From Candidatus Levyibacteriota bacterium (lineage in GTDB: Bacteria; Patescibacteriota; Microgenomatia; Levybacterales; UBA12049): a stretch of DNA of 64,000 bases. A program made the position numbers and the translations under genes. Position 1 is the stretch's first letter. Each line of letters begins with the position of its first letter. A model generated the notes under the pieces. It saw only the letters and a list, made by a program, of their open reading frames with translations. It did no database searches and was not told where the DNA came from. Positions 1 to 64,000 of this stretch are shown here, one piece after another. The DNA lies in assembly GCA_003152105.1 (NCBI GenBank), contig PLZJ01000002.1, positions 533,682 to 597,681 of the forward strand. Direction: 5' to 3'.

Positions 1-593
1 TTGTTATGGGTAAGCAATCTAAAGCACTGTGATTTGTATAATGATCAAATATCATTGGTTTCTTATTATAAAGTTGCAAGGATGGGGCACCTTCGGGATG
101 GGTTTGGGAGCCGGGAAAATCTAACGTTCCTAGTGCTAATAAAGCAGGATTGCTAAGATATAACGCAACTCCTTCAAATATAGTTACGCCTCGTTCATCA
201 TCCCAAAGCGTAAGTCGAACATTGTCTACAGATCTAGTAGCATTTACGGTACCATCATTCACCCAAGCAGTATATGGAGATCTTGGTGTTTGAAATTTAC
301 TTCTTGACCAATCTGAAATATTCCAAACATTATAATTACATTCAATTTGAGCGAGTTTTAAATATCTAGAAAGTGGTAATCTTGTCTCAACAATTAAGGG
401 AATGTCAAATCTACCTTGAAATGCATCACTTTGAGGATCGAAATCTGGTAATGATGCAATATATTCTTTTTCACTAAGCCCAAGGGAGGGTGCGTATAAA
501 CTGGCAAGCTTTCTCGCCTGCACATGCCAAAATGATGCTAAGTCAGCTTTGGATTCAGGATAAAAACCAGTTCTATTTTCATTTGAATTCATA
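1..593 (-). CDS. Hypothetical protein, C-terminal part cut off by the window edge (N-terminus MNSNENRTGFYPESKADLASFWHVQ...)
   Basis: Open frame >590 nt on the minus strand with no stops in an AT-rich background. ATG at 591-593. I recognise no family. Translated by hand, so some error is possible. Confidence 0.4.
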
Positions 594-649
594 AGTAGCA
601 AACAGATTATCAGTTAACTACTTATTTGTCAAAGTGGATTTAATCAATA

Positions 650-677
650 TTGACAAAAAGCAAGGGGAGTTTATACT
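650..677 (+). promoter_or_regulatory. Sigma70-like promoter: TTGACA, 16-nt spacer, TATACT. The ATG at 684 lies 6 nt after the -10 (leaderless).
   Basis: TTGACA at 650-655 and TATACT at 672-677 read directly. The ATG of ORF 684..917 sits at the expected transcription start. Confidence 0.5.
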
Positions 678-683
678 AAATGT

Positions 684-917
684 ATGAAGAAAGCTTGGTT
701 TGGAAGAAAAAAATTAGGATGGGGATGGGGTTTGCCGCAGAGATGGGAAGGCTGGGTACTTTTGACTCTCTATATCCTTACCATAATTGTTTTATCAATG
801 ACTATTTCTTCTCAATTCTTATTGCTGCTGCTAGTTGCACTTATAACACTCGTGTTTTTTGTCCTACTGTGGATAACTTCAGGTAAGCCGCAGAAAGGTA
901 CATGGTGGAATGATTAA
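684..917 (+). CDS. Small hydrophobic membrane protein (77 aa)
   Basis: ORF immediately downstream of a consensus promoter. Two predicted TM stretches. Overlapping alternative ORF 680..886 rejected. Confidence 0.4.
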   Translation: MKKAWFGRKKLGWGWGLPQRWEGWVLLTLYILTIIVLSMTISSQFLLLLLVALITLVFFVLLWITSGKPQKGTWWND

Positions 918-993
918 CAATCCTAAACGTGCCTGCTGACTCTTTCTTTTTTCTTACATAGTTCTCATCTAAATCTTAGGGACATCGTTTATA

Positions 994-1185
994 GTGGTAT
1001 GTATGAGCAGAAACACAAAACATATGTCTAGTACATTTTACGCGGGAGTTTCACCCATTTTGTTTTTACCGGTTTTGCTTGCTGCAAGTTTAATAACAGG
1101 AGTACAACTTCCCATAGTTTATGGCATACTATCAGTTACATTTTTTTACTTTATCGTAAACATGAAGAAGAGTATTAAACATTAA
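994..1185 (+). CDS. Small membrane protein (63 aa)
   Basis: Hydrophobic ORF in tandem with neighbouring small membrane ORFs. No known motif. Confidence 0.3.
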   Translation: MVCMSRNTKHMSSTFYAGVSPILFLPVLLAASLITGVQLPIVYGILSVTFFYFIVNMKKSIKH

Positions 1186-1186
1186 T

Positions 1187-1444
1187 ATGCATACGGCAAT
1201 TTGGTTGTTGCTTGGAGTGTGTATTGGGCTCTTAAACTACTCCACAACATTTATAAATGAAAAAGGAGGACTTAGTATTTCAATAGTTTTGGCAAGTATT
1301 GGAGCAGTTCTAGGAGGGGTGCTTGGTACGTTGCTTTTTGGACAAAACGGCAATATTACGTTTGCTTCCTTTTCTCTTTCTGTTATCGTTTCGCTTTGTT
1401 TACTAGTTCTTGGAAAATCGTATTTGATTCATACACATTCGTAA
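1187..1444 (+). CDS. GlsB/YeaQ/YmgE-family (transglycosylase-associated) small membrane protein
   Basis: 85 aa with Gly-zipper helices (IGAVLGGVLGTLLFG). Size and pattern are typical of the YeaQ/YmgE family. Confidence 0.5.
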   Translation: MHTAIWLLLGVCIGLLNYSTTFINEKGGLSISIVLASIGAVLGGVLGTLLFGQNGNITFASFSLSVIVSLCLLVLGKSYLIHTHS

Positions 1445-1641
1445 CTATGATGGACTTATATTACATATTTCGAAGTAAAAAGCCAATTAAAAATGACTTT
1501 AAGATGGCAAATTATAATATGCGAGAGCAATTTATTCGCATGTTTGCTATGCGAAACAAAAAAGGCAAAATAATTTTTATTACTCCACAGGTTGCTTAAT
1601 ATAAATTAGCACGTGCTAGCAATCTCTTTGAAAGCTTGTGC

Positions 1642-1671
1642 TTGACACCTCAAATTCCTACTTGTTACAAT
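1642..1671 (+). promoter_or_regulatory. Strong sigma70-like promoter (TTGACA, N17, TACAAT) heading a ~250-nt leader upstream of the receiver gene
   Basis: TTGACA at 1642-1647 and TTACAAT at 1665-1671. Downstream lie the RBS-like AAGGAAGGTGAGG and a 27-codon GTG-initiated ORF (1754-1837). Confidence 0.4.
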
Positions 1672-1933
1672 CGTCTGTGCCAATTACTGCCTTGCATAAA
1701 AGCCATTTTTTGCATATTCAAGTAATCGACAAGGAAGGTGAGGTGATTACTTAGTGTTAGAACAGTTTATAGAACGCTTGCTAGAACTCTTAACTGGAAG
1801 AAAGAAAGCATATGCAGTTGTAAGGAGTAGATAATAAAAGAGTCTGCTTGTTTTTTATTTTTTCCTCTGAATCTTCAAATAGTGTTAAAAAAGAGTACGA
1901 ATCATTGCTTCGTCTTATGGTATGATAAGTCAT

Positions 1934-2296
1934 ATGAATGGAAAACACGTGCTTGTTGTTGATGATGATGAATCAATACTTGAGGTAGTAAAAATAGTTT
2001 TAGAAGAAGAAGGATATGTTGTTACCGCTATTTCTGATTACGAAGAAATTGATCAGGAAATAGTTGCAAAATCACCAGATATTATTGTGCTTGATATTTA
2101 TATGCCAGGCCGAAATGGCGCAGAAATCACAAGACAATTAAAAACACATCAATATTCAGCTCATATTCCCATTATCATTGCCTCAGCAGGTACTGAATTA
2201 AAGTCTATTGCTGAACAAGTCGGTGCAGATGGGTATCTTGAGAAACCGTTTGAAATAGAAGAGCTTGTTGCCGTAATAAAAAACCATATTCAATAA
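1934..2296 (+). CDS. Stand-alone response-regulator receiver domain (CheY-like), no output domain
   Basis: VLVVDDDE acidic pocket, phospho-acceptor Asp in VLDIYMPGRNG, conserved Lys in YLEKPF. Alternative start at 1922. Confidence 0.85.
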   Translation: MNGKHVLVVDDDESILEVVKIVLEEEGYVVTAISDYEEIDQEIVAKSPDIIVLDIYMPGRNGAEITRQLKTHQYSAHIPIIIASAGTELKSIAEQVGADGYLEKPFEIEELVAVIKNHIQ

Positions 2297-2336
2297 TTTA
2301 TTTGCTCGCAGCAATGGAGTATATCAGAACCTATTT

Positions 2337-2846
2337 TTATATCTCTTTTTGATAAAATGCGGTATATCTGTTTTCTTCTTTCTCAATTCCCATTAAGTTA
2401 AAACCAAGTTGCTCATAGATTTTCATTAATTTTGTTTCCTTTGCGCTGGTATCTAGTCTTAATATTTTTATATTACTGCTTTTAGCATACTTTGCAGCAA
2501 ACTCTATCATTTGTTTAGGTAATTTTTGTCCTTTAAATGCCTTTGCGACACATAGCCAGTGTACATATAGTGCGATAACAACTTTTTCTTTATCAATATA
2601 TTTCCAGTCCTGATTACGTTGATTTTCTTGTAGTATCATTGCAGCTGCTGGAATGTTATTTACTAAAGCTACATAAAATTCATGAGGTTCTGCTTGTTTT
2701 AACATGAAATCCCTATTCATATTTTTAGATTGCCAATATTTAGATGGATTTTTACCAGATTCTTCTAACCATTTCCCTGCGTCAAAAAGAACAGCTACGG
2801 CCTGATCTACATCTTGGATAATATTTATATAATTATTGCTTACCAC
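2337..2846 (-). CDS. GNAT-family N-acetyltransferase
   Basis: 169 aa with a GNAT-like core (…VIALYVHWLCVAKAFKGQKL…). Confidence 0.65.
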   Translation of the reverse strand: MVSNNYINIIQDVDQAVAVLFDAGKWLEESGKNPSKYWQSKNMNRDFMLKQAEPHEFYVALVNNIPAAAMILQENQRNQDWKYIDKEKVVIALYVHWLCVAKAFKGQKLPKQMIEFAAKYAKSSNIKILRLDTSAKETKLMKIYEQLGFNLMGIEKEENRYTAFYQKEI

Positions 2847-2906
2847 AAGGAGATTATAGCATCTACTCCGCTCTGCTACTCACCATTGTTTTGGTATAAT
2901 CTTTTT

Positions 2907-3338
2907 ATGATTTCAGTAAGATTTGCAGCAAATGAGGATAGATTAGGTATAGATAAAATAACAAAGGAGTTTAGTGATCATGAATATTCACATAAACCTA
3001 AGTATTTTACTGATGCGATAGAAACTAACAATATACTTATTGCCCTACATGATAAAACTGTAGTGGGGTATTTATCATTTCATGTTATCTGGGGAAACAC
3101 TCCCTTTATTGAACTTCTTAGAGTAGTTGCATCCCATCAAAAACAAGGTATTGGGGCTTTGTTACTTTCTGAGTTTGAGAAGAATATGAGAAGCGAAGAT
3201 TATGATGAAATAGTTAGTTCAAGTGAAAAGATAAATGAAATCGGAAATTCTTTTCATAAAAAACAAGGATTCCATTCTATTGGAGAATTAGATATGGTTT
3301 ATGGAAAAGAGATATTTTACTTAAAAAGCCTATCTTAA
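2907..3338 (+). CDS. GNAT-family N-acetyltransferase
   Basis: Motif A (HQKQGIGALLLSEFE). The track start 2814 overlaps the divergent GNAT; the in-frame ATG at 2907 is the more plausible start. Confidence 0.6.
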   Translation: MISVRFAANEDRLGIDKITKEFSDHEYSHKPKYFTDAIETNNILIALHDKTVVGYLSFHVIWGNTPFIELLRVVASHQKQGIGALLLSEFEKNMRSEDYDEIVSSSEKINEIGNSFHKKQGFHSIGELDMVYGKEIFYLKSLS

Positions 3339-3422
3339 CGGAACTCGCAGGAATGAAAAATATAAGTACTTATTGCTCTCTATTTAGTTATTGAGATAGG
3401 AAATATTAGAAGCTAGTTTCAT

Positions 3423-3866
3423 TCAGAAGCTTTGTCCTTTTCCTGAAGTAATCAGACTTTTTAGGCTACCGTTAATATATGCTCCCCATGCGTTTGAACA
3501 TTTATTAAAACATTCAACTTGAGGATTTAATCCTTTATGAGTGAAGCGAACCTCTGTTTTGTCACCTTTTTTAGAAATATCAAAAATAATTTCTGTGCCA
3601 TTCCATTCTGATTTATCTTTCGTAAAACTAAGTCTAGCATCTAATATAAGCCAAACGACTTTTTTATTTGGAATAAATTCTGTAATCTTCTGTTTGGAAT
3701 AATGAACATCTCCATAGCGATATATAAATTCATCGCCAAGTTTATTTGTACTCCCTTCAATTCCTGGTTTTGCCATCCACCATCCTCGTACGTTATTAAT
3801 AGCAGAAAAGCACTCTTCGGGAGTTTGGTCTACCAAAAAAGAAGTAGTATAGCCTAGGTCGCTCAT
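3423..3866 (-). CDS. SRPBCC-superfamily protein (AHSA1/polyketide-cyclase-like)
   Basis: 147 aa. W-rich beta-grasp pattern typical of activator-of-Hsp90-ATPase-like SRPBCC proteins. Confidence 0.6.
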   Translation of the reverse strand: MSDLGYTTSFLVDQTPEECFSAINNVRGWWMAKPGIEGSTNKLGDEFIYRYGDVHYSKQKITEFIPNKKVVWLILDARLSFTKDKSEWNGTEIIFDISKKGDKTEVRFTHKGLNPQVECFNKCSNAWGAYINGSLKSLITSGKGQSF

Positions 3867-4000
3867 TGTTTAATGATAACATATCATAAATATTGAGTTC
3901 AGTTATTTTCTTCAAATAAATAGGAAAAAACATTTGTCTACGACAGTAGTCATGCCCACAAAACTTGCAATTTTAGTTTTCATTTGCTTACAATAGTACT

Positions 4001-4384
4001 ATGAGCGAGAAAACTCTCGAACAAACAGTGAAGCTTGGGGTTGCAGGAACAGTGGGATTCTTAGTGTCATATTTTATTTCTCATCCGTCTCATCCAAAAT
4101 CATTGCGTAATAAACTGCCTGAAAAAAGAATCAAAAACGTACAAATACTACCAAATATTAAAATTACACATAAGGAAAAAGAGTATTGGCTTCACCACTG
4201 GGCATCATATGCATCGCTGTATGCATGGCTCTTGCTTTCTAGAAAAGAAAGCCTGAAGAAGCGAAAAATGTTTCATGCATTTATGCTTGGAACAATAATG
4301 CAAGGGTTAACGTATAAGGATAGATTCAAATTTATTCATACACCAAAACAATCGACAAAGAAACAACTACTCACTGATAAATAA
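4001..4384 (+). CDS. Hypothetical protein (127 aa, basic C-terminus)
   Basis: ORF with no recognisable motif, immediately upstream of the pterin dehydratase gene. Confidence 0.4.
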   Translation: MSEKTLEQTVKLGVAGTVGFLVSYFISHPSHPKSLRNKLPEKRIKNVQILPNIKITHKEKEYWLHHWASYASLYAWLLLSRKESLKKRKMFHAFMLGTIMQGLTYKDRFKFIHTPKQSTKKQLLTDK

Positions 4385-4387
4385 GCA

Positions 4388-4726
4388 ATGCAACTGACAC
4401 AAAAACACTGTATTCCATGCGAAAATGGAGACCCTGCGATAACTGATGAGAATGAAGAACTTTTCCATAAGCAAGTTCCAGATTGGCTACTCCTTCGAGA
4501 TGGTACTCACCGTATAAGACGACAATTTAATCTAAAAACATTTACAAACGCCATAGCGTTTGTAAATAAAATTGCTGAAGTTGCAGAAAAAGAAGAGCAT
4601 CATCCAGATATCTACATTTTTTATAACAAAGTACAAATTGATTTATTTACCCATGCCGTTGGGGGATTATCTGAAAATGATTTTATATTGGCTGCTAAAA
4701 TAGATGAGATTGTCAGCAAACTGTAG
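4388..4726 (+). CDS. phhB: Pterin-4a-carbinolamine dehydratase (PCD/DCoH)
   Basis: 112 aa with the diagnostic EEHHPD motif and the FVNKIAEVAE helix. Confidence 0.8.
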   Translation: MQLTQKHCIPCENGDPAITDENEELFHKQVPDWLLLRDGTHRIRRQFNLKTFTNAIAFVNKIAEVAEKEEHHPDIYIFYNKVQIDLFTHAVGGLSENDFILAAKIDEIVSKL

Positions 4727-4808
4727 CCAATTCTAGTAGAGTTTGACTTTCGACTCGTATCCTGCTTTAATTGAAAAACTTAGTAAGACTGCCTCTCTAA
4801 TTATCCTC

Positions 4809-4843
4809 TTGACAATTAGCAGATGGTATGGTACTCTGCTAAT
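4809..4843 (+). promoter_or_regulatory. lon promoter (-35 TTGACA) overlapped by a CIRCE-like 9-N9-9 inverted repeat
   Basis: ATTAGCAGAT GGTATGGTA CTCTGCTAAT at 4815-4843, with arms complementary at 8/9. The TTAGCA…TGCTAA outer arms match the HrcA operator consensus TTAGCACTC-N9-GAGTGCTAA. Confidence 0.45.
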
Positions 4844-4852
4844 GTTTAACTT

Positions 4853-7240
4853 ATGACAGAACGTTTAATTCCAATAATTCCAATAAGAGATGGCATAATT
4901 TTCCCACACACTGATGCAGTATTAACATTTGGTAGACCAAAAAGCCTTTCCGCATTGGAAACATCATTTCAACACGAACGCATTGTTTGTTTTGTACTTC
5001 AGAAAAATTCAAAACTCAATGATCCAAGCCCTTCAGATCTCTATTCTATTGGGACATTATCACGAATAGAACGCATGATTAAAACTGAAGGAGAAATCAA
5101 TGCACATGTAAAAGGACTTGCTCGTGTTAAGATTTTATCTTTTGAAGAACATGAATCGTTTCTTTTGGCCAGAGTAGTTGAAATTCCAGAAGTAGTTGAT
5201 AACAACGAGGAAATTAAAGCACTTTCAAACCACTTAACTAATGAATTCAGACGTGCAATGAATCTTGGTAAACCTGCAGACTTTTTAGTATTTATGAATA
5301 TTATGTCAGAAACCTCTCCTGCAGAATTTTCAGATTTACTCGCATCAGTGCTTGATTTGAAAGTAAATGAAAGACAACAGCTTCTTGAAATCACCAACGT
5401 TAAAACAAGACTTGAAAAAATTACAGAACTTTTAGCAAAAGAAATTAAAGTGTTAGAACTTGAGCGAAGAATTGCAAATAAGACTCAGGAACGGTTTGAA
5501 AAAGGAGCAAGAGAAGCAATGCTTAGAGAACGTCTTCGAACAATAGAGGAAGAGTTGAATAAAGAAAATGGCGAAGAAACAAGTGAAACGCGTGAGTACT
5601 TTGTAAAAATCAAAGCCGCAAACATGCCAAAGGAAGTTGAGGAAAAAGCGAAGAAAGAAGTAAAACGACTTGGCCAAATGAATCAGTTTAATCCAGAGTC
5701 TGCGTATATTCGAAACTATTTAGATTGGTTAGTTTCTCTTCCATGGAGCACAAAAAGTAAAAGTAAAACAGATATCAAAGGAGCAGAAAAAATATTAAAC
5801 GATGACCATTATGGACTCGAAAAAGTAAAAGAACGAATTGTCGAATATTTAGCAGTGCATAAACTTGCGGGTTCTATAAAAGGACCAATACTTTGTTTTG
5901 TAGGACCACCTGGAGTAGGTAAAACGTCTCTTGGTAAATCAATAGCTCACTCACTTGGCAGAAAATTTGTAAGAGTTTCTCTTGGAGGAATAAGGGACGA
6001 AGCAGAAATAAGAGGACATAGACGAACATACGTTGGTGCACTTCCTGGACGAATTATTCAAGGAATAAAAGATGCAGGAACAAAAAATCCTGTCTTTATG
6101 CTGGATGAGATAGATAAAGTTGGCGCAGATTTTCGTGGAGATCCTTCATCTGCTCTTCTTGAAGCATTAGATCCAGAACAAAATAACTCATTTTCAGACC
6201 ACTATTTAGAAGTACCTTTTGATTTGTCAGATGTTTTATTTGTAGCAACAGCAAATATGCTCGATACTATACCACCTGCGCTTCGTGATCGACTTGAGAT
6301 TATTCATTTTGCAGGCTATACACATGAAGAAAAGTTCCATATTGCCAAAGCCCACTTGCTTAAAAAACAACAAGCAAACCATGGATTAAAAGATGAACAT
6401 ATTGTCATTACTGACGAGGCGCTTCGAGATGTTATCCATCACTACACAAGAGAAGCAGGAGTAAGAAATTTAGAACGACGTATTGCCACAATATTTAGAA
6501 AAGCAGCGAAAATGGTTGCTCAGGGTTCGAAAGCAAAAATTACTGTTACTCCAAAAAATCTTTCTAAATTCTTAGGTCCAGTTAAATTTTCATCAACCAT
6601 AATTGAGAAAAAAGATGAAGTTGGTATGTCAACAGGACTTGCTTGGACAGAAGCTGGGGGAGAAATTCTCTTTATCGAAGTAGCGCTAATGCCAGGAAAA
6701 GGTCAATTAACATTAACAGGACAACTGGGAGATGTTATGAAAGAATCATGTCAAGCAGCTTTGTCATACATTCGAGCAAGAGCAAGTAGTTTTGGGCTTG
6801 CAGATAGTTTTTTCCATAAATTAGATGTTCATGTTCATGTACCTGAAGGCGCAGTTCCAAAAGATGGTCCTTCAGCAGGCACGGCAATTACCACAGCACT
6901 TGTTTCAGCATTAACAAAAATACCCGTAAAGCGAACAGTTGGTATGACAGGAGAAGTAACACTTCGAGGAAGAGTATTAGAAATTGGCGGTGTTAAAGAA
7001 AAAGTAATTGCAGCACATCGAGCAGGACTTAAAACCGTAATCTTACCAAAAGATAATAAAAAAGATATAGAAGACGTGCCAAAAGAAGTCAAAAACGATC
7101 TTAAATTCTATTTTGTTTCACACATGGATGAAGTATTACAACTAGCGCTTGCAAAGCCAATTCCAAGTCCTAAAACAACAACGCAGGTGTCGTATTCACG
7201 GCCAGTTCTTCGAAGTCCCCATACACATCCAGTTGACTAA
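4853..7240 (+). CDS. lon: ATP-dependent Lon protease (LonA type)
   Basis: N-terminal LON domain, Walker A GPPGVGKTS, Walker B FMLDEID, catalytic Ser in PKDGPSAGTA, Lys in GGVKEKV. Has a ~30-aa Pro/Ser/Thr-rich C-terminal extension. Confidence 0.95.
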   Translation: MTERLIPIIPIRDGIIFPHTDAVLTFGRPKSLSALETSFQHERIVCFVLQKNSKLNDPSPSDLYSIGTLSRIERMIKTEGEINAHVKGLARVKILSFEEHESFLLARVVEIPEVVDNNEEIKALSNHLTNEFRRAMNLGKPADFLVFMNIMSETSPAEFSDLLASVLDLKVNERQQLLEITNVKTRLEKITELLAKEIKVLELERRIANKTQERFEKGAREAMLRERLRTIEEELNKENGEETSETREYFVKIKAANMPKEVEEKAKKEVKRLGQMNQFNPESAYIRNYLDWLVSLPWSTKSKSKTDIKGAEKILNDDHYGLEKVKERIVEYLAVHKLAGSIKGPILCFVGPPGVGKTSLGKSIAHSLGRKFVRVSLGGIRDEAEIRGHRRTYVGALPGRIIQGIKDAGTKNPVFMLDEIDKVGADFRGDPSSALLEALDPEQNNSFSDHYLEVPFDLSDVLFVATANMLDTIPPALRDRLEIIHFAGYTHEEKFHIAKAHLLKKQQANHGLKDEHIVITDEALRDVIHHYTREAGVRNLERRIATIFRKAAKMVAQGSKAKITVTPKNLSKFLGPVKFSSTIIEKKDEVGMSTGLAWTEAGGEILFIEVALMPGKGQLTLTGQLGDVMKESCQAALSYIRARASSFGLADSFFHKLDVHVHVPEGAVPKDGPSAGTAITTALVSALTKIPVKRTVGMTGEVTLRGRVLEIGGVKEKVIAAHRAGLKTVILPKDNKKDIEDVPKEVKNDLKFYFVSHMDEVLQLALAKPIPSPKTTTQVSYSRPVLRSPHTHPVD

Positions 7241-7266
7241 GAGAAAAAGTAGCATTTTGCCTGTAT

Positions 7267-7557
7267 TTGTGCTATAATGAGGTCAGATTGAAGCAATTAA
7301 CTACCAACAAATGTCAACAGTGTGGATCTCCCTTAATTCTTGTTAACCGTGTAACGGAGACATTGGAAGGGTCTAAATTTCCGCAAACAACTACTGTTTA
7401 TCGTTGTTCTAATAAAGAATGCCAAGAAGAAATTGATAAGCAAACGACAAAGAGATTAAAGCTTCTTAAAGAAAAAGAAGTTGCAGATCAACAAAAACTT
7501 GATGCAAAAACAGAAGAAAAAAGACTGCATGCTGCAATGACGCTTGAAAAACTATAA
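7267..7557 (+). CDS. Small zinc-ribbon protein with a Lys/Glu-rich coiled-coil tail
   Basis: CQQCGSP…CSNKEC gives C-x2-C…C-x4-C. No ATG in frame: the track start is TTG 7267, and an alternative TTG lies at 7288 just after TGcTATAAT (7271-7278). Confidence 0.45.
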   Translation: MCYNEVRLKQLTTNKCQQCGSPLILVNRVTETLEGSKFPQTTTVYRCSNKECQEEIDKQTTKRLKLLKEKEVADQQKLDAKTEEKRLHAAMTLEKL

Positions 7558-7607
7558 TTTCCTCCTTTTTTCTTTTAAAGTCTGTTAATATTTTGTATAC
7601 TACTGTT

Positions 7608-8147
7608 ATGTCTGAAGCAACGGGGAGCATCCCATTTAAAGAAAGAGTAACAAAACTTTTTACGAGTTTTGCGGGAAATAAACCAGAACATCGAAGAGAA
7701 CTTGGTCTATATGATAAAGATCAAGCGTTTCAAGGATATGCATATTTTGTAGATGCAAGTGCAAAATATCCAAAATCAGTGGCTTCTCAAGCAGCACATA
7801 TAGCACTTTCTTGTAAAAAAGCAGATTTAGATCCACAGCAAATTGGAGATTCACTTCGACAAGACAATAATTTACTAACAAGAATAGTTGATACAGCAAA
7901 TAGCGCACATACTAAAAAAGGCTTACCTCCTTTTGTGCAGTTAGATAGTGTTAAAAATATTGTTAGAACCGATTTTACGTATGCAAAAGAAGCAATGATA
8001 TTTTCTGAGCAAGAACTCGAAACAATGCGTGATGAGATTTATAGATATATAGATGACGCTAATCCAAACAGAAGTATAGAAAAATTAGAAGTATATATAA
8101 AAGGAAGAAAAAGAGAGCTTGGATTAAAACAGGGAATTAACATATAA
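7608..8147 (+). CDS. Hypothetical protein (180 aa)
   Basis: Leaderless ATG 7 nt after TGTATACT (7594-7601). The track start 7593 is a TTG inside the promoter. Confidence 0.5.
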   Translation: MSEATGSIPFKERVTKLFTSFAGNKPEHRRELGLYDKDQAFQGYAYFVDASAKYPKSVASQAAHIALSCKKADLDPQQIGDSLRQDNNLLTRIVDTANSAHTKKGLPPFVQLDSVKNIVRTDFTYAKEAMIFSEQELETMRDEIYRYIDDANPNRSIEKLEVYIKGRKRELGLKQGINI

Positions 8148-8187
8148 TTCTCAATTCGTTACTTTTTTGCTATACTACAAATTCACT

Positions 8188-8964
8188 ATGCAATCACATC
8201 AAAACGAGAAAGCTATTATTACCGTTTCTAACCTTCACAAAAAATTTGGCGATTTTGTTGCCGTAACAGATGTTTCATTTGAAGTTAAAAAAGGAGAGAT
8301 ATTTGGTATTTTAGGACCAAATGGAGCAGGAAAAACTACGACGCTTGAGATTATAGAAACACTCCAGAAACAAACAAGTGGAAACGTTATTGTTGATGGG
8401 ATAGATACACTAAAACATCCTTGGGATGTAAAGAGGACAATTGGTGTTCAATTGCAATCAGCCGGCTTTTATCCAGAACTAACGCTTGTTGATATTTTGC
8501 AATTATTTGCTGCTTTATATGATGTTGAAGTTTCTCCTATGAAATTACTTGAAGAAGTTGAACTCCAGGATAAAGCCAAAAGTTATGTAAATAAACTAAG
8601 TGGTGGGCAAAGACAACGTTTCTCAATAGCAACAACACTTGTTAATACCCCTAAAATTATTTTTTTAGATGAACCTACAACAGGACTTGATCCACAAGCA
8701 AGGATTCATTTATGGGATATGATCAAAAAAATTAACCAAAAAGGAGTAACAATAGTACTCACAACTCATTATTTAGAAGAAGCAGAAGAGCTTTGCGAAC
8801 GAGTCGCCATAATGGATAAGGGCAAGATTGTTGCACTTGATTCACCTGAGGCGTTAATTAAGAAATTATTAAAAACAGGATTTAAAAAACATATTGAAGT
8901 AAAACAAGCAGATTTAGAAGACGTATTTATCCAACTTACAGGGAGGCATTTACATGAAGCGTAA
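8188..8964 (+). CDS. ABC transporter ATP-binding protein (ABC-2 exporter type)
   Basis: Walker A GPNGAGKTT, signature LSGGQRQR, Walker B IIFLDEPTTGLD. Leaderless ATG 11 nt after TGcTATACT (8168-8176). Confidence 0.9.
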   Translation: MQSHQNEKAIITVSNLHKKFGDFVAVTDVSFEVKKGEIFGILGPNGAGKTTTLEIIETLQKQTSGNVIVDGIDTLKHPWDVKRTIGVQLQSAGFYPELTLVDILQLFAALYDVEVSPMKLLEEVELQDKAKSYVNKLSGGQRQRFSIATTLVNTPKIIFLDEPTTGLDPQARIHLWDMIKKINQKGVTIVLTTHYLEEAEELCERVAIMDKGKIVALDSPEALIKKLLKTGFKKHIEVKQADLEDVFIQLTGRHLHEA

Positions 8965-10048
8965 ACCAAATCAATTTCGTGCATTTTTAGCAATCACCTA
9001 TTACGCGTTTAAAGCGCAAACAAGAAATAAGTCAACGTTCTTTTTTGGATTTCTCTTTCCCCTAGTTTTTATTAGTATATTTGGACTGATTGGAAATGCA
9101 AATCCAAAAGTCACTATTGGTATTCCAAGCAGTTCTAATATGCAAAATCAAGTTATTCAAAACGTTAAGCAATCTCCTGCAATAACTACTGTTGTTAGTG
9201 ATAACCAAACGCTACTTTCTCAAATTAAGCAAGGAAAAATAGATGGACTGTTAAATGTTACCTCTAATCAAGGCGCTAACACTTCGTATGCCACAACACT
9301 TACTACAAGCGCTTCTAATCCACAAAATGCCGCAGTTGTGCAGCTTCTTGTAAAGGGAATTGTTGATCAATCAAATGTAGAAATTTCAGGCATTACTACA
9401 CCTCAGATTTCATTTACCATAACCAAAATTACCGGAAGACAGTCACGATATATTGATTTTGCACTTCCAGGAATGATTGGATTTTCACTACTTAGTACTG
9501 CTATTTTTGGAGTTGTATTTGGTTTAATTTTCTTAAAAAAACAACTGGTTATTAAACGAATGTTTGCAACGCCAATGCTTCCGCTTACTTTTTTATTCGG
9601 TCAGGGAATGAGTAGATTAATTATTGCCATATTTCAAACAATATTAATACTTGTTGTTGGGGTCTATGTCTTTCATTTCTATCTTCCTCATGGATTTGAG
9701 ACGTTTATGGATCTAATGATTTTATCTGTTTTTGGACTAGTTGCATTTTTGGGTTTTGGCTATTTTATGGCAGGTCTTGCAAATGACGAAAACTCTGCAA
9801 ATCCAATGATTAATTTAGTAACACTTCCGCAATTTTTGTTAAGTGGTACGTTTTTCCCAACTTCAAGTCTTCCTTCCTGGGTGCAACCTATTGCTACAAA
9901 TTTACCACTTTCTTACTTTAATGAGGCGGTTAGAAAAATTACTACAGAGGGTGGATCACTGCACGATACCATCCCCTATTTACTAGGACTTTCTGTATGG
10001 GGAATACTTATGTACGTACTTGCTGCAAAAACCTTTAAGTGGGAATAA
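8954..10048 (+). CDS. ABC-2 family transporter permease
   Basis: N-terminal TM helix, a ~120-aa extracytoplasmic loop, then 5 TM helices. AGGGAGG SD 8 nt upstream. Start overlaps the ATPase stop. Confidence 0.8.
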   Translation: MKRKPNQFRAFLAITYYAFKAQTRNKSTFFFGFLFPLVFISIFGLIGNANPKVTIGIPSSSNMQNQVIQNVKQSPAITTVVSDNQTLLSQIKQGKIDGLLNVTSNQGANTSYATTLTTSASNPQNAAVVQLLVKGIVDQSNVEISGITTPQISFTITKITGRQSRYIDFALPGMIGFSLLSTAIFGVVFGLIFLKKQLVIKRMFATPMLPLTFLFGQGMSRLIIAIFQTILILVVGVYVFHFYLPHGFETFMDLMILSVFGLVAFLGFGYFMAGLANDENSANPMINLVTLPQFLLSGTFFPTSSLPSWVQPIATNLPLSYFNEAVRKITTEGGSLHDTIPYLLGLSVWGILMYVLAAKTFKWE

Positions 10049-10122
10049 TAATTGCTTCATAAAACCTGCATATCACCTTTTGTTTATTTGACAAACTTTT
10101 GTAAACATGTTGTACTAAATCT

Positions 10123-11067
10123 ATGGGTGAAGGAAGTAAAGATTTTAGTGATAATCCAGTACTAAGAAAATATCAAGATGAGTTTGAAAGACAAACACGT
10201 GAAAGACGAAAAGCTGAAGCTGCAAAAAAACATCCAAAACGCCACCATATGCCAAGAGCAAGTGATGATATTACGGTAAGAGAAAATCAAGGAGATGGAC
10301 GTAACCAAAAACCTCCTATGACTGACCTTGATGCTGATATTAAAGCAGGACAAGAACTAATGCAATTTGCAAATAGCTCGTTTGTACATGGGCACTTGGT
10401 AGTACCAGACAGTAATCCAACAACCCGAGAAAGTGATGAAGAAACTGAAACGCCGCAGCAACAAAGAGCTAAAAAGCAAGAAGAAACTACAGCTCGTATA
10501 AAAGAAAAAGTTGGTGAAAGAGCATTATTACCAAATAGGGTAAGTCGGATGCTTGAGGACGAAATAACTCGCGAACAATTAGATATTTTAGCAAGTCAGG
10601 TACAAAATGAACCAGGAATTTTACGAGAATACGGAGTGACTAATCAAGGGATGGTTTTTGCTCTTAAAGAAGCGGAACAGGCAGAGCAGGTAGATACTCG
10701 TGACATAACAGTATTTGCGTATAACGCAGCACTTCCAAGCGATGAACTCGTAGGACAAAAAACACGATTTGCCATACCAAAACGTTTTATAACTCGAGAT
10801 AGTAATGCTGCCTACATACAATTTCCAGGCATAGTTGTTTTTGACGCATTTACCAAGCTTGCTCATATGAGTGATGATGAAATTAGAGAAAAATATCCAA
10901 AAGATAAAGATCTTGTAGAAGCGGTAAGGCTATATCAAAAAATCGGATCATTTAAAATTACTAAAGCAGACATGGGAAATAATGACCCATTATATAAAAC
11001 AGGATTAAATCTTCGAAGAAATGTATCGGGAAATGCTTCTTTACCAACTCTTGAAAAAGGTAAATAA
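10123..11067 (+). CDS. Hypothetical protein (314 aa) with a highly charged, low-complexity N-terminal half
   Basis: Promoter TTGACA-N17-TGTACT-N6-ATG at 10088-10125. No TM or signal peptide seen. Confidence 0.5.
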   Translation: MGEGSKDFSDNPVLRKYQDEFERQTRERRKAEAAKKHPKRHHMPRASDDITVRENQGDGRNQKPPMTDLDADIKAGQELMQFANSSFVHGHLVVPDSNPTTRESDEETETPQQQRAKKQEETTARIKEKVGERALLPNRVSRMLEDEITREQLDILASQVQNEPGILREYGVTNQGMVFALKEAEQAEQVDTRDITVFAYNAALPSDELVGQKTRFAIPKRFITRDSNAAYIQFPGIVVFDAFTKLAHMSDDEIREKYPKDKDLVEAVRLYQKIGSFKITKADMGNNDPLYKTGLNLRRNVSGNASLPTLEKGK

Positions 11068-11088
11068 CAAGAGCTTATAAACATACAT

Positions 11089-11688
11089 ATGGAACAAGAA
11101 CAGCAAAGTAGAGATATAAGCACAAACCAAATGTTACTTGCCCAAAAAAGTGAGTTTGCAAAGCAAGTACAAAAAGACAAAGCTATATTAGAATTCACAC
11201 AAAAAATACGAAATCAACTTTTGTCAGATAAACTACATGAGAAAGCGGTTAAAGGAGCTTTAGAAAATCCAGATGCAAGTCAAGGACTAGAACTTTTTGC
11301 CCGTTCGGTTTTTGAAACGCCAACAAAACTAGAAGCAACAGGAGTAAATGGAACCATGGTTGTTGCTATTAAACAAGGACCAGCACTTGCAGAAAATGAA
11401 GCGTTTGCATTTGATTTAGCAAAGCCAGAGGATGGGGTAGTTAAAACATTACTTTTGGCGCAACATACTGCAAAAACAGGAAAGGATAAAGGAGTTATGC
11501 TAGTTCCAGACGCGTCGCTTCGTGAAACGATGACCAGAGAAAATAATCGAAGCGATGAAGAAATATTAGCAGATAAAAATAGTGATTATCTCAAGTTTGT
11601 ACGCTTTGTAAATAAAACACAGGGACTAGTGATTTCGCTTCCTAAAAATGGTCGAGCAATGCAGGTTCGGGTTGGCGGCATGTTATAA
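11089..11688 (+). CDS. Hypothetical protein (199 aa)
   Basis: ORF 21 nt downstream of the previous gene. No recognisable motif. Confidence 0.5.
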   Translation: MEQEQQSRDISTNQMLLAQKSEFAKQVQKDKAILEFTQKIRNQLLSDKLHEKAVKGALENPDASQGLELFARSVFETPTKLEATGVNGTMVVAIKQGPALAENEAFAFDLAKPEDGVVKTLLLAQHTAKTGKDKGVMLVPDASLRETMTRENNRSDEEILADKNSDYLKFVRFVNKTQGLVISLPKNGRAMQVRVGGML

Positions 11689-11702
11689 GCATTACCTCAT
11701 AA

Positions 11703-13550
11703 CTACTGATATGCTTTTTGTAAAAATGAAGCGGTTTCTAACAGTAGTTTTTTCTTTTGTATTGCTGTCATAGTGGTTAGATCAATTAATCCATTTTTAT
11801 GTGATTGATAGACAGAAAGAAGTGCCTCGTCAGCAATTGCATGTTTGCCAAGTTTTTTAGCGAGTGTAATAAATGGTGAGTGGTAATACAAAAGTTCAGT
11901 TGGTTTTCCTTCTGCTATTTTTGTTGCCGCTTGTGGAGGTTGATTATTTCTTCCTTTTGCAACAAGCGACGCTATTTTACCTCTCCCAAGTGATAAAAGT
12001 GGTGTTGGTAAATGTGATAATTTAGGAATTAAAGATAGATTATTCCACGGAACTTTTGGTAAAGTTATACCGCTCTCGGAAAGGAGTGATAATCTTTCTT
12101 TCATTGCGTTTGTTTCAAAAGCAAACAACTCTTTGTCTTTAAATGTATCTTTTGGTGAAAGTCCAGTGAGTGCAGCAGAACTACCTAATACATTTGCTAA
12201 TGCTTTAGCATATGCAAGGGATGTTGAATCTTCGAATTCTTCAACATCAAAGCCGCTTCTTTCAAACAGTGCAACTGCTTTTTTAAATTCTCGATACTCT
12301 TCACTGGAAAATACCGTTTTCTCATCTCGAGAAATAGGAGAAAGTCCTATTCTTAATTTTGTTTTATCATATGCATTGCCCTCTTCTTGACTCGTAACAG
12401 GAGTAAACAAACTTGCTCGAACTAGCGTTATATTGCTATCTTTACATATTCTTACTGCTTGATCAGCAATTTCTAAACCATTTTGAGGCAAAATTAACGT
12501 AAGTGGAGCTTTGGCGTTTTGCACAATTTCTAAAAGTAGTTGTTCAGAAGGATTTGCGGTTGCTAAGACAATTGCGTCAGGTTTTTGCTCTAGTGTTTGA
12601 ACTATACTTGAGTGCACTGTTACGTTAGGTAAACTATCATTTGAAAGGTTATCAGCTTGTTCGGGTTTTACAACAGCCAAAAGCAATAGCCCAGGAATAT
12701 GTTCTCCGAATTCTTGTATATACATTTTTCCTGTTTGACCAAAAGCGCCAATTACCGCAACTTTTGAGAATGTATCTGGTTGCTTATATTCCTCTGGAAT
12801 TATGTCCACCATATCTTCTCGTATCTTTTTATCAATTGTTTTAAATGACGTTTGAGATAGAAGTTCTGAGGCATTATAAAAATTTCCCACTTGTAGTTTG
12901 CTTTTTTTCCCTAAGTTAAAAGTGCCTGCGGTTCGTTTGTTGTAACGCTTTGTCTTTTCAAGAGACATGGCAACTTCCAAAATGCCAAAATCAGTTACTC
13001 CTTCTCGTTTCATGGAAGCAATAAATGCACCCAACGGACGCTGCAAATCATCCATGACAAGAAATGGTTGGCGACTTGCATTAATAGCTATTGCAACTGT
13101 CTCTCCATTTTGGAGAGCTTCTTTACTTTTTCGCATAAGTGCTTCATAAGATTTTCTCCTCTCCTCATCAGTTGTTTTTTCAAATTTTTTCTTTTGCATT
13201 GAGGAGTCATTAATAATTGGTTGAAGTGTGCCACCAAAAAGTTCAGAAGCAGCACCAAGATGCGTATTATATTGATGTGCTGAAACAGGATTAAGATATC
13301 GTTTTTGAGAAAATCCATCATGCTGCGAAATAAGATCTTTGATGATTTGCGGGCCGTCTCGAAAACTAAAATGTGTAAAAATAATAACCACTCCTTTACC
13401 TTCATTTATGCATTCAGCTGCAAGATCTAATGAATGTCGAGGATCTTCAACTTCTCCAGGCCAAAGAAAAGGAAGTGAAGCAACTTTTGAAACTATTTTG
13501 CGCACTGCATGCTCTGATTTTGTAATGGTAGGAAATGGCGTTTCTTTCAT
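11703..13550 (-). CDS. Fusion protein: N-terminal HX4D (GPAT/PlsC-like) acyltransferase domain plus NAD(P)-binding GpsA/ketopantoate-reductase-like domain
   Basis: HFSFRD (HX4D with Ser at +2) in VVIIFTHFSFRDGPQ. Mid-protein Rossmann KVAVIGAFGQTGK, plus LPQNG and a helical C-terminal domain of the 6PGD/ApbA type. Confidence 0.5.
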   Translation of the reverse strand: MKETPFPTITKSEHAVRKIVSKVASLPFLWPGEVEDPRHSLDLAAECINEGKGVVIIFTHFSFRDGPQIIKDLISQHDGFSQKRYLNPVSAHQYNTHLGAASELFGGTLQPIINDSSMQKKKFEKTTDEERRKSYEALMRKSKEALQNGETVAIAINASRQPFLVMDDLQRPLGAFIASMKREGVTDFGILEVAMSLEKTKRYNKRTAGTFNLGKKSKLQVGNFYNASELLSQTSFKTIDKKIREDMVDIIPEEYKQPDTFSKVAVIGAFGQTGKMYIQEFGEHIPGLLLLAVVKPEQADNLSNDSLPNVTVHSSIVQTLEQKPDAIVLATANPSEQLLLEIVQNAKAPLTLILPQNGLEIADQAVRICKDSNITLVRASLFTPVTSQEEGNAYDKTKLRIGLSPISRDEKTVFSSEEYREFKKAVALFERSGFDVEEFEDSTSLAYAKALANVLGSSAALTGLSPKDTFKDKELFAFETNAMKERLSLLSESGITLPKVPWNNLSLIPKLSHLPTPLLSLGRGKIASLVAKGRNNQPPQAATKIAEGKPTELLYYHSPFITLAKKLGKHAIADEALLSVYQSHKNGLIDLTTMTAIQKKKLLLETASFLQKAYQ

Positions 13551-13664
13551 ATAACAATGGAAGGGATTATCTCACTTATATAGGATAAATTCAATATATA
13601 TTCAAAGTTTTAGTACAACTTTGATTGACGAGCAAATGATGGAAAAACTATACTTTACTATACT

Positions 13665-13859
13665 ATGCCAAAATTACTTTCAAAAAAGAAACAAAAATCG
13701 CCTTTTGCAATAACTTCTTTTTCACAGCTTCTTGATACTATTTATTCTCTTGATAAAACAATGAAGCTTGCAATTGTAATTCTAGTAATGCTACTTTTAA
13801 CAACGCCATTTATTATCAGTTCTGTGCAGACACTACTATTTTATGCGGCAACAAAGTAG
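13665..13859 (+). CDS. Small membrane protein (64 aa)
   Basis: Promoter TTGACG-N18-TATACT (13625-13654) just upstream. One TM helix. Confidence 0.3.
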   Translation: MPKLLSKKKQKSPFAITSFSQLLDTIYSLDKTMKLAIVILVMLLLTTPFIISSVQTLLFYAATK

Positions 13860-13883
13860 AAGAGGAATCTAAAAGCTGGATTA

Positions 13884-14432
13884 TTATACCTTATAAGTAA
13901 GTAATATATTCCCATTTTTAAATAATTTAGTATCTTGAAGTATAAACGATGTATGATTTTTTAAACCAGTAAATAAGCTGGTACCTTTGCCAATAGCAAT
14001 TGGATTTACCATAATTCGCAGTTCATCAAGAAGCTTATTTTCCAAAAGATATGTTGCAAGTATATTGCTACCAAAAACTCCCATATCTCCGCTGGAATTG
14101 TTTTTCATTTTTATAAGTTTCTCTTCAATATTATTGCTCAATACTTTTGTGTTTTCCCACGTAGGATTTTTTATTGTTTTAGAGACAACAATTTTAGAAG
14201 CGCTATTCATAAGCATTGCAGTTTTTGGATCGTCATTTTTCTGTGGATTTGGCCAGTAACTTGCCATTAGATCATAGGTACGGCCGCCAAATAAAAGGAG
14301 CGATGTGTTTTTAAGCTGCGTATTAGCAAACTCTTCAAATTCTTTGTCTACATGATGCCATGAAAGATCATGATTTGGTCCTTCAATATATCCATCTAGT
14401 GAAATCATCATAAAAAGGTATAGTCTACTCAT
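13884..14432 (-). CDS. Dihydrofolate-reductase-family protein (RibD C-terminal-domain-like)
   Basis: MMISLDGYIEGP…LLFGGRTYD…GSNILATYL pattern of the DHFR-like/RibD_C family. Confidence 0.7.
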   Translation of the reverse strand: MSRLYLFMMISLDGYIEGPNHDLSWHHVDKEFEEFANTQLKNTSLLLFGGRTYDLMASYWPNPQKNDDPKTAMLMNSASKIVVSKTIKNPTWENTKVLSNNIEEKLIKMKNNSSGDMGVFGSNILATYLLENKLLDELRIMVNPIAIGKGTSLFTGLKNHTSFILQDTKLFKNGNILLTYKV

Positions 14433-14549
14433 AGTAAAAAGTATAGCATATTTTCTAAAATAGTTGTATTAAGTGGATCTTGTTTTGTGTGTTATACTAA
14501 CGTAATCTAATTAAATACTTGCCAATGTGTTGATTGGAAAAACATAACA

Positions 14550-16046
14550 TTGTTTTTCGTGTTTTTTAAAAAAACACGCGATATGTTGTTACCAAAACAA
14601 TCACTTTTTACTAACTACTTATTTCTTCTTACATGTATATTATTTCTCGCAGCAGTTCTTCGATTTGTAAATTATGATGCTCGTTTTGGCTTGGCAAGTG
14701 ATCAAGCAAGAGATGCACTCATAATACAAGAAGCAGTGAAAGAGCATACTTTGCCCTTAATCGGAGCATTTTCAGCATCAGGACCTTTTGTATTTGGTCC
14801 TTATTTTTACTGGGCCTTTTATATTCCCGTTGCGCTATTTCCTCATTTTGTGTTAACACCATGGATTTTTCTTACCCTGTTATACATAGGTATAGTTGGC
14901 ATTATGTTTTCCATTGGAGAAAAAGTATATGACCGAAATTTTGGATTACTGCTTGCTTTTTTTACTGCAATTTCTCCTGTTGAACTTAGCTTATCATCAA
15001 ATTTGATTTATTCTGCATTAGTAGGATTTTTTGCAACATGTACGCTCTATTTTTTTGTTTCCTATATTAAAGCTCCCTCAAGACGATTTCTTTTTTTCTT
15101 TGCGCTTTTTTTAAGCTTATCTGTAAATACGCATTTTGAAGCAATGCCACTTTTGCTTATGATTCCCTTTGTTTTATATTTTGGTAAACGTACGTTGTCT
15201 CATATGAGCATGCTTTTTCTTGGATTACTGCTGCCTCTTACCCCACTTATTATTTTTAATTTTGAATATCATTTTTATGAGCTTAATAACATTATTCACT
15301 TTATACTTTTTCATCCGCAAACAACGCTTGTTACAAAGCGATGGCTAACAACACTTACCTCATCATGGCCAACAAGATGGGGAGACACCATTGGTGGAAC
15401 TAAGCTAATTGGTGGAATTGAAATAATACTATTATTACTTGTTGCCGGTTATAGTATCTATGCAAAAAAAATACAAAAGGAAATAGGAATTGTAATGGGA
15501 GTATTTATTTGTATGGTGGTTATGCTTCGGTATTTTAATGGGATAATTTTCGAAAGTTTTTTAGCATTTATCATTCCTTTTATACTTCTTCTTTTTGCAT
15601 GGGCTTGTTATGAAATTGTAAAACGAAACGTATATATTGGAATGTTTATACTATTTTGTATTGTTTGTGCAAATACCTTTGTTATCTACCAAACGATTAC
15701 AAAAGCCAGTAATCCAATGAGAACCACAACAATACACTGGGTAAATAAACTCGCGACCACCAAAGCAAAAACTTTTTCCGTTTATCAATATAAGAGCCAG
15801 CAGTCAGAACAAGCATTGTCACTTAGTTTGTATTTAAATTCAGAAGGAAAAGCAGCAATCAGTGGTGATAAAATTGCTCTTGCTTCATTTGGAGCACCTA
15901 TTAATGAGCAAGTGTTATTTACGGGACATGATAGAAGTCGAATGTATACGTTACAAGGTGTATCTGATGCATCACTTACCAAAGAAGGATTTAGTTCAAT
16001 TAGTGCAAAAAGCGTATATAATGCTACTGAAAACTGGTATAAATAA
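14550..16046 (+). CDS. Polytopic membrane protein, putative GT-C-fold glycosyltransferase (family A paralog)
   Basis: About 12 TM helices. First loop carries D-x2-RD-x-L-I…TLPLIG…SGPF-x-FGPY-x-YW, shared with 47962, 50273 and 51748. Alternative ATG at 14592. Confidence 0.5.
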   Translation: MFFVFFKKTRDMLLPKQSLFTNYLFLLTCILFLAAVLRFVNYDARFGLASDQARDALIIQEAVKEHTLPLIGAFSASGPFVFGPYFYWAFYIPVALFPHFVLTPWIFLTLLYIGIVGIMFSIGEKVYDRNFGLLLAFFTAISPVELSLSSNLIYSALVGFFATCTLYFFVSYIKAPSRRFLFFFALFLSLSVNTHFEAMPLLLMIPFVLYFGKRTLSHMSMLFLGLLLPLTPLIIFNFEYHFYELNNIIHFILFHPQTTLVTKRWLTTLTSSWPTRWGDTIGGTKLIGGIEIILLLLVAGYSIYAKKIQKEIGIVMGVFICMVVMLRYFNGIIFESFLAFIIPFILLLFAWACYEIVKRNVYIGMFILFCIVCANTFVIYQTITKASNPMRTTTIHWVNKLATTKAKTFSVYQYKSQQSEQALSLSLYLNSEGKAAISGDKIALASFGAPINEQVLFTGHDRSRMYTLQGVSDASLTKEGFSSISAKSVYNATENWYK

Positions 16047-16105
16047 ACTACATATGGACTTGACGTAATTGCTTTCCTCAAAACTCAACAGTATAATATG
16101 TCACG

Positions 16106-17482
16106 ATGATAAACGAGCAAGAAAGAGGATCTTATATCGAAGGAAAAAGCCAAAGACCTGACATTTTTGTTAGTGAGCGTGACGAGTGGTCATATTTAGG
16201 AAGAAATCATGCAGAGATACGTCGACTAAAAAATGGAGCTACTATTTTAGGGATGACACAACGAAGTGATGATGAAGCACAAGTTAGTGTGCGATACACC
16301 TATTCATCAGGAGCATATTTTGACCCAAAAGGAAAATCAGGATTACATCATCTACTTGAGCATTTAGTTTCAAAAAGACCATATGAGGTGGCCTCCAAGT
16401 TTGACGCTCAATACGGAGCTGCAACTAGTCCTCATATGACCCAGTATGGACTTAACGGAATATTAAATCCGCAAATCGAGGGATATGGTGTATTGCCGGC
16501 ATTACCTTTGTTGCACACGCAAGCGGCTCGTCCAATTGATACAATCGGGAATTTACAAAGTGCGATTGAAACAGAGATAGGTGTTATTCTTGGAGAAATT
16601 AAAGAATCAAAATCCAGACATGAAGATCAGCTATCAAGAGCATTATGTCGCGTTCTATTCGATCCAGAAAATCCCATAAATACCAATGTCCCTGGAACAT
16701 ACGAGGACTTGCTTTCAATAACCCCAGAAGATGTAGTCGAAATTTCGAACCGAGTTTTTTCTCCAGATAATCTCGTAATCACCGTATTTGGTAAGGGAAA
16801 AGAAGAAAATACTTCACTTGTTGTTGATCAAATTGAAGATTCGACTAAAGGATTACCTGAGTCAAAAGTACGACATCCATCAGTTGATAGAGCATTGTTT
16901 GATTTAATACACCCAGATTTTAAGCCAGGAAGTATATATACCTATGATACTGGTATGCAAACAGGCATGGTTACGGTTCTTTTTGTATGGAATATAGCAA
17001 GTCCTGAAAATTCGACAGAAAGTATGGCAAGTATTAGGCTCATGGAAAATGCACAGTTAAATTTACACAGTTTTTTTAGAGATGAGGGGCTCGGATATTC
17101 TTCTTCTGTAAATTCAGACTGTGCAGGTCAATATGTTACGCAGTCTCTTCGTCTAAATATTCCAGCAAGACAGGATATTGTCGATTTTTCAAAAGCGCTG
17201 GCTCCTCAGTTACAAACTTCTGTATTTGAGAAAATTAAAGATAGTGAAATTGAACATATGCTTGAAATATACAGAAAACGACAGCTCGCTACACCGATTA
17301 AAGCAGATACGCGTTTTAATTATTTAGTAAATGGAATATTACATTACGGCAAGATTATAGATGCTGACGAGATGAGTAGAAGATCTAGCGCAGTTACTCC
17401 TTCTCACTTAAAAGAATGGAGAGATACATTTCTTGCAACACCTCCTGCAGTTTTAGTTGTGGGAGATTTAAGTAGTGCGTAG
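16106..17482 (+). CDS. M16-family (pitrilysin/insulinase-like) zinc peptidase
   Basis: Inverted zinc motif HxxEH in GLHHLLEHLV. Confidence 0.7.
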   Translation: MINEQERGSYIEGKSQRPDIFVSERDEWSYLGRNHAEIRRLKNGATILGMTQRSDDEAQVSVRYTYSSGAYFDPKGKSGLHHLLEHLVSKRPYEVASKFDAQYGAATSPHMTQYGLNGILNPQIEGYGVLPALPLLHTQAARPIDTIGNLQSAIETEIGVILGEIKESKSRHEDQLSRALCRVLFDPENPINTNVPGTYEDLLSITPEDVVEISNRVFSPDNLVITVFGKGKEENTSLVVDQIEDSTKGLPESKVRHPSVDRALFDLIHPDFKPGSIYTYDTGMQTGMVTVLFVWNIASPENSTESMASIRLMENAQLNLHSFFRDEGLGYSSSVNSDCAGQYVTQSLRLNIPARQDIVDFSKALAPQLQTSVFEKIKDSEIEHMLEIYRKRQLATPIKADTRFNYLVNGILHYGKIIDADEMSRRSSAVTPSHLKEWRDTFLATPPAVLVVGDLSSA

Positions 17483-19468
17483 ATTTTGATATTTTTTCCT
17501 TGTAGTAAGTAAAAACATACTAAATACTAGAAATGGAAAAAGGGTAATTACGATATATTGCGCTTGCAAATTACTTGCTACAACAAAGAATTTATTTTCC
17601 ATAAAATAAAAGAAGTTTTTTGGATTTGTAATTAATTGTTTTTTGTCAACAAAATATACGCCCGCATTATTGTTATCTAGTGTTACGTATTCAGTTGAAG
17701 TGGGTACTTTGTCTTTAATAGTTACTGTATACGTTTTTCCCATTGCATTTTGAATGAGAGGAAATCCAAATGTATCAGGTAACTGATCAGAAGCATGATT
17801 TATTGTGTAATCTGAAGTTGTGTACCAAGTTGCTTCGTGTATTTCTTTCATTTGTAGTTCAACAACTTGTGGAATAAATTTTTTATTTGGAATAGAACTA
17901 TGAGAAAGATTGAAAATAAGAACTCCAAGGTTATTGTGTTTTGCTTGAAAGGTTAGTGATGTTTTTGGATTACTAAGAAGAGATACAGTTTTATTGTTAT
18001 TTGTTTGTGGTGACAATGGCTCTTTGAGTGTAAAAAAACTAACATCAGATTGATAAACAATAAAGGTTACAAGAAGAATTAACAATGTTATACTACCAAA
18101 TAGTATTGGCACATTCATTTTTGCTTTTAGACTGTTTTCTTCTACTATTTTTTTATCACGCTTTGTAAAATAAGGTTTTTCAAGAAAATAATACAATACA
18201 CATGATAGTAGTATTGTTACAACAAACGTAAATAGGATATATATAATGGTAGTCAATTGTGAATTTGGTTGTTTGGTTATGTTTATCATTTGTTCAAGAA
18301 TAAACATGTGGGAAAGATATATTGAGTAACTTATTGTCCCAATAAATACCAATACTTTTGAACGAAAAATTCTTGATAACATGCTAGACTCTGTAAGTGA
18401 ATTGCCCAGTAAATACGTAAACGGAATTGCAAACACAATTTGTATCCATACAGTCAAATTTGGAAAGAGTTGTATTAGTACATGTATTAAATAAATAGAT
18501 ACTAAAAAAAGTAGTACAGGAAAAAACCTCAGTATTCCAACAAATGGCTTATTCAAAGAATGTATTAGATTTGGATTATTTCGGTAAATATACCCAAGTG
18601 ACATTCCTGTGATGAAATAATAGAATAACTGAAATCGAAGCAAGTTTACATTAAGTATATGTAGTGATAGCAATTGGATGCTAGCAAAAAATGGAAGCAG
18701 ACAAAGGAGTAATACTATTTTACTTTTTCTACTTCTCGTACTCATATATGAGATTATCGGTACGCAAATGAATGGATAGAGTAAATAAAATAATATTTCA
18801 GCTGCAAGAGACCAATAAACTGGATCTAACATTTCAACATATTTTCCAATAGGCAATACTAACGTGGCATTTACCGACCAATTTAAAAAGGATTTTTGTA
18901 AGAAAGGAAGTTGATTATAATAGTAATCTGCACCATGTTGCATGACCCAAAAATAATATATTCCGACAATAATTTGAAATACTAAGAATAGATAAAATAG
19001 CACTTTTTTCTCTTTTACACTTAGTCGTTTGCATACATAAACCCAAAAATAGTGAATCAGAAGTGCCATACACAATAAGAGAAAAAGAGAAATATACCAT
19101 TTCGAAAGAGATAAAAATCTAACGATAAATAGGAATGAAGAAATTGTCAAAAAAAGTGGGAAAATTCTCGTATAGCGTTTTTGTATAAATGATAATTTGC
19201 TTATAGGTTCTGGATAAAGATATGCCATTAAAAATCCTGAAAGTATAAAAAGAAGAGATACGCCAATTACTCCACTGTCAAAGAAATAACTTCCAAGAAG
19301 TGTTGTCCTGTTAATAATAGCTGCGTTACTATGACTTAAGAAAACTAGTAAAATTGCTATTCCTCTTAACCCATCAAGAGCGTGAAGTCTGTTTGAATTG
19401 CTATTTTGTTCCACAATATAGATGAGTATAGCAAATATAGAATCATATGCATATTTAACAATTATCAA
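17468..19468 (-). CDS. Acyltransferase-3 family (OafA-like) membrane O-acyltransferase with a C-terminal non-SGNH extracytoplasmic domain and terminal TM anchor
   Basis: N-terminal LDGLRGIAILLVFLSHS (AT3 signature) and ~10 TM helices. A ~200-aa C-terminal domain lacks a GDS(L) motif and is followed by a final hydrophobic helix. Confidence 0.75.
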   Translation of the reverse strand: MIIVKYAYDSIFAILIYIVEQNSNSNRLHALDGLRGIAILLVFLSHSNAAIINRTTLLGSYFFDSGVIGVSLLFILSGFLMAYLYPEPISKLSFIQKRYTRIFPLFLTISSFLFIVRFLSLSKWYISLFLLLCMALLIHYFWVYVCKRLSVKEKKVLFYLFLVFQIIVGIYYFWVMQHGADYYYNQLPFLQKSFLNWSVNATLVLPIGKYVEMLDPVYWSLAAEILFYLLYPFICVPIISYMSTRSRKSKIVLLLCLLPFFASIQLLSLHILNVNLLRFQLFYYFITGMSLGYIYRNNPNLIHSLNKPFVGILRFFPVLLFLVSIYLIHVLIQLFPNLTVWIQIVFAIPFTYLLGNSLTESSMLSRIFRSKVLVFIGTISYSIYLSHMFILEQMINITKQPNSQLTTIIYILFTFVVTILLSCVLYYFLEKPYFTKRDKKIVEENSLKAKMNVPILFGSITLLILLVTFIVYQSDVSFFTLKEPLSPQTNNNKTVSLLSNPKTSLTFQAKHNNLGVLIFNLSHSSIPNKKFIPQVVELQMKEIHEATWYTTSDYTINHASDQLPDTFGFPLIQNAMGKTYTVTIKDKVPTSTEYVTLDNNNAGVYFVDKKQLITNPKNFFYFMENKFFVVASNLQAQYIVITLFPFLVFSMFLLTTRKKYQNLRTT

Positions 19469-19623
19469 CTTATTAGTGAAAAATATATTTTGTTTCTAAC
19501 TCAATATTTCTGTTTAGAATCTTTCTATGTAACTGGGTCAAGCAAAATCTTTGTAAGATAGTTAAAGATAAGATTAGAATTATTTTCACTTACTCTATTA
19601 AAATTTGATATAATTTCGACAAT

Positions 19624-20433
19624 ATGAGTTCTGAATTTGGTGAAGGAGTAAAACCTATTGAAATTGCTCAATTAAAACCTTCTCATATTAGTACTGATGA
19701 TTATGAACTACTTGGTTTAGATGAACTTATGTCTTTGGGTTATGGAATACCTAGAGAAGATGGTTTAAAAAGAGCTGAAGAAGAATATGGTGGTAGTGAC
19801 GAACGAAAGGATATCTTTTTTGCATTAGAACAAGGAAGAATTGTTAGTTCATTAGTGTTAATAAATTGGTCAGAAGGACAAACAAAAAGAGGAGCTCCAT
19901 TTTGGGGAAAATTACGAGAGCTAGATCACAAACTAGTTGATAAAGCGCAAGAATATTCATCATATGCGTGTGATGTAGGTGGAATAGTTACGCTTCCAGA
20001 ATATCGATCAAAAGGTATAATGAAAAAACTGATACAAAAGGCGCATCAAGAATTAAAACCTTCAATAATTGTGGGAAGAACTAAAACTGTAGAAGCCGTA
20101 AAAGCAAGAGCAAGTAATTGGGATGGAATGCAAACGTATTATGGTTTGGTAAATATTACTCCTGGATCAAATCCTACTGATAGCGGGTTATCTCAAGAGC
20201 TTGATGATGCCTATTATATTGCAAGACAACCAGAAGAAATAGTTGATAAAGAAGGAATAATATATGTATCATCAGATTTTTTACCACCAACCATTCCAGA
20301 TGTTTCGCAAGTTTCAGAGGCAATACAACTGGCTTTTAAGCCTGTAATAGAGCGACAAAAAGAATTAAATGAAATTGGTCGGCAGACAGCGTTACTTCCT
20401 TTAATCTCCATAGCAAAAGCTGCATTGCATTAA
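19624..20433 (+). CDS. Hypothetical protein, possible GNAT-fold acyltransferase
   Basis: CDVGGIVTLPEYRSKGIMKKLIQKA resembles the GNAT acyl-CoA binding motif. TGaTATAAT at 19606-19614 lies 9 nt upstream. Confidence 0.4.
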   Translation: MSSEFGEGVKPIEIAQLKPSHISTDDYELLGLDELMSLGYGIPREDGLKRAEEEYGGSDERKDIFFALEQGRIVSSLVLINWSEGQTKRGAPFWGKLRELDHKLVDKAQEYSSYACDVGGIVTLPEYRSKGIMKKLIQKAHQELKPSIIVGRTKTVEAVKARASNWDGMQTYYGLVNITPGSNPTDSGLSQELDDAYYIARQPEEIVDKEGIIYVSSDFLPPTIPDVSQVSEAIQLAFKPVIERQKELNEIGRQTALLPLISIAKAALH

Positions 20434-20513
20434 AGACAACAAATGATTGCAGATCTTTATTTGAATTCTTCTCATACCCACATTAAATTTGTATACTATA
20501 GTAGTATTACTTT

Positions 20514-21089
20514 ATGACAGGACGAACCCATGATTTAGGCGCATTTACTGCTTTAACATATATAATCGTTTCTCAGCCTTTAATGCATATTGGTTTAGCA
20601 ACAACCATTGTTGCATTTTCAGCAAACATGATTGGTGGATTAATGCCGGATATTGATCAACCTACGGCCGATTTGTGGCACAAATTACCTGCCGGAACAG
20701 TTTACAGTAGGCTATTTACGCCTTTACTAGGAGGACATAGGTTTATTTCACATTCCATTTTTGGTATTGTATTATTTGGGTTTGGATCAAAGTTTATACT
20801 CAACTCAGCGTCCCATGTGTTACTTGTGAATATGGATATTGTGTGGTGGAGTTTTATGATCGGATTTCTATCACATTTAATTTTGGACACATTCACAAAA
20901 GAAGGAGTTCCATGGTTATTTCCCATACCAATAAAATTTGGCATTCCGCCAATTAAGGCTCTGCGAATTAAAACAGGAGGAATGATTGAAAAGGCAGGAG
21001 TATTTCCGCTACTTCTTATAGCTAATTTTTATATGTTTTATGAATATCATCTCAAAATATTAGATTTTATACATCACTATATAAAATAG
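20514..21089 (+). CDS. Membrane-bound metal-dependent hydrolase (YdjM/DUF457-like)
   Basis: HDLGAF…MPDIDQP…SHLILD His/Asp pattern across 4-5 TM helices. Confidence 0.55.
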   Translation: MTGRTHDLGAFTALTYIIVSQPLMHIGLATTIVAFSANMIGGLMPDIDQPTADLWHKLPAGTVYSRLFTPLLGGHRFISHSIFGIVLFGFGSKFILNSASHVLLVNMDIVWWSFMIGFLSHLILDTFTKEGVPWLFPIPIKFGIPPIKALRIKTGGMIEKAGVFPLLLIANFYMFYEYHLKILDFIHHYIK

Positions 21090-21103
21090 CATTTTGAATT
21101 GTT

Positions 21104-21127
21104 ATGCAATGCTTTGCATGATAAAAT
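21104..21127 (+). promoter_or_regulatory. Palindrome ATGCAA-tgct-TTGCAT abutting the extended -10 TGaTAAAAT of the hydrolase gene
   Basis: Perfect 6-bp inverted repeat at 21104-21119, immediately 5' of TG(21119-20)-a-TAAAAT. ATG at 21137. Confidence 0.35.
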
Positions 21128-21136
21128 CTTTTTTAT

Positions 21137-21856
21137 ATGTTAAAAGCAGTTACCTTTAGTAGTCATGGTGAAGAAGTTCATGGCACATTAATCATCCCTC
21201 AGAAATTGAAAAACAAAAATCCTGGAGTTGTTTTAATTCATGGCTTTGGGAGTAATGAAAAAAACTATATTCCACTTGGTGAACGACTGGCAGAAATTGG
21301 CATAGTTGCTTTTACGATAAATTTGAGAGGACATAAGGGAAACAATAATGTAGAGGATTTCTTAAAGGTTAAAGATGGATTTGAAGATGGCTTAGCGTCT
21401 TTTGATTTTTTAACAAGTTTTGAATTTATTGATAAAGAGAGAATTGGCATATGCGGCGCGAGTTTTGGTGGAGGTATTTGTGCATATGTGAGCGGTCGGC
21501 GAAAAGTAAAAAGTATAGTCCTTCGAGCGCCTGCTACTTATTCAGATTACCTTCTAAATCTTACTCTCCCTGAGATTTTAAAAGAAGAAGGAGATAAATT
21601 TAATAATATGGAGAATATTTTCGATACGATTCCCATCAAGAGCTTAGAAGAATTCAAAGGATATCTTTTAATTATTACTTCAGAAAATGATGAGGTTATT
21701 CCAAAAAGAATGACTGATGCGTTTTTGCATGCAGCCAGAAATGCAGCACATAAAGATTTGACAAAAATAAAAGATGCAACTCACGGATTAGACAATGATA
21801 TTTGGAAAGAGAAATTTAGGCATTTAACAATTGACTGGTTTCAAAAAACCTTGTGA
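21137..21856 (+). CDS. Alpha/beta-hydrolase (dienelactone-hydrolase/BAAT-like)
   Basis: GVVLIHGFGS oxyanion region, nucleophile elbow GASFGGG, Asp/His downstream (ENDEV…THG). Confidence 0.75.
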   Translation: MLKAVTFSSHGEEVHGTLIIPQKLKNKNPGVVLIHGFGSNEKNYIPLGERLAEIGIVAFTINLRGHKGNNNVEDFLKVKDGFEDGLASFDFLTSFEFIDKERIGICGASFGGGICAYVSGRRKVKSIVLRAPATYSDYLLNLTLPEILKEEGDKFNNMENIFDTIPIKSLEEFKGYLLIITSENDEVIPKRMTDAFLHAARNAAHKDLTKIKDATHGLDNDIWKEKFRHLTIDWFQKTL

Positions 21857-21926
21857 CCCCAGAGGAAGTCGAATCCTCGTCTTCAGGATGAGAACCTGAT
21901 GTCCTAGGCCACTAGACGATGGGGCC
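21854..21926 (-). tRNA. tRNA-Glu (anticodon CUC)
   Basis: 73-nt cloverleaf folded by hand. Acceptor GGCCCCA/TGGGGTC, D-loop with GG, anticodon loop TT-CTC-AT, T-arm GAGGA-TTCGACT-TCCTC, discriminator A, no encoded CCA. Overlaps the stop codon of 21137..21856. Confidence 0.85.
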
Positions 21927-22010
21927 AATGCCTATATTTTATCCTATATCTATCTTAGAAACAATCTTTCTCATTACATCTTATAACAGGAGACAACTTA
22001 TCTGTATTTA

Positions 22011-22018
22011 TGTATAAT
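22011..22018 (+). promoter_or_regulatory. Extended -10 (TGTATAAT) 7 nt upstream of ATG 22026, a leaderless promoter opening the glycosylation supercluster
   Basis: Read directly from sequence. Confidence 0.45.
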
Positions 22019-22025
22019 CGTATCA

Positions 22026-22787
22026 ATGGATACTATTTACTTATCTGTTGTGATCCCTTCGTATGATGAGATGGCAAATTTACAAAAAGGAGTCTTGGAA
22101 AAAATTGACAGATTTCTAAGTAAAAAATCTTATTCATTTGAAGTAATAATAGTTGATGATGGATCAAAAGATGGAAGTATTGAATTTGTAGAAGATTTTA
22201 TTAAGGATCACTCTCAGTTTACTGTCATTAAAAATCCTCATTTTGGAAAAGCTGGAGCAGTCACTACAGGAATGTTAAAAGCAAAAGGAAAATATAGATT
22301 GTTTACTGATATGGATCAAGCTACACCGATCGAAGAGCTAGATACTGTTTTACCATTTTTAGAAAATGAACAATTTGATCTAGTAATTGGATCTCGAAAA
22401 AATCAGAGAAAAGGGGCGCCTTTAATAAGGTTATTTGTTTCAAGAAGTAATATAGTGCTAAGAAAATTAATTGTTGGTATTTTAGATATTTCTGATACGC
22501 AGTGTGGATTTAAAATATTTAAAGATAGTGTTGCTTCGGATATATTTGAAACATTTCGGAAAATAAAAAAAGGATTTATCGCAACAAATGGAGCTGCCGT
22601 AACTTCAGGATTTGATGTTGAGCTACTATATATAGCAGAAAAAAAAGGTTACAAAATTAAAGAAGTACCAGTAAAGTGGTTATATGTTGAGAGCCGACGA
22701 GTTAATCCAATAACTGATTCTGTAAAAGGATTAATTGATCTACTTTTGATTAGATTAAATATTCTAAAAGGAATATATACTACATGA
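22026..22787 (+). CDS. GT2 polyprenyl-phosphate sugar synthase (DPM1/GtrB/ArnC-like)
   Basis: LSVVIPSYDE, VIIVDDGSKDGS, DMDQ, DTQCGFK. Single-domain GT2 of the Dpm1 type. Confidence 0.85.
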   Translation: MDTIYLSVVIPSYDEMANLQKGVLEKIDRFLSKKSYSFEVIIVDDGSKDGSIEFVEDFIKDHSQFTVIKNPHFGKAGAVTTGMLKAKGKYRLFTDMDQATPIEELDTVLPFLENEQFDLVIGSRKNQRKGAPLIRLFVSRSNIVLRKLIVGILDISDTQCGFKIFKDSVASDIFETFRKIKKGFIATNGAAVTSGFDVELLYIAEKKGYKIKEVPVKWLYVESRRVNPITDSVKGLIDLLLIRLNILKGIYTT

Positions 22788-23980
22788 AACAATTTAAAGG
22801 TCTTTTTATTTTTACTATTTTTACTTCTCTACTTCTCTTTTTCTATTCATTCACTCAAGTGGATTTGAGTTTAACATTATCAAAATCTTCAGTTTATCAA
22901 AGTGTTGAGAAATGGTTTCAATACATTGGTTATTTTAATAGACCGTTGTCAACTGAGCTATTTATTGGTATTTTAGTACTTCTATTTATTTCTTATTTTT
23001 GGTTACTATATTTAACGCACAAAAAAGTTATTTCAAATAAGCAGTTTTGGTATTTGCTTCTTATAGTAGTATGTATATTAACTTTTTCATATAACGCTTT
23101 TTCTTACGATATTTTTAACAATATCTTTGACGCAAAAATTGTTACGTTTTATCACCAAAATCCATATCTACACAAAGCATTAGATTTTCCTAAAGATCCA
23201 ATGCGTTCGTTTATGCACTGGACGCAAAGAACATATCCGTATGGACCATTATTTTTACTTCTGAATATTGGATTGTCGTATCTAGGTATTAAAATATTTA
23301 TACTAACTTTCTTTATTTTTAAAATAGTAACAAGTTTATTTTTTCTCGGTTGTATATATTATTTACAAAAAATTCTTGGAGGTTGGAGAAAAGAAACATT
23401 ATTTCAAAGTGCTTTTTTCGCATTTAATCCTCTTGTCATTATTGAGTCTATAGTTTCATCACATAATGATGTAATTATGTTATTTTTTGCACTCTGTGGA
23501 TTATATTATTTAATGAAAAAAAAATATTTATTCGCAATACTACTCACACTTTGTTCACCGCTAATTAAGCAAGCTACTTTTTTACTTCCTATTATTATAA
23601 CCCTTTATATCTTGCTTAATAAAAAATTATCTCTCAATAGGTATTCGATATATGCAATATATGCAGTTGTTATGAGTATTATGCTATATGTTTACACCTA
23701 TATTGGATATCTGCTTCCAGGTTTTGCAATTCACGAAATTCAACCATGGTACTTATTGTGGGTTATTCCATTTATAGCGCTTCTTAAACCAAGATATTAT
23801 CTCTATACGCTCTTTATTGGTATCTCACTTGGCCTACTACTTAGATATGTTCCATTTTTATGGCTGGGAAATTGGGATGGTGTTGCTATTCCAGTTCGAA
23901 ATTATTCGTCTTTGCTAGCGCCTTTAGTAGTTCTTGGCTTTGGGTTTATATTTCGGAAATATAAAGTGATAAAGATATAG
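22784..23980 (+). CDS. Polytopic membrane protein, GT87/DUF2029-like putative mannosyltransferase
   Basis: About 10 TM helices. RTYPYGPLFLLL and SSHNDVIM resemble DUF2029 loop motifs. ATGA overlap with the upstream GT2. Confidence 0.4.
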   Translation: MKQFKGLFIFTIFTSLLLFFYSFTQVDLSLTLSKSSVYQSVEKWFQYIGYFNRPLSTELFIGILVLLFISYFWLLYLTHKKVISNKQFWYLLLIVVCILTFSYNAFSYDIFNNIFDAKIVTFYHQNPYLHKALDFPKDPMRSFMHWTQRTYPYGPLFLLLNIGLSYLGIKIFILTFFIFKIVTSLFFLGCIYYLQKILGGWRKETLFQSAFFAFNPLVIIESIVSSHNDVIMLFFALCGLYYLMKKKYLFAILLTLCSPLIKQATFLLPIIITLYILLNKKLSLNRYSIYAIYAVVMSIMLYVYTYIGYLLPGFAIHEIQPWYLLWVIPFIALLKPRYYLYTLFIGISLGLLLRYVPFLWLGNWDGVAIPVRNYSSLLAPLVVLGFGFIFRKYKVIKI

Positions 23981-24022
23981 TGACTATATGTGTTTGTGGG
24001 TAATTTATGTATAATAATACGT

Positions 24023-25576
24023 ATGAAATATCTTAAAAAATATAAAATAGAAATTTGTATTGGTGTATTTTTAACCATACTTTATTTTTTTCTTCGAACT
24101 GTTGCTCTTTCAAGACTTCCTATATTTACCGATGAGGCAATCTACATTCGATGGGCACAAATTGCATTAAGCGACGCAAATTGGCGATTTATTTCATTAA
24201 CAGACGGAAAAGGTCCATTTTTTATCTGGATGATGTTGCCGTTTTTAAAATTTATTCATGATCCTTTAATTGCAGGTCGAATGCTTTCTGTAATTTTTGG
24301 TTTTTTTACACTTATTGGATTATTTTTAACCAGTTTCGAATTATTTAGAAATAAATGGGTGTCATTTTTAACTGCGCTTTTATATGTATTTTTTCCTTAT
24401 GCAATCGTTTATGACCGAATGGCATTATATGATTGTATGGTGGCAACATTTTCTATATGGTCTCTTTACTTTTCAATACTTCTAGCAAGACGCATTAGAC
24501 TTGATATTACATTTACACTTGGAGCAATACTTGGTGCTGGCGTATTAACAAAAGCAAACGCAAGTTTTTCTGCAATACTACTACCGTTTACCTTGTTACT
24601 TTTTCCTTTTAAGGAAAAAAAATCTATACAGCAACTCATAAAATGGGTACTTTTTGCACTTTTTGCATATATCATTTCTCAAATACTTTATAGCGTTTTA
24701 CGGTTATCGCCTTTGTACGGCGTTATCAATATTAAAACATCGACTTTTGTCTATTCGTTTTCAGAACTCTTTCATATGGGTATAGGTATGATGTTTAGTA
24801 TTTTTTACGGGAACTTTTTAGTGCTAATCACATGGTGGTATCAGTATATGGGTATTTCATTTATTTTACTTTTAATCGTTGGACTGGCATTTGGAAATTA
24901 TTGGAAAGAAAAAGCACTGCTATGTATTTATTTTATTGTTCCCTACGTTGCACTTGCTATGTTTGGAAAAATAATATTCCCCCGATTTGTTTTCTTTGCA
25001 GCCATTAATCTTTTACCAATAGTCGCATTTGGTCTTTATTTTAGTATTAATGTTTTCTTAAGAAATCTTGTGAAAGACAAATCTTCTATAGCTAAAAAAT
25101 ATAGCATTATTGTGCTTATTATTTTTTGTTTTCTTCTTTCTAATGCATTTATTTGTTATCAATTTATTTTTAATCCTATTAGTGCACAAATCGCTAGTGG
25201 AGATAGAGGTCAGTATATAGAAAATTGGCCAGCTGGTTGGGGAGTTTCACAAAGTATTGCATATTTTTCCTCCCGTGCACAAAACGGTAAAATTTATATT
25301 GGTACTGAGGGAACGTTTGGTTTAATGCCTGAATCGTATGAAATGTACTTGGTGCACAATAAGAATGTTACGATAAAAGGCATATGGCCTATAGAAAATA
25401 CAATGCCAAAAGAACTTGTCGATTCAGCAGTAAAAGTTCCAACATATGTTGTTTTTTATCAACCTTGTCCCACTTGCTCAAATACAAATGAAGCGCCAAA
25501 ATCCTGGCAATTAATGCAAGTTTTTCAAACTAGTACATTAAATACTAGATTAACTATTTATCAAGTAATACCTTAG
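24023..25576 (+). CDS. ArnT/PMT-like (GT39/GT83-type) GT-C membrane glycosyltransferase
   Basis: First loop PIFTDEAIYIRWAQ (DE motif), then GRMLSVIFG. TGTATAAT at 24008-24015 lies 7 nt before the ATG. The track start 23990 is a GTG. Confidence 0.5.
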   Translation: MKYLKKYKIEICIGVFLTILYFFLRTVALSRLPIFTDEAIYIRWAQIALSDANWRFISLTDGKGPFFIWMMLPFLKFIHDPLIAGRMLSVIFGFFTLIGLFLTSFELFRNKWVSFLTALLYVFFPYAIVYDRMALYDCMVATFSIWSLYFSILLARRIRLDITFTLGAILGAGVLTKANASFSAILLPFTLLLFPFKEKKSIQQLIKWVLFALFAYIISQILYSVLRLSPLYGVINIKTSTFVYSFSELFHMGIGMMFSIFYGNFLVLITWWYQYMGISFILLLIVGLAFGNYWKEKALLCIYFIVPYVALAMFGKIIFPRFVFFAAINLLPIVAFGLYFSINVFLRNLVKDKSSIAKKYSIIVLIIFCFLLSNAFICYQFIFNPISAQIASGDRGQYIENWPAGWGVSQSIAYFSSRAQNGKIYIGTEGTFGLMPESYEMYLVHNKNVTIKGIWPIENTMPKELVDSAVKVPTYVVFYQPCPTCSNTNEAPKSWQLMQVFQTSTLNTRLTIYQVIP

Positions 25577-25587
25577 ACTTTGAGTGT

Positions 25588-27288
25588 ATGGTAAAGAACA
25601 CGTATTTATTCGATAGGTATCATTTATTATTCCTTATAGTTGTATTTCTTTTTGCATTTGTTCTAAGGTTTTATCAACTAGGATCACTTCCTCAAGGGTT
25701 AAGTCAAGACGAGTCAGCAATTGGATATAACGCGTATTCCATTCTCCAAACTTCAAAAGATGAGCATGGTATAACATTGCCATTATATTTTAAGTCATTT
25801 AATGACTTCAAAATGCCCTCTTATATTTATCTTACAGCAATATCTGAAAAAGTCTTTGGATTAAATGAATTTGCGGTTCGTTTTCCTTCTGCGTTATTTG
25901 GATTTCTAAGTGTTATTTTTCTATACCTTCTTGTTTATGAGATTTCAAAGAACAAAAATTTATCTTTACTAACTGCGTTATTTTTAGCGATAAACCCATG
26001 GCAATTATTTTTTTCAAGAACAGCTTATGAAGTAAATGTGGCACTTTCGTTTATCTTAATTGGACTATATCTTTTCATGTTAGGAGTAAGACGTAGAAAT
26101 CAATTACTATTATTTTTTATTGCAATTGTATTTTTTGTATTAGCAATGTACACATATAATGTGACGCGAATAATGTCTCCTCTTATACTTTTGATGTATG
26201 TTTATTTTTATAGAAATAAAATAATCCTACCAAATAGTAAAAAAGTATTTTTAGGTATTTGGTTTTTATTGTTAATCATTCCATTTTTCTTAACGTTTAA
26301 AAATGGATCTGGTTTTTCCAATCAAGAAAATGTTCTCGTTTTTGGGTCAGTCAATCAAGCACAGGCAATAGAATTTAAGAGTTACTTACTCGCCCTTCCA
26401 AAGCCTTTGACATTACTTTTTTTCAATAAAGACGTACTGCTATTTGTTGAATATCTAAAAAATATTATAAATTCATTATCAGTATCTCTTTATTTTGTAT
26501 CAAGCGGAAATGGTGGAAATGCAGGTGTTGGCAATGTTGGACTCTTTTATTTGTTTGATTTACCATTCCTGCTTTTTGGAATTTACCTAACGTGTAAAAG
26601 AAGAATTACCTATTTTTATCCTTTTATTGCATGGATACTTTTAGAAATTATAGTAGTTAGTATAAGTATTGAAGTGCCTCATGCAACTAGAAGTTATACT
26701 ATTTTACTTCCTTTTATACTCTTTTCTGCATTTGGTTGTTATAGCTTACTTGAGATTATTCAAAAATATAAGAAACCGTTTTTGAAAAATATCCTTCTAT
26801 TTCTTGTGATACTCGTTGTCGGTTACTCATTTTTATATTTTATCGTTTCATACACAACACAATTTCAATACAAATATACTTCTTGGTGGAGACCAGAAGA
26901 AAAACCACTTGCGTTATATCTTAAAAATGAACAAGGAAATTACAATTCAATAATAATAGACTCAAGTGCTCCGCTTATTTATACTTCACTACTTTTTTAT
27001 CAAGCATACCCACCTTCTGTTTTTCAAGGTTCTAGTGTCTACCAAAAAGATAGTCTTTTTACCAACATTTCCCGTTTTGGGAAATATAGCCTAGAAACTA
27101 TTGATTGGTCTAAAGATTTACAAATGTCAAACACATTGTTTGTGACCACTGATAAAAATAGCCCACCTGGACTAAGTCCTATTGCAACGTTTAGTTTGCC
27201 TACAAGGCCAGTTGTTTTATCTATTGATAATCAAATTGTTCAATATCCAACAACTGAAAAGATTTTTGAAGTATACAAATCAGAATAA
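25588..27288 (+). CDS. ArnT/PMT-like GT-C glycosyltransferase (family B paralog)
   Basis: QDESAIGYNAYS…DEHG…FAVRFPSALFG…AINPWQLFFSR, shared with 41092, 42847 and 44505. Confidence 0.6.
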   Translation: MVKNTYLFDRYHLLFLIVVFLFAFVLRFYQLGSLPQGLSQDESAIGYNAYSILQTSKDEHGITLPLYFKSFNDFKMPSYIYLTAISEKVFGLNEFAVRFPSALFGFLSVIFLYLLVYEISKNKNLSLLTALFLAINPWQLFFSRTAYEVNVALSFILIGLYLFMLGVRRRNQLLLFFIAIVFFVLAMYTYNVTRIMSPLILLMYVYFYRNKIILPNSKKVFLGIWFLLLIIPFFLTFKNGSGFSNQENVLVFGSVNQAQAIEFKSYLLALPKPLTLLFFNKDVLLFVEYLKNIINSLSVSLYFVSSGNGGNAGVGNVGLFYLFDLPFLLFGIYLTCKRRITYFYPFIAWILLEIIVVSISIEVPHATRSYTILLPFILFSAFGCYSLLEIIQKYKKPFLKNILLFLVILVVGYSFLYFIVSYTTQFQYKYTSWWRPEEKPLALYLKNEQGNYNSIIIDSSAPLIYTSLLFYQAYPPSVFQGSSVYQKDSLFTNISRFGKYSLETIDWSKDLQMSNTLFVTTDKNSPPGLSPIATFSLPTRPVVLSIDNQIVQYPTTEKIFEVYKSE

Positions 27289-27291
27289 CAT

Positions 27292-28953
27292 ATGAAAAAT
27301 TTTACTTTTATGCAAAACAATAAATTTTTATACGTAATACTTCTAATCTTATCTATTCCATTACTACTTCCATATATACATTTTGGCTTTTTCCCAAGTC
27401 ATGATGGAGAATGGGCAGTTGTCAGACTAACTGATATGTACAGAGAAATAAAAGATTTACAATTTCCCCCTCGTTATAGTGGTAATTTAGACTTTGGATA
27501 TGGCTATCCATTGTTTAATTTTGCATATCCTTTCCCATATTATCTAAGTTTCTTGTTTCATATCTTGAAATTTAATTTTGTAGATTCTATCAAGCTTTTA
27601 TTTGCAATAACTGTTCCTTTGTCGGGAGTATTTATGTACAAATGTGCACTTTATCTGTGGAAAAACAAATATGCTGCATTTTTTTCGGCACTTCTTTATA
27701 TATATCTTCCTTATAGATTAGTTGATTTATTTGTAAGAGGTTCTATAGGTGAATCTATTGCTTTTGCTTTATACCCAATGCTTTTTTACGCGATATTTGG
27801 ATATTTGCAATCAAAAAAACGTATATATGGCATATTTTTTTCAATACTTCTTGCCATTTTGGTAACGACACATAATATTATGGCCGTTTATTTTATTCCC
27901 TTTATAATAGGTTTTTATATTTATCTTTATTTTACTAATAAGAAAGAGCTTGTATCATTTACGCTTTATATTTTACTTGGGATATGTCTATCAACATTTT
28001 TTTGGTTACCTGCACTTTATGAAAAGCAATATATACAATTATCAGTAATACCGATAGCAGATCGAACTATTAATTTTGTTACGCCTTATCAATTGATTAT
28101 TCCAAAAATAGGTTACGGAGTTCCTAATTTGCCTGATGGTTTTTCCTATCAAATTGGTTTTGCACAGCTTTTATTATTTATTCTTATTATTGTATTTCTC
28201 CTTCGATCATTATTTTCAAAAAAACAAAAGCAAATAAAAAACTTTACATTTATTAGTATATTTAGCATCATTGCTGTTTTTTATACTTCACTTTTATTTT
28301 CTCCAAGTAATTTTTTCTGGGAACATGCCCCTCTATTTAAAGAAATAAACTACCCATGGACACTTTTGTTGCCAATTGGATTTTTGATTTGTTTACTGAC
28401 GGGGTATATTTATAGCTTCAGTAAATATACTGCATATACAATAGCGATCTTATCAATTGTTACTGTATTTTTTTATCTTCCGTATGCAAATCCAGTGTCT
28501 TATGTAAACAGAGGTGATTTTTATTACTTAACAAATGACGCTACCACTACTTCGTCTTCTGAATACACACCACTTTGGGTAAAAGAGAAGCCATTAAAAA
28601 GACCTGATATAAAAGTGTATTCATTAACAAAAAATACCACTTTCTCAAATATTGTATTTAACTCTAAAAAGATTTCATTTGATTCATACGCACAAGAGTC
28701 AAGTACTATTATAATTAATACAATATATTATCCCGGGTGGCATTTGATAATTGATGGAGTAGAAACACATATTGGAATAGTAAATCCGCAGGGAACAATG
28801 AGTATTATTATTCCAAGTGGAACTCATCATATTATGGGGATTTTTAAAGAAACACCACTTAGACTTTTTTCTGATATTATTTCTCTTGTTGCGGTTATAA
28901 TAACAGTTGTATGTTTGGCCTTTTTTCTATTAAGGAGTAAAAATGATAAGTAA
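27292..28953 (+). CDS. YfhO-like polytopic membrane protein (family C paralog)
   Basis: N-terminal PSHDGEWAVVRL…FPPRYS…GYGYPLFNFAYP. C-terminal extracytoplasmic domain with YYPGWH…DG motif. About 13 TM helices. Confidence 0.5.
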   Translation: MKNFTFMQNNKFLYVILLILSIPLLLPYIHFGFFPSHDGEWAVVRLTDMYREIKDLQFPPRYSGNLDFGYGYPLFNFAYPFPYYLSFLFHILKFNFVDSIKLLFAITVPLSGVFMYKCALYLWKNKYAAFFSALLYIYLPYRLVDLFVRGSIGESIAFALYPMLFYAIFGYLQSKKRIYGIFFSILLAILVTTHNIMAVYFIPFIIGFYIYLYFTNKKELVSFTLYILLGICLSTFFWLPALYEKQYIQLSVIPIADRTINFVTPYQLIIPKIGYGVPNLPDGFSYQIGFAQLLLFILIIVFLLRSLFSKKQKQIKNFTFISIFSIIAVFYTSLLFSPSNFFWEHAPLFKEINYPWTLLLPIGFLICLLTGYIYSFSKYTAYTIAILSIVTVFFYLPYANPVSYVNRGDFYYLTNDATTTSSSEYTPLWVKEKPLKRPDIKVYSLTKNTTFSNIVFNSKKISFDSYAQESSTIIINTIYYPGWHLIIDGVETHIGIVNPQGTMSIIIPSGTHHIMGIFKETPLRLFSDIISLVAVIITVVCLAFFLLRSKNDK

Positions 28954-30628
28954 GAAAATACCATTATATTTATTATTTGTACTGATTGTATCCGTAGGAG
29001 CAATACTTCCACTTTTTTCTCATTATTTCTTTCCAATGCATGATGATACACAAGTTGCTCGAGTATTTGAAATGAAAACTGCACTTGTTGACGGAATGTT
29101 TCCTGTTAGGTGGTCGAGTGAGTTAGGGTTTGGGTTTGGGTATCCATTATTTACCTTTTATGCACCTTTGGCATATTACATTGGTGGAGCAATTGCTCTT
29201 ATCGGATTTAACGCTTTGTTAGCTACAAAAATAATGATTGGCATAATAATGCTTATTGCAGGAATTTCAATGTATTTTTTTGCGAGGGAATATTTTAATA
29301 AACCAAGCGCTGTTGCTTCATCTATTTTATATGTATTTGCTCCGTATCACGCGTTAGATTTATATGTACGCGGAGACATTTCTGAACTATTGGCATATGG
29401 ACTGCTTCCTTTTCTTTTTTTCTGTTTTTCAAGACTTGCTTTATTTCAAAAAAACTTTGTCTATATTGCGGGAATTTCATACGCATTACTTATTATTTCC
29501 CATAATTTAACAGCATTTGAACTAACTCCGTTTTTAGCGATCTTCTGCTTCCTATTACTATTACAATCAAAGAAAAAACTAAAACTATTCAAACAGTTTT
29601 GTTACGCATTAATACTTGGACTTGTGCTTAGTGCTTTTTACTTCTTACCAGCAGTAGTTGAATCTTCGTATACAAATGTTTTGTCTGATGTAAGTAACGG
29701 TTCAAATTTTGTAAATCACTTTGTATGCATTAATCAGTTGTGGTATTCACCATGGGGATTTGGTGGTTCTGCACCAGGCTGTATTGATGGACTTTCATTT
29801 AGTTTAGGTAAACTATATATTTTCTTATCTGTATTATCATTATTTTTAATCGTGTATGCATATATGTTAAAAAAGAAAGTAAAACTATATCCGTACTTAT
29901 TTTTTCTATCAGGTTTTTTACTTTCGATTTTCTTGTTACTACAAATTTCGCAACCAGTTTGGGAACTTATAAAACCAATGGCGTTTATTCAATTTCCTTG
30001 GAGATTTTTAATATTTGCTTCATTTTTCATGTCCTTACTAGCAGGTTTTGCACTAGATGTTGTTCCTCATATTTGGAATCGTAAATCAATAAAATGGCAA
30101 ATTGGAGGCTTAGGAGTTTTGGTAATTGTTGTAAGTATTACTCAAATAAAATTATTCCAACCACATTATTATAAACAACTTTCCGTTTCAGAGTACACAA
30201 GTTTTAAAGAAGTAGCATATACTGCCTCTCTTTTATCTGATGAGTATATGCCAAAGAATTTTACAATACCAAAATCATATTCTGTTGTTCCAAAACAAGC
30301 AGTAACTTCTTTATCAAAAGGAATTACCATTGTATCTATACAAAAGAAAACACAAAAAATAACTGCACTTGTTAATGCAGAATCTGAGGGAAATGTTGTT
30401 TTTAACATAGCATATTTTCCAGGCTGGCATATGCAAGTGAATGGAAAAGATGTTACTTATACCCATTTGGATAATGGTCTTTCGGTTTTTGTGCCAAAAG
30501 GATTTCATGAAATCACTGCCGAATATAGAAATACTCTGATAGAAAATATCTCAGATATCATTTCACTCTTGGGTATACTTTATATTATTTCTGCTATAAT
30601 TCTAAAGAAGAGATCCTATGGCAAATAA
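28943..30628 (+). CDS. YfhO-like polytopic membrane protein (family C paralog)
   Basis: PMHDDTQVARVF…FPVRWSS…GFGYPLFTFYAP, C-terminal AYFPGWHMQVNG. AAGGAG SD 5 nt upstream. Confidence 0.5.
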   Translation: MISKKIPLYLLFVLIVSVGAILPLFSHYFFPMHDDTQVARVFEMKTALVDGMFPVRWSSELGFGFGYPLFTFYAPLAYYIGGAIALIGFNALLATKIMIGIIMLIAGISMYFFAREYFNKPSAVASSILYVFAPYHALDLYVRGDISELLAYGLLPFLFFCFSRLALFQKNFVYIAGISYALLIISHNLTAFELTPFLAIFCFLLLLQSKKKLKLFKQFCYALILGLVLSAFYFLPAVVESSYTNVLSDVSNGSNFVNHFVCINQLWYSPWGFGGSAPGCIDGLSFSLGKLYIFLSVLSLFLIVYAYMLKKKVKLYPYLFFLSGFLLSIFLLLQISQPVWELIKPMAFIQFPWRFLIFASFFMSLLAGFALDVVPHIWNRKSIKWQIGGLGVLVIVVSITQIKLFQPHYYKQLSVSEYTSFKEVAYTASLLSDEYMPKNFTIPKSYSVVPKQAVTSLSKGITIVSIQKKTQKITALVNAESEGNVVFNIAYFPGWHMQVNGKDVTYTHLDNGLSVFVPKGFHEITAEYRNTLIENISDIISLLGILYIISAIILKKRSYGK

Positions 30629-31331
30629 ATTAAATGAGCTTACGATTTTTTTTCCCTTTTGGAATGAAGAAAAAAATGTTGAAAAAGTTGTTAACACCGC
30701 ACTTTTAATTGCTCCAACTATTGCAAAAAAATTTGAAATCCTAGTTATTGACGATGGATCAACAGATAACACATTAGAAGTTGCAACGAAACTGGCTTCA
30801 AAACAACCGTTTGTTACCATACTCTCTCATGCTCAAAACAGAGGATACGGTGCTGCTTTAAAAGAAGGGTTTGCAAATGCTCAGTATGATTATATTGTTT
30901 TTACTGATGGAGATGACCAGTTTGATTTTTCTCAAGTTACGAAATTTGTTGAAAAAATACATACTGCTGATATTGTCATAGGATTTCGTAGTAGACGCCG
31001 TGATAACATTAGTCGTCACATATTAATGTATATGCTTCGCATATGGGATCAAGTATTATTTGGATTTCATTTTAAAGATATAGATTGTGGATTTAAAATG
31101 TTTAAAAAATCTGCAATTGAACAAATTTCACCACTTCGTTCAGAGGGTGCAATGATCACTACAGAAATTCTTGCAAAATCTAAAAAGAAGAAACAAATAA
31201 TAAAAGAAGTTGAGGTTGATCACTATCCTCGAAAATTTGGCATTCAAAGTGGTGGAGATGTGTATGTAATAGTACGAGCAGTGTTAGAGAGTTTTGTGCT
31301 ATGGTGGGATATACGAAATGGAAGATTTTAG
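30618..31331 (+). CDS. GT2 polyprenyl-phosphate sugar synthase (DPM1/GtrB-like)
   Basis: VIDDGSTDNT, FTDGDDQ, DCGFK. Confidence 0.85.
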   Translation: MANKLNELTIFFPFWNEEKNVEKVVNTALLIAPTIAKKFEILVIDDGSTDNTLEVATKLASKQPFVTILSHAQNRGYGAALKEGFANAQYDYIVFTDGDDQFDFSQVTKFVEKIHTADIVIGFRSRRRDNISRHILMYMLRIWDQVLFGFHFKDIDCGFKMFKKSAIEQISPLRSEGAMITTEILAKSKKKKQIIKEVEVDHYPRKFGIQSGGDVYVIVRAVLESFVLWWDIRNGRF

Positions 31332-32781
31332 TATTGAGTCAGTATCAAAGAAATCATTAACAGGTTTTTTAGCCTTAAGTTCTCGTACCTTCTTTGTTAA
31401 AATTCTAGGACTAATTACCAGTTTTGTTTTAACAATATTTTTAGATAGATCGAGTTATGGCGTTTATTTTATCGCGTCATCAATTGTCGTTTTTTTAGTG
31501 TATTTTCAAGATATTGGACTTGCAGCTTCACTTATTCAAAAAAAAGAAAAACCTACACTTGAGGAACTACGTACAACATTTACCATTCAGCAAATTTTAG
31601 TATTACTCATTATTATTCCGTCCCTTTATTTCTCAAAATATATAGCAAACTTTTATCATTTAAATACATCGGGATTGTATTTACTCGACGCATTGCTCAT
31701 ATCATTTTTTATCTCATCGCTAAAAACAATACCCACAGTACTACTTGAGCGAGATTTGCACTTCCATAAATTAGTATTACCAGATATTGTAGAAAATGTT
31801 TCATATAATTTATTGCTTGTTATCTTTGCAGTAATGGGATTTGGTATAACAAGTTTTACGATTGCAGTAGTTGTCAGAAGCATACTTGGGCTTTTTGTAA
31901 TTTATTATATACAACCATGGGAAATAGGTATATCTTTAAATTTCGAAGTATTTAAGAAATTGGCTTCATTTGGCCTACCGTTTCAAGCAAATAGTTTATT
32001 GGCACTTCTTAAAGATAACTTGGTTAGTTTATTTATTGGAAAACTACTACCATTTGATCAAGTAGGACTTGTTGGGTTTGCACAAAAAATTTCCTATCTT
32101 CCATCTAATCTAATAATGGATAATGTTATCCGTGTAACGTTTCCTTCTTATAGTAGACTGCAGCATGATAAAGCAGGTTTAAAAATTGTAATTGAAAAGT
32201 CGCTTTTTTTAATTGGACTACTCATTTTCCCTCTTGTTGTACTTCTTATTATATTTTCAGGAGACTTTATTAAATATGTTCCTATTGCCCACTATCAAAA
32301 ATGGGCACCGTCAGTTATGTCCATTACATTTTTCTCATTAAATATATTATTTGCATCAATAACAGTTCCATTAACCAATTTCTTAAATGCTATAGGAAAA
32401 GTAAAACTTACGCTCTATGCAATGGTACTTTTGACTATTTTTACCTGGGGTCTTACTCCCTTATTTATCTTTCTTTATGGCTTTAATGGTGTTGCTATTG
32501 CATCTTTTATTGTGGCAGCAAGTTTGATATTAATTCTCCCTTTTGTAAAAAGACAATTAGAATTTTCGTTTGTAAAACCTATTATAAAACCACTTGTTGG
32601 AGCACTTGGACTTTTGGCGCTAGCTTTAACAACGACCATATTTATTAACAGCTTCATGCTCCTTATGTTTGCTGTCTTTTTCTCTGGTTTTGTTTACCTG
32701 TTTATTATGTACATGCTTGCCAAAGATGATATGAAAAGCATTTATTCATTTAGTAGGAATGCAATATTTAAATCAAAATGA
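31318..32781 (+). CDS. Wzx-like oligosaccharide flippase (polysaccharide biosynthesis protein, MOP superfamily)
   Basis: About 12-14 TM helices with PST-family N-terminal pattern (SLTGFLALSSRTFFVKILGLIT…). The track start 31294 is a TTG; first in-frame ATG is 31318. Confidence 0.7.
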   Translation: MEDFSIESVSKKSLTGFLALSSRTFFVKILGLITSFVLTIFLDRSSYGVYFIASSIVVFLVYFQDIGLAASLIQKKEKPTLEELRTTFTIQQILVLLIIIPSLYFSKYIANFYHLNTSGLYLLDALLISFFISSLKTIPTVLLERDLHFHKLVLPDIVENVSYNLLLVIFAVMGFGITSFTIAVVVRSILGLFVIYYIQPWEIGISLNFEVFKKLASFGLPFQANSLLALLKDNLVSLFIGKLLPFDQVGLVGFAQKISYLPSNLIMDNVIRVTFPSYSRLQHDKAGLKIVIEKSLFLIGLLIFPLVVLLIIFSGDFIKYVPIAHYQKWAPSVMSITFFSLNILFASITVPLTNFLNAIGKVKLTLYAMVLLTIFTWGLTPLFIFLYGFNGVAIASFIVAASLILILPFVKRQLEFSFVKPIIKPLVGALGLLALALTTTIFINSFMLLMFAVFFSGFVYLFIMYMLAKDDMKSIYSFSRNAIFKSK

Positions 32782-33698
32782 AAAATGTATTTGTTAGTAT
32801 TATAAATTATAACGGTAATAAGAATACGAAAGAGTGTTTGCATTCGATTGAAAAACTTAATCTAAAAGATATACGTCTCACTGTTATAGTCATTGATAAT
32901 AATTCAAAAATTCCTTTTGAAATTCCCGATTCATATTCAAAAAGTATCGCAATAAAAGTAATACGAAGTAATAGTAATCTAGGATTTTCAGGGGGACATA
33001 ACTTAGCAATCAAATATGCACTCGAACAAAACGCAGATTATGTATTTGTCTTAAATAACGATACAACACTTGAAAAAGATTCGTTAACTTATCTTTTGTC
33101 TCCATTTGAAACTAGCAATAACATAGGCATTACTGTACCTAAAATATATTTTTCAAAAGGACATGAGTTCCATAAAGATAGATACAAGGAAAATGAGTTA
33201 GGATATGTAATATGGTATGCAGGCGGAGGCATTAATTGGCAAACTATTTTTGGGATGCATAGAGGAGTAGATGAGGTGGATAACGGACAATATGATACGC
33301 AGGAGAAAACAGAAACTGCAACTGGATGCGCAATGCTCATTAAAAAAGAAGTGTTTAACAAAATAGGAAATTTTAATGAAAAATACTTTCTATACTATGA
33401 AGATCAAGATTTTAGTCTCAGAGCTACTCAAGTAGGTTTTTCAATTGTATATGTTCCAAAAGCAATTGTCTGGCATTTAAATGCTTCCTCAACAGGTGGA
33501 TCTGGATCGGAGTTACAAGACTATTTTATTTCAAGAAATAGAATGTATTTTGGATTTGTGTATGGAAGTATCAAGATTAAATATGCTCTTTTTAAAGAAA
33601 GCATGAGACTTTTACTTTCTGGCAGGAAGTCTCAAAAAAATGGTATACGTGATTTTTATCTTGGAAGATTTAAAAAAGGCAGCTTTCTACTCGATTAG
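32778..33698 (+). CDS. GT2 family glycosyltransferase (soluble, rhamnosyl/galactosyl-transferase-like)
   Basis: VSIINYNG, VIDNNS, LNNDT…, YYEDQDFSLR. Confidence 0.8.
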   Translation: MKNVFVSIINYNGNKNTKECLHSIEKLNLKDIRLTVIVIDNNSKIPFEIPDSYSKSIAIKVIRSNSNLGFSGGHNLAIKYALEQNADYVFVLNNDTTLEKDSLTYLLSPFETSNNIGITVPKIYFSKGHEFHKDRYKENELGYVIWYAGGGINWQTIFGMHRGVDEVDNGQYDTQEKTETATGCAMLIKKEVFNKIGNFNEKYFLYYEDQDFSLRATQVGFSIVYVPKAIVWHLNASSTGGSGSELQDYFISRNRMYFGFVYGSIKIKYALFKESMRLLLSGRKSQKNGIRDFYLGRFKKGSFLLD

Positions 33699-33712
33699 AT
33701 TATTGTTTGTCT

Positions 33713-35275
33713 ATGAAAAACATATATAAATTAAAAACAAAAGTAAAAACTATTCTGTTTTTTGTTGTAATGCCACTTTTTTTTCTTTTTATGCTCTATG
33801 TATATTATCAAAAAGCTGTTGCCTTTAGTTTTATAGATGAATTCAATAACTTTATGGCAGGCTATTACATACTGCAAGGCAAATCGCTTTATTCACAAAT
33901 ATTTTTTCAACACCAGCCCTTAATGGCATATATGAGTGCTTTTATTCAGCTCGTGCTTCATCCTGATACCTTATATAAGTTAATTTTGTATCACCGAATA
34001 TTTATTATTTTTGTCTCTATACTTTTTGACATACTACTTATCTATCGTTTTTCCTATATTGGTGTAGCGTTTAGTATTTTCTTTGAGTTATCTAAATTTT
34101 ATTTATTTGGAAGTCTATTTTTAGGAGAATCTTTTATCGTTTATCCTATTGTTTATTTATTTGGGCTTGCTTGGGAAAAACTACAAAAAAAAGTACTTTC
34201 ACTGCAAGATATTTTGATAAGTGGATTTTTTACTTTTTTAGTTGTGTGTACTCGTGAACCTTTCATTCCTGTAACGCTTTGTTTGTATGGATACGTACTC
34301 ATTGGAAAGTTAACAAAAAGCAAAGCATACAGCATTTGTTTTTTTCTTTTTTTAACATCATTAACACTTTTGACTTTACCACTTAGACAATATATGTTCG
34401 ACATAATTACAGTCAATTACAATAGCGTAGCTCTATCTGAAACCGCTGCTAATGGTATTCGGGGTATTGGCATTTTTCAAATATTTATATATCCATTTCT
34501 GTTATTTTTTGGTGGATCATGGAACATATTGAGAGAAATTATTGTTTTGTGTGACGTAATGCTACTCGGGATGTTGATATATGCATTTTATATTGGGAAA
34601 CGATTAAGTGTTTTATTTATACTTTTTTTTCTTGGGTTAGCAGCAGTACGTATAGTAACTCCAGGAACTATTTATTTTTCTGCTTATCATATTTTACCTT
34701 GGTACGGCTTATTTATCATGTCTTTATTTTTATTACTCAGTTTGTTCTATACAAAAAAATATAAACGTATATTTATAGTACTAGGTCTTTATAGTTTTAT
34801 CATCTGTTTGTTTATGCTTTTTTCAACACAATCTTTTATCTTTGAAAAGAATAATAGAAGTAATGATTTTACGACAAATTATGAACGATACTTTGTATTT
34901 GGATCTGTTATCCATGCGCTTGCAAAGCCCACCGATACAGTATTTGTTGATTCATGGGATAGCTTAATCTATTGGCAAGCAAAACAGCCTGTTGCATATC
35001 CGTATATATTTTATTATGTCCCGATGAATAATTACCCAATCTTTACTAATGCAAGAGTCGTGATGTTTAAGAATAACCCGCCTGATTTTTATTATTTTTA
35101 CTGTGGAGAAACAAAGTACTATTCACCTGGTATACCAAATATATATAAAAATGAATATAAACAGCTGTATAATATAACTGGACCTTCTTGTTTATATGTG
35201 CTTACTAAAAAAATTCCACAGATATCGCAAAATCAGTGGAATAGTGCTAAACAATTAGGATTTTATTTACCATGA
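33713..35275 (+). CDS. Polytopic membrane protein, family D paralog (uncharacterised, putative GT-C-like)
   Basis: First loop DEFNN-x-MAGYYILQG…HQPLMAY…SAFIQ, shared with 46192 (DEFDN…GGSYILHG…HGPLAYF…SAFIQ). Confidence 0.45.
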   Translation: MKNIYKLKTKVKTILFFVVMPLFFLFMLYVYYQKAVAFSFIDEFNNFMAGYYILQGKSLYSQIFFQHQPLMAYMSAFIQLVLHPDTLYKLILYHRIFIIFVSILFDILLIYRFSYIGVAFSIFFELSKFYLFGSLFLGESFIVYPIVYLFGLAWEKLQKKVLSLQDILISGFFTFLVVCTREPFIPVTLCLYGYVLIGKLTKSKAYSICFFLFLTSLTLLTLPLRQYMFDIITVNYNSVALSETAANGIRGIGIFQIFIYPFLLFFGGSWNILREIIVLCDVMLLGMLIYAFYIGKRLSVLFILFFLGLAAVRIVTPGTIYFSAYHILPWYGLFIMSLFLLLSLFYTKKYKRIFIVLGLYSFIICLFMLFSTQSFIFEKNNRSNDFTTNYERYFVFGSVIHALAKPTDTVFVDSWDSLIYWQAKQPVAYPYIFYYVPMNNYPIFTNARVVMFKNNPPDFYYFYCGETKYYSPGIPNIYKNEYKQLYNITGPSCLYVLTKKIPQISQNQWNSAKQLGFYLP

Positions 35276-36021
35276 AGATAAGTGCTATTATACTTGCCAA
35301 AAATGAAGAACAAGTTATTGCAGATTGCATAGATAGTGTTTCCTTTTGTGATCAAATAATTGTTGTTAATAATAATTCTACTGATAGAACTCTCGAAATT
35401 GCAAAAAGAACCAAAGCTGAAGTTATTACGTGTGATGATACTGATTTTTCTATTCTTAGAAATAAGGGTTTAGAAAAAGCAAAAAATGAATGGGTATTAT
35501 ATGTAGATGCAGATGAACGAATAAGTAAGGAGCTTGCACATGAAATAGAGCAAAAGACAAAAGTTTATATTGATATCAATTATTATTTGCTTCCTCGAAA
35601 GAACTTTTATTTAGGGAATCATCCTTGGCCAAAAATCGAATACATGCCAAGGTTATTTAAAAAAGTTGCACTAAAAGGATGGATGGGAAAATTGCATGAA
35701 AGCCCACAAGTTTCTGGGAGACAAGATGTATGCGTGCATTTTTTGCTACATTTCACACATCGAAATCTTTCTGAAATGTTAGAAAAAACAATAATTTGGT
35801 CTGAAATAGAAGCGGCGCTGCGTTATAAGGCAAATCACCCTAGAGTTACTTGGTGGAGATTTCCAAGAGTTATGATACCTACTTTTTTTACCTATTATGT
35901 TTCACAAAAGGGATATAAAGCTGGGACTGTTGGATTAATTGAAAGTATATACCAAAGCTTTAGTATATTTATTACCTATGCGAGACTTTGGGAAATGCAG
36001 CAAAAACAACTAAAGAAATAA
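35272..36021 (+). CDS. GT2 family glycosyltransferase (KdtX/WaaE-like, family E paralog)
   Basis: ISAIILAKNEE, IIVVNNNSTDRT, YVDADER. C-terminal YYLLPRKNFYLGNHPWP is shared with 49515. Confidence 0.75.
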   Translation: MKISAIILAKNEEQVIADCIDSVSFCDQIIVVNNNSTDRTLEIAKRTKAEVITCDDTDFSILRNKGLEKAKNEWVLYVDADERISKELAHEIEQKTKVYIDINYYLLPRKNFYLGNHPWPKIEYMPRLFKKVALKGWMGKLHESPQVSGRQDVCVHFLLHFTHRNLSEMLEKTIIWSEIEAALRYKANHPRVTWWRFPRVMIPTFFTYYVSQKGYKAGTVGLIESIYQSFSIFITYARLWEMQQKQLKK

Positions 36022-36111
36022 TCTTCAATAGGTAATACCCAATATTTCCGTGATTACAATAGTCGAGCTGAAAATAGAGGTAAAAATTGATACAATTAAT
36101 AAGTATTGCTA

Positions 36112-37173
36112 ATGAAAAAAATCGGTATTTTTGATCCTTATCTCAATACTTTAGGAGGTGGAGAAAGATATATTCTAAGTATTGCTTCGTGTCTTGCACA
36201 GCAAAGTGATGTAAGTATTTTTTGGGATGATGATTCTATATTGTTGGATGCTGAGAAGAAATTTAATATTCCACTAGCAAAAGTTCAATTTACTGCAAAT
36301 ATATTCTCCAAACATACATCACTTTTTAAAAGGTTTTTACAAGAAAGATCATATGACGCAATTTTTTATATGAGTGACGGAAGTATACCTTTTTTACATA
36401 GTAAAAATAATATTCTAATTTTCCAATTTCCAGTAAATTGGGTAAAAGGAAATAATGCGAGAACAATTTTAAAACTCAGAAAAATTAATAGGAGCTTAGT
36501 TTATTCTGACTTTGTAAAACAATATATTGATAAAACATTTGGCATTACATCTTTGGTACTACCACCACCGATAACGAGCGAATTTAACAAAAATGTTAAA
36601 AAAGAAAATATTATCATGACAGTAGGAAGGTTTACGCAGGGGATGAATACAAAAAAACAAGAAGTGTTAATTGAGGCATTTAAACAATTTTACGATAAAG
36701 GAAATAAAAAATGGACATTTTATATCATCGGTTCATATTTAGATATAGACGCAGTATATGTCGATAGATTAATACAACAAGCAAAAGGATATCCAATTAA
36801 AATAGTAACTGATATGTCGTTTAAGCAGCTAAGTGAAATTTATCAAAAAGCTAAAATATATTGGCATGCAGCAGGATACGGCGAAGATTTAGAAATGTTT
36901 CCTCATAAAGCAGAACATTTTGGTATTACAACTGTAGAAGCAATGCAAAACGGAGTAGTGCCAGTTGTTATCAACGCAGGAGGACAAAAGGAAATTGTAG
37001 AAGATAAAAGAAATGGGTTAGTATGGAATACGCAAGAAGAGTTAATTTCCTATACAATACGACTTACAAAAAGTATTACTTTTTGGAAGCAACTTTCTAA
37101 ACACGCTATCCAAGATGCGAAAGAATATAATATGGATATATTTTGTAAAAAAGTAAACGCGTTACTTATATGA
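36112..37173 (+). CDS. GT4 family (GT-B fold) glycosyltransferase
   Basis: EHFGITTVEAMQNGVVPVV (E-x7-E). TGaTACAAT at 36087-36096 upstream. The track start is a TTG. Confidence 0.8.
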   Translation: MKKIGIFDPYLNTLGGGERYILSIASCLAQQSDVSIFWDDDSILLDAEKKFNIPLAKVQFTANIFSKHTSLFKRFLQERSYDAIFYMSDGSIPFLHSKNNILIFQFPVNWVKGNNARTILKLRKINRSLVYSDFVKQYIDKTFGITSLVLPPPITSEFNKNVKKENIIMTVGRFTQGMNTKKQEVLIEAFKQFYDKGNKKWTFYIIGSYLDIDAVYVDRLIQQAKGYPIKIVTDMSFKQLSEIYQKAKIYWHAAGYGEDLEMFPHKAEHFGITTVEAMQNGVVPVVINAGGQKEIVEDKRNGLVWNTQEELISYTIRLTKSITFWKQLSKHAIQDAKEYNMDIFCKKVNALLI

Positions 37174-39422
37174 AGAACTTTCTTTTTGCATTTATTTTTG
37201 TCATTATAAGCGCTACATCGTTTCGAGCATTTTTTCTTCACGGATATATGCCAATTCCTACTGATGCACTGATGGGTTTGTATCATCCTTTTCGAGATCT
37301 TTTTGCTTATACTAATCCAAATGGTATTGCTTTTAAAAATTTTCTCATTACCGATCCTTTTCGACAAGAATATCCCTGGAGATATCTTGCAATAACAGTT
37401 GAAAAATCATTCCAATTTCCGCTTTGGAATCCATATTCTTTTTCAGGTATGCCTCTTATGGCAAATTTGCAAACTGCTGCATTTTATCCTTTAAATATAT
37501 TTTTTTATATATTCCCATTTCCATTTTCTTGGAGTTTTCTTATTTTCACAGAGCCACTGCTTGCTGGAATATTTATTTTCTGGTATTTAAAAAATTTAAA
37601 ACTTTCAGTATATGCATGTTTACTGGGGGGAATTTCATTTTCCTTTTGCGGTTTTTCAGTAGCATGGCTTGAATGGGGCACTGTTTTACATACTGCATTA
37701 TGGTTTCCACTCATCTTACTTTCAATTGATAGGATAACTTCGCAAAAGAAAACTTCAATAAAATGGAACATAGTTTTGTTTTTGGCGTTAATTAGTTCGT
37801 TTTTTGCAGGCCATTTACAAATCTTTTTCTACATACTTTTAGCATCATTGGCATACTTTATATATAGAAGTATGCGGTACAAATTAAGTCAGAAACAATA
37901 TGTATATTTACTAGTATTTTCTTTACTTTCAATTCTTATTACTTCAATACAATGGATACCTTTGTTTCAACTGATTATGTATTCAGCCAGGCAGAGTGAT
38001 CAGTTAAATTGGCAACAGCCAGGATGGTTTATTCCTTGGCAACATCTTGTTCAGTTTGTCGTGCCTGATTTTTTTGGCAATCCCACTACACTCAATTATT
38101 TTGGGGTATGGAATTACGGAGAATTAATTGGTTATATCGGTGTTCTACCTCTACTCTTAGTAGGTTATGCAGTGTATGCAAGAAAAGAAAAGACTGTACC
38201 ATTTATGTTTCTTTTGTTATTTATCAGTTTATTATTTTCTTTACCAAACTTTGTGAGTATCTTGCCCTTTGTATTTCACGTTCCCTTTTTATCTACATCT
38301 CAACCAACAAGGCTTATGATACTTATCGATTTTTCCCTATGTGTACTTTCAGCATTTGGTTTGCAAGAACTAGTTACTAGTCAAAAAAAGCATTACGCAC
38401 CTCTATATTTTTTTGGAGTAGTATTTATATTAGTATGGGCTATGATTTTGTTTGGTTTAGGAAAACTAAACGTTTCATCTTCTGACATTCTGGTTGCAAA
38501 ACATAATACTTATTTTCCAACGTTACTTTTGTTTGCATCAATACTGCTTATCTATTTGTTTATTTCAAAGAATTTTAATAAAAGTGATAATTACAAAAGA
38601 GCACTAATTATTGCAATGTTAGCACTGACCCTGTTTGACTTACTTCGTTTTTCAGATAAATTTAATCCTTTTACCCCAAATAGATATTTATTTCCACAAA
38701 CATCTGCAATTTCATATTTACAAAATCAACCCGGACAATTTAGAATTATGGAAAATGATGCAAGAATTTTTCCTCCAAATATATCAATCATGTATAAACT
38801 ACAAAGTGTAGATGGTTATGATCCGTTATATTTATTGCAATACGGAGAACTTATTATTGCGTCTGAACGAGGAAAACCAAATATTGCGCCACCATTTGGA
38901 TTTAATAGGATAATTACGCCAACAAATTATTCTTCTAAAATAATGGATTTACTTGGAGTTAAATATGTGATGAGTTTATCAGATATATCTTCTCCAAAAT
39001 TAACTAAGGTTTTTCAAGAAGGACAAACGAGAATATACCAAAACAAGCTAGCATTTCCTCGCATGTTTTTTGTTAACTCAATAATAATGTCTACTAATAA
39101 GCAAGATGAAATAAACTTAGTATTTAATACAAACTTGCACGTACAAGCAATAGTTGAAACAAGTAACAATTCTTTGGACTCATCGTTTACAGTAGACAAT
39201 TCTTCAACGATAAGTTCTATCATATATAGTGAAAACGAAGTTTCAGCAGTTGTTAATAATAATCATGATGGATTTTTAGTATTTACCGATAGTTATTATC
39301 CTTCATGGCATGTTCGTATTGATGGACAAGAAGTACCTATATATAAAACTGATTATGCACTTCGAGGTATATTTATACCAAAAGGGATGCATAATATAGT
39401 TTTTTACGATACACTATTTTAA
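37170..39422 (+). CDS. YfhO-family polytopic membrane glycosyltransferase-like protein (750 aa, family C)
   Basis: N-terminal loop FPLWNPYSFSGMPL, about 14 TM helices, large C-terminal domain ending SYYPSWHVRIDGQEV. Length and architecture match the YfhO family. Confidence 0.6.
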   Translation: MKNFLFAFIFVIISATSFRAFFLHGYMPIPTDALMGLYHPFRDLFAYTNPNGIAFKNFLITDPFRQEYPWRYLAITVEKSFQFPLWNPYSFSGMPLMANLQTAAFYPLNIFFYIFPFPFSWSFLIFTEPLLAGIFIFWYLKNLKLSVYACLLGGISFSFCGFSVAWLEWGTVLHTALWFPLILLSIDRITSQKKTSIKWNIVLFLALISSFFAGHLQIFFYILLASLAYFIYRSMRYKLSQKQYVYLLVFSLLSILITSIQWIPLFQLIMYSARQSDQLNWQQPGWFIPWQHLVQFVVPDFFGNPTTLNYFGVWNYGELIGYIGVLPLLLVGYAVYARKEKTVPFMFLLLFISLLFSLPNFVSILPFVFHVPFLSTSQPTRLMILIDFSLCVLSAFGLQELVTSQKKHYAPLYFFGVVFILVWAMILFGLGKLNVSSSDILVAKHNTYFPTLLLFASILLIYLFISKNFNKSDNYKRALIIAMLALTLFDLLRFSDKFNPFTPNRYLFPQTSAISYLQNQPGQFRIMENDARIFPPNISIMYKLQSVDGYDPLYLLQYGELIIASERGKPNIAPPFGFNRIITPTNYSSKIMDLLGVKYVMSLSDISSPKLTKVFQEGQTRIYQNKLAFPRMFFVNSIIMSTNKQDEINLVFNTNLHVQAIVETSNNSLDSSFTVDNSSTISSIIYSENEVSAVVNNNHDGFLVFTDSYYPSWHVRIDGQEVPIYKTDYALRGIFIPKGMHNIVFYDTLF

Positions 39423-39423
39423 T

Positions 39424-40377
39424 ATGAAAATTAGTATCATTATTCCAAACTATAATGGAGGTCATTTGCTTGCGGTAAATTTACCAAAATTAGTAAGTGC
39501 GGTAAATGCGTATAAAGATGCGGACTTTGAAATAATTATTTCAGATGATGTTTCAACAGATAACTCCGAAGATGTAATCACACGTTTTAAAAAAAATAAC
39601 GAAGAAAACGATATAGCTATTAAAACTAATTTTAATAGAAACATAAAAGATTCGGGATTTTCTAAAAATGTAAATCGAGGAGTTGCAATTTCAACCGGCG
39701 ACATAATACTACTATTAAATTCTGATGTTATTCCAGAAAAAGATTTTCTGCTTTCACTTATTCCACATTTTCAAAAAGTAAAAGTTTTTGCTGTTGCATG
39801 TATGGAAGAAAGTATTGAAGATAAAGAAAAAGATCTAAGAGGAAGAGGTATTGGAAAATGGGAAAAAGGATTTCTTGTGCATAGTGGTGGTGATGTTAAT
39901 GGAGACAAAACGCTTTGGGCAAGTGGAGGAAGTAGTGCGTTTAGAAAAAGTATTTGGCAAGAACTTGGAGGTTTAGATATTCTTTATAATCCGTTTTATT
40001 GGGAAGATATAGATCTTTCATATAGAGCTTGGAAGAGCGGATATGAAGTAGATTTTGAAAAAGATAGCATAGTCAAACATGAGCACGATAAAGGTGCTAT
40101 TCGAAATTCATATAGTAAACAAGAAATTACTTCAATTGCATATCGCAATCAATTTATATTTGTCTGGAAAAATATTACTGATAAGAAATTGCTATTTTCT
40201 CATATCTATTGGCTGCCATATCATTTTGCAATGGCAATAAAATCTAAGAACACCGCACTTTTAAGCGGATTTTTTAATGCTTTTGTTTTACTTCCAAAAA
40301 TTATACAATCTCGACTAAAGACAAAACAAAAGTTTATTCTTAGTGACAAAAAGTTATTAGATCAGTTCCACGTATGA
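39424..40377 (+). CDS. GT2 family glycosyltransferase
   Basis: ISIIIPNYNGG, IISDDVSTDNS, LLNSDV. Confidence 0.8.
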   Translation: MKISIIIPNYNGGHLLAVNLPKLVSAVNAYKDADFEIIISDDVSTDNSEDVITRFKKNNEENDIAIKTNFNRNIKDSGFSKNVNRGVAISTGDIILLLNSDVIPEKDFLLSLIPHFQKVKVFAVACMEESIEDKEKDLRGRGIGKWEKGFLVHSGGDVNGDKTLWASGGSSAFRKSIWQELGGLDILYNPFYWEDIDLSYRAWKSGYEVDFEKDSIVKHEHDKGAIRNSYSKQEITSIAYRNQFIFVWKNITDKKLLFSHIYWLPYHFAMAIKSKNTALLSGFFNAFVLLPKIIQSRLKTKQKFILSDKKLLDQFHV

Positions 40378-41090
40378 AATTATCAATAATAATTCCTGTA
40401 TTTAATGAATCAAAAACAATAAAAGAAGTTGTTAATGATGTTGTTAAGCTTACCATTCCACATGTTGACAAGGAAATAATTATTATTGATGATTGTTCGA
40501 TTGATAATACCGTTTTGGAAGTGAATAAATTGGTAAGTAAAAATAAATCAATACATTTTTATAAGCATGACAGTAATCAGGGGAAAGGAGCCGCAGTTAG
40601 AACAGGTATTTCTCACGCAACTGGGGATTACATTATTATTCAGGATGCGGATTTAGAATATAACCCAGAACAAATTAAAAAATTAGTTGAACCAATTTAT
40701 AACAAAGATGCGATAGTCGTTTTTGGCACAAGATTAAATCGTTTACCAAATCTTACAAAAGATGAAAACCGTCCATTATTTTTGTTCCATTACTTTGGTA
40801 ATCGATTTTTATCACTTATTACGAGCTTACTTTATGGACAGTGGATAACTGATATGGAAACTTGTTACAAACTTTTTCCAAGATCAGCACTTTCAAATAC
40901 GAGACTCAATGCAAAGGGATTTGCATTTGAACCGGAAATTACAGCAAAATTACTTAAGAATGGATATAAAATAATGGAAATTCCTATAACTACGACTCCA
41001 AGAGGATACGATGAAGGAAAAAAATTAAATGCTGCAAAAGAAGGCCCTTTGGCTCTTTGGACGTTACTAAAATACAGATTCGTTAACTAA
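40374..41090 (+). CDS. GT2 polyprenyl-phosphate sugar synthase (DPM1/GtrB-like)
   Basis: LSIIIPVFNE, IIIDDCSIDNT, IQDADLEY, ETCYKLF. Confidence 0.85.
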   Translation: MKLSIIIPVFNESKTIKEVVNDVVKLTIPHVDKEIIIIDDCSIDNTVLEVNKLVSKNKSIHFYKHDSNQGKGAAVRTGISHATGDYIIIQDADLEYNPEQIKKLVEPIYNKDAIVVFGTRLNRLPNLTKDENRPLFLFHYFGNRFLSLITSLLYGQWITDMETCYKLFPRSALSNTRLNAKGFAFEPEITAKLLKNGYKIMEIPITTTPRGYDEGKKLNAAKEGPLALWTLLKYRFVN

Positions 41091-41091
41091 T

Positions 41092-42789
41092 ATGAAAAAT
41101 AAGATTGTTCTTATTTTATTATTTTTGATTGTTTCTTTTGCCGCATTTCTCAGATTTTATTCTATATCTAATGTGCCTGTATCACTATATTGGGATGAAG
41201 CTGCAATTGGATATAATGCATACTCAATTTCGCAGACTGGAAAAGATGAATATGGCACTTTTATGCCTATTTTGTTTAGATCCTTTGACGATTATAAAAC
41301 ATCGGGTAATATATATTTAACATCTCTTTCTGTGTTGTTGTTTGGTTTAAGTGAATTTGCTGTACGATTTCCTTCTGCACTATTTGGAACTCTGACAGTT
41401 CTTATTTTTTACTTCCTTATTGTTGAGTTATTTTCTTATGCGCCACAAGTAATTACAATAGGAAAAAGAGAAATCCCAATTAATAGTCGAGTTTTATCGT
41501 TAATTTCCACCTTTATGTTAGCCATTTCCCCATGGCATATACAATTTTCTCGCAGTGGATTTGAAGCAAACATAGCGTTATTTTTTCAAGTACTTGGCAT
41601 ATATGCATTATTACTTAGTTTACGAAAGGATAGGTTTAATTTTTTTATTTCTATACCTCTTATTGCATTTTCTTTTTATATTTACAGAAGTATATGGCTT
41701 ACGATGCCACTTTTTCTACTTTCCTTTATTAGTATTTTTAAATATGACCTACTTAGAAAAATTTACCTTAATAAAATAATAATTGGGTTAGTATTATTTA
41801 TGGTACTTCTTATCCCACTTTTTTATACCGTATTTTCTGGAGGAGGCTTAACTAGAGGAAATCAAGTAAGTATTTTTTCAAACGTAACCAATTTTGACTC
41901 ATATGCACATAGCATATCGCAATCATCTTCAAATGTAGTATCTAAAAAACTATTTTCAAATACCTACTCTATTAAGATTATGGAATTTGCACTAAATTAT
42001 TATTCCAATTTTTCTCCCGATTTTCTCTTTTTTAATGGTGATGGTAATCCTAGACAAGGACCAAGAGATATGGGGTTATTATATGTTTGGGAAATTCCGT
42101 TTTTCTTACTTGGTATTTTAGGAACATTTTTTCTCCCAAGAAAAATTAAATATTTTATTATTACATGGATTTTAATTGCACCAATTCCGGCTGCACTTTC
42201 TATACCAAATCCACATGCTCTGCGTAGTTTGTTTGCTATTCCAATGCTTACTTTTTTTACCGGCTTTGGAATTTATATTGTATCCCGGTGGATAAAAAAA
42301 AGAAGCTTTCAAGCTTCATTTGCTGTTTTATTGACAGAGTTTATTATCTATTTTTTTGTGCGGTATCTTTCTTTGTATTATGTTATAGGACCGCAAACTA
42401 CAAGTAGCGCTTGGGCAGACGGATATAAGCAGTTAGTTTCCTATACAACGACACATAAAGCTAACTATAATAAAATAATAATATCAGGACATTATTGGCA
42501 ACCATATATTTATTTTCTTTTTTATACAAAATATAATCCAGTACTATACCAAAAATACGGAACCAAAAGAGGGTTTGATAAATATTTATTTGGTGGAACG
42601 AGTTGGGATCAAAATGAATATAGTCAAGAACTTGGAAATATAAATCTTAGAAAATTTGCTCATGCAGATAAAGTACTAGTCGCATTGTCTCCGCAAGAAT
42701 ATGCTACACAAGCAAATAACATACAAAAGTTAACTGAAATTAGAGATCATGATAATAATCTAGTGTTTATTGTTGGAAACTTAAAATAA
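41092..42789 (+). CDS. ArnT/PMT-like GT-C glycosyltransferase (family B, tandem copy 1)
   Basis: LYWDEAAIGYNAYS…DEYG…FAVRFPSALFG…AISPWHIQFSR. Confidence 0.6.
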   Translation: MKNKIVLILLFLIVSFAAFLRFYSISNVPVSLYWDEAAIGYNAYSISQTGKDEYGTFMPILFRSFDDYKTSGNIYLTSLSVLLFGLSEFAVRFPSALFGTLTVLIFYFLIVELFSYAPQVITIGKREIPINSRVLSLISTFMLAISPWHIQFSRSGFEANIALFFQVLGIYALLLSLRKDRFNFFISIPLIAFSFYIYRSIWLTMPLFLLSFISIFKYDLLRKIYLNKIIIGLVLFMVLLIPLFYTVFSGGGLTRGNQVSIFSNVTNFDSYAHSISQSSSNVVSKKLFSNTYSIKIMEFALNYYSNFSPDFLFFNGDGNPRQGPRDMGLLYVWEIPFFLLGILGTFFLPRKIKYFIITWILIAPIPAALSIPNPHALRSLFAIPMLTFFTGFGIYIVSRWIKKRSFQASFAVLLTEFIIYFFVRYLSLYYVIGPQTTSSAWADGYKQLVSYTTTHKANYNKIIISGHYWQPYIYFLFYTKYNPVLYQKYGTKRGFDKYLFGGTSWDQNEYSQELGNINLRKFAHADKVLVALSPQEYATQANNIQKLTEIRDHDNNLVFIVGNLK

Positions 42790-42846
42790 TTTTTGCGCTT
42801 TAAGACTAGATTACTTGAGTTTTTTATTATAAAGTATAGAGGTTAT

Positions 42847-44508
42847 ATGAATTCTTTTAGTAAAATAATATCAAAGTGGTATGTAATGCTTTTTGCAATC
42901 GTACTTATCGCTGCCTTTCTTAGGTTTTATCAATTAGGTATAAATCCTCCAGCTCTTACATGGGATGAGGCTGCTTGGGGATATAACGCATACGCACTCG
43001 GAGCTGATGCGAGAGACGAATTTGGAAGGTTTATGCCGCATGATTATCTTGAGTCTTTTGGTGATTTTAAACCTCCAATGTATGCATACCTTACAATTGT
43101 TCCTGTTAAGCTAATTGGCTTAAATGAATTTGCAACTCGTTTTCCGTCTGCGTTTTTTGGACTTCTGACTGTTATTATGAGTTATTTTCTCGTCAAGCAA
43201 ATTTTTTATAAATCTGCACATAAGAATAAATATGCACTGCTTACTGCGTTCTTACTTGCGATATCCCCGTGGCATATAATGCTTTCAAGAGCTGCATTTG
43301 AAGCTAATGTCGCCACTTTTTTTACTGTATGCGGAGTGTGGCTGTATCTAAAGGCAATGCATGAAAATATGTGGTACTTGTCTGTCTCTGCAATTTTTTT
43401 TGTCGCATCAGTATATACATTCAATACCCCTCGTTTAGCTGCCCCAATACTTATCGTACTTCTTTCGCTACTTTTTATTAAAAAGCTACTTAAAAATAAA
43501 AAGCAGGCAATAGTTGCCTGTATTATAGGAATAGCGCTTTTACTCCCAACATTTTCTTTTTTGCTTTCTCCTCAAGCAGCTCTTAGATATGATGAAGTTA
43601 ATATCTTCTCAGATCTAAATGTTATAAAAGTTATCAATCAAGAAGTTGCAAATGATCATAATTCAAAATTGTCAAAAATAATTCATAACAGAAGAATTGT
43701 TTTTAGTGTAGATTTTCTCCAACATTATTTTGATGAATTTAATTTTAACTTTTTGTTTATAAATGGTGATCCAAATCCTAAATTTTCAAGTCAGGATGTT
43801 GGCGAGATGTATTTTGCTTATATACCGTTTTTTCTTCTTGGTATACTGCTACTTATTCGAAGAAAGGAAAGTAATTGGTGGCTTGTATTTCTTTGGCTGC
43901 TTGTTGGTCTTATTCCAGCATCAACTTCTCAACAAACGCCACATGCGTTACGAATAGAATTTGTAATTCCTATGTTTGAGATTATTGTTGCATACGGAAT
44001 TATCCAATGTTATCTCTATTTATCTGGTATTTCAAAAAAAAATAAACTTCCACTTTTTTTTACTTCATGTATATTTTTATTTGTGTTAGCGTTAAATGTC
44101 ACTAAATTTATTCACGGATATTATACTTTTTATCCAAAAGATTTTTCGCAGGAATGGCAATATGGTTATAAGCAATCAATTGCATATGTTGCAAGCGTCC
44201 AAGGAAATTATGACCAAATAAATATAACAGATTCATTAGGAAGGCCCTATATTTATTACTTATTCTATCTTAAAACTCCTCCATCTGAATTTAGGAAAAC
44301 TGCATATATTTCTAGAGATACATTTGGATTTGTCCATGTTCTAAGTTTTGATAAATATTATTTTGGTAGTAATCTATCTAGTATTGCAAGCAAAAATCAA
44401 TCTAATCTATATATTGATATTCCAATGAATGTACCTAAAAATGCGCATGTTTTAAAAACATTTTATAATCTAGACAAAACACCTGCACTTGTTGCGTATA
44501 TAATATGA
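42847..44508 (+). CDS. ArnT/PMT-like GT-C glycosyltransferase (family B, tandem copy 2)
   Basis: LTWDEAAWGYNAYA…DEFG…FATRFPSAFFG…AISPWHIMLSR. AGAGG SD 6 nt before ATG 42847. The track start 42793 is a TTG. Confidence 0.6.
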   Translation: MNSFSKIISKWYVMLFAIVLIAAFLRFYQLGINPPALTWDEAAWGYNAYALGADARDEFGRFMPHDYLESFGDFKPPMYAYLTIVPVKLIGLNEFATRFPSAFFGLLTVIMSYFLVKQIFYKSAHKNKYALLTAFLLAISPWHIMLSRAAFEANVATFFTVCGVWLYLKAMHENMWYLSVSAIFFVASVYTFNTPRLAAPILIVLLSLLFIKKLLKNKKQAIVACIIGIALLLPTFSFLLSPQAALRYDEVNIFSDLNVIKVINQEVANDHNSKLSKIIHNRRIVFSVDFLQHYFDEFNFNFLFINGDPNPKFSSQDVGEMYFAYIPFFLLGILLLIRRKESNWWLVFLWLLVGLIPASTSQQTPHALRIEFVIPMFEIIVAYGIIQCYLYLSGISKKNKLPLFFTSCIFLFVLALNVTKFIHGYYTFYPKDFSQEWQYGYKQSIAYVASVQGNYDQINITDSLGRPYIYYLFYLKTPPSEFRKTAYISRDTFGFVHVLSFDKYYFGSNLSSIASKNQSNLYIDIPMNVPKNAHVLKTFYNLDKTPALVAYII

Positions 44509-46145
44509 AGATTAAACACACATTATTATTTTTATTGTTAATTTTGCTTTTAGCTGCGGGTTTGCGTTTATATAATTTATCAGGAGTACCTTCGTCGGTT
44601 GATTGGGATGAAGCAGCACACGGTTATAATGCGTATTCAATAATGTTAACGGGTCGAGATGAATATAGTGCTCCATTTCCTGTTGTACTAAAATCTTTCG
44701 GAGACTACAAACCAGCTTTATATACATACTTAACTATGCCAGCAATTGCCTTTTTTGATTTAAATGCGTTTTCAGTTAGACTACCATCTGCATTAATTGG
44801 AATACTTGCAGTATTTTTAACTTTCCTTTTTGTTATGGAACTATTCAAGAATGAAAAACTCGCTTTACTTTCTTCCTTATTTCTTGCAATATCCCCGTGG
44901 CACATACAGTTTACACACGTCGCATTTGAGGCTAGTGTTGGTATGGCATTTGTACTTGCAATGGCTTTGTTTTTTCTCAAGGGACTTCGTAGTCCCATAC
45001 TTCTTAGTGTTTCTGCGTTTTTTGCTGGCATAACAATTTATGCATATCAAAGTGAAAAAGTGTTTGTTCCTTTACTTCTTTTATTACTCATTGTTATTTA
45101 TAGGAAAGAACTATTTAAAGTTGCAAAAAGATATTTACTGCTAGCATGTATCGTTGGAATAATTGTTGCAACTCCTATGGCTATATATTTGTTTGCAAAT
45201 AGTTCTTCTCTTGCAAGATTACAACAGGTAAGTGCATTTTCTAGTTCAAATCCAATTAGACAAGAAAACTTAGAAAAGAGTTCTAAAAGATTACTTGTGG
45301 ATCAACAAAATAGCGATTTTGTAGGAAAACTGGTTGATAATAGACGCTATGATTATCTCTCTACTGTAGTTGGTAATTACTTTTCTCATCTGAGTCTTAA
45401 TTGGCTTTTTATTGAAGGAGATAGTGTGCTACGCCATCAGCCACCAAACATGGGGCATCTATACTTATGGGATTTACCATTTCTGTTTATTGGTTTCTAC
45501 ATCCTTATTTTTGGTAAGTATGAACGTAAAACAAAATATTTACTAATTGGTTGGTTACTTTTGACCCCAATACCTGCCTCTATTACTACCGAAGTACCAC
45601 ATGCAGTTCGAACAATTCATTTTCTACCAATTCTGCAAATACTGATTGCAATTGGATTTAGTTATTTCTTAGTTATTATACATAAGACAAAAGGACTTCA
45701 TAAAAACGTTCCTTATGTACTGCTTGGAATATCACTTTTTGTTCTCCTTTTTAACTTTATATACTTTTTAGATCAGTATTTCGTACAACAAAATTACTAT
45801 CATTCAGAGGATTGGCAATATGGCAGCCAAGAGGCTGTTTCTTATGTAAATCAAAATTCGAATAAATATAAAAACATTATAGTTGATTCAAAAGTAACCT
45901 ATATTTTTTTCCTCTTTTATGGGAAATATTCACCAGCTTTTTATCAATCAATTCCTAATAATGATAACCATGATTTTAGTAACGTCAAGTTTGTGAATTC
46001 ACTTGAATGGAATGGTCAAGAAGTAAAAGATCATGATTTATATGTTGGATTAAGTGGCGATGTATTTCCACTTAATACACATGTGATAAAAACTATTAAT
46101 TATCTTGATGGATCTCCAGCAATTTATTTTTACGAACCGAAATAA
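44505..46145 (+). CDS. ArnT/PMT-like GT-C glycosyltransferase (family B, tandem copy 3)
   Basis: VDWDEAAHGYNAYS…DEYS…FSVRLPSALIG…AISPWHIQFTH. ATGA overlap with copy 2. Confidence 0.6.
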   Translation: MKIKHTLLFLLLILLLAAGLRLYNLSGVPSSVDWDEAAHGYNAYSIMLTGRDEYSAPFPVVLKSFGDYKPALYTYLTMPAIAFFDLNAFSVRLPSALIGILAVFLTFLFVMELFKNEKLALLSSLFLAISPWHIQFTHVAFEASVGMAFVLAMALFFLKGLRSPILLSVSAFFAGITIYAYQSEKVFVPLLLLLLIVIYRKELFKVAKRYLLLACIVGIIVATPMAIYLFANSSSLARLQQVSAFSSSNPIRQENLEKSSKRLLVDQQNSDFVGKLVDNRRYDYLSTVVGNYFSHLSLNWLFIEGDSVLRHQPPNMGHLYLWDLPFLFIGFYILIFGKYERKTKYLLIGWLLLTPIPASITTEVPHAVRTIHFLPILQILIAIGFSYFLVIIHKTKGLHKNVPYVLLGISLFVLLFNFIYFLDQYFVQQNYYHSEDWQYGSQEAVSYVNQNSNKYKNIIVDSKVTYIFFLFYGKYSPAFYQSIPNNDNHDFSNVKFVNSLEWNGQEVKDHDLYVGLSGDVFPLNTHVIKTINYLDGSPAIYFYEPK

Positions 46146-46146
46146 T

Positions 46147-46164
46147 TGCCTTCTTGAGAAGGCA
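46147..46164 (+). terminator. Possible hairpin (tGCCTTC-ttga-GAAGGCa) immediately after the stop of 44505..46145
   Basis: 7-bp stem seen in sequence. The downstream tract is AT-rich but not a clean U-run. TATACT at 46176-46181 and ATG 46192 follow. Confidence 0.25.
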
Positions 46165-46191
46165 TGAAGAATTTATTATACTGTTTATTAT

Positions 46192-47955
46192 ATGCATGGG
46201 CTATTCCATAAGAGCTATAACAGCGTTAAGCATGGAACTTGGAAATGGGTGCTTTTCTTCATTTTCGTTTATAGCTTATTTTTTGTAAATTCTTTCCACG
46301 AAAAGTATACAGATGAATTTGATAACGTCCTTGGAGGATCATATATTCTTCATGGAAGACTTCCCTATAATGGATTTTTTAGTCATCATGGCCCATTAGC
46401 ATATTTTGTTTCTGCATTTATACAAATATTTAGCGGACATTCATTTGTTCATTTTAGAGTTGCGTACGGATTATTCTTATTCCTTATGACAATGGGTGTG
46501 TATTTCTATTTTAGATGTAGATTCAGTGAATATACAGCACGAATATATCTTGCCTTTATGGTACTTTTAGGAATTTCTGCATCCTATTATTGGGGACACA
46601 TGCTTATTGCTGATAGTCTTGCAGGATTTTTCTTATCATATGTTTTTTCATTTTTTCTGTTTCAAAATCTCTTAAGTATTAAAATAACCACTCGGGATAT
46701 TATATTTATCTCACTTTTTACTTCTCTTGCGTTACTTACTGCATTAACCTACATATATCTCTGTTTATTTATTTATCTTTATGTACTTGTTCTTATTTTT
46801 TCTACGCACAAAGGATTAGGTAAATCAAATATCGTTTTTAAAACAATGCTAATATGTGGGACTCCATATATACTATTTTTACTATACTTATTGTTTACTG
46901 GAAGCTTTTCCAACTATTTATATCAATCGGTAATATTTAATCAAAAATATTATATCTATTTTCAAGGAGTATCTGGCGCGCCCAAAAATCCAATTCGACA
47001 AATAATAATTATTGCTTATAATTTTTACCAAAACTTTTTTACTTTACTAGTGCAAGCGAAAGAATTAAATTTTTCATCTCCTTTTAATATTACACTAGCG
47101 ATAACAAATGTAACACTTCTTATTTATTTATTTTTACAAAAAAGATATAAATTATTACTTTTTATACTTTTATTTATTACATATGCAAATGCAAGATCTA
47201 ATCCCTTAGATTCAAGAGAAACTGATTATCAATCTGCTGTATATATTACTGCAACCCTTTTTTCAATGTGTTACGTGCTTTACTTGTTAACGAAATCACT
47301 AAGTAGCCATTTAGATGAGGTAAGAAAGTCAGTTTATCTATTGCTATTTTTGTTAACTGGTACTTACTGTTTTTTTACAACAGGTTTTTTACTATCTAAA
47401 TTTGCGTCAAAAGCTTACACTAAATATATGGGAATGGCTCCTTTGATATACGATACATCCTCAATTGCTCCTCTTATTAATACGTTGGCTTCAAAAGATG
47501 ATTATGCTTGGATAGGTCCTTTAAATTTTGATGACCTATATTATATGCAAGCTAAATTACCATCTAAATATCACATACTTATTCCAGGAATGGGTAAATC
47601 AGCTGTTATACAACAAGATATGCTCAGTGAATTTTCAAAAAATAAGCCAAAAGTTATGTATTTTGATAAAAATTTCTTTATATTAGGTAGTAGCCCAAAC
47701 CAATTTGCTCAATTTTTTATTAGTTTTGTTTCAGCAAATTATATAACGCTTGGAACATATAACAGCAATGAAGTTAAATATACGCAAATAAATTCATCTA
47801 CTAATGTAGATATTATAAACAATCTTTATATTAATAAAGATACTGTCCCAGAAGTTATTAATTTACTTGAGAAAAATAATTATATTAAAGAAGAGCAAGT
47901 TCAAAAACCTCAATTAGTAACTGTGGCTAGAAGGCCTCTTACGACTCATTACTAA
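46192..47955 (+). CDS. Polytopic membrane protein, family D paralog
   Basis: DEFDNVLGGSYILHG…HHGPLAYFVSAFIQ. About 12 TM helices plus a C-terminal soluble domain. Confidence 0.45.
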   Translation: MHGLFHKSYNSVKHGTWKWVLFFIFVYSLFFVNSFHEKYTDEFDNVLGGSYILHGRLPYNGFFSHHGPLAYFVSAFIQIFSGHSFVHFRVAYGLFLFLMTMGVYFYFRCRFSEYTARIYLAFMVLLGISASYYWGHMLIADSLAGFFLSYVFSFFLFQNLLSIKITTRDIIFISLFTSLALLTALTYIYLCLFIYLYVLVLIFSTHKGLGKSNIVFKTMLICGTPYILFLLYLLFTGSFSNYLYQSVIFNQKYYIYFQGVSGAPKNPIRQIIIIAYNFYQNFFTLLVQAKELNFSSPFNITLAITNVTLLIYLFLQKRYKLLLFILLFITYANARSNPLDSRETDYQSAVYITATLFSMCYVLYLLTKSLSSHLDEVRKSVYLLLFLLTGTYCFFTTGFLLSKFASKAYTKYMGMAPLIYDTSSIAPLINTLASKDDYAWIGPLNFDDLYYMQAKLPSKYHILIPGMGKSAVIQQDMLSEFSKNKPKVMYFDKNFFILGSSPNQFAQFFISFVSANYITLGTYNSNEVKYTQINSSTNVDIINNLYINKDTVPEVINLLEKNNYIKEEQVQKPQLVTVARRPLTTHY

Positions 47956-47961
47956 TTTATA

Positions 47962-49458
47962 ATGACTATTTTATCTCATATGCCATACAAAAGGCATTTA
48001 TCAAAAATTCATTTCTTACCGCTACATACCATTTTTCTTATTTGTATAATCATTGCCTCGTTTTACTTTCGATTTTATAATACGCCAAATCGTTATGGGT
48101 TTGATCCAGATCCTGTAAGAGATGCTTTAACAATTTATCAAGGAGCAACTCATTTTCAATTTCCTCTAACTGGAGCAATGTCAGGTATTGCACCATTTAC
48201 TTTTGGACCTTGGTATTATTATCAACTTATTCTTTTTCAAATACTTTTCCCACTTAACTATGCCCCTTGGATATTTATAGGACTTTCTTCAGTGCTTGCT
48301 GTATTTGTAATGTATAAGATTGGAAGTAGCCTTGAAAATAAATGGTTTGGACTAATGCTTGCTTTATTTATGGCACTTAGTCCTTCAGAAACAGGACAAA
48401 CGCAGGGACTTAGTAATCCTGATTTAGTACCTTTATATACTACGCTTATCATATGGATTTTTATAATGCTTATGAAAAAGAATACAGCAAGTTGGTGGCT
48501 TCTGATTTGGGGAGTTGTATTTGGCATTGGTATAAATATTCATTATCAGATTATTTTATTATTACCACTTTTTCTTTTTTATCTCTATTTCAACTCATCT
48601 CACATACTCAAAAAGAGCATACATTTCTTCCTAGGACTTGGCATTACATTTATACCCCTTTTGCTGTTTAATTTATTTACAAATTGGCATACAGTACGTG
48701 GTGTTTTATATTATGTCACGATAGGAAGAGCTACAACGTATATTCCAAATAGCTGGAAAATTTATTTATTCTCATTTTGGTTACCGTATCTATCATATAT
48801 ATTTGGATTAACAAATTTAAATCAAATTATCTTATTTTTTCTTTCAATTATGGGATTAGTTTACGCCTCATTTATTAAAAAACTACATCGAATATATCTT
48901 ATTTTTATACTTACTTTTATATTGGATTTTTTTATCTTAAGATATTTTCTAGCAAATCGTGATTATTATTACTACTTATTTCTTCACCCAATTATTTTTA
49001 TTTTAGTTGGTTTCGCTCTTTGGCAACTTAGAACTTTTAGATTTGGTAAAGTTGCAATTTTGTTTATATTATTTTTTATTATTATTGGAATGATTCCGCA
49101 AGATCAACAAAGATTAGTGTCTCGGGTTGATAATATTGGAATGAGCAATCAAGCAGAGTTTTTAATGAATAAATTTCCAAATCGACCAATTAGCATTTAT
49201 GCATGCTCGAATAATAGAGTAGTAAATCTAGCAGAAGGTATAGTATTTTTTCTTAAAAATAATCATAGATTAGGTATGGGTGAGGGAACAAAAATAGCTA
49301 TTATTAATAACGACTGCAAGACAACTCTTTCAGGATTTGCTAAATATGAAGAATATTCAGAAGTTGAACTTACTAATGATTTAGCTTTGGTAAATCAAAA
49401 GAAACTTATGCTCATAACCCCAAAAGAAATATACAATGCAAATGTATCGTGGTGGTAA
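47962..49458 (+). CDS. Polytopic membrane protein, family A paralog (putative GT-C)
   Basis: FDPDPVRDALTIYQG…PLTGAMSGIAPFTFGPWYYYQ. Confidence 0.5.
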   Translation: MTILSHMPYKRHLSKIHFLPLHTIFLICIIIASFYFRFYNTPNRYGFDPDPVRDALTIYQGATHFQFPLTGAMSGIAPFTFGPWYYYQLILFQILFPLNYAPWIFIGLSSVLAVFVMYKIGSSLENKWFGLMLALFMALSPSETGQTQGLSNPDLVPLYTTLIIWIFIMLMKKNTASWWLLIWGVVFGIGINIHYQIILLLPLFLFYLYFNSSHILKKSIHFFLGLGITFIPLLLFNLFTNWHTVRGVLYYVTIGRATTYIPNSWKIYLFSFWLPYLSYIFGLTNLNQIILFFLSIMGLVYASFIKKLHRIYLIFILTFILDFFILRYFLANRDYYYYLFLHPIIFILVGFALWQLRTFRFGKVAILFILFFIIIGMIPQDQQRLVSRVDNIGMSNQAEFLMNKFPNRPISIYACSNNRVVNLAEGIVFFLKNNHRLGMGEGTKIAIINNDCKTTLSGFAKYEEYSEVELTNDLALVNQKKLMLITPKEIYNANVSWW

Positions 49459-49514
49459 TTAGATACCAAACCAATGTATTGCTCAGTATGCAAGAATAAG
49501 CTAAAATTTATCGT

Positions 49515-50276
49515 ATGAAACATACTATTTCATTTGTAACTTCAACTTATAATGAAGAAAATAACTTAGCAGCCTGTTTAGAATCTGTAAAAGATATAGT
49601 TGACGAAATTATTGTAGTTGATGGTTCTTCAACTGATAACACAGTAAAAATCGCTAAGGAATACGGTGCAAAAGTTGTTATAACTACAAATCCTCCCATA
49701 TTTTTAATAAACAGACAAAAGGCAATTGATCTTGCAACAAAAGATTGGCTTCTAAATTTAGATGCAGATGAAAGATTAACTCCAGATCTCGCAAGTGAAA
49801 TTAAAAACGAATTAGATAAAAAAAATGATGAGATTAATGGGTATTATATGCCTCGAAAAAATTGGTATTTAGGTCGATATTTAATGAAAGGGGGAGTTTA
49901 TCCTGATTATCAATTACGATTATATAAAAGGGGTAAAGTTCATTTCGCATTAAAAGATGTACATGAACAGGCAATCGTAGAAGGGGAAACCGGATATTTA
50001 CATAAAGCGATAAATCATATTTCAGACCCTGTATTTAAAAGATATTTACTTCGATTCAATAGATATACTGATCGAATGGCTGATGAATTTAAAGATGCTC
50101 ATCTTGGAAAAAATCCTTTAATTTTTTTACAGCATGTACTAATAAAGCCTATATATACGTTTTTTATGACATATATTAGACATAAAGGTTTTATGGATGG
50201 TTGGCAAGGATTTGTTTTTCATTTTTATTCTTCTTTGAGATATTCAATAGCTTATATAAAATATCTACGTTCATGA
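49515..50276 (+). CDS. GT2 family glycosyltransferase (family E paralog of 35272)
   Basis: ISFVTSTYNEE, IIVVDGSSTDNT, NLDADERL, YYMPRKNWYLGRY. Confidence 0.75.
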   Translation: MKHTISFVTSTYNEENNLAACLESVKDIVDEIIVVDGSSTDNTVKIAKEYGAKVVITTNPPIFLINRQKAIDLATKDWLLNLDADERLTPDLASEIKNELDKKNDEINGYYMPRKNWYLGRYLMKGGVYPDYQLRLYKRGKVHFALKDVHEQAIVEGETGYLHKAINHISDPVFKRYLLRFNRYTDRMADEFKDAHLGKNPLIFLQHVLIKPIYTFFMTYIRHKGFMDGWQGFVFHFYSSLRYSIAYIKYLRS

Positions 50277-51751
50277 AAAAAAAATTTATTGGTATTTTGC
50301 TTGTTATTAGTTTTTTAATTCCATTTTTGTTTGATGTACGTACCGTAATTACTGGCGACATTCCGTTTTGGTTTGATCCTGCACAATCATTTTTGCTTGC
50401 GCTTTCAAATATTTCAAAGTTAACCCTTATTGGACATCCAAGTGGGGGAATTCATGGGTTATTTTATGGACCATATGATATTTGGTTAATGAGTTTAGTG
50501 CTTATGATATCTAAAGACCCAAGACTCGTTGCATTCTTGCTCTATACATTGCCATATTTTACAGTATTTCCATTTATAATATATAAATTTTCTAAGTTAT
50601 TTGGTAAATATACAACAGTACTACTTTGGCTCTTATTTGCACTAAATTTTGGTAATTATGCAAAACAGATTTGGAATCCACATCCAGCGCCAATTTTTAT
50701 ATTAGCCGTTATATATCTGCTAACAACAGTCGACTTTACATTTAAAAATAAATTTTCCATCCATCGTTTATTGCTTGCAGGAATTTTAGGAGGTTGCGTT
50801 GTAAATCTACATTTATCATTTGGCATTGCTTTTCTACTGGGTTTATATGTTTACCTATTTGTATTAGTATGCACAAAAAAGACTTCATTGCTACATTTTG
50901 GGAAAAGCTTAGTGGTACTTACTATTGGAATACTAATAACATTTATTCCTTATTTCCTTTTTGAAATTAGGCATGGATTTATTCAAACACATGCAGTTAT
51001 CGCTTCAGTATTTGGCAATGCTTCGCAAACCGGAATAGCAGGGTTGACCAAAGATCAAATCATTTATTCTTTCTTAAATAGAATGGGTTTACTACTTGGT
51101 GTGTCATTTACTTTTTCCATACTAATTCAAATTATTCTTGTAGGGCTGCTTGTCTATTACATTATTTCGAAAAAGAAGAAATTACCACTTATTGAACAAA
51201 AATTACTTTTTATTTTAGGATCAATCACTTTATCAGCAGTTGTAATCTTTATGACAGATAAAAATCCTGTTTGGGATTATTATTTTGTCGGTACTGAAAT
51301 AATTTCATTATTATTTCTTGGATATGTTACAAGTAAGTTTACCTACGTAAAATATGTACTATCTGCGTGGATTGTACTACTTATTGTCTTTCAATTTTTT
51401 CAATTTATTACTTATATTCCAGAAAATTCTTCACTAAAAACTGAAGAAACTGCTGTATTAATTGTTAAAAATTCAATAAAAACAAATAACTATTATGTAT
51501 TTGCATATAATCCAGCAATTTACACATTCGATTATGATTATCTATTTTTATGGTTAGCAAATAAAGCTACCTCGCACAATAAAAGTGAAATTACCGAAAA
51601 TATCCCTGTATATATAATATTTCCAAAAGAAAGCGTACAAAAGATGCAAGGCTACGAGTATTATCTTACACCGCAAAAAACTTATAAAACAACAGGAATG
51701 TGGAAAGTATCTGATGGCAGCACAATTATTAGACGCGAAAAAACTATATGA
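50273..51751 (+). CDS. Polytopic membrane protein, divergent family A paralog
   Basis: DPAQSFLLALSNISKLTLIGHPSGGIHGLFYGPYDIW aligns with the family A first loop. ATGA overlap with 49515. A9 tract at codons 2-4. Confidence 0.45.
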   Translation: MKKKFIGILLVISFLIPFLFDVRTVITGDIPFWFDPAQSFLLALSNISKLTLIGHPSGGIHGLFYGPYDIWLMSLVLMISKDPRLVAFLLYTLPYFTVFPFIIYKFSKLFGKYTTVLLWLLFALNFGNYAKQIWNPHPAPIFILAVIYLLTTVDFTFKNKFSIHRLLLAGILGGCVVNLHLSFGIAFLLGLYVYLFVLVCTKKTSLLHFGKSLVVLTIGILITFIPYFLFEIRHGFIQTHAVIASVFGNASQTGIAGLTKDQIIYSFLNRMGLLLGVSFTFSILIQIILVGLLVYYIISKKKKLPLIEQKLLFILGSITLSAVVIFMTDKNPVWDYYFVGTEIISLLFLGYVTSKFTYVKYVLSAWIVLLIVFQFFQFITYIPENSSLKTEETAVLIVKNSIKTNNYYVFAYNPAIYTFDYDYLFLWLANKATSHNKSEITENIPVYIIFPKESVQKMQGYEYYLTPQKTYKTTGMWKVSDGSTIIRREKTI

Positions 51752-53334
51752 AGAAAAATACCTTCATTAGTTATCCCGCTGTTGTTACTTTTTTTAAAAA
51801 ATTGCATCACCGTTATTCATATTATTTTTTGGCAATAATGATAATTGCCATTTTTTTACGAGTATATAAGCTTTATAGTAGAGTCCGTTTAGACAGTGAT
51901 TCAAGTCGAGATGTGTTAATAATTGTTGAGTCGATTCATAGATCGATACTTCCGTTAATTGGTCCATTTAGTTCTGCGGGAGCATTTGTTACTGGTCCTC
52001 TTTATTATTGGTTGCTAATTCCAAGTGGTTACTTTTTTCATGTATATTTTTTCGCGCCCTGGTTATTTTTAGCATTTTGTTCTATTTGTACAGTGATTGT
52101 GTTAATGAAAATAGCTTACTTACTAGGAGGGAATAAAAATGCAGTAATAACCGGAATATTAGCATGTTCTTCTCCTATTTTAATATATTTTTCATTAGCT
52201 TTAACAAATCCAACATTTATTTTATTATTTTCTTCTCTTATACTTCTTTCATTTATACTTCTTATGCAAGAGAAAAAGATAATGTACGCAATACTGCTCG
52301 GATTACTGCTTGGTATAGCCCTGAATATGCATTATCAAGCTTTAAATTTACTTATTTTCCTACCCGCCATTTTTTTTATAAAAGATTCATTTAAAAACAA
52401 AGTAGTCGATCTTATAAGTAGTATAGTTGGATTTTTTATAACGCTTATACCAATTTTGATATGGGATTCGAATCAGAGTTTTGCTAACACCCGAAATGTT
52501 CTAGATTACTTTTTGATTGGAGAATATAGAATATATGTACCTAATAGTTGGAAAATATTTTTGTTTACAGATATGCCTAATATTTGGAGTCAAGTTTTTA
52601 CTACAATACCGCTTTTAGGATTAATAAGTATGATTGTTGTATTACTTTTTGCAATAATGATATTTAGAAAATTCAAGAAAAATTATAACCTTTCACTTAT
52701 ACTTGTAATTTTTTTCATGTTGCTTTTTGTAAATAGATATTATCATGGTCTTCGATCTGTGGCATATCTATTTTATCTAATTCCCTTTCTTATTATTTTT
52801 CTATCGCTTGGAATAAACTATTTTTTCTTTTCACATTTCAAACAAAATAGAATACTCCCTATTTTAGGATATTTAGTTTTGATTTCTATATTTTTACTTA
52901 ATATCAATGGAATTAAAAGTCAGTATAGTAATACCAATTCAGATTATGCCTTAACAAGGGCTGCTATAGACACAGTAACACAGAGATATCCTGGAAAATC
53001 TTTTACTGTATATGATTATAAAGATAGTAATTTGGCATCTACGTTATCATTTAGCTTAGTACTATCAAGAGAAAATAAAGAATCAAACAGCGGTATTCCA
53101 ATTGGCATTTGTTCTTCAAATTGTCCAACTGGGTCAGCGTATAAAGTAAAAACAAATGTAAATAAATTTTCAATATATAATTTACAAAAATCGCAAGTTA
53201 CTGGTAAGCTTGGAAACAATATCTGGCATGACATAAATCAAACAAATGTTTATGATCAGTTAATTGGATGGTCCAATAAACACGAGCTTACTTCTTCTTT
53301 TGATCTCAGAAAATATATATTATCAAAAATATAA
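51748..53334 (+). CDS. Polytopic membrane protein, family A paralog (putative GT-C)
   Basis: LDSDSSRDVLIIVES…LPLIGPFSSAGAFVTGPLYYW. Confidence 0.5.
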   Translation: MKKNTFISYPAVVTFFKKLHHRYSYYFLAIMIIAIFLRVYKLYSRVRLDSDSSRDVLIIVESIHRSILPLIGPFSSAGAFVTGPLYYWLLIPSGYFFHVYFFAPWLFLAFCSICTVIVLMKIAYLLGGNKNAVITGILACSSPILIYFSLALTNPTFILLFSSLILLSFILLMQEKKIMYAILLGLLLGIALNMHYQALNLLIFLPAIFFIKDSFKNKVVDLISSIVGFFITLIPILIWDSNQSFANTRNVLDYFLIGEYRIYVPNSWKIFLFTDMPNIWSQVFTTIPLLGLISMIVVLLFAIMIFRKFKKNYNLSLILVIFFMLLFVNRYYHGLRSVAYLFYLIPFLIIFLSLGINYFFFSHFKQNRILPILGYLVLISIFLLNINGIKSQYSNTNSDYALTRAAIDTVTQRYPGKSFTVYDYKDSNLASTLSFSLVLSRENKESNSGIPIGICSSNCPTGSAYKVKTNVNKFSIYNLQKSQVTGKLGNNIWHDINQTNVYDQLIGWSNKHELTSSFDLRKYILSKI

Positions 53335-53384
53335 CAAATTATCTCTATTATGAAATTACGTATCCAATTTGATACAATTGAAAT

Positions 53385-54353
53385 ATGAAAATATTAGTAA
53401 CAGGTGGTGCTGGATATATTGGAAGTGTAACGGTTAAGAGTTTACAAAAAGCTGGCCATGAAGTTACCGTATTTGATAATTTAGTTTACGGACATAAAGA
53501 AGCAGTTTCTGCAAATTTAATTGTTGGTGATTTAACTGACAAAAAATTCCTCAATGAAAGTTTGGAAAATATACAATTCGACGGGGTTATTCATTTCGCA
53601 GCATATGCACTGGCTGGTGAATCAATGAAAGACCCCAATAAGTATTTCTACAATAATTTAATTGGTGGTTTGAATTTGTTAGAATTTATGAAAGACCGGA
53701 AAATAAATACTATTATCTTCTCCTCTACGTGTGCCATTTATGGAACTCCAGACACATTGCCAGTAAATGAACTTGAAAGTAAAAAGCCAGATAGTGTATA
53801 CGGCGATTCAAAATTAATGTTTGAAAACATATTGAAGTGGTATGATGCTATTTATCAAATCAAGCACATAAATCTTCGATATTTTAATGCAGCAGGAGCA
53901 ACTATTGATGGTTCTTTAGGTGAGGAGCATGATCCAGAAACACATATAATTCCGATTGCTATTAAAACGGCTCTTGGGAATTTTCCTTCCTTTGAGCTAT
54001 ATGGAAATGATTATGAAACAAAAGATGGGTCATGTATAAGAGACTATATTCATGTTGAGGATTTAGCACAGGCTCATATATTAGCATTAGAATATGCAAT
54101 CAAGACAAAAAAAAGTGATTCTTTTAATTTAGGAAGTGGGATAGGTTATTCAAATCTTGAAGTTCTAGATGAGGTTAAAAAAGTTAGCAATGTAAATTTT
54201 AAAATTGAGATTAAAGATAGGCGCGCAGGTGATCCACCAAAAATTTTCGCAGATAATAAAAAAGCAATAGACGTACTTGGGTTTTCTCCTAAGTTTTCTG
54301 ATCTTGAAACTATTGTTAAAACTGCCTGGAATTGGCATTCCAGTAAAAAATGA
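53385..54353 (+). CDS. galE: UDP-glucose 4-epimerase
   Basis: MKILVTGGAGYIGS, catalytic YGDSK, NAAG, DGSCIRDYIHV. TGaTACAAT at 53370-53378 lies 6 nt before the ATG. Confidence 0.9.
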   Translation: MKILVTGGAGYIGSVTVKSLQKAGHEVTVFDNLVYGHKEAVSANLIVGDLTDKKFLNESLENIQFDGVIHFAAYALAGESMKDPNKYFYNNLIGGLNLLEFMKDRKINTIIFSSTCAIYGTPDTLPVNELESKKPDSVYGDSKLMFENILKWYDAIYQIKHINLRYFNAAGATIDGSLGEEHDPETHIIPIAIKTALGNFPSFELYGNDYETKDGSCIRDYIHVEDLAQAHILALEYAIKTKKSDSFNLGSGIGYSNLEVLDEVKKVSNVNFKIEIKDRRAGDPPKIFADNKKAIDVLGFSPKFSDLETIVKTAWNWHSSKK

Positions 54354-55396
54354 AAATTGCTATTGATAGTTCTCCACTTTTTAACCCCCAACATAAAGTT
54401 AGAGGTTCAGGATTTTATTTGCATTACTTAAAAAGTTCATTAGAGACATATTTTCCAGAAAATGAATATCTTTTTTTTAAACAAGGGGAGCATATTCCAA
54501 AGAACTTCGATGTAATTCATTATCCATTTTTTGATCCATTTTTTCATACGTTAACTCCATTCTCTTCGCATAAAAGAGTTGTGACAGTACACGATCTAAC
54601 TCCTTTTGTCTTACCAACTAAATTTCCAATCGGTCTTAAAGGAAAAATCAATTGGCAACTGCAGAAATTTTCATTAAAAAGAGTAAATGGTGTAATTACT
54701 GATTCGCAATCTTCAAAACAAGATATAGCAAGGTTTACTGGTGTACATAAAGATGCTATACACTGTGTGTATTTAGCAGCTGCCAATGATTTTATTCGTT
54801 TGCCAGCAGGTAAATGGAGAGATGAGATAAAGCAAAAATATAAGTTACCAAACTCATTTGTACTATATGTTGGAGACGCAACAAATAATAAAAATTTAGT
54901 TAGACTAGTTCAAGCAATTAAAAAAGTAAAGTTACCTCTTGTTATGATTGGAAAAGTATTAGCTCAAGAATTTAGTGAAAATAATGGTTGGTTATCGGAT
55001 CAGAAAAACGTAATTCTACTTACAAAAGATGACCCAGCATTTATTAGACTCGGATTTGTTCCAACAGAAGATTTAGTTAAAATTTATAATATTGCTACAG
55101 TTTTTGCAATGCCTTCTCTATATGAAGGATTCGGACTTCCAATACTTGAGGCAATGCAATCAGGTGCTCCTGTTGTAACCACAAAATGTGGATCGTTAAA
55201 AGAAATTGCAGGAGATGCTGCAGTTTTTGCTGACCCGTATTCTACAGAAGACATAGCAAACGCGATTGTCAGATTGTTTGATAACAATACAATGCAAGAG
55301 TCATATAGGAAAAAGGGTTTAGCGCAAGCCAGTAAATTTACCTGGAAAAATACTGCAGAACAAACAATAGCTATATATAAAAAAGCCTTGCAATAG
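54350..55396 (+). CDS. GT4 family (GT-B) glycosyltransferase
   Basis: EGFGLPILEAMQSGAPVV (E-x7-E). Confidence 0.85.
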   Translation: MKIAIDSSPLFNPQHKVRGSGFYLHYLKSSLETYFPENEYLFFKQGEHIPKNFDVIHYPFFDPFFHTLTPFSSHKRVVTVHDLTPFVLPTKFPIGLKGKINWQLQKFSLKRVNGVITDSQSSKQDIARFTGVHKDAIHCVYLAAANDFIRLPAGKWRDEIKQKYKLPNSFVLYVGDATNNKNLVRLVQAIKKVKLPLVMIGKVLAQEFSENNGWLSDQKNVILLTKDDPAFIRLGFVPTEDLVKIYNIATVFAMPSLYEGFGLPILEAMQSGAPVVTTKCGSLKEIAGDAAVFADPYSTEDIANAIVRLFDNNTMQESYRKKGLAQASKFTWKNTAEQTIAIYKKALQ

Positions 55397-55418
55397 TTTT
55401 TGCGATTTCCATTTACCT

Positions 55419-56690
55419 ATGATTAAAAAAATTAAAATACTCTTATCTCATCCTTTAATTTCCGGTTCAACAATACTTCTTGCTGGTAATTTTATAGCAA
55501 ATATATTGAATTGGATATTTAATTTACTCATTGGAGGGAGGCATTTACTATCTGTTGCAGATTATGGAGTATATTCGACATTAGTATCGTTAACAATACT
55601 GGTTGGAATTTTTCAAAGTTCATTTACAAATATTATAGCTCGGTATACTGCCAAAGTGAGTGTGAATAAGGATCAAAAAACGTTAAATTCTATTCTATTT
55701 TCAGGAGGAAAAACAATTCTGTTATTTGCAATTTGTCTTTTGATTGTTCTTCTCCTTTGCTTACCTTTTCTTGCTTCATACTTACATATAGTAGATATAC
55801 GGTTACTACTTATTCTCTATGTTTATATATTTATTGTCATTTTATCTTCCCTACCTCTTGGAATATTGCAAGGGCAACTGCGCTTCTTAAATATATCACT
55901 ATACACAATTGCAACGAGCCTGCTAAAGCTTATTTTAGGAATCATCTTTATAGTACTTGGTTATCAAATATATGGTGTGATTATTGCAGTATTTCTATCT
56001 GGATTACTGCCTATTTTATACATTTCATCATCACTGCTGACTCAGTTTAAAAAAACGGCAAATAGTGGAAAGCAACATCCAGATTTTATGGCAGAATTTA
56101 GAGGTAAATCGCTAGAATTTTTACTGGCTACACTTGGAATAACTGCAATAACTTCACTTGATATAATTCTTGTCAGGCATTTTATGACGCCAGATTTAGC
56201 AGGTAAATATGCTGCGCTTTCAGTTATGGGAAAGGCAATATTGTATCTTACTTCTCCTATGTATTTTGCTTTTTTCCCACTTATAGTACAAAAAAAAGAA
56301 AAGAAAGAATCATTAAAAACTACGGTTTTAATTGCTTCCTTGTTTATCGGATTGGTTTCTGGTTTTTTGACATTGCTTTATTTTATATTTCCAAACTTTA
56401 TTCTTCACATATTTTTTCCAGCAAAGGAATATGCCGTACTTTCTCCTTATCTTGGGTTATTTGCGTTATTTATGATGATATTTTCTTTTGTAATGCTTTT
56501 ATATAATTATCTTTTATCTATTGGTCAGACAAAAATATATAGAATAACGCTTTTTGCAGCTGCATTATTTATACTTCTTATATATATGTATCACCAAAAT
56601 TTATATGAAGTAATCTATATACTACTTGCAATTTCTCTTTTACTTTTAGGTTCATTTTTACTATACTTAACACTTGATGAGCAAAACTAA
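55419..56690 (+). CDS. Wzx-like flippase / polysaccharide biosynthesis membrane protein
   Basis: About 12 TM helices, LAGKYAAL motif, PST-like N-terminus. Confidence 0.6.
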   Translation: MIKKIKILLSHPLISGSTILLAGNFIANILNWIFNLLIGGRHLLSVADYGVYSTLVSLTILVGIFQSSFTNIIARYTAKVSVNKDQKTLNSILFSGGKTILLFAICLLIVLLLCLPFLASYLHIVDIRLLLILYVYIFIVILSSLPLGILQGQLRFLNISLYTIATSLLKLILGIIFIVLGYQIYGVIIAVFLSGLLPILYISSSLLTQFKKTANSGKQHPDFMAEFRGKSLEFLLATLGITAITSLDIILVRHFMTPDLAGKYAALSVMGKAILYLTSPMYFAFFPLIVQKKEKKESLKTTVLIASLFIGLVSGFLTLLYFIFPNFILHIFFPAKEYAVLSPYLGLFALFMMIFSFVMLLYNYLLSIGQTKIYRITLFAAALFILLIYMYHQNLYEVIYILLAISLLLLGSFLLYLTLDEQN

Positions 56691-57420
56691 GCTTCTATCT
56701 GTTATTGTGCCTGCATATAAACAAGGTAAAACCATAGAAGAAGATATTCGTTCATTGGTAACAACTCTTAAAACACTTCCCTATAATTTTGAATTAATAA
56801 TTGTTGTTGATGGGTTTATTGATAATACCTACAAAGTTGCTAAAAAAATGCACATCAAGGGACTCTTTGTAATTGGGTATGAGCAGAACCATGGTAAAGG
56901 GTATGCGATTCAATATGGAGTTTCAAAAGCTAAAGGAGATATAATTGGATTTATTGATGCAGGTATGGATATTAATCCAACGGAGATTGCTATTGCGCTC
57001 GATATCATGGAATGGAATAAGGCAGATATTGTCATCGGAAGCAAACTACATCCTGACTCAAAAGTAAAATATCCTTTGTGGAGACATATAACTTCATGGG
57101 GATATCGGTCATTACTATTTCTTTTATTTCATTTAAGCGTAAGAGATACGCAAGTTGGCTTAAAATTTTTTAGAAAAAAAGTAGCCAAAAAAGTTTTTCC
57201 TAAAATTTTAGTGAAAAAATTTGCTTTTGATGTTGAAGTTCTTGCAGTTGCAATATCTTATGGTTACAATAACATATATGAATCTCCAATCATCCTTAAT
57301 TTTAATGGTAAAGGGTCTATATCGTCGAGAAATTTTTGGAAAATAATTGGTTCAATGATGTGGGATACCGGTGCAGTATTTTATCGATTAAAGATACTTA
57401 GATATTATTCACGAAAATAA
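56674..57420 (+). CDS. GT2 polyprenyl-phosphate sugar synthase (DPM1/GtrB-like)
   Basis: LSVIVPAYKQ, LIIVVDGFIDNT, FIDAGMDINP, DTQVGLKFF. Confidence 0.8.
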   Translation: MMSKTKLLSVIVPAYKQGKTIEEDIRSLVTTLKTLPYNFELIIVVDGFIDNTYKVAKKMHIKGLFVIGYEQNHGKGYAIQYGVSKAKGDIIGFIDAGMDINPTEIAIALDIMEWNKADIVIGSKLHPDSKVKYPLWRHITSWGYRSLLFLLFHLSVRDTQVGLKFFRKKVAKKVFPKILVKKFAFDVEVLAVAISYGYNNIYESPIILNFNGKGSISSRNFWKIIGSMMWDTGAVFYRLKILRYYSRK

Positions 57421-57422
57421 AT

Positions 57423-58718
57423 ATGATTGACATAACGAAATTAAATAAATTTAAAGATAAAAATGTAGTTGTTTTTGGAGATATAATGCTTGATAAATAT
57501 ACTGATGGATTAGTTAATAGGATTTCTCCAGAAGCACCAGTTCCAGTACTCAAAAAATCAAAAGATACGTATACACTAGGTGGCGCTGCAAATGTAGCAA
57601 ATAATTTGATAGGACTTGGAGCGAGTGTCTTTTTAAGTGGAATAATTGGTACTGATGAAAACGGAAAAACTCTTCTCAATTTATTAAAGGAAAAAAAGAT
57701 AGATGCAACGCTTATTTATAAAGATAAAAATGTAGTCACTATTACTAAAAATAGAATACTTGGAAACAATCAACAACTAATTCGAATTGATGAAGAAAAT
57801 GACATAGCAGAAATTCCAAAGATTAAGGTTGCTGAGTTAAAAAACATAAAAAAAATTATTGCAAAATCTGACGTTGTTGTTCTCTCAGATTATGGTAAAG
57901 GGTATTTTAATAAAAAACTTGCAGCGCAGATAATTCAATTAGCAAAAAAACTAGATAAACTTATCTTAGTTGATTGTAAACCTGTAAACAAATCGTATTT
58001 TATAGGAGTAGATGTGATAAAACCAAACTTGAAAGAAGCAAAAGAAATGACGAGCGAGTCTTCGATTTCCGATATCGGCTCAAAACTTGTTAAATATTTT
58101 AAATCCAATATTGTGCTCACATCAGGAGGAGACGGCATATACTTATATGATAAAAAAGGGAAATCCACACATTTTTCTTCTCAAAAAGTGGAAGTGTTTG
58201 ATGTTAGTGGAGCAGGAGATACAGTGCTTGCTATGTTAGCTTTAACACTTGCTTCAAGCTTTACCTTACAAGATGCATCTTATCTTGCCAATTATGCAGC
58301 TGGTATTGTTGTGCAAAAACAAAGAACTGCTGCAATTTCATATGATGATTTGCTTAGTGTTTTACAAGAAGATAGTCATTTAGATAAAGTTGCTATTGTT
58401 CCAAAATTATGGGGATATGAGAAATGGATTGAGAATAATGAGATGTACTGCTCAAAACTACTGTATTTAAAAAAAGGATATCAATGCAGTTTGCATTACC
58501 ATAAAATAAAAGATGAAATGTTTATTGTCACCAGTGGTCATGTAAGACTTGAAGTAGATGACAAAGTTGTTTATTTACGAACAGGAAATTTTCAACGTAT
58601 TAAGGCTTTAACAAAACACAGATTTTTGGGCTTAGAAGAGTCAACTATAATTGAAGTAAGTACGCAACATTTTGAAGATGATTCTTATAGAATTGAAGAG
58701 AGTAAAAAAGTTTCATGA
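57423..58718 (+). CDS. D-glycero-beta-D-manno-heptose-7-phosphate kinase (HldE domain I/HldA-like, ribokinase fold) fused to a C-terminal metal-binding cupin domain
   Basis: Kinase: VVVFGDIMLDKY…VPVLK, LGGAANVANNL, FDVSGAGDTV. Cupin from about 58389: G-x5-HYH-x4-E-x6-G (GYQCSLHYHKIKDEMFIVTSG) and a second His in LTKHRFLG. Confidence 0.8.
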   Translation: MIDITKLNKFKDKNVVVFGDIMLDKYTDGLVNRISPEAPVPVLKKSKDTYTLGGAANVANNLIGLGASVFLSGIIGTDENGKTLLNLLKEKKIDATLIYKDKNVVTITKNRILGNNQQLIRIDEENDIAEIPKIKVAELKNIKKIIAKSDVVVLSDYGKGYFNKKLAAQIIQLAKKLDKLILVDCKPVNKSYFIGVDVIKPNLKEAKEMTSESSISDIGSKLVKYFKSNIVLTSGGDGIYLYDKKGKSTHFSSQKVEVFDVSGAGDTVLAMLALTLASSFTLQDASYLANYAAGIVVQKQRTAAISYDDLLSVLQEDSHLDKVAIVPKLWGYEKWIENNEMYCSKLLYLKKGYQCSLHYHKIKDEMFIVTSGHVRLEVDDKVVYLRTGNFQRIKALTKHRFLGLEESTIIEVSTQHFEDDSYRIEESKKVS

Positions 58719-59716
58719 ATAATCTTATAGCAACTGAGAAAGACCTTCTTTCAACAATCAAGACAATAAGAAAAAATAATCAAACAATAGTGACATATAA
58801 TGGTAGTTTTGATTTGTTGCATATAGGACACATACGTTCTATTCATGAAGCAAAACAACAAGGGGATATTCTCATAGTGCTACTTAATTCTGATAACTCA
58901 GTTAAAAAATATAAAGGATCGAGCAGACCTATTATTGGTGAAAATGATCGAGCAGAAATGTTGCTTTCTTTAAAAGATGTTGATTATGTATATATTTTTG
59001 ATGCAATAAATCCTAAATCAATATTAGAACTTATAAAACCTACTGTACATTGTAATGGATCTGATTGGGGTAAGGATTGTGTAGAAAAAGATGTGGTAGA
59101 AAAAAATGGAGGTAGCGTACATGTACTTTCATGGAACGAAGGAAGCTCAACCTCGAATCTTATAGCGAAAATTATAAGTGCAAACAAAATTCCACCTAAG
59201 AAAGCTGTATTTATCGATAGAGATGGCACTATAAATGATAATAAAAATGGATATGTGCATACAAAAGAAGAATTTTCACTGCTTCCTGGTGTTGAAACAG
59301 CACTTAAAGCTTTAGGTGCATCTGATTTTTTAATAATTATCATAACAAATCAGTCAGGTATAAGTCGTGGTATGTATACCGAAGAAGAGTATGTTTTATT
59401 TGAAAAATGGTTTATGAGTGAAATGGAAAGAAGAAAAATTCGTATTGATAAAATTTATCATTGCCCACATGGATCTTTTGATAATTGTTCTTGTCGGAAA
59501 CCAGGGAGTGGAATGTTGTTTCAAGCAGTTACTGATTTTGATATTAGTTTAAATGACAGTTGGATGATTGGTGATAGTGAAGTAGATATTATTTTAGGAA
59601 GAGAAGTTAATACAAAAACAATTAAACTTGGCACACCTATGAGCAAGAGCACTAATCTAGAACCTAATTATTATGCCAACAGTCTAACTGACGCGATTGC
59701 TCTCATTTTGAAATAA
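58715..59716 (+). CDS. D-glycero-beta-D-manno-heptose-1-phosphate adenylyltransferase (HldE domain II/HldC-like) fused to D,D-heptose-1,7-bisphosphate phosphatase (GmhB)
   Basis: Nucleotidyltransferase: NGSFDLLHIGHI (HxGH). HAD phosphatase from about 59200: FIDRDGTIN, CSCRKPGSGM, GDSEVD. Confidence 0.8.
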   Translation: MNNLIATEKDLLSTIKTIRKNNQTIVTYNGSFDLLHIGHIRSIHEAKQQGDILIVLLNSDNSVKKYKGSSRPIIGENDRAEMLLSLKDVDYVYIFDAINPKSILELIKPTVHCNGSDWGKDCVEKDVVEKNGGSVHVLSWNEGSSTSNLIAKIISANKIPPKKAVFIDRDGTINDNKNGYVHTKEEFSLLPGVETALKALGASDFLIIIITNQSGISRGMYTEEEYVLFEKWFMSEMERRKIRIDKIYHCPHGSFDNCSCRKPGSGMLFQAVTDFDISLNDSWMIGDSEVDIILGREVNTKTIKLGTPMSKSTNLEPNYYANSLTDAIALILK

Positions 59717-59723
59717 TATACTG

Positions 59724-60704
59724 ATGTCAAATATAAAAGATTATTCTAGTCCAATAATTATTACAGGAGGAGCGGGATTTATAGGTTCTAATTTAGTCAA
59801 ATCCTTAAATGATAAAGGTATTTTTGATATTTATATAGTAGATGATTTGAATTCCCACTTTAAGAAATCTTATCTTGAAAAACTAATATATATAAAATAT
59901 TTTGATAAGAAAGATTTTCGAAAATTACTCCAAAATAAACAACTTCCAAAAGCTGAGTCAATTATTCATTTAGGAGCATGTTCTGATACGACTGAATATA
60001 ATATGCAATATTTATTAGACAATAATGTTGCATATAGTAAAGACATATTTAAATATTGTTTAGATTCAGGAATAAAGTTTATCTATGCATCTTCTGCGGC
60101 AGTCTACGGTGATGGTGTAAATGGATATAACGAAAATGTGACAAAGCTATGGCCTTTAAATCCTTATGCAAAATCTAAATACTTGTTTGATGAATGGGTT
60201 ATAAAAAAATCACATAAACCCTCAACGTGCGTAGGTCTTCGATTTTTTAATGTTTACGGACCCAATGAGTTTCACAAAGGGAAAATGGCTTCAATGGTTT
60301 TTCAAGCATTTAATCAAGTGAATGATAATGGGGCGATTCGATTATTTAAATCTTACAATAAAAAATATGCTGATGGAGCGCAACAGCGAGATTTTATATA
60401 TGTTTGCGATGTTGTAGATGTTATAGAATTTTTTCTAAAACAAAAAAATAGCACTGGTATTTTTAATGTTGGTTCAGGAAAAGCCAGATCTTTTAATGAT
60501 TTAGCAAAAGCATTATTTAAATCTATGCAAAAAGATGAAAACATACAATATATTGCAATGCCAAAGTCGCTGATCGCAAAATATCAATATTTTACACAAG
60601 CTGACTTAGATCATTTACGAAGTGCAGGATATAAAGGCAGTTTTACTACTATAGAAGAAGGAATTAGAAAATACGTACAAGAGTATTTACAAAAAACTCC
60701 CTAA
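59724..60704 (+). CDS. hldD: ADP-L-glycero-D-manno-heptose 6-epimerase
   Basis: IIITGGAGFIGSNLVKSLNDKG, HLGACSDTTE, YASSAAVYGDG, catalytic NPYAKSKY. The sequence follows the HldD/RfaD pattern along its whole length. Confidence 0.9.
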   Translation: MSNIKDYSSPIIITGGAGFIGSNLVKSLNDKGIFDIYIVDDLNSHFKKSYLEKLIYIKYFDKKDFRKLLQNKQLPKAESIIHLGACSDTTEYNMQYLLDNNVAYSKDIFKYCLDSGIKFIYASSAAVYGDGVNGYNENVTKLWPLNPYAKSKYLFDEWVIKKSHKPSTCVGLRFFNVYGPNEFHKGKMASMVFQAFNQVNDNGAIRLFKSYNKKYADGAQQRDFIYVCDVVDVIEFFLKQKNSTGIFNVGSGKARSFNDLAKALFKSMQKDENIQYIAMPKSLIAKYQYFTQADLDHLRSAGYKGSFTTIEEGIRKYVQEYLQKTP

Positions 60705-60706
60705 CT

Positions 60707-61768
60707 ATGAAAATAGCAGTGCTTTGTTTGCCTGGAATTGGTGATGCCTTGATGGCTACTCCAATGATTTCTCTGCTCCGAAAAAATTACCCTAGCGCTC
60801 GAATAGATATTATTTGTATGTTTGATGGGGTGTCTTACATTTTTGAAACGAACAAAGATATTTCACATACCTTTAAACTCTCTTTGTACAAAGAGAACAA
60901 AATAAAAGGATTAATTCAGATATATAAACTTAGAAAACAAAAGTATGATATTTCAATTATGGCTTTTCCAGCATTTAGACGGGAATATAATTTAGTTCAT
61001 TATATTGTAGGCGCAAAGAAACGTATTGCTCATTCATTTACCCACGGATACTTTTCCGAATTTACTTTTTTAAATAACACAACAATTCCGTTTGACGGAA
61101 AAGAGCATAATGTAATAAATAATTTAAATCTTTTAAATAGCTTACAAATAAAATGGAATGATACAATAAAGCGAAATACTATATCGTATTTGTTGCACTT
61201 ACAGCATAAAGATGTTCTATTTGGCACTCATTACATTGCATCTAAAGGCCTGGCAAATAAAAAGCTTTTAGCAATACACCCTGGATCCATAAATTCTAAA
61301 GCAGGTTTATTAAAACGTTGGCCAATTAAAAATTACATAAATTTGATTAATACATTAGCAGATCGAAATTGTCACATATTACTTTTTGGAGGTCCTTTTG
61401 AAAAAGAAATAATTACTGAAATTACAAAATCCGTTAAAAAAAGTAGCTATCTTACGGTTGTGGATAATGTTACGTTTGGTCAAAGTCTTGGTATATTACA
61501 AAAAGCAAGATTGCTCATATCAAATGATAATGGTTTTGCTCATCTTGCAAACGCATTACAGATTAATGAACTTACGTTATTTGGACCAACTAATCCAATT
61601 TGGTGTAGTCCATATAATAAAAATTATGCTCATGTTATTAGGGAAGCATCATTTACTCCTTGGTTTCGTCCAGACATGAAAGTTACTACTCTTCCACGTT
61701 TTGCACCAAGTGGCATGGAATTAATAACTGTGGCAAGCGTATTGAATGTGTTAAAAAAGTTGTTATAA
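60707..61768 (+). CDS. GT9 family ADP-heptose-dependent heptosyltransferase (WaaC/WaaF/WaaQ-like)
   Basis: MKIAVLCLPGIGDALMATPMISLLRK N-terminus. C-terminal HPGS…KRWP and DNGFAHLA motifs typical of GT9. Confidence 0.8.
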   Translation: MKIAVLCLPGIGDALMATPMISLLRKNYPSARIDIICMFDGVSYIFETNKDISHTFKLSLYKENKIKGLIQIYKLRKQKYDISIMAFPAFRREYNLVHYIVGAKKRIAHSFTHGYFSEFTFLNNTTIPFDGKEHNVINNLNLLNSLQIKWNDTIKRNTISYLLHLQHKDVLFGTHYIASKGLANKKLLAIHPGSINSKAGLLKRWPIKNYINLINTLADRNCHILLFGGPFEKEIITEITKSVKKSSYLTVVDNVTFGQSLGILQKARLLISNDNGFAHLANALQINELTLFGPTNPIWCSPYNKNYAHVIREASFTPWFRPDMKVTTLPRFAPSGMELITVASVLNVLKKLL

Positions 61769-61809
61769 TTAGGTATCAAAATTATAGTTGAGTTTAGAAT
61801 TTTTCAATC

Positions 61810-62664
61810 ATGACCAAAAATCCATTAGTTTCAATCATAATTCCTACATATAATAGACAAATGTATGTTCCGGCTTGTTTAGAATCAATTAAAAATCAAA
61901 CATACAAAAATATACAAACAATAATTGTTGATCAAGATAGCAGTGATGATACTCCAAAAATTGCGAAAAAATATGGTGCTCTTGTTATAAAAAGATCCAG
62001 ACCTAAGTTTTATTCACCCCCCAGTAAATCTAGAAATATGGGATTTAAAGAATCCAAAGGTGAAATTATAGTACATTTAGACAGCGATATGGAATTATCA
62101 CCAAAGCTTATAGAAGAAGCAGTAAATCTTTTAACCACTGGTAATTATGGAGCACTAGTAGTTCATGAAATTGATAAAACAAAAGGCTTTTGGAGTAAAT
62201 GTAAATCTTTGGAAAGGAGATGTTATTGGGGAAACTTGAATATCGAAGCGGCAAGAATTGTTACAAGAAAAGTTTTTAAAGAGGTTGGTGGCTATGATGA
62301 AGGTCTTAATTCAGGAGATGATTTAAATGTTTCAAAAAGATACATCAAAAAAGCACATGTTGGATTTTGTAAAAACATACTTTATCATAATATCGGAGAT
62401 TTAGACTTTATGAAGTTAATGTTAAAAAAATTTAATTACGGTAAAACTTCACCAAAATATTTTCGAAAAACAAAATCAAGTCCGGTTGGATATTTTATTG
62501 AGGAATATAAATGCTTTGCAAAAAACTATTTATTATTACTTCGTAATCCTATTGTAGGAATAGGGATGTTATTTATGAAGACTTCTGAAATATTATTTGG
62601 ATTCTTAGGTTATACAGTTGATAGATATAAAATTAATCTTAACTGGAATATATATGAAAAATAA
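61810..62664 (+). CDS. GT2 family glycosyltransferase
   Basis: VSIIIPTYNR, IIVDQDSSDDT, HLDSDMEL. Confidence 0.8.
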   Translation: MTKNPLVSIIIPTYNRQMYVPACLESIKNQTYKNIQTIIVDQDSSDDTPKIAKKYGALVIKRSRPKFYSPPSKSRNMGFKESKGEIIVHLDSDMELSPKLIEEAVNLLTTGNYGALVVHEIDKTKGFWSKCKSLERRCYWGNLNIEAARIVTRKVFKEVGGYDEGLNSGDDLNVSKRYIKKAHVGFCKNILYHNIGDLDFMKLMLKKFNYGKTSPKYFRKTKSSPVGYFIEEYKCFAKNYLLLLRNPIVGIGMLFMKTSEILFGFLGYTVDRYKINLNWNIYEK

Positions 62665-63853
62665 ACATTCGAGAATGTATATTTTTGCATATAATGTTGA
62701 ACCGAATGGAATATCGGGAGGAGAAACAATTTTAATCGAAACATTTAAACGTATTGCTTCACGATTTACTTATGTTGATATTTATTGTTGGGGACCTTCA
62801 CATGATTTGTACACAACTTATGGTTTAGTTGGGGTAAATTATATTATTTCTCCTATTCTGGTTATAAAAAATTTTTACGCTTCATTTATTTTACGAACTT
62901 TTTTTGGAATATATAAAGGCATAACGCTTCATATTAATAAAGATGAGGTAAATTATTTATATTTTTCTTCTGATTTTTTGCCGGATGCATTAGCGGTAAT
63001 ACTATTAAAACTTAGATATCCTAAATCTATATTTATAGGAAATTTTTTTCTTGCAGCGCCTAATCCATTTAAAGGTTTTAACGAAAACGGAAGAATAAGA
63101 TTCCCTAGTCTTAATGGTATTTTTTTTTGGATTACACAAAAGCCAGTTTATTTTTTCACAAAATATTATGCAGATTTAATTTTAATTACGAGTTTGCCCG
63201 ATATTATTCGTTTTCCTAAACAGAGTAAGAAAGATGCGTATTATATTGTTAAAGGTGGTGTTAATTTAGAAAGTATACGTAAATTTGAGAAAAAAAATAA
63301 AAATATCAAAAAAGAAAATGACGCGATATTTATTGGTAGATTTCATCCACAAAAAGGCGTATCGCAACTTATTGATATCTGGAAATTAGTTGTAAGAAAA
63401 AAACCCGATGCTCGATTAGTAATGATTGGAGACGGTCCACTTTTTAAAACAATTAAAAATAAAATCAAAATATTACAGTTAACTAAAAACATTATTCTTA
63501 CTGGTTATATATTTGATGCCACAAAAAGATATATGTTGTACATGCAAAGTAAAATAATTCTTCATCCGGCGGTGTATGATAGCGGAGGAATGGCAATTAC
63601 AGAAGCTATGGCGCTTGGTCTTCCAGGCATTTCATTTGATTTAGAGGCATTAAAAACATATTATCCCACTGGAGTACTAAAAGTAACACTTAATGATTTT
63701 GCAGGATTTGCTGATAAAATTATTGCACTTTTAGATAATCAAACTCTATATCGTAAGACGCAAATCAACGCAATTTCACTCATAGAGTCTGAATGGGATT
63801 GGAATAAACGTGCAACAGAACTTGCAGATAAGATATTTTCAATTAAAAAGTAA
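62654..63853 (+). CDS. GT4 family (GT-B) glycosyltransferase
   Basis: GRFHPQKG…GGMAITEAMALGLPGISFDLE (E-x7-E). First in-frame ATG is 62654; the track start 62618 overlaps the upstream gene. Confidence 0.75.
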   Translation: MKNKHSRMYIFAYNVEPNGISGGETILIETFKRIASRFTYVDIYCWGPSHDLYTTYGLVGVNYIISPILVIKNFYASFILRTFFGIYKGITLHINKDEVNYLYFSSDFLPDALAVILLKLRYPKSIFIGNFFLAAPNPFKGFNENGRIRFPSLNGIFFWITQKPVYFFTKYYADLILITSLPDIIRFPKQSKKDAYYIVKGGVNLESIRKFEKKNKNIKKENDAIFIGRFHPQKGVSQLIDIWKLVVRKKPDARLVMIGDGPLFKTIKNKIKILQLTKNIILTGYIFDATKRYMLYMQSKIILHPAVYDSGGMAITEAMALGLPGISFDLEALKTYYPTGVLKVTLNDFAGFADKIIALLDNQTLYRKTQINAISLIESEWDWNKRATELADKIFSIKK

Positions 63854-63856
63854 TTA

Positions 63857-64000
63857 TGTTTACGATTTTACATAAAATTAAACATGTTTGTAATTATCTA
63901 CTGAAAAAAATAGGACTTTATGATGTTTTTCATAAAACCATTATTAAACTTTTTAGTAAAAGAGAAATACTTTCAAGGAAATATTTATACGGAAAAGGGA
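63857..64000 (+). CDS. Hypothetical protein, N-terminal 48 codons only (cut off by window end)
   Basis: ATG 3 nt after the previous stop. Open to the window end. Continues the + strand operon. Confidence 0.3.

Follow-up and report, generated by a model that had tools for sequence, protein, structure and literature searches.

Three consecutive genes in the 64,000-nucleotide stretch of DNA analysed here (the window) probably encode catalytically intact, anciently diverged and non-redundant class A glycosyltransferases of the PMT_2 type, members of the GT-C superfamily that belong to the envelope of a patescibacterium (Levybacteria/Microgenomates-like). The genes, called copies 1, 2 and 3 below, lie on the forward strand at 41092..42789 (565 aa), 42847..44508 (553 aa) and 44505..46145 (546 aa), where a first-pass annotation of the same DNA had placed them. 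The mechanical ORF of copy 2 opens at a TTG (42793); the ATG at 42847 agrees with the length of the orthologs and is also the start used by an independent ENA gene call. The earlier description of the whole triplet as translationally coupled holds for the junction of copies 2 and 3, which share an ATGA (44505-44508, read directly from the sequence), but not for the junction of copies 1 and 2, where a gap of 57 nt separates the genes, so that coupling by overlap is limited to the former. An AGAGG Shine-Dalgarno-like site lies ahead of the ATG of copy 2, and the start of copy 1 is 1 nt apart from the stop of a GT2 gene (40374..41090).

Divergence and orthology of the copies

Copies 1-3 are full-length paralogs with 33-35% protein identity, related far beyond chance in pairwise BLASTP comparisons (E = 1e-66 to 3e-84). 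Their DNA is 49-50% identical overall and 67-69% identical in the best 90-nt windows, in agreement with the nucleotide divergence reported at first pass, and their third codon positions are saturated. Recent duplication and collapse of the assembly, of which near-identity would have been the sign, are thus excluded at both the DNA and the protein level. The loop signatures originally quoted for the triplet recur with variants: WDEAAxGYNAY and AISPWHI are present in every copy, the second motif reads DEYG, DEFG and DEYS, and the third reads RFPSALFG, RFPSAFFG and RLPSALIG in copies 1, 2 and 3, respectively.

Two dispersed copies had been listed besides the triplet, a count that proved too low. 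The gene at 25588..27288 (forward strand, 566 aa; PMT_2 45.6 bits, PMT 31.9 bits) is a true fourth member of the paralog family, 29-34% identical to copies 1-3 (E 1e-55 to 1e-74) and possessing closer relatives of its own (identity up to 47%). The gene at 24023..25576 (forward strand; PMT_2 39 bits) encodes only a distant PMT_2-family GT-C, 18-21% identical to the other paralogs, which keeps the DE pair of the first loop and has none of the remaining family motifs. Between 14.5 and 53.3 kb of the window, about 15 GT-C-like polytopic proteins are encoded.

Orthologous tandem arrays are present in relatives. A block consisting of GT4, YfhO, GT2 and DPMS-like GT2 genes followed by three to five PMT_2 genes is found in five other genomes; the succession of GT2 and then copies 1, 2 and 3 is the same in all five, with extra copies inserted in three, and the upstream order GT4-YfhO-GT2 is shared by L002, L003, L009, L010 and L011 (43-54% identity). 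With the Patescibacteria genomes L002 and L003 as the reference for copy-by-copy orthology, each copy is nearer its positional ortholog (36-57% identity, 328-646 bits) than its paralogs in the same genome (31-34% identity, at most 278 bits in the same comparison). In a neighbour-joining tree with 200 bootstrap replicates, copy 1 groups with L002_6480 and L003_10001 (50-51% identity; 199/200), copy 2 with L002_9893 (57%) and L003_14956 (41%; 196/200), and copy 3 with L002_11548 (46%) and L003_16550 (36%; 173/200). Because the copies group with their positional orthologs and the same block occurs in five genomes, the triplication is ancient and has been retained, as the first-pass annotation had proposed in calling the duplications old.

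Fold, family and conserved core

The three copies are members of the GT-C/PMT_2 superfamily with the class A (STT3/ArnT/PMT-like) fold. All 18 PDB matches found by Foldseek at E <= 1e-3 for an AlphaFold (AF2) model of copy 1 (pLDDT 95.5, pTM 0.94) are GT-C enzymes (probability 1.00); the structural matches comprise STT3, ArnT, AglB, PglB, PMT and Emb, at 11-16% identity. PMT_2 (PF13231, gathering cut-off 26.1 bits) and PMT (PF02366, gathering cut-off 22.7 bits) are the only Pfam glycosyltransferase families matched by the copies: PMT_2 scores 41.6 bits in copy 2, 34.7 bits in copy 3 and, just below the cut-off, 25.7 bits in copy 1, which is tied to copies 2 and 3 by BLAST (E = 1e-66 to 1e-84), and PMT scores 56.0 bits in copy 2 and 21.2 bits, again just below the cut-off, in copy 3, with no match in copy 1. 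Copy 1 also has a weak match to SPW, far under the cut-off. The original label of ArnT/PMT-like GT-C is accurate at the superfamily level, by fold and by Pfam PMT_2 and PMT, but no copy is an ArnT equivalog. The ArnT equivalog model (NF009784, cut-off 567 bits) was rejected as an assignment, with scores of 19.3 bits for copy 3 and 17.5 bits for the 25588 protein and no match to copies 1 and 2.

No copy has a Pfam match to the C-terminal PMT_4TMC module or to the MIR domain that eukaryotic PMTs carry, and the C-terminus is an alpha/beta domain of 114-129 aa. The copies likewise have no match to the Pfam arabinosyltransferase families and by sequence are not of the Emb/Aft type (GT53); Emb chains align with the copy 1 model over the transmembrane core only (TMq 0.34-0.38, 10-11% identity). 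Database labels on these proteins are 'glycosyltransferase family 39' or 'ArnT-like', and JGI homologs are named 'L-Ara4N transferase-like'.

R21, P29, D35, E36, Y41, D52, K69, R92, P147, W148, R154, E158, P374 and R378 are each kept by at least 95% of 172 family members, and every one of these residues is present in all three copies, the D35-E36 pair falling after TM1 on the predicted outer face. Since the DE motif, the loss of which had been named as a mark of pseudogenes, is kept together with the other core residues, copies 1-3 are not pseudogenes. K69 aligns with the Lys of the ArnT 'EKPP' motif in an HMM alignment, and in ArnT this residue (K85) touches the phosphate of the lipid carrier (PMC7801869). 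R378 is located in the short loop preceding helix 380-400 of the copy 1 model, and an Arg just ahead of TM10 is a conserved phosphate ligand across GT-Cs (PMC7801869). Predicted cytoplasmic loops contain 18 Lys or Arg in 72 residues, versus 3 in 47 residues of the short outer loops.

When the variable loops are mapped, most of the divergence falls in the C-terminal domain and in EL4, an outer loop. The four paralogs of the window (copies 1-3 and 25588) are 48% identical in the catalytic loop EL1 and 26% identical in EL4 and the C-terminal domain, and family-wide conservation is 0.66 in EL1 versus 0.39 and 0.35 for EL4 and the C-terminal domain. It is a reasonable inference, with which this pattern agrees, that the copies differ in acceptor or linkage specificity rather than serving gene dosage, as was suggested at first pass; only five positions strictly separate the three ortholog groups, which makes for a modest signal of functional divergence in the sequences.

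The surrounding gene cluster

Upstream of copy 1, the forward strand carries genes assigned by Pfam to GT4 (36112-37173), the YfhO family of GT-Cs (37170-39422, 750 aa) and GT2 (39424-40377, 317 aa), followed by the soluble GT2 adjoining the triplet (40374..41090, forward strand, 238 aa; Pfam Glycos_transf_2, 132 bits), a candidate polyprenyl-phosphate-sugar synthase. Among solved structures the latter is closest to 5mlz, the Pyrococcus dolichol-phosphate-mannose synthase (2.4e-16, covering residues 1-216 and with them the whole catalytic domain), and next to ArnC and GtrB; its near full-length NCBIfam matches are to polyprenyl-P glycosyltransferases only (AglJ, PpgS and Dol-P-hexose transferase), all below the equivalog cut-offs. 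It contains no hydrophobic segment or membrane anchor, no small partner protein is visible, and it is the best-conserved gene of the block (54-64% identity to other genomes). This enzyme is encoded with the GT-Cs and may make a polyprenyl-P-sugar, both its activity and its sugar being predictions from sequence. A Wzx/MOP-type protein (31318..32781, forward strand; Polysacc_synt_3, 162 bits) is a candidate translocase for lipid-linked sugars, with matches below the cut-offs to MOP flippase and O-glycosylation flippase models, and a second Wzx/MOP-type protein is encoded at 55419-56690. No GtrA-type flippase was found in the window, and the tightly packed cluster leaves no ORF of GtrA size.

Directly downstream of the triplet is a further GT-C-fold protein (46192..47955, forward strand, 587 aa) of a family for which Pfam and NCBIfam have no model, searches of both having returned no match; the few of its 235 homologs that are named are all called 'hypothetical protein'. 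Its AF2 model (pLDDT 90) has only GT-C matches in Foldseek at E <= 0.01 (ArnT, STT3, Pmt4, AftA, ALG12 and DPY19), and an invariant D41-E42 pair directly follows the first transmembrane helix of this family; an hhalign comparison of the family with the PMT_2 paralog profile was negative. The gene occupies the same place after the triplet in L002, L003 and L010. The next gene (47962..49458, forward strand, 498 aa; PMT_2 43.3 bits) represents a second subfamily of PMT_2-type GT-Cs, with an ortholog in L002 (L002_16456, 46% identity) and paralogs at 14550, 50273 and 51748 linked by BLAST and HMM searches. The cluster continues on the forward strand with a GT2 gene assigned by Pfam (49515-50276; L010 ortholog 58% identical) and two genes for GT-C-like proteins (50273-51751 and 51748-53334); according to local HMMs, 50201/50273 belongs to the 47962 subfamily. 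A gene at 22784 weakly matches MptA/MptB. Wzx, GT4, GT2, YfhO and heptose pathway genes surround the triplet. The conserved cluster of 40 kb as a whole probably assembles a surface glycan on the outer side of the cell membrane.

Predicted function and its alternatives

[quoted passage not shown] For the triplet, we infer as follows which donor is used, how it is flipped, where the sugar goes and how the copies share the work. The adjoining GT2 (40374-41090) would load polyprenyl phosphate with a hexose, taken from a nucleotide sugar, on the inner side of the membrane. The lipid-linked sugar would then be flipped, a step for which the cluster encodes two Wzx-type candidates and no GtrA-type protein. 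Each GT-C, predicted to have about 11 transmembrane helices and a cytoplasmic N-terminus, would form its active site from the outer loops EL1, EL2 and EL5, where D35/E36 may serve as the catalytic acid pair and K69 and R378 may hold the lipid phosphate, and would pass the sugar to an acceptor outside the membrane. With donor-side machinery held in common and EL4 and the C-terminal extracytoplasmic domain differing, the paralogs probably add sugar at different positions, linkages or acceptors. Most likely the three enzymes would act one after another on a single surface glycoconjugate, which they would help to assemble or decorate alongside the other GT-C-like enzymes of the 40-kb cluster, about 12 in number, and its cytoplasmic GT2 and GT4 enzymes, much as the mycobacterial Emb, Aft and Mpt enzymes act. 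The acceptor cannot be predicted from family membership, since the targets of YfhO-type GT-Cs are teichoic acids in some species but proteins in others (PMC12041528).

The closest known systems each share part of this arrangement. ArnT of Cupriavidus metallidurans (GT83; 5ezm/5f15) is likewise a class A GT-C, in which a polytopic N-terminal module precedes an extracytoplasmic alpha/beta domain and the first outer loop carries an acidic motif. Its undecaprenyl-phosphate-binding Lys is aligned with a Lys in EL1 of the copies, but it has 13 transmembrane helices versus about 11 in the copy 1 model and is only 11-12% identical. The GT39 PMTs (Pmt1/2, Pmt4 and actinobacterial Pmt) share a Pfam clan with the copies (PMT, PMT_2), have the DE motif in loop 1, take a polyprenyl-P-hexose donor from a DPMS-type GT2, as is predicted for the triplet, and are retained paralog families, in their case acting as dimers; unlike them, only one of the three copies passes the PMT model, and the structural overlap is partial. 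The comparison with the Emb and PMT families drawn in the first-pass annotation is apt. As in mycobacterial embCAB, the copies are GT-C paralogs duplicated long ago and arranged in tandem; the Emb, Aft and Mpt enzymes have non-redundant linkage or acceptor roles and use polyprenyl-P-monosaccharide donors outside the membrane, with many GT-Cs in one wall-polysaccharide pathway, and Emb, AftA and AftD are among the structural matches of the copy 1 and 46192 models. The Emb proteins differ in length (about 1,050-1,100 aa versus about 550 aa) and come from an unrelated phylum, the copies have no Arabinose_trans match and no recognised carbohydrate-binding module, and here, unlike in the Emb system, the donor synthase is encoded beside the transferases. 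In the Firmicutes systems CsbB/GtrB + GtcA + YfhO/GtlB and GacI/J + GacK + GacL, the C55-P-sugar synthesised by a GT-A/GT2 enzyme is translocated by a flippase and then transferred by a GT-C that bears a DxD-like motif in an outer loop, the soluble GT-A and Wzx-type flippase of the Gac system resembling this cluster (PMC8035078). These three-component systems have one GT-C, whereas one GT2 is followed here by three to five paralogous GT-Cs; the cluster has neither a GtrA-type flippase nor a small GacJ-like partner, and its triplet is of the PMT_2 type rather than the YfhO type, although YfhO-type genes are present in the same cluster.

Protein O-glycosylation of the kind carried out by PMT or PgtC2, with every paralog modifying Ser/Thr of its own set of secreted or surface proteins (S-layer, pilins or disordered tails of membrane proteins) with the polyprenyl-P-sugar of the adjacent GT2, appears rather unlikely. 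Copy 2 (56 bits) and the 25588 protein exceed the cut-off of Pfam PMT, the structural matches include Pmt4 and Pmt1/2, and monoderm bacteria O-glycosylate proteins via GT2 and GT-C pairs (PMC12041528), but the copies lack the PMT-specific C-terminal module and the MIR domain, the matches to PMT are more partial (TM-score 0.28-0.47) than those to ArnT and STT3 (about 0.5-0.57), the neighbours (Wzx, GT4, GT2, YfhO and the heptose pathway) resemble polymer assembly, and the window encodes no candidate Ser/Thr-rich acceptor. The conserved adjacency and close spacing of the copies would be explained by a single hetero-oligomeric enzyme, with paralogs that are obligate partners of possibly unequal catalytic roles, as Pmt1-Pmt2 or EmbA-EmbB are. 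The overlap of copies 2 and 3 and the order of copies 1-2-3 kept in five other genomes fit such an enzyme, and the best-known paralogous GT-C pairs are heterodimeric (6p25 Pmt1-Pmt2 and 7bvf EmbA-EmbB, according to the entry descriptions); it is nonetheless improbable, as the copy number is three to five with insertions between copies in relatives, and every copy has the full catalytic set, so that none resembles a non-catalytic scaffold.

Modification of a membrane lipid or glycolipid by ArnT-like enzymes, in which a sugar on the head group changes surface charge or resistance, can be considered very improbable, even though ArnT gives the best structural match over the full length when scores are normalised to the target (TM 0.56-0.57), is the only PDB sequence match and has its L-Ara4N transferase function in the name of the JGI homologs. 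The equivalog model reaches at most 19.3 bits, identity is 11-12%, and no ArnA-, ArnB- or ArnD-type gene is present among the scanned window ORFs of 150 aa or more; moreover, Patescibacteria are monoderm and are not known to have lipid A. That the copies are decaying or redundant duplicates, preserved only by chance or because they raise dosage, is scarcely credible, the sole point in its favour being that the genes are paralogs; it is already contradicted by their low identity and saturated third codon positions, by intact frames of ortholog length with conserved catalytic residues, and by the retention of 1:1 orthologs across genomes diverged to 36-57% identity.

The reading of the copies as diverged, non-redundant envelope GT-Cs may tentatively be extended to the cluster as a whole. 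The triplet could conceivably be the core of a conserved Levybacteria/Microgenomates assembly line for glycans outside the membrane. Its members would be about 15 GT-C-fold enzymes (at least one family being unknown to Pfam, 46192/33713), an ADP-heptose branch and, as donor synthases, four soluble GT2s of the DPMS-like kind. With polyprenyl-phosphate monosaccharides as building blocks, they would make a complex polymer of the envelope that corresponds in function to mycobacterial arabinogalactan/LAM.

The triplet is a genuine gene-family expansion of a fairly ordinary kind, and tandem expansion of PMT_2-type genes is not in itself surprising. Its interest lies in its place within a conserved cluster dominated by lipid-carrier-dependent GT-C enzymes, to which a genome of about 1.15 Mb gives more than 40 kb; in that cluster it forms a probably non-redundant sub-module that was fixed long ago and adjoins a probable donor synthase. 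Concrete targets are offered by the D35/E36 pair, the pairing of GT2 with GT-C, and the new GT-C family at 46192. A life attached to other cells is presumed for Patescibacteria (CPR), and their surface glycans are therefore likely to play a part in recognising hosts; if the assembly-line proposal is true, the envelope polymer could be the main surface structure for host attachment in this ultrasmall bacterium.

Three tandem PMT_2 paralogs and their predicted fold

From 22.0 kb to the end of the window, which has a G+C content of ~31%, every gene lies on the + strand in close packing, including three consecutive genes for GT-C paralogs: copy 1 (41092-42789, 565 aa), copy 2 (42847-44508, 553 aa) and copy 3 (44505-46145, 546 aa). 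The longest mechanical open reading frame of copy 2 begins with TTG at 42793; the ATG at 42847 has AGAGG just 5' of it, gives a protein as long as the orthologs, and is the start chosen in an independent ENA gene call. Translational coupling, which the first-pass annotation attributed to the whole triplet, applies by way of overlap only to copies 2 and 3, which share ATGA; a 57-nt gap separates copies 1 and 2. Copy 1 starts 1 nt after the stop of a GT2 gene (40374-41090). A promoter and terminator scan performed at chance level, and the evidence for an operon is gene spacing only.

All three copies contain the loop motifs W/Y-DEAA-x-GYNAY, DEYG, RFPSALFG and AISPWHI, as had been noticed from the sequence, and they belong to the PMT_2 Pfam family of the GT-C superfamily. 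Their glycosyltransferase part matches only PMT_2 and PMT in Pfam: copy 2 exceeds both cut-offs and copy 3 that of PMT_2, while copy 1, at 25.7 bits, falls just short of the PMT_2 cut-off of 26.1. No NCBIfam model was reached by any copy, and ArnT proper is ruled out, since the best score with the equivalog model is 19.3 bits, more than 500 short of its cut-off of 567. This is a large family: from 1.84 billion entries, a profile of four paralogs (the triplet and 25588) retrieved 29,632 cluster representatives at E <= 1e-3, of which 5,636 reached E <= 1e-30. Those homologs that carry an organism name belong to Candidatus Levybacteria and the 'Patescibacteria group', so that the source is most probably of Microgenomates/Levybacteria type, within the Candidate Phyla Radiation (CPR); existing database labels are 'glycosyltransferase family 39' and 'ArnT-like'.

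Copy 1 was modelled with AlphaFold2 from 123 homologs (pLDDT 95.5, pTM 0.94), and the model matches significantly only GT-C structures (STT3, ArnT, AglB, PglB, Pmt4, Pmt1/2, ALG9, Emb and AftD), at 8-16% identity, with the highest target-normalised TM-scores for ArnT (0.56-0.57). ArnT was also the sole match of a 5-sequence profile in a PDB sequence search (E = 9e-4), which weakened to E = 0.066 with a deeper 123-sequence profile. The model helices and the positive-inside rule predict a cytoplasmic N-terminus and ~11 transmembrane helices, with outer parts comprising two long loops, EL1 (the first outer loop, residues 23-87) and EL4 (249-331), and a C-terminal alpha/beta domain (437-565); the loops predicted to face inward have 18 K or R in 72 residues, the short outer ones 3 in 47. 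Copy 1 has ~16 residues (window 41440-41487, residues 117-131) inserted relative to the other paralogs; the model folds them into a beta-hairpin, in a loop predicted to be cytoplasmic, and the alignment of copy 1 orthologs shows no consensus there.

Residues conserved in at least 95% of 172 family members (R21, P29, D35, E36, Y41, T49, D52, P59, K69, Y75, G85, R92, G99, P147, W148, S153, R154, E158, P206, G328, G341, P374, R378 and P483, numbered as in copy 1) are all kept in copies 1-3, and nearly all the polar ones fall in predicted outer loops. D35-E36, retained in every copy, is the acidic motif that GT-Cs have in the first loop. K69 aligns with the Lys of the ArnT 'EKPP' motif, which contacts undecaprenyl phosphate, and R378, just N-terminal to a transmembrane helix, seems to correspond to the Arg before such a helix that is a conserved phosphate-binding residue of GT-Cs (PMC7801869).

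Age of the duplications and conservation of gene order

The copies are as divergent in nucleotide sequence as had been suspected. Pairwise BLASTP E values range from 1e-66 to 3e-84, with 33-35% identity in protein and 49-50% in DNA (~41-43% at third codon positions), rising no higher than 67-69% in the best 90-nt windows. DNA identity of ~50% excludes both a recent duplication and an assembly collapse artefact, and pseudogenes are excluded by intact reading frames and motifs. Each copy is closer to its positional orthologs in other genomes, designated L002 and L003 (copy 1: L002_6480, 51%, and L003_10001, 50%; copy 2: L002_9893, 57%, and L003_14956, 41%; copy 3: L002_11548, 46%, and L003_16550, 36%), than to its in-genome paralogs, at just 31-34%. 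The best 150 representatives fall into four sets, one per nearest window paralog. Bootstrap values of the maximal clades around each copy were unstable (0-51%), and this test was replaced by one of grouping with positional orthologs: in neighbor-joining trees copies 1, 2 and 3 clustered with theirs, apart from the other copies, in 199, 196 and 173 of 200 replicates, respectively, bearing out the proposal that the duplications are old and have been retained.

Orthologous arrays, the existence of which had been left to be checked, are present in all five other genomes compared: L002 (GCA_027459745.1), L003/L004, L009, L010 (Ca. Levybacteria GW2011_GWA2_36_13) and L011. The block consists of a GT4 gene, a YfhO gene (~750 aa), GT2 genes of ~315 aa and ~238 aa, and then PMT_2 paralogs, three to five per genome, in which the order of copies 1, 2 and 3 is preserved. 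Extra PMT_2 copies lie inside the array in L002, L009 and L011, and the L003 array is broken by reverse-strand genes. The 238-aa GT2 is the most conserved gene in the block (54-64% identity); in all six genomes it lies no more than 2 kb from copy 1, and in four of them directly beside it. An Acyl_transf_3 gene interrupts the PMT_2 array in L003/L004. The same PMT_2, YfhO, GT2 and GT4 set was observed on three MAG contigs (L006, L007 and L008) of 25-38% G+C titled 'uncultured Gammaproteobacteria bacterium', an organism label that is probably wrong; these contigs are likely from Patescibacteria.

The flanking genes and the surrounding cluster

The best solved relative of the GT2 next to copy 1, in which no hydrophobic segment was found, is the Pyrococcus dolichol-phosphate-mannose synthase (2.4e-16, over the whole catalytic domain), with ArnC and GtrB next. 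The NCBIfam models that it matches over nearly its full length are those of polyprenyl-phosphate glycosyltransferases (AglJ, PpgS and Dol-P-hexose transferase), all scoring under the equivalog cut-offs; polymerising or oligosaccharide-acting GT2s match only its N-terminal half. With paralogs at 22026, 30618 and 56674, it exemplifies a recurring pattern in the cluster, a short soluble GT2 resembling dolichol-phosphate-mannose synthase and then a run of GT-C-like genes.

The usual next gene of the block is a homolog of the one following the triplet (46192-47955), which encodes a polytopic protein of 587 aa with no Pfam or NCBIfam matches. Its family, detected in 235 proteins of which the few that are named are 'hypothetical protein', directly follows the triplet in L002, L003 and L010, is found elsewhere in L009, and has a second member in the window (33713-35275). 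A GT-C fold was recognised in this family through structure prediction: the only matches of the model (pLDDT 90) at E <= 0.01 are GT-C enzymes, with an invariant D41-E42 directly past the first transmembrane helix. Since hhalign found no relation between its profile and that of the PMT_2 paralogs (11% probability), the model points to a separate GT-C family, unrecognisable by sequence.

The first-pass annotation listed two more dispersed copies, of which 25588 is a fourth family member (29-34% identity) and 24023 a distant PMT_2 protein (18-21% identity), as described, but the number of GT-C-like polytopic proteins is far larger, ~15 within 14550-53334, in one co-directional cluster of a ~1.15 Mb genome. 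Besides PMT_2 proteins and the two members of the 46192 family, they include YfhO-type proteins (27292, 28943 and 37170), a subfamily of four (47962, 14550, 51748 and 50273) and a weakly MptA/MptB-like protein (22784). The rest of the cluster encodes two Wzx-type flippases, GT4 and GT2 enzymes, GalE, and, at 57423-61768, an ADP-L-glycero-D-manno-heptose pathway with a GT9 heptosyltransferase, in a host that is presumably a monoderm, LPS-less Patescibacterium. HldD (59724), at 401 bits, is above its cut-off of 274.6. Two proteins are unusual fusions, one (57423) of an HldE-type kinase with a cupin domain and the other (58715) of an adenylyltransferase with a GmhB phosphatase; a GmhA-type isomerase was not seen anywhere in the window. 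The sole RNA gene found in the window, tRNA-Glu(CTC) (21853-21926, - strand), is exactly at the upstream edge of the cluster starting at 22026, and just upstream a 666-aa Acyl_transf_3 membrane protein (17468-19468, - strand) is a candidate O-acyltransferase for glycan modification.

Possible roles of the array

In their mode of action the three copies appear closest to the GT-C member of multi-component glycosylation systems, in which a GT-A makes C55-P-sugar and a flippase (GtrA-type, in some cases Wzx-type) moves the sugar; transfer to an acceptor outside the membrane is the task of a GT-C that has a DxD-like motif in an outer loop (PMC8035078). The GT2 next to copy 1 would supply polyprenyl-P-hexose which, once flipped, copies 1-3 would use on the outer side, each for its own acceptor or linkage. 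A surface glycoconjugate would thus be built or decorated step by step, in the manner of mycobacterial Emb, Aft and Mpt. Identity among the triplet and 25588 is 48% in EL1, 35% in TM2-7, and 26% in both EL4 and the C-terminal domain, a pattern repeated in the family-wide profile, which argues that the donor and catalytic side was kept while the putative acceptor side diverged; the divergence signal is modest, with only five strict group-specific positions.

Redundancy of such anciently separated copies is poorly supported, as is an ArnT-like lipid modification, despite the structural matches: the copies are not ArnT. A rival reading makes the paralogs obligate partners in one hetero-oligomer, like Pmt1-Pmt2 or EmbA-EmbB. 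As a tandem paralog set the copies resemble embCAB; they are not Emb-type, and not demonstrably PMT, because PMT-specific modules are absent and only one of three passes the PMT cut-off. Protein O-glycosylation also competes with a surface glycoconjugate role. The class of acceptor is not deducible from the family: the targets of YfhO-type GT-Cs are teichoic acids in some species but Ser/Thr-rich tails of proteins in others (PMC12041528).

No paper analysing GT-C arrays in CPR was found in the literature; for one Microgenomates genome, 29 glycosyltransferases are counted in passing (PMC7143001). More interesting than the triplet itself are the scale and conservation of the cluster that contains it, and the presence there of a GT-C family without a Pfam model.

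Follow-up and report, generated by a model that had tools for sequence, protein, structure and literature searches.

How an activated heptose could be made and used in a bacterium in which an LPS context is absent, and which enzyme would catalyse the first step where GmhA is missing from the locus, are the questions raised by a cassette of a groundwater bacterium of the Patescibacteria (CPR). ADP-heptose is both a building block of the cell envelope and a potent agonist of the innate-immune receptor ALPK1, and recent work has charted the enzymes of its synthesis across kingdoms on the basis of homology to GmhA, HldA/HldE, GmhB and HldC. ADP-heptose biosynthesis genes were noted in Paceibacteria at the module level only (PMC9166423); the literature on ADP-heptose in Patescibacteria yielded nothing else of relevance. 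The whole stretch of DNA analysed, 64 kb in length, is called the window below.

Organization of the cassette

The following features were located:

57423..58718, + strand: HldA-cupin gene, 431 aa, predicted heptose-7-phosphate kinase with C-terminal cupin
57441..58364, + strand: HldA kinase domain, aa 7-314 (TIGR02198, PF00294)
58398..58697, + strand: cupin domain, aa 326-425, candidate sedoheptulose-7-phosphate isomerase (Cupin_2, PF01050)
58715..58718, + strand: ATGA start/stop overlap of the kinase-cupin gene and the fusion gene (read in the sequence)
58715..59716, + strand: bifunctional HldC-GmhB gene, 333 aa (ORF, NCBIfam, Pfam, homologues, AF2)
58757..59173, + strand: HldC-type heptose-1-phosphate adenylyltransferase domain, aa 15-153 (TIGR02199)
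59174..59197, + strand: interdomain linker ISANKIPP, aa 154-161 (dip in AF2 pLDDT)
59198..59689, + strand: GmhB heptose-1,7-bisphosphate 7-phosphatase domain, aa 162-325 (PRK08942, TIGR01662)
59724..60704, + strand: HldD, ADP-glycero-manno-heptose 6-epimerase, 326 aa (TIGR02197)
60707..61768, + strand: GT9-family glycosyltransferase, 353 aa, putative heptosyltransferase (PF01075)

The ATG of the fusion gene overlaps the TGA of the upstream kinase-cupin gene as ATGA, which suggests translational coupling of the two genes. HldD and a GT9 transferase, named as the following genes in the earlier note, were both recovered in the family searches. HldD scored 401 bits with TIGR02197 (equivalog cut-off 274.6) and the GT9 gene 94.8 bits with PF01075 (cut-off 22), the latter staying below the cut-offs of the LPS heptosyltransferase I/II/III equivalogs TIGR02201, TIGR02195 and TIGR02193. 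The gene order HldA-cupin, HldC-GmhB, HldD, GT9 recurs on independent contigs (loci L082-L086, L089 and L163). The surroundings of the cassette form a glycosylation island of more than 40 kb, rich in GT-C enzymes.

The HldC-GmhB protein

The reading frame of the fusion gene starts with ATG and is single, with zero internal stops, and Pfam assigned its product to the CTP_transf_like and HAD families. For the N-terminal domain the top nucleotidyltransferase match was TIGR02199 (rfaE_dom_II, E 1.1e-44, 151.7 bits, below the equivalog cut-off of 181.5). The nucleotidyltransferase motif GxFDxxHxGH is present as GSFDLLHIGH (aa 30-39, with LHIGHI at aa 35-40); in an alignment of the fusion proteins G30, F32 and D33 are invariant and H36, G38 and H39 at least 90% conserved. 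WNEGSSTS (aa 140-147) is an STT-like variant of (F/L)xxGxSTT. Upon comparison with HldC of Burkholderia pseudomallei (5x9q/5xf2), an E value of 8e-40 (hmmsearch), 33% identity and a TMt of 0.80-0.85 were obtained.

The best match of the C-terminal domain was PRK08942 (E 2.2e-46, 157.7 bits, cut-off 178). The score with TIGR00213 was likewise below the cut-off (128.6 against 149.6 bits), and that with the parent HAD-IIIA model TIGR01662 above it (95.6 against 44.6 bits). All four HAD motifs were found, D168-R-D170-G-T (in FIDRDGT, aa 166-172; DRDGT at nt 59216-59230), T-N212-Q-S-G, K262 and G286-D287...D291, together with a zinc loop C250-P-H252...C258-x-C260 (nt 59462-59494; CSCRKP at aa 258-263). 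The residues of motifs and loop are invariant or at least 90% conserved among the aligned fusion proteins. E. coli GmhB (2gmw/3l8e; E 9e-56, TMt 0.84, 34% identity) shares DxDGT, TNQSG, the Lys, GDxxxD and the Cys/His zinc loop; GmhB of the window differs in being placed behind HldC.

The AF2 model of the fusion comprises two domains (pLDDT 92.1, pTM 0.87), each above a pLDDT of 87, and a dip to about 59-63 in two 10-residue blocks at aa 141-160. The adenylyltransferase and phosphatase identities proposed in the earlier note thus agree with the domain annotation, and the motifs LHIGHI, DRDGT and CxCRKP that it quoted were all located. Judged from its sequence, the product is a genuine bifunctional HldC-GmhB enzyme with intact catalytic motifs and two predicted activities.

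Reality and distribution of the fusion

A database search returned 569 relatives of the protein at E<=1e-10. The best 120 of these were all HldC-GmhB proteins of approximately 324-353 aa with 51-59% identity, mostly from Patescibacteria/CPR and originating from independent NCBI, ENA, JGI and Logan assemblies. The identical protein is present on contigs of 1.14-1.15 Mb. Among 150 representatives, the order HldC-GmhB was found in 88, each a distinct 50%-identity cluster, versus GmhB-HldC in 22, and unfused and three-domain forms occurred as well; HldC and GmhB are also unfused in some loci with a kinase-cupin gene (L088, L162).

A frameshift, a misassembly or a miscalled start could in principle join two genes artificially. 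The sole source of this reading is a caveat in the earlier note, no support for it was found, and we consider its probability negligible. The frame is unbroken, both domains are confidently packed in the AF2 model and one domain order is kept across the 88 clusters; above all, the full-length homologues share the architecture (120/120 of the best 120 of 569), so the fusion is not an artefact. With hundreds of full-length homologues, and independent assemblies ruling it out, the artefact reading was dropped. The same survey lends no support to another suggestion, that a domain order opposite to the reaction order implies channeling, as both orders, unfused forms and three-domain forms exist.

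The HldA kinase and its cupin domain

The division of the pathway into a kinase with a cupin and an adenylyltransferase with a phosphatase, as described in the earlier note, was borne out by TIGR02198 and Cupin_2/PF01050 matches in the upstream gene. The kinase domain scored 314.6 bits with TIGR02198 (E 6.6e-94), just under the cut-off of 345, and 143.6 bits with PF00294. It carries the PfkB motifs GGAANVA and DVSGAGDT, which are invariant, as are G263, A264, G265 and D266. The HldA-cupin architecture is common to all of the best 120 relatives.

The cupin domain was recognized by Cupin_2 (33 bits, cut-off 27.2) and by PF01050 (28.7 bits, cut-off 23.6), the C-terminal domain of type II phosphomannose isomerases (PMI). 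The metal ligands HxH..E..H correspond to H358, H360, E365 and H399 (nt 58494-58619). The motif G(x)5HxH(x)3-4E(x)6G, here GYQCSLHYHKIKDEMFIVTSG, and H399 of the second motif are invariant throughout. Mean column identity in the cupin is 70% versus 55% for the whole HldA-cupin protein, and the cupin is more conserved than the kinase.

The AF2 model of the cupin (pLDDT 96) matched the Thermococcus cupin phosphomannose isomerases 7zvy/7zvm best among PDB folds (E 7e-9, TM 0.79-0.85). Like the window cupin, these minimal enzymes consist of a single barrel of about 110 aa with a His/His/Glu/His metal site; identity is about 20%, and the window cupin differs in being fused or linked to heptose enzymes, with sedoheptulose-7-phosphate as its proposed substrate. 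The scores of the matches to PMI, KdgF, lyxose isomerase and oxalate decarboxylase were close, so the function is not fixed by the fold alone. A search of PDB sequences with the profile of the cupin gave an uninformative list of generic cupins headed by quercetinase; somewhat greater specificity was reached with the fold search, which was still not decisive. An RmlC-type epimerase was considered and rejected: PF00908 was absent from the cupin's matches at E<=0.01, and the metal ligands are conserved.

Absence of GmhA and its relation to the cupin

GmhA was searched for in the 64-kb window by tblastn with the E. coli protein (best E 1.6) and with an HMM derived from 31 GmhA proteins of the related loci described below, which gave no match. 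The earlier note had called the cassette self-contained. Its reading as ADP-L,D-heptose supply and use stands; self-containment does not hold in the usual sense, as GmhA for step 1 is absent from both cassette and window.

A collection of 240 related loci was assembled, of which 80 metagenomic and 80 viral loci were selected by the cupin and 80 by GmhB. The latter, mostly with stand-alone GmhB and obtained from a contig scan with the GmhB motif, served as control set. GmhA was found in 0/80 metagenomic and 0/80 viral cupin-selected loci (1.57 Mb) versus 31/80 GmhB-selected loci, figures to be read with the short length of many cupin-bearing contigs and the phylogenetic non-independence of the loci in mind. 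Across the collection, no locus with the cupin carried GmhA. Among loci with a strong HldA, GmhA occurred in none of 12 with the cupin and in 18 of 27 without it (Fisher p = 8e-5, the loci not being phylogenetically independent). Nine of these 27 cupin-less loci had no GmhA nearby, so GmhA can be encoded elsewhere in a genome.

In two unfused operons the cupin takes the slot of GmhA, namely cupin/HldD/HldA/GmhB/HldC (L127) and cupin/HldA/GmhB/HldC/GT9 (L015), and a GmhB-cupin-HldC fusion (P0269) parallels an HldC-GmhB-GmhA fusion (P0329). In CPR, DPANN and phage contexts the cupin is fused or adjacent to HldA, HldC and GmhB, with the isomerase as the one missing activity. From this genomic context, the cupin on the kinase probably replaces GmhA as the isomerase of step 1. 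In 29 of the 80 viral loci neither a kinase nor a nucleotidyltransferase lay within 6 kb of the cupin, and 17 of these showed no other pathway domain; the cupin family may therefore have other roles too.

Alternative functions of the locus

The cupin might not be the pathway isomerase at all. A SIS-type GmhA would then be encoded elsewhere in the 1.1-Mb genome, of which the 64 kb of the window were inspected, and the cupin would serve as a phosphomannose isomerase, as a regulatory or ligand-binding module of the kinase, or as an epimerase of sugars or nucleotide sugars that modifies the heptose. We regard this as a real possibility, though the less probable one. It agrees with the unlinked GmhA of 9/27 cupin-less HldA loci, with the viral loci that carry the cupin and lack heptose genes, and with PF01050 and the JGI annotations, which call the family mannose-6-phosphate isomerase-like; other cupins also act as epimerases in the modification of GDP-heptose in Campylobacter. 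Against it stand the contrast in GmhA between cupin-selected (0/160) and control (31/80) loci, the position of the cupin beside or within heptose enzymes where only an isomerase is missing, the parallel fusions P0269 and P0329, and a metal-ligand motif that suits aldose-ketose isomerases. To these come the lack of an RmlC-type epimerase match at E<=0.01 and of mannose-activation genes in the cassette.

The product might also be CDP-, UDP- or GDP-heptose, or a non-heptose sugar made by look-alikes of HldA, GmhB and HldC. The HldA, HldC and GmhB domains score below their NCBIfam equivalog cut-offs, so substrate details could differ, and the absence of an LPS context in the organism points the same way. 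Some heptose nucleotidyltransferases are NTP-promiscuous, among them the STTR5 type with Arg at position 5 of (F/L)xxGRSTT (PMC11573728). This hallmark arginine is absent from WNEGSSTS of the window, where Ser occupies the position, and was seen in 1 of 40 aligned fusion proteins, which argues against another nucleotide. The top family matches all belong to the beta-heptose ADP pathway, a gene of the heptosyltransferase family GT9 comes next, and HldD exceeds its equivalog cut-off and has a chemistry that needs a C6 secondary alcohol, as in a heptose. Another activated sugar is thus considered unlikely.

Proposed pathway and comparison with known systems

The cassette likely encodes an ADP-L,D-heptose pathway with five activities on three genes, followed by GT9, in which the cupin would be the sedoheptulose-7-phosphate isomerase. 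In step 1, the cupin would isomerize sedoheptulose-7-phosphate to heptose-7-phosphate in a metal-dependent ketose-to-aldose conversion, replacing the SIS-fold GmhA; this would be the C7 analogue of the conversion of fructose-6-phosphate to mannose-6-phosphate by cupin phosphomannose isomerases. Heptose-7-phosphate would be phosphorylated by the HldA domain of the same protein (step 2), after which the GmhB domain, as heptose-1,7-bisphosphate 7-phosphatase, would yield heptose-1-phosphate. This is predicted to be converted with ATP to ADP-D,D-heptose by the N-terminal HldC domain (step 4) and the product to ADP-L,D-heptose by HldD. GT9 may then transfer the heptose onto a non-LPS acceptor as part of envelope glycosylation by the surrounding island. 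What the sequences show are the domain identities, the intact catalytic motifs, two fusions that are real and widespread, and the lack of GmhA in the window and in all cupin-bearing loci; we infer all enzyme activities of the locus, as well as the cupin's function as isomerase, the nucleotide and the acceptor.

The same five steps, with the same families for steps 2-5, are found in the HldE system of E. coli, which has separate GmhA, GmhB and HldD; the window proteins match the HldE model PRK11316 with each half. In HldE the adenylyltransferase is joined to the kinase, whereas in the window it is joined to the phosphatase and the kinase to a cupin. The window further differs by the lack of a SIS-type GmhA and by a CPR host without an LPS context. 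The single nucleotidyltransferase domain of HldC type resembles that of the split HldA/HldC systems of Burkholderia and Neisseria, but is covalently joined to GmhB.

In the published scheme (PMC11573728, PMC11461863), heptose nucleotidyltransferases are divided into mono-domain, kinase/nucleotidyltransferase and isomerase/kinase/nucleotidyltransferase types only, and the nucleotidyltransferase/phosphatase type of the window falls outside this scheme. GmhA (SIS_2) and the cupin share the proposed reaction, the operon slot and the fusion partners, as seen when P0329 is compared with P0269 and L002 with the window; they are unrelated in sequence and fold, and the cupin would depend on a metal. 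Displacement of a sugar-phosphate isomerase of the SIS superfamily by a metal-dependent cupin has a precedent in the cupin-type phosphoglucose isomerase, which replaces the SIS-type enzyme in archaea and in some CPR (work cited in PMC7304191); it belongs to another family (PF06560) with another substrate and serves as an analogy only. A literature search for a cupin-type sedoheptulose isomerase in the heptose pathway, or for GmhA combined with a cupin, gave nothing relevant.

On balance, we lean towards the wider reading that the cupin is an unrecognised metal-dependent sedoheptulose-7-phosphate isomerase, a non-orthologous displacement of GmhA in many CPR, DPANN and many phages, and that HldC-GmhB forms a fourth class of heptose nucleotidyltransferases.

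Significance

The locus adds two architectures, HldC-GmhB and HldA-cupin, that are absent from the published three-type scheme. It also raises the question of how heptose is used in bacteria without LPS. The candidate analogous isomerase would account for pathways that look incomplete in the genomes of CPR, DPANN and phages. If the cupin is indeed the isomerase, surveys based on GmhA homology undercount the producers of the innate-immune agonist ADP-heptose.

Gene content and the fused enzyme

Features of the window (coordinates, strand, description)
21853-21926, minus: tRNA-Glu (CTC), the window's only tRNA, marking the 5' edge of the glycosylation island
22026-64000, plus: glycosylation island, more than 40 kb on one strand, running past the window end to about 21 kb of L001, the locus that carries the sequence onward
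31294-32781 and 55419-56690, plus: two Wzx-like flippases
57423-58718, plus: HldA-cupin, with a PfkB heptose-7-P kinase at aa 7-314 (TIGR02198, E 6.6e-94) and a C-terminal cupin at aa 326-425
58715-58718, plus: ATGA overlap of the HldC-GmhB ATG and the HldA-cupin TGA
58715-59716, plus: HldC-GmhB, ATG start, 333 aa, a single frame without interruption

Residues 15-153 of HldC-GmhB matched rfaE domain II, the heptose-1-P adenylyltransferase HldC (NCBIfam, 151.7 bits, E 1.1e-44), and residues 162-325 the heptose-1,7-bisphosphate 7-phosphatase GmhB (NCBIfam PRK08942, 157.7 bits, E 2.2e-46), while Pfam assigned CTP_transf_like and HAD families. This agrees with the fusion proposed in an earlier note, whose LHIGHI, DRDGT and CxCRKP (here CSCRKP) motifs were all found. 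In a 40-sequence alignment, G30, F32, D33, H36, G38 and H39 of the HldC half and D168, D170, N212-G215, C250, H252, C258, C260, K262, D287 and D291 of the GmhB half were invariant or at least 90% conserved. An AlphaFold2 model built on the protein's own homologue alignment (pLDDT 92.1, pTM 0.87) had low confidence at the linker region only. Its halves superposed on Burkholderia HldC 5xf2 (TMt 0.80-0.85) and E. coli GmhB 2gmw (TMt 0.84, 34% identity); no solved chain among the structure matches spanned both. By its sequence, the ORF very probably encodes a bifunctional adenylyltransferase/phosphatase.

A search of 5.8 billion proteins returned 569 relatives at E<=1e-10. The best 120 of these (324-353 aa, 51-59% identity, near full-length coverage) came from NCBI, ENA, JGI and Logan assemblies, organism-named entries being mostly Patescibacteria, Microgenomates or Kerfeldbacteria, and all 120 were typed HldC-GmhB by custom domain HMMs. 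Their source annotations read only GmhB, 'HAD-IIIA family hydrolase' or 'rfaE nucleotidyltransferase domain'. An identical protein was also present on contigs of 1.14-1.15 Mb. The fusion is genuine: a frameshift or sequencing error, the artefact considered in the earlier note, is ruled out by the single open frame and by 120 full-length relatives of the same architecture from separate assemblies.

Domain architectures

The architecture census comprised the best 150 of 264 hits at E<=1e-30, for which 1.84 billion cluster representatives were scanned exhaustively with HMMER.

Architectures among the 150 representatives
HldC-GmhB: 88
HldC alone: 24
GmhB-HldC (opposite order): 22
GmhB alone: 5
HldA-HldC: 4
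HldA-HldC-GmhB: 3
GmhB-HldC-HldA: 1
HldC-GmhB-GmhA: 1
GmhB-cupin-HldC: 1
HldC-GT9: 1

From this distribution, with 88 representatives against 22 and further combinations besides, HldC and GmhB have been fused repeatedly, in either order. That both orders occur speaks against a mechanistic reading of the 'reverse' order, and its earlier interpretation as a sign of channeling is unsupported; heptose-1-P may possibly be channeled between the fused active sites. Two commentaries on a cross-kingdom 2024 survey (PMC11573728, PMC11461863) distinguish three nucleotidyltransferase architectures, mono-domain, kinase/NTase and isomerase/kinase/NTase, and the NTase/phosphatase didomain falls outside these three. 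No published description of this didomain was found in a literature search. As an architecture, the fusion is a common and unpublished variation on known enzymes.

In eleven representatives of 564-628 aa, P0263 and ten others, HldC-GmhB is extended at the C-terminus by about 250 aa; in P0263, the sole one scanned, a histidine-kinase-type HATPase_c domain lies in this extension, joining a heptose enzyme to a signalling module. Among fusions that involve the pathway's 'use' end is the 517-aa HldC-GT9 representative P0358, and in locus L163 (12296-14530), where HldD was not present, a 744-aa GT9-GT4 protein immediately follows HldC-GmhB.

Genomic setting and product

As described earlier, the kinase-cupin gene precedes the fusion, and HldD (TIGR02197, 401 bits, above cut-off) and a GT9 glycosyltransferase (profile match) lie downstream. 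The STTR5 arginine, a hallmark of NTP promiscuity, was not found in the window's HldC, which has Ser at that position; this and an HldD of equivalog level make ADP-heptose the favoured prediction for the product. The GT9 enzyme scored below every NCBIfam LPS heptosyltransferase equivalog threshold, so the acceptor of the heptose is likely a surface glycan or glycoconjugate other than LPS. Encoded in the surrounding island are ten or more paralogous GT-C membrane glycosyltransferases of 495-750 aa (PMT_2, PMT and YfhO families), along with numerous GT2 and GT4 enzymes and a number of SDR epimerases. No Pfam hits were obtained for several island ORFs of 400-590 aa (22784-23980, 27292-28953, 33707-35275 and 46192-47955).

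The cupin and the missing isomerase

The cassette covers steps 2-5 of the pathway, and the cupin is its sole domain without an assigned step. No gene for GmhA, the step 1 isomerase, was found in the 64-kb window by tblastn with an approximate E. coli GmhA query (best E 1.6) or by an HMM from 31 GmhA genes of the fetched loci. The cassette had been called 'self-contained', which holds only if the cupin is the step 1 isomerase.

HldA-cupin matches HldC-GmhB in how widely it occurs (120 of the 120 best hits, mostly CPR). The cupin is the better conserved of its two halves: mean column identity was 70% in the cupin versus 55% over the whole protein, with metal ligands H358, H360, E365 and H399 and about 25 more residues invariant. 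The cupin exceeded the Pfam cut-offs of two families, Cupin_2 and the type II phosphomannose-isomerase C-terminal domain, and many relatives also matched the D-lyxose isomerase family. Its AlphaFold2 model (pLDDT 96) best matched the approximately 110-aa Thermococcus cupin phosphomannose isomerases 7zvy and 7zvm (E 7e-9, TM 0.79-0.85), with KdgF, lyxose isomerase and other cupins scoring close behind; the fold is functionally promiscuous.

Across 240 fetched loci, analysed by six-frame ORFs and custom HMMs, GmhA was present in 31 of 80 GmhB-selected loci and in none of the 80 metagenomic and 80 viral cupin-selected loci (1.57 Mb in total, many contigs short). Where a strong HldA was present, GmhA occurred in 18/27 loci without the cupin versus 0/12 with it (Fisher p = 8e-5, the loci being related and non-independent). 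GmhA could instead be encoded elsewhere in this genome, as it is unlinked in a third of HldA control loci. Gene order fits a replacement of GmhA by the cupin: within the CPR, the order is GmhA, HldA, HldC-GmhB in Saccharibacteria locus L002 and HldA-cupin, HldC-GmhB in the window, and the cupin occupies the GmhA slot in the unfused operon L127 (cupin, HldD, HldA, GmhB, HldC, GT2) and in Nanoarchaeota L015 (cupin, HldA, GmhB, HldC, GT9). The three-domain representatives P0269 (GmhB-cupin-HldC, 472 aa; L244, 970-2388, beside an HldA gene) and P0329 (HldC-GmhB-GmhA(SIS_2), 542 aa) are parallel fusions with cupin and GmhA in equivalent places ('Rosetta stone' evidence).

The chemistry is compatible: as an isomerase, the cupin would turn sedoheptulose-7-P into D-glycero-D-manno-heptose-7-P, the C7 homologue of the phosphomannose isomerase conversion of fructose-6-P to mannose-6-P. 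A precedent is the cupin-type PGI that displaces a SIS-superfamily sugar-phosphate isomerase in archaea and some CPR (PMC7304191), as proposed here for GmhA. We lean, with some reserve, towards the cupin being a pathway enzyme, namely the sedoheptulose-7-P isomerase.

Other cupin cassettes

In Candidatus Daviesbacteria (L162, CP066688.1), the stretch 10001-13207 holds HldA-cupin, then a GmhB that stands alone (191 aa) and a divergent GT9. No HldC was present in the 10 kb to each side; this lineage either has its nucleotidyltransferase elsewhere or puts the heptose phosphate to different use. Another cassette recurs in marine and freshwater sequences (L148, 8002-11134; comparable marine loci among L115-L160) and comprises an SDR epimerase, a 132-aa nucleotidyltransferase, a shortened 264-aa PfkB-like kinase, the cupin and a WavE-like protein, accompanied by FkbM methyltransferases and a GT10; it contained no phosphatase or GmhA, and several of its contigs are also listed in IMG/VR as viral.

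At least 462 cupin-family matches (about 43-52% identity) were found in IMG/VR viral contigs. None of the 80 viral loci contained GmhB. In 48 of them a PfkB kinase and a nucleotidyltransferase of small size accompany the cupin, in most cases joined by an HldD-like SDR, which suggests putative NDP-heptose cassettes of phages organised around the cupin. Another 29 had neither kinase nor nucleotidyltransferase within 6 kb of the cupin, 17 of them no other pathway domain at all, a caveat for the isomerase reading. It is the cupin as candidate isomerase, rather than the fusion itself, that merits follow-up.
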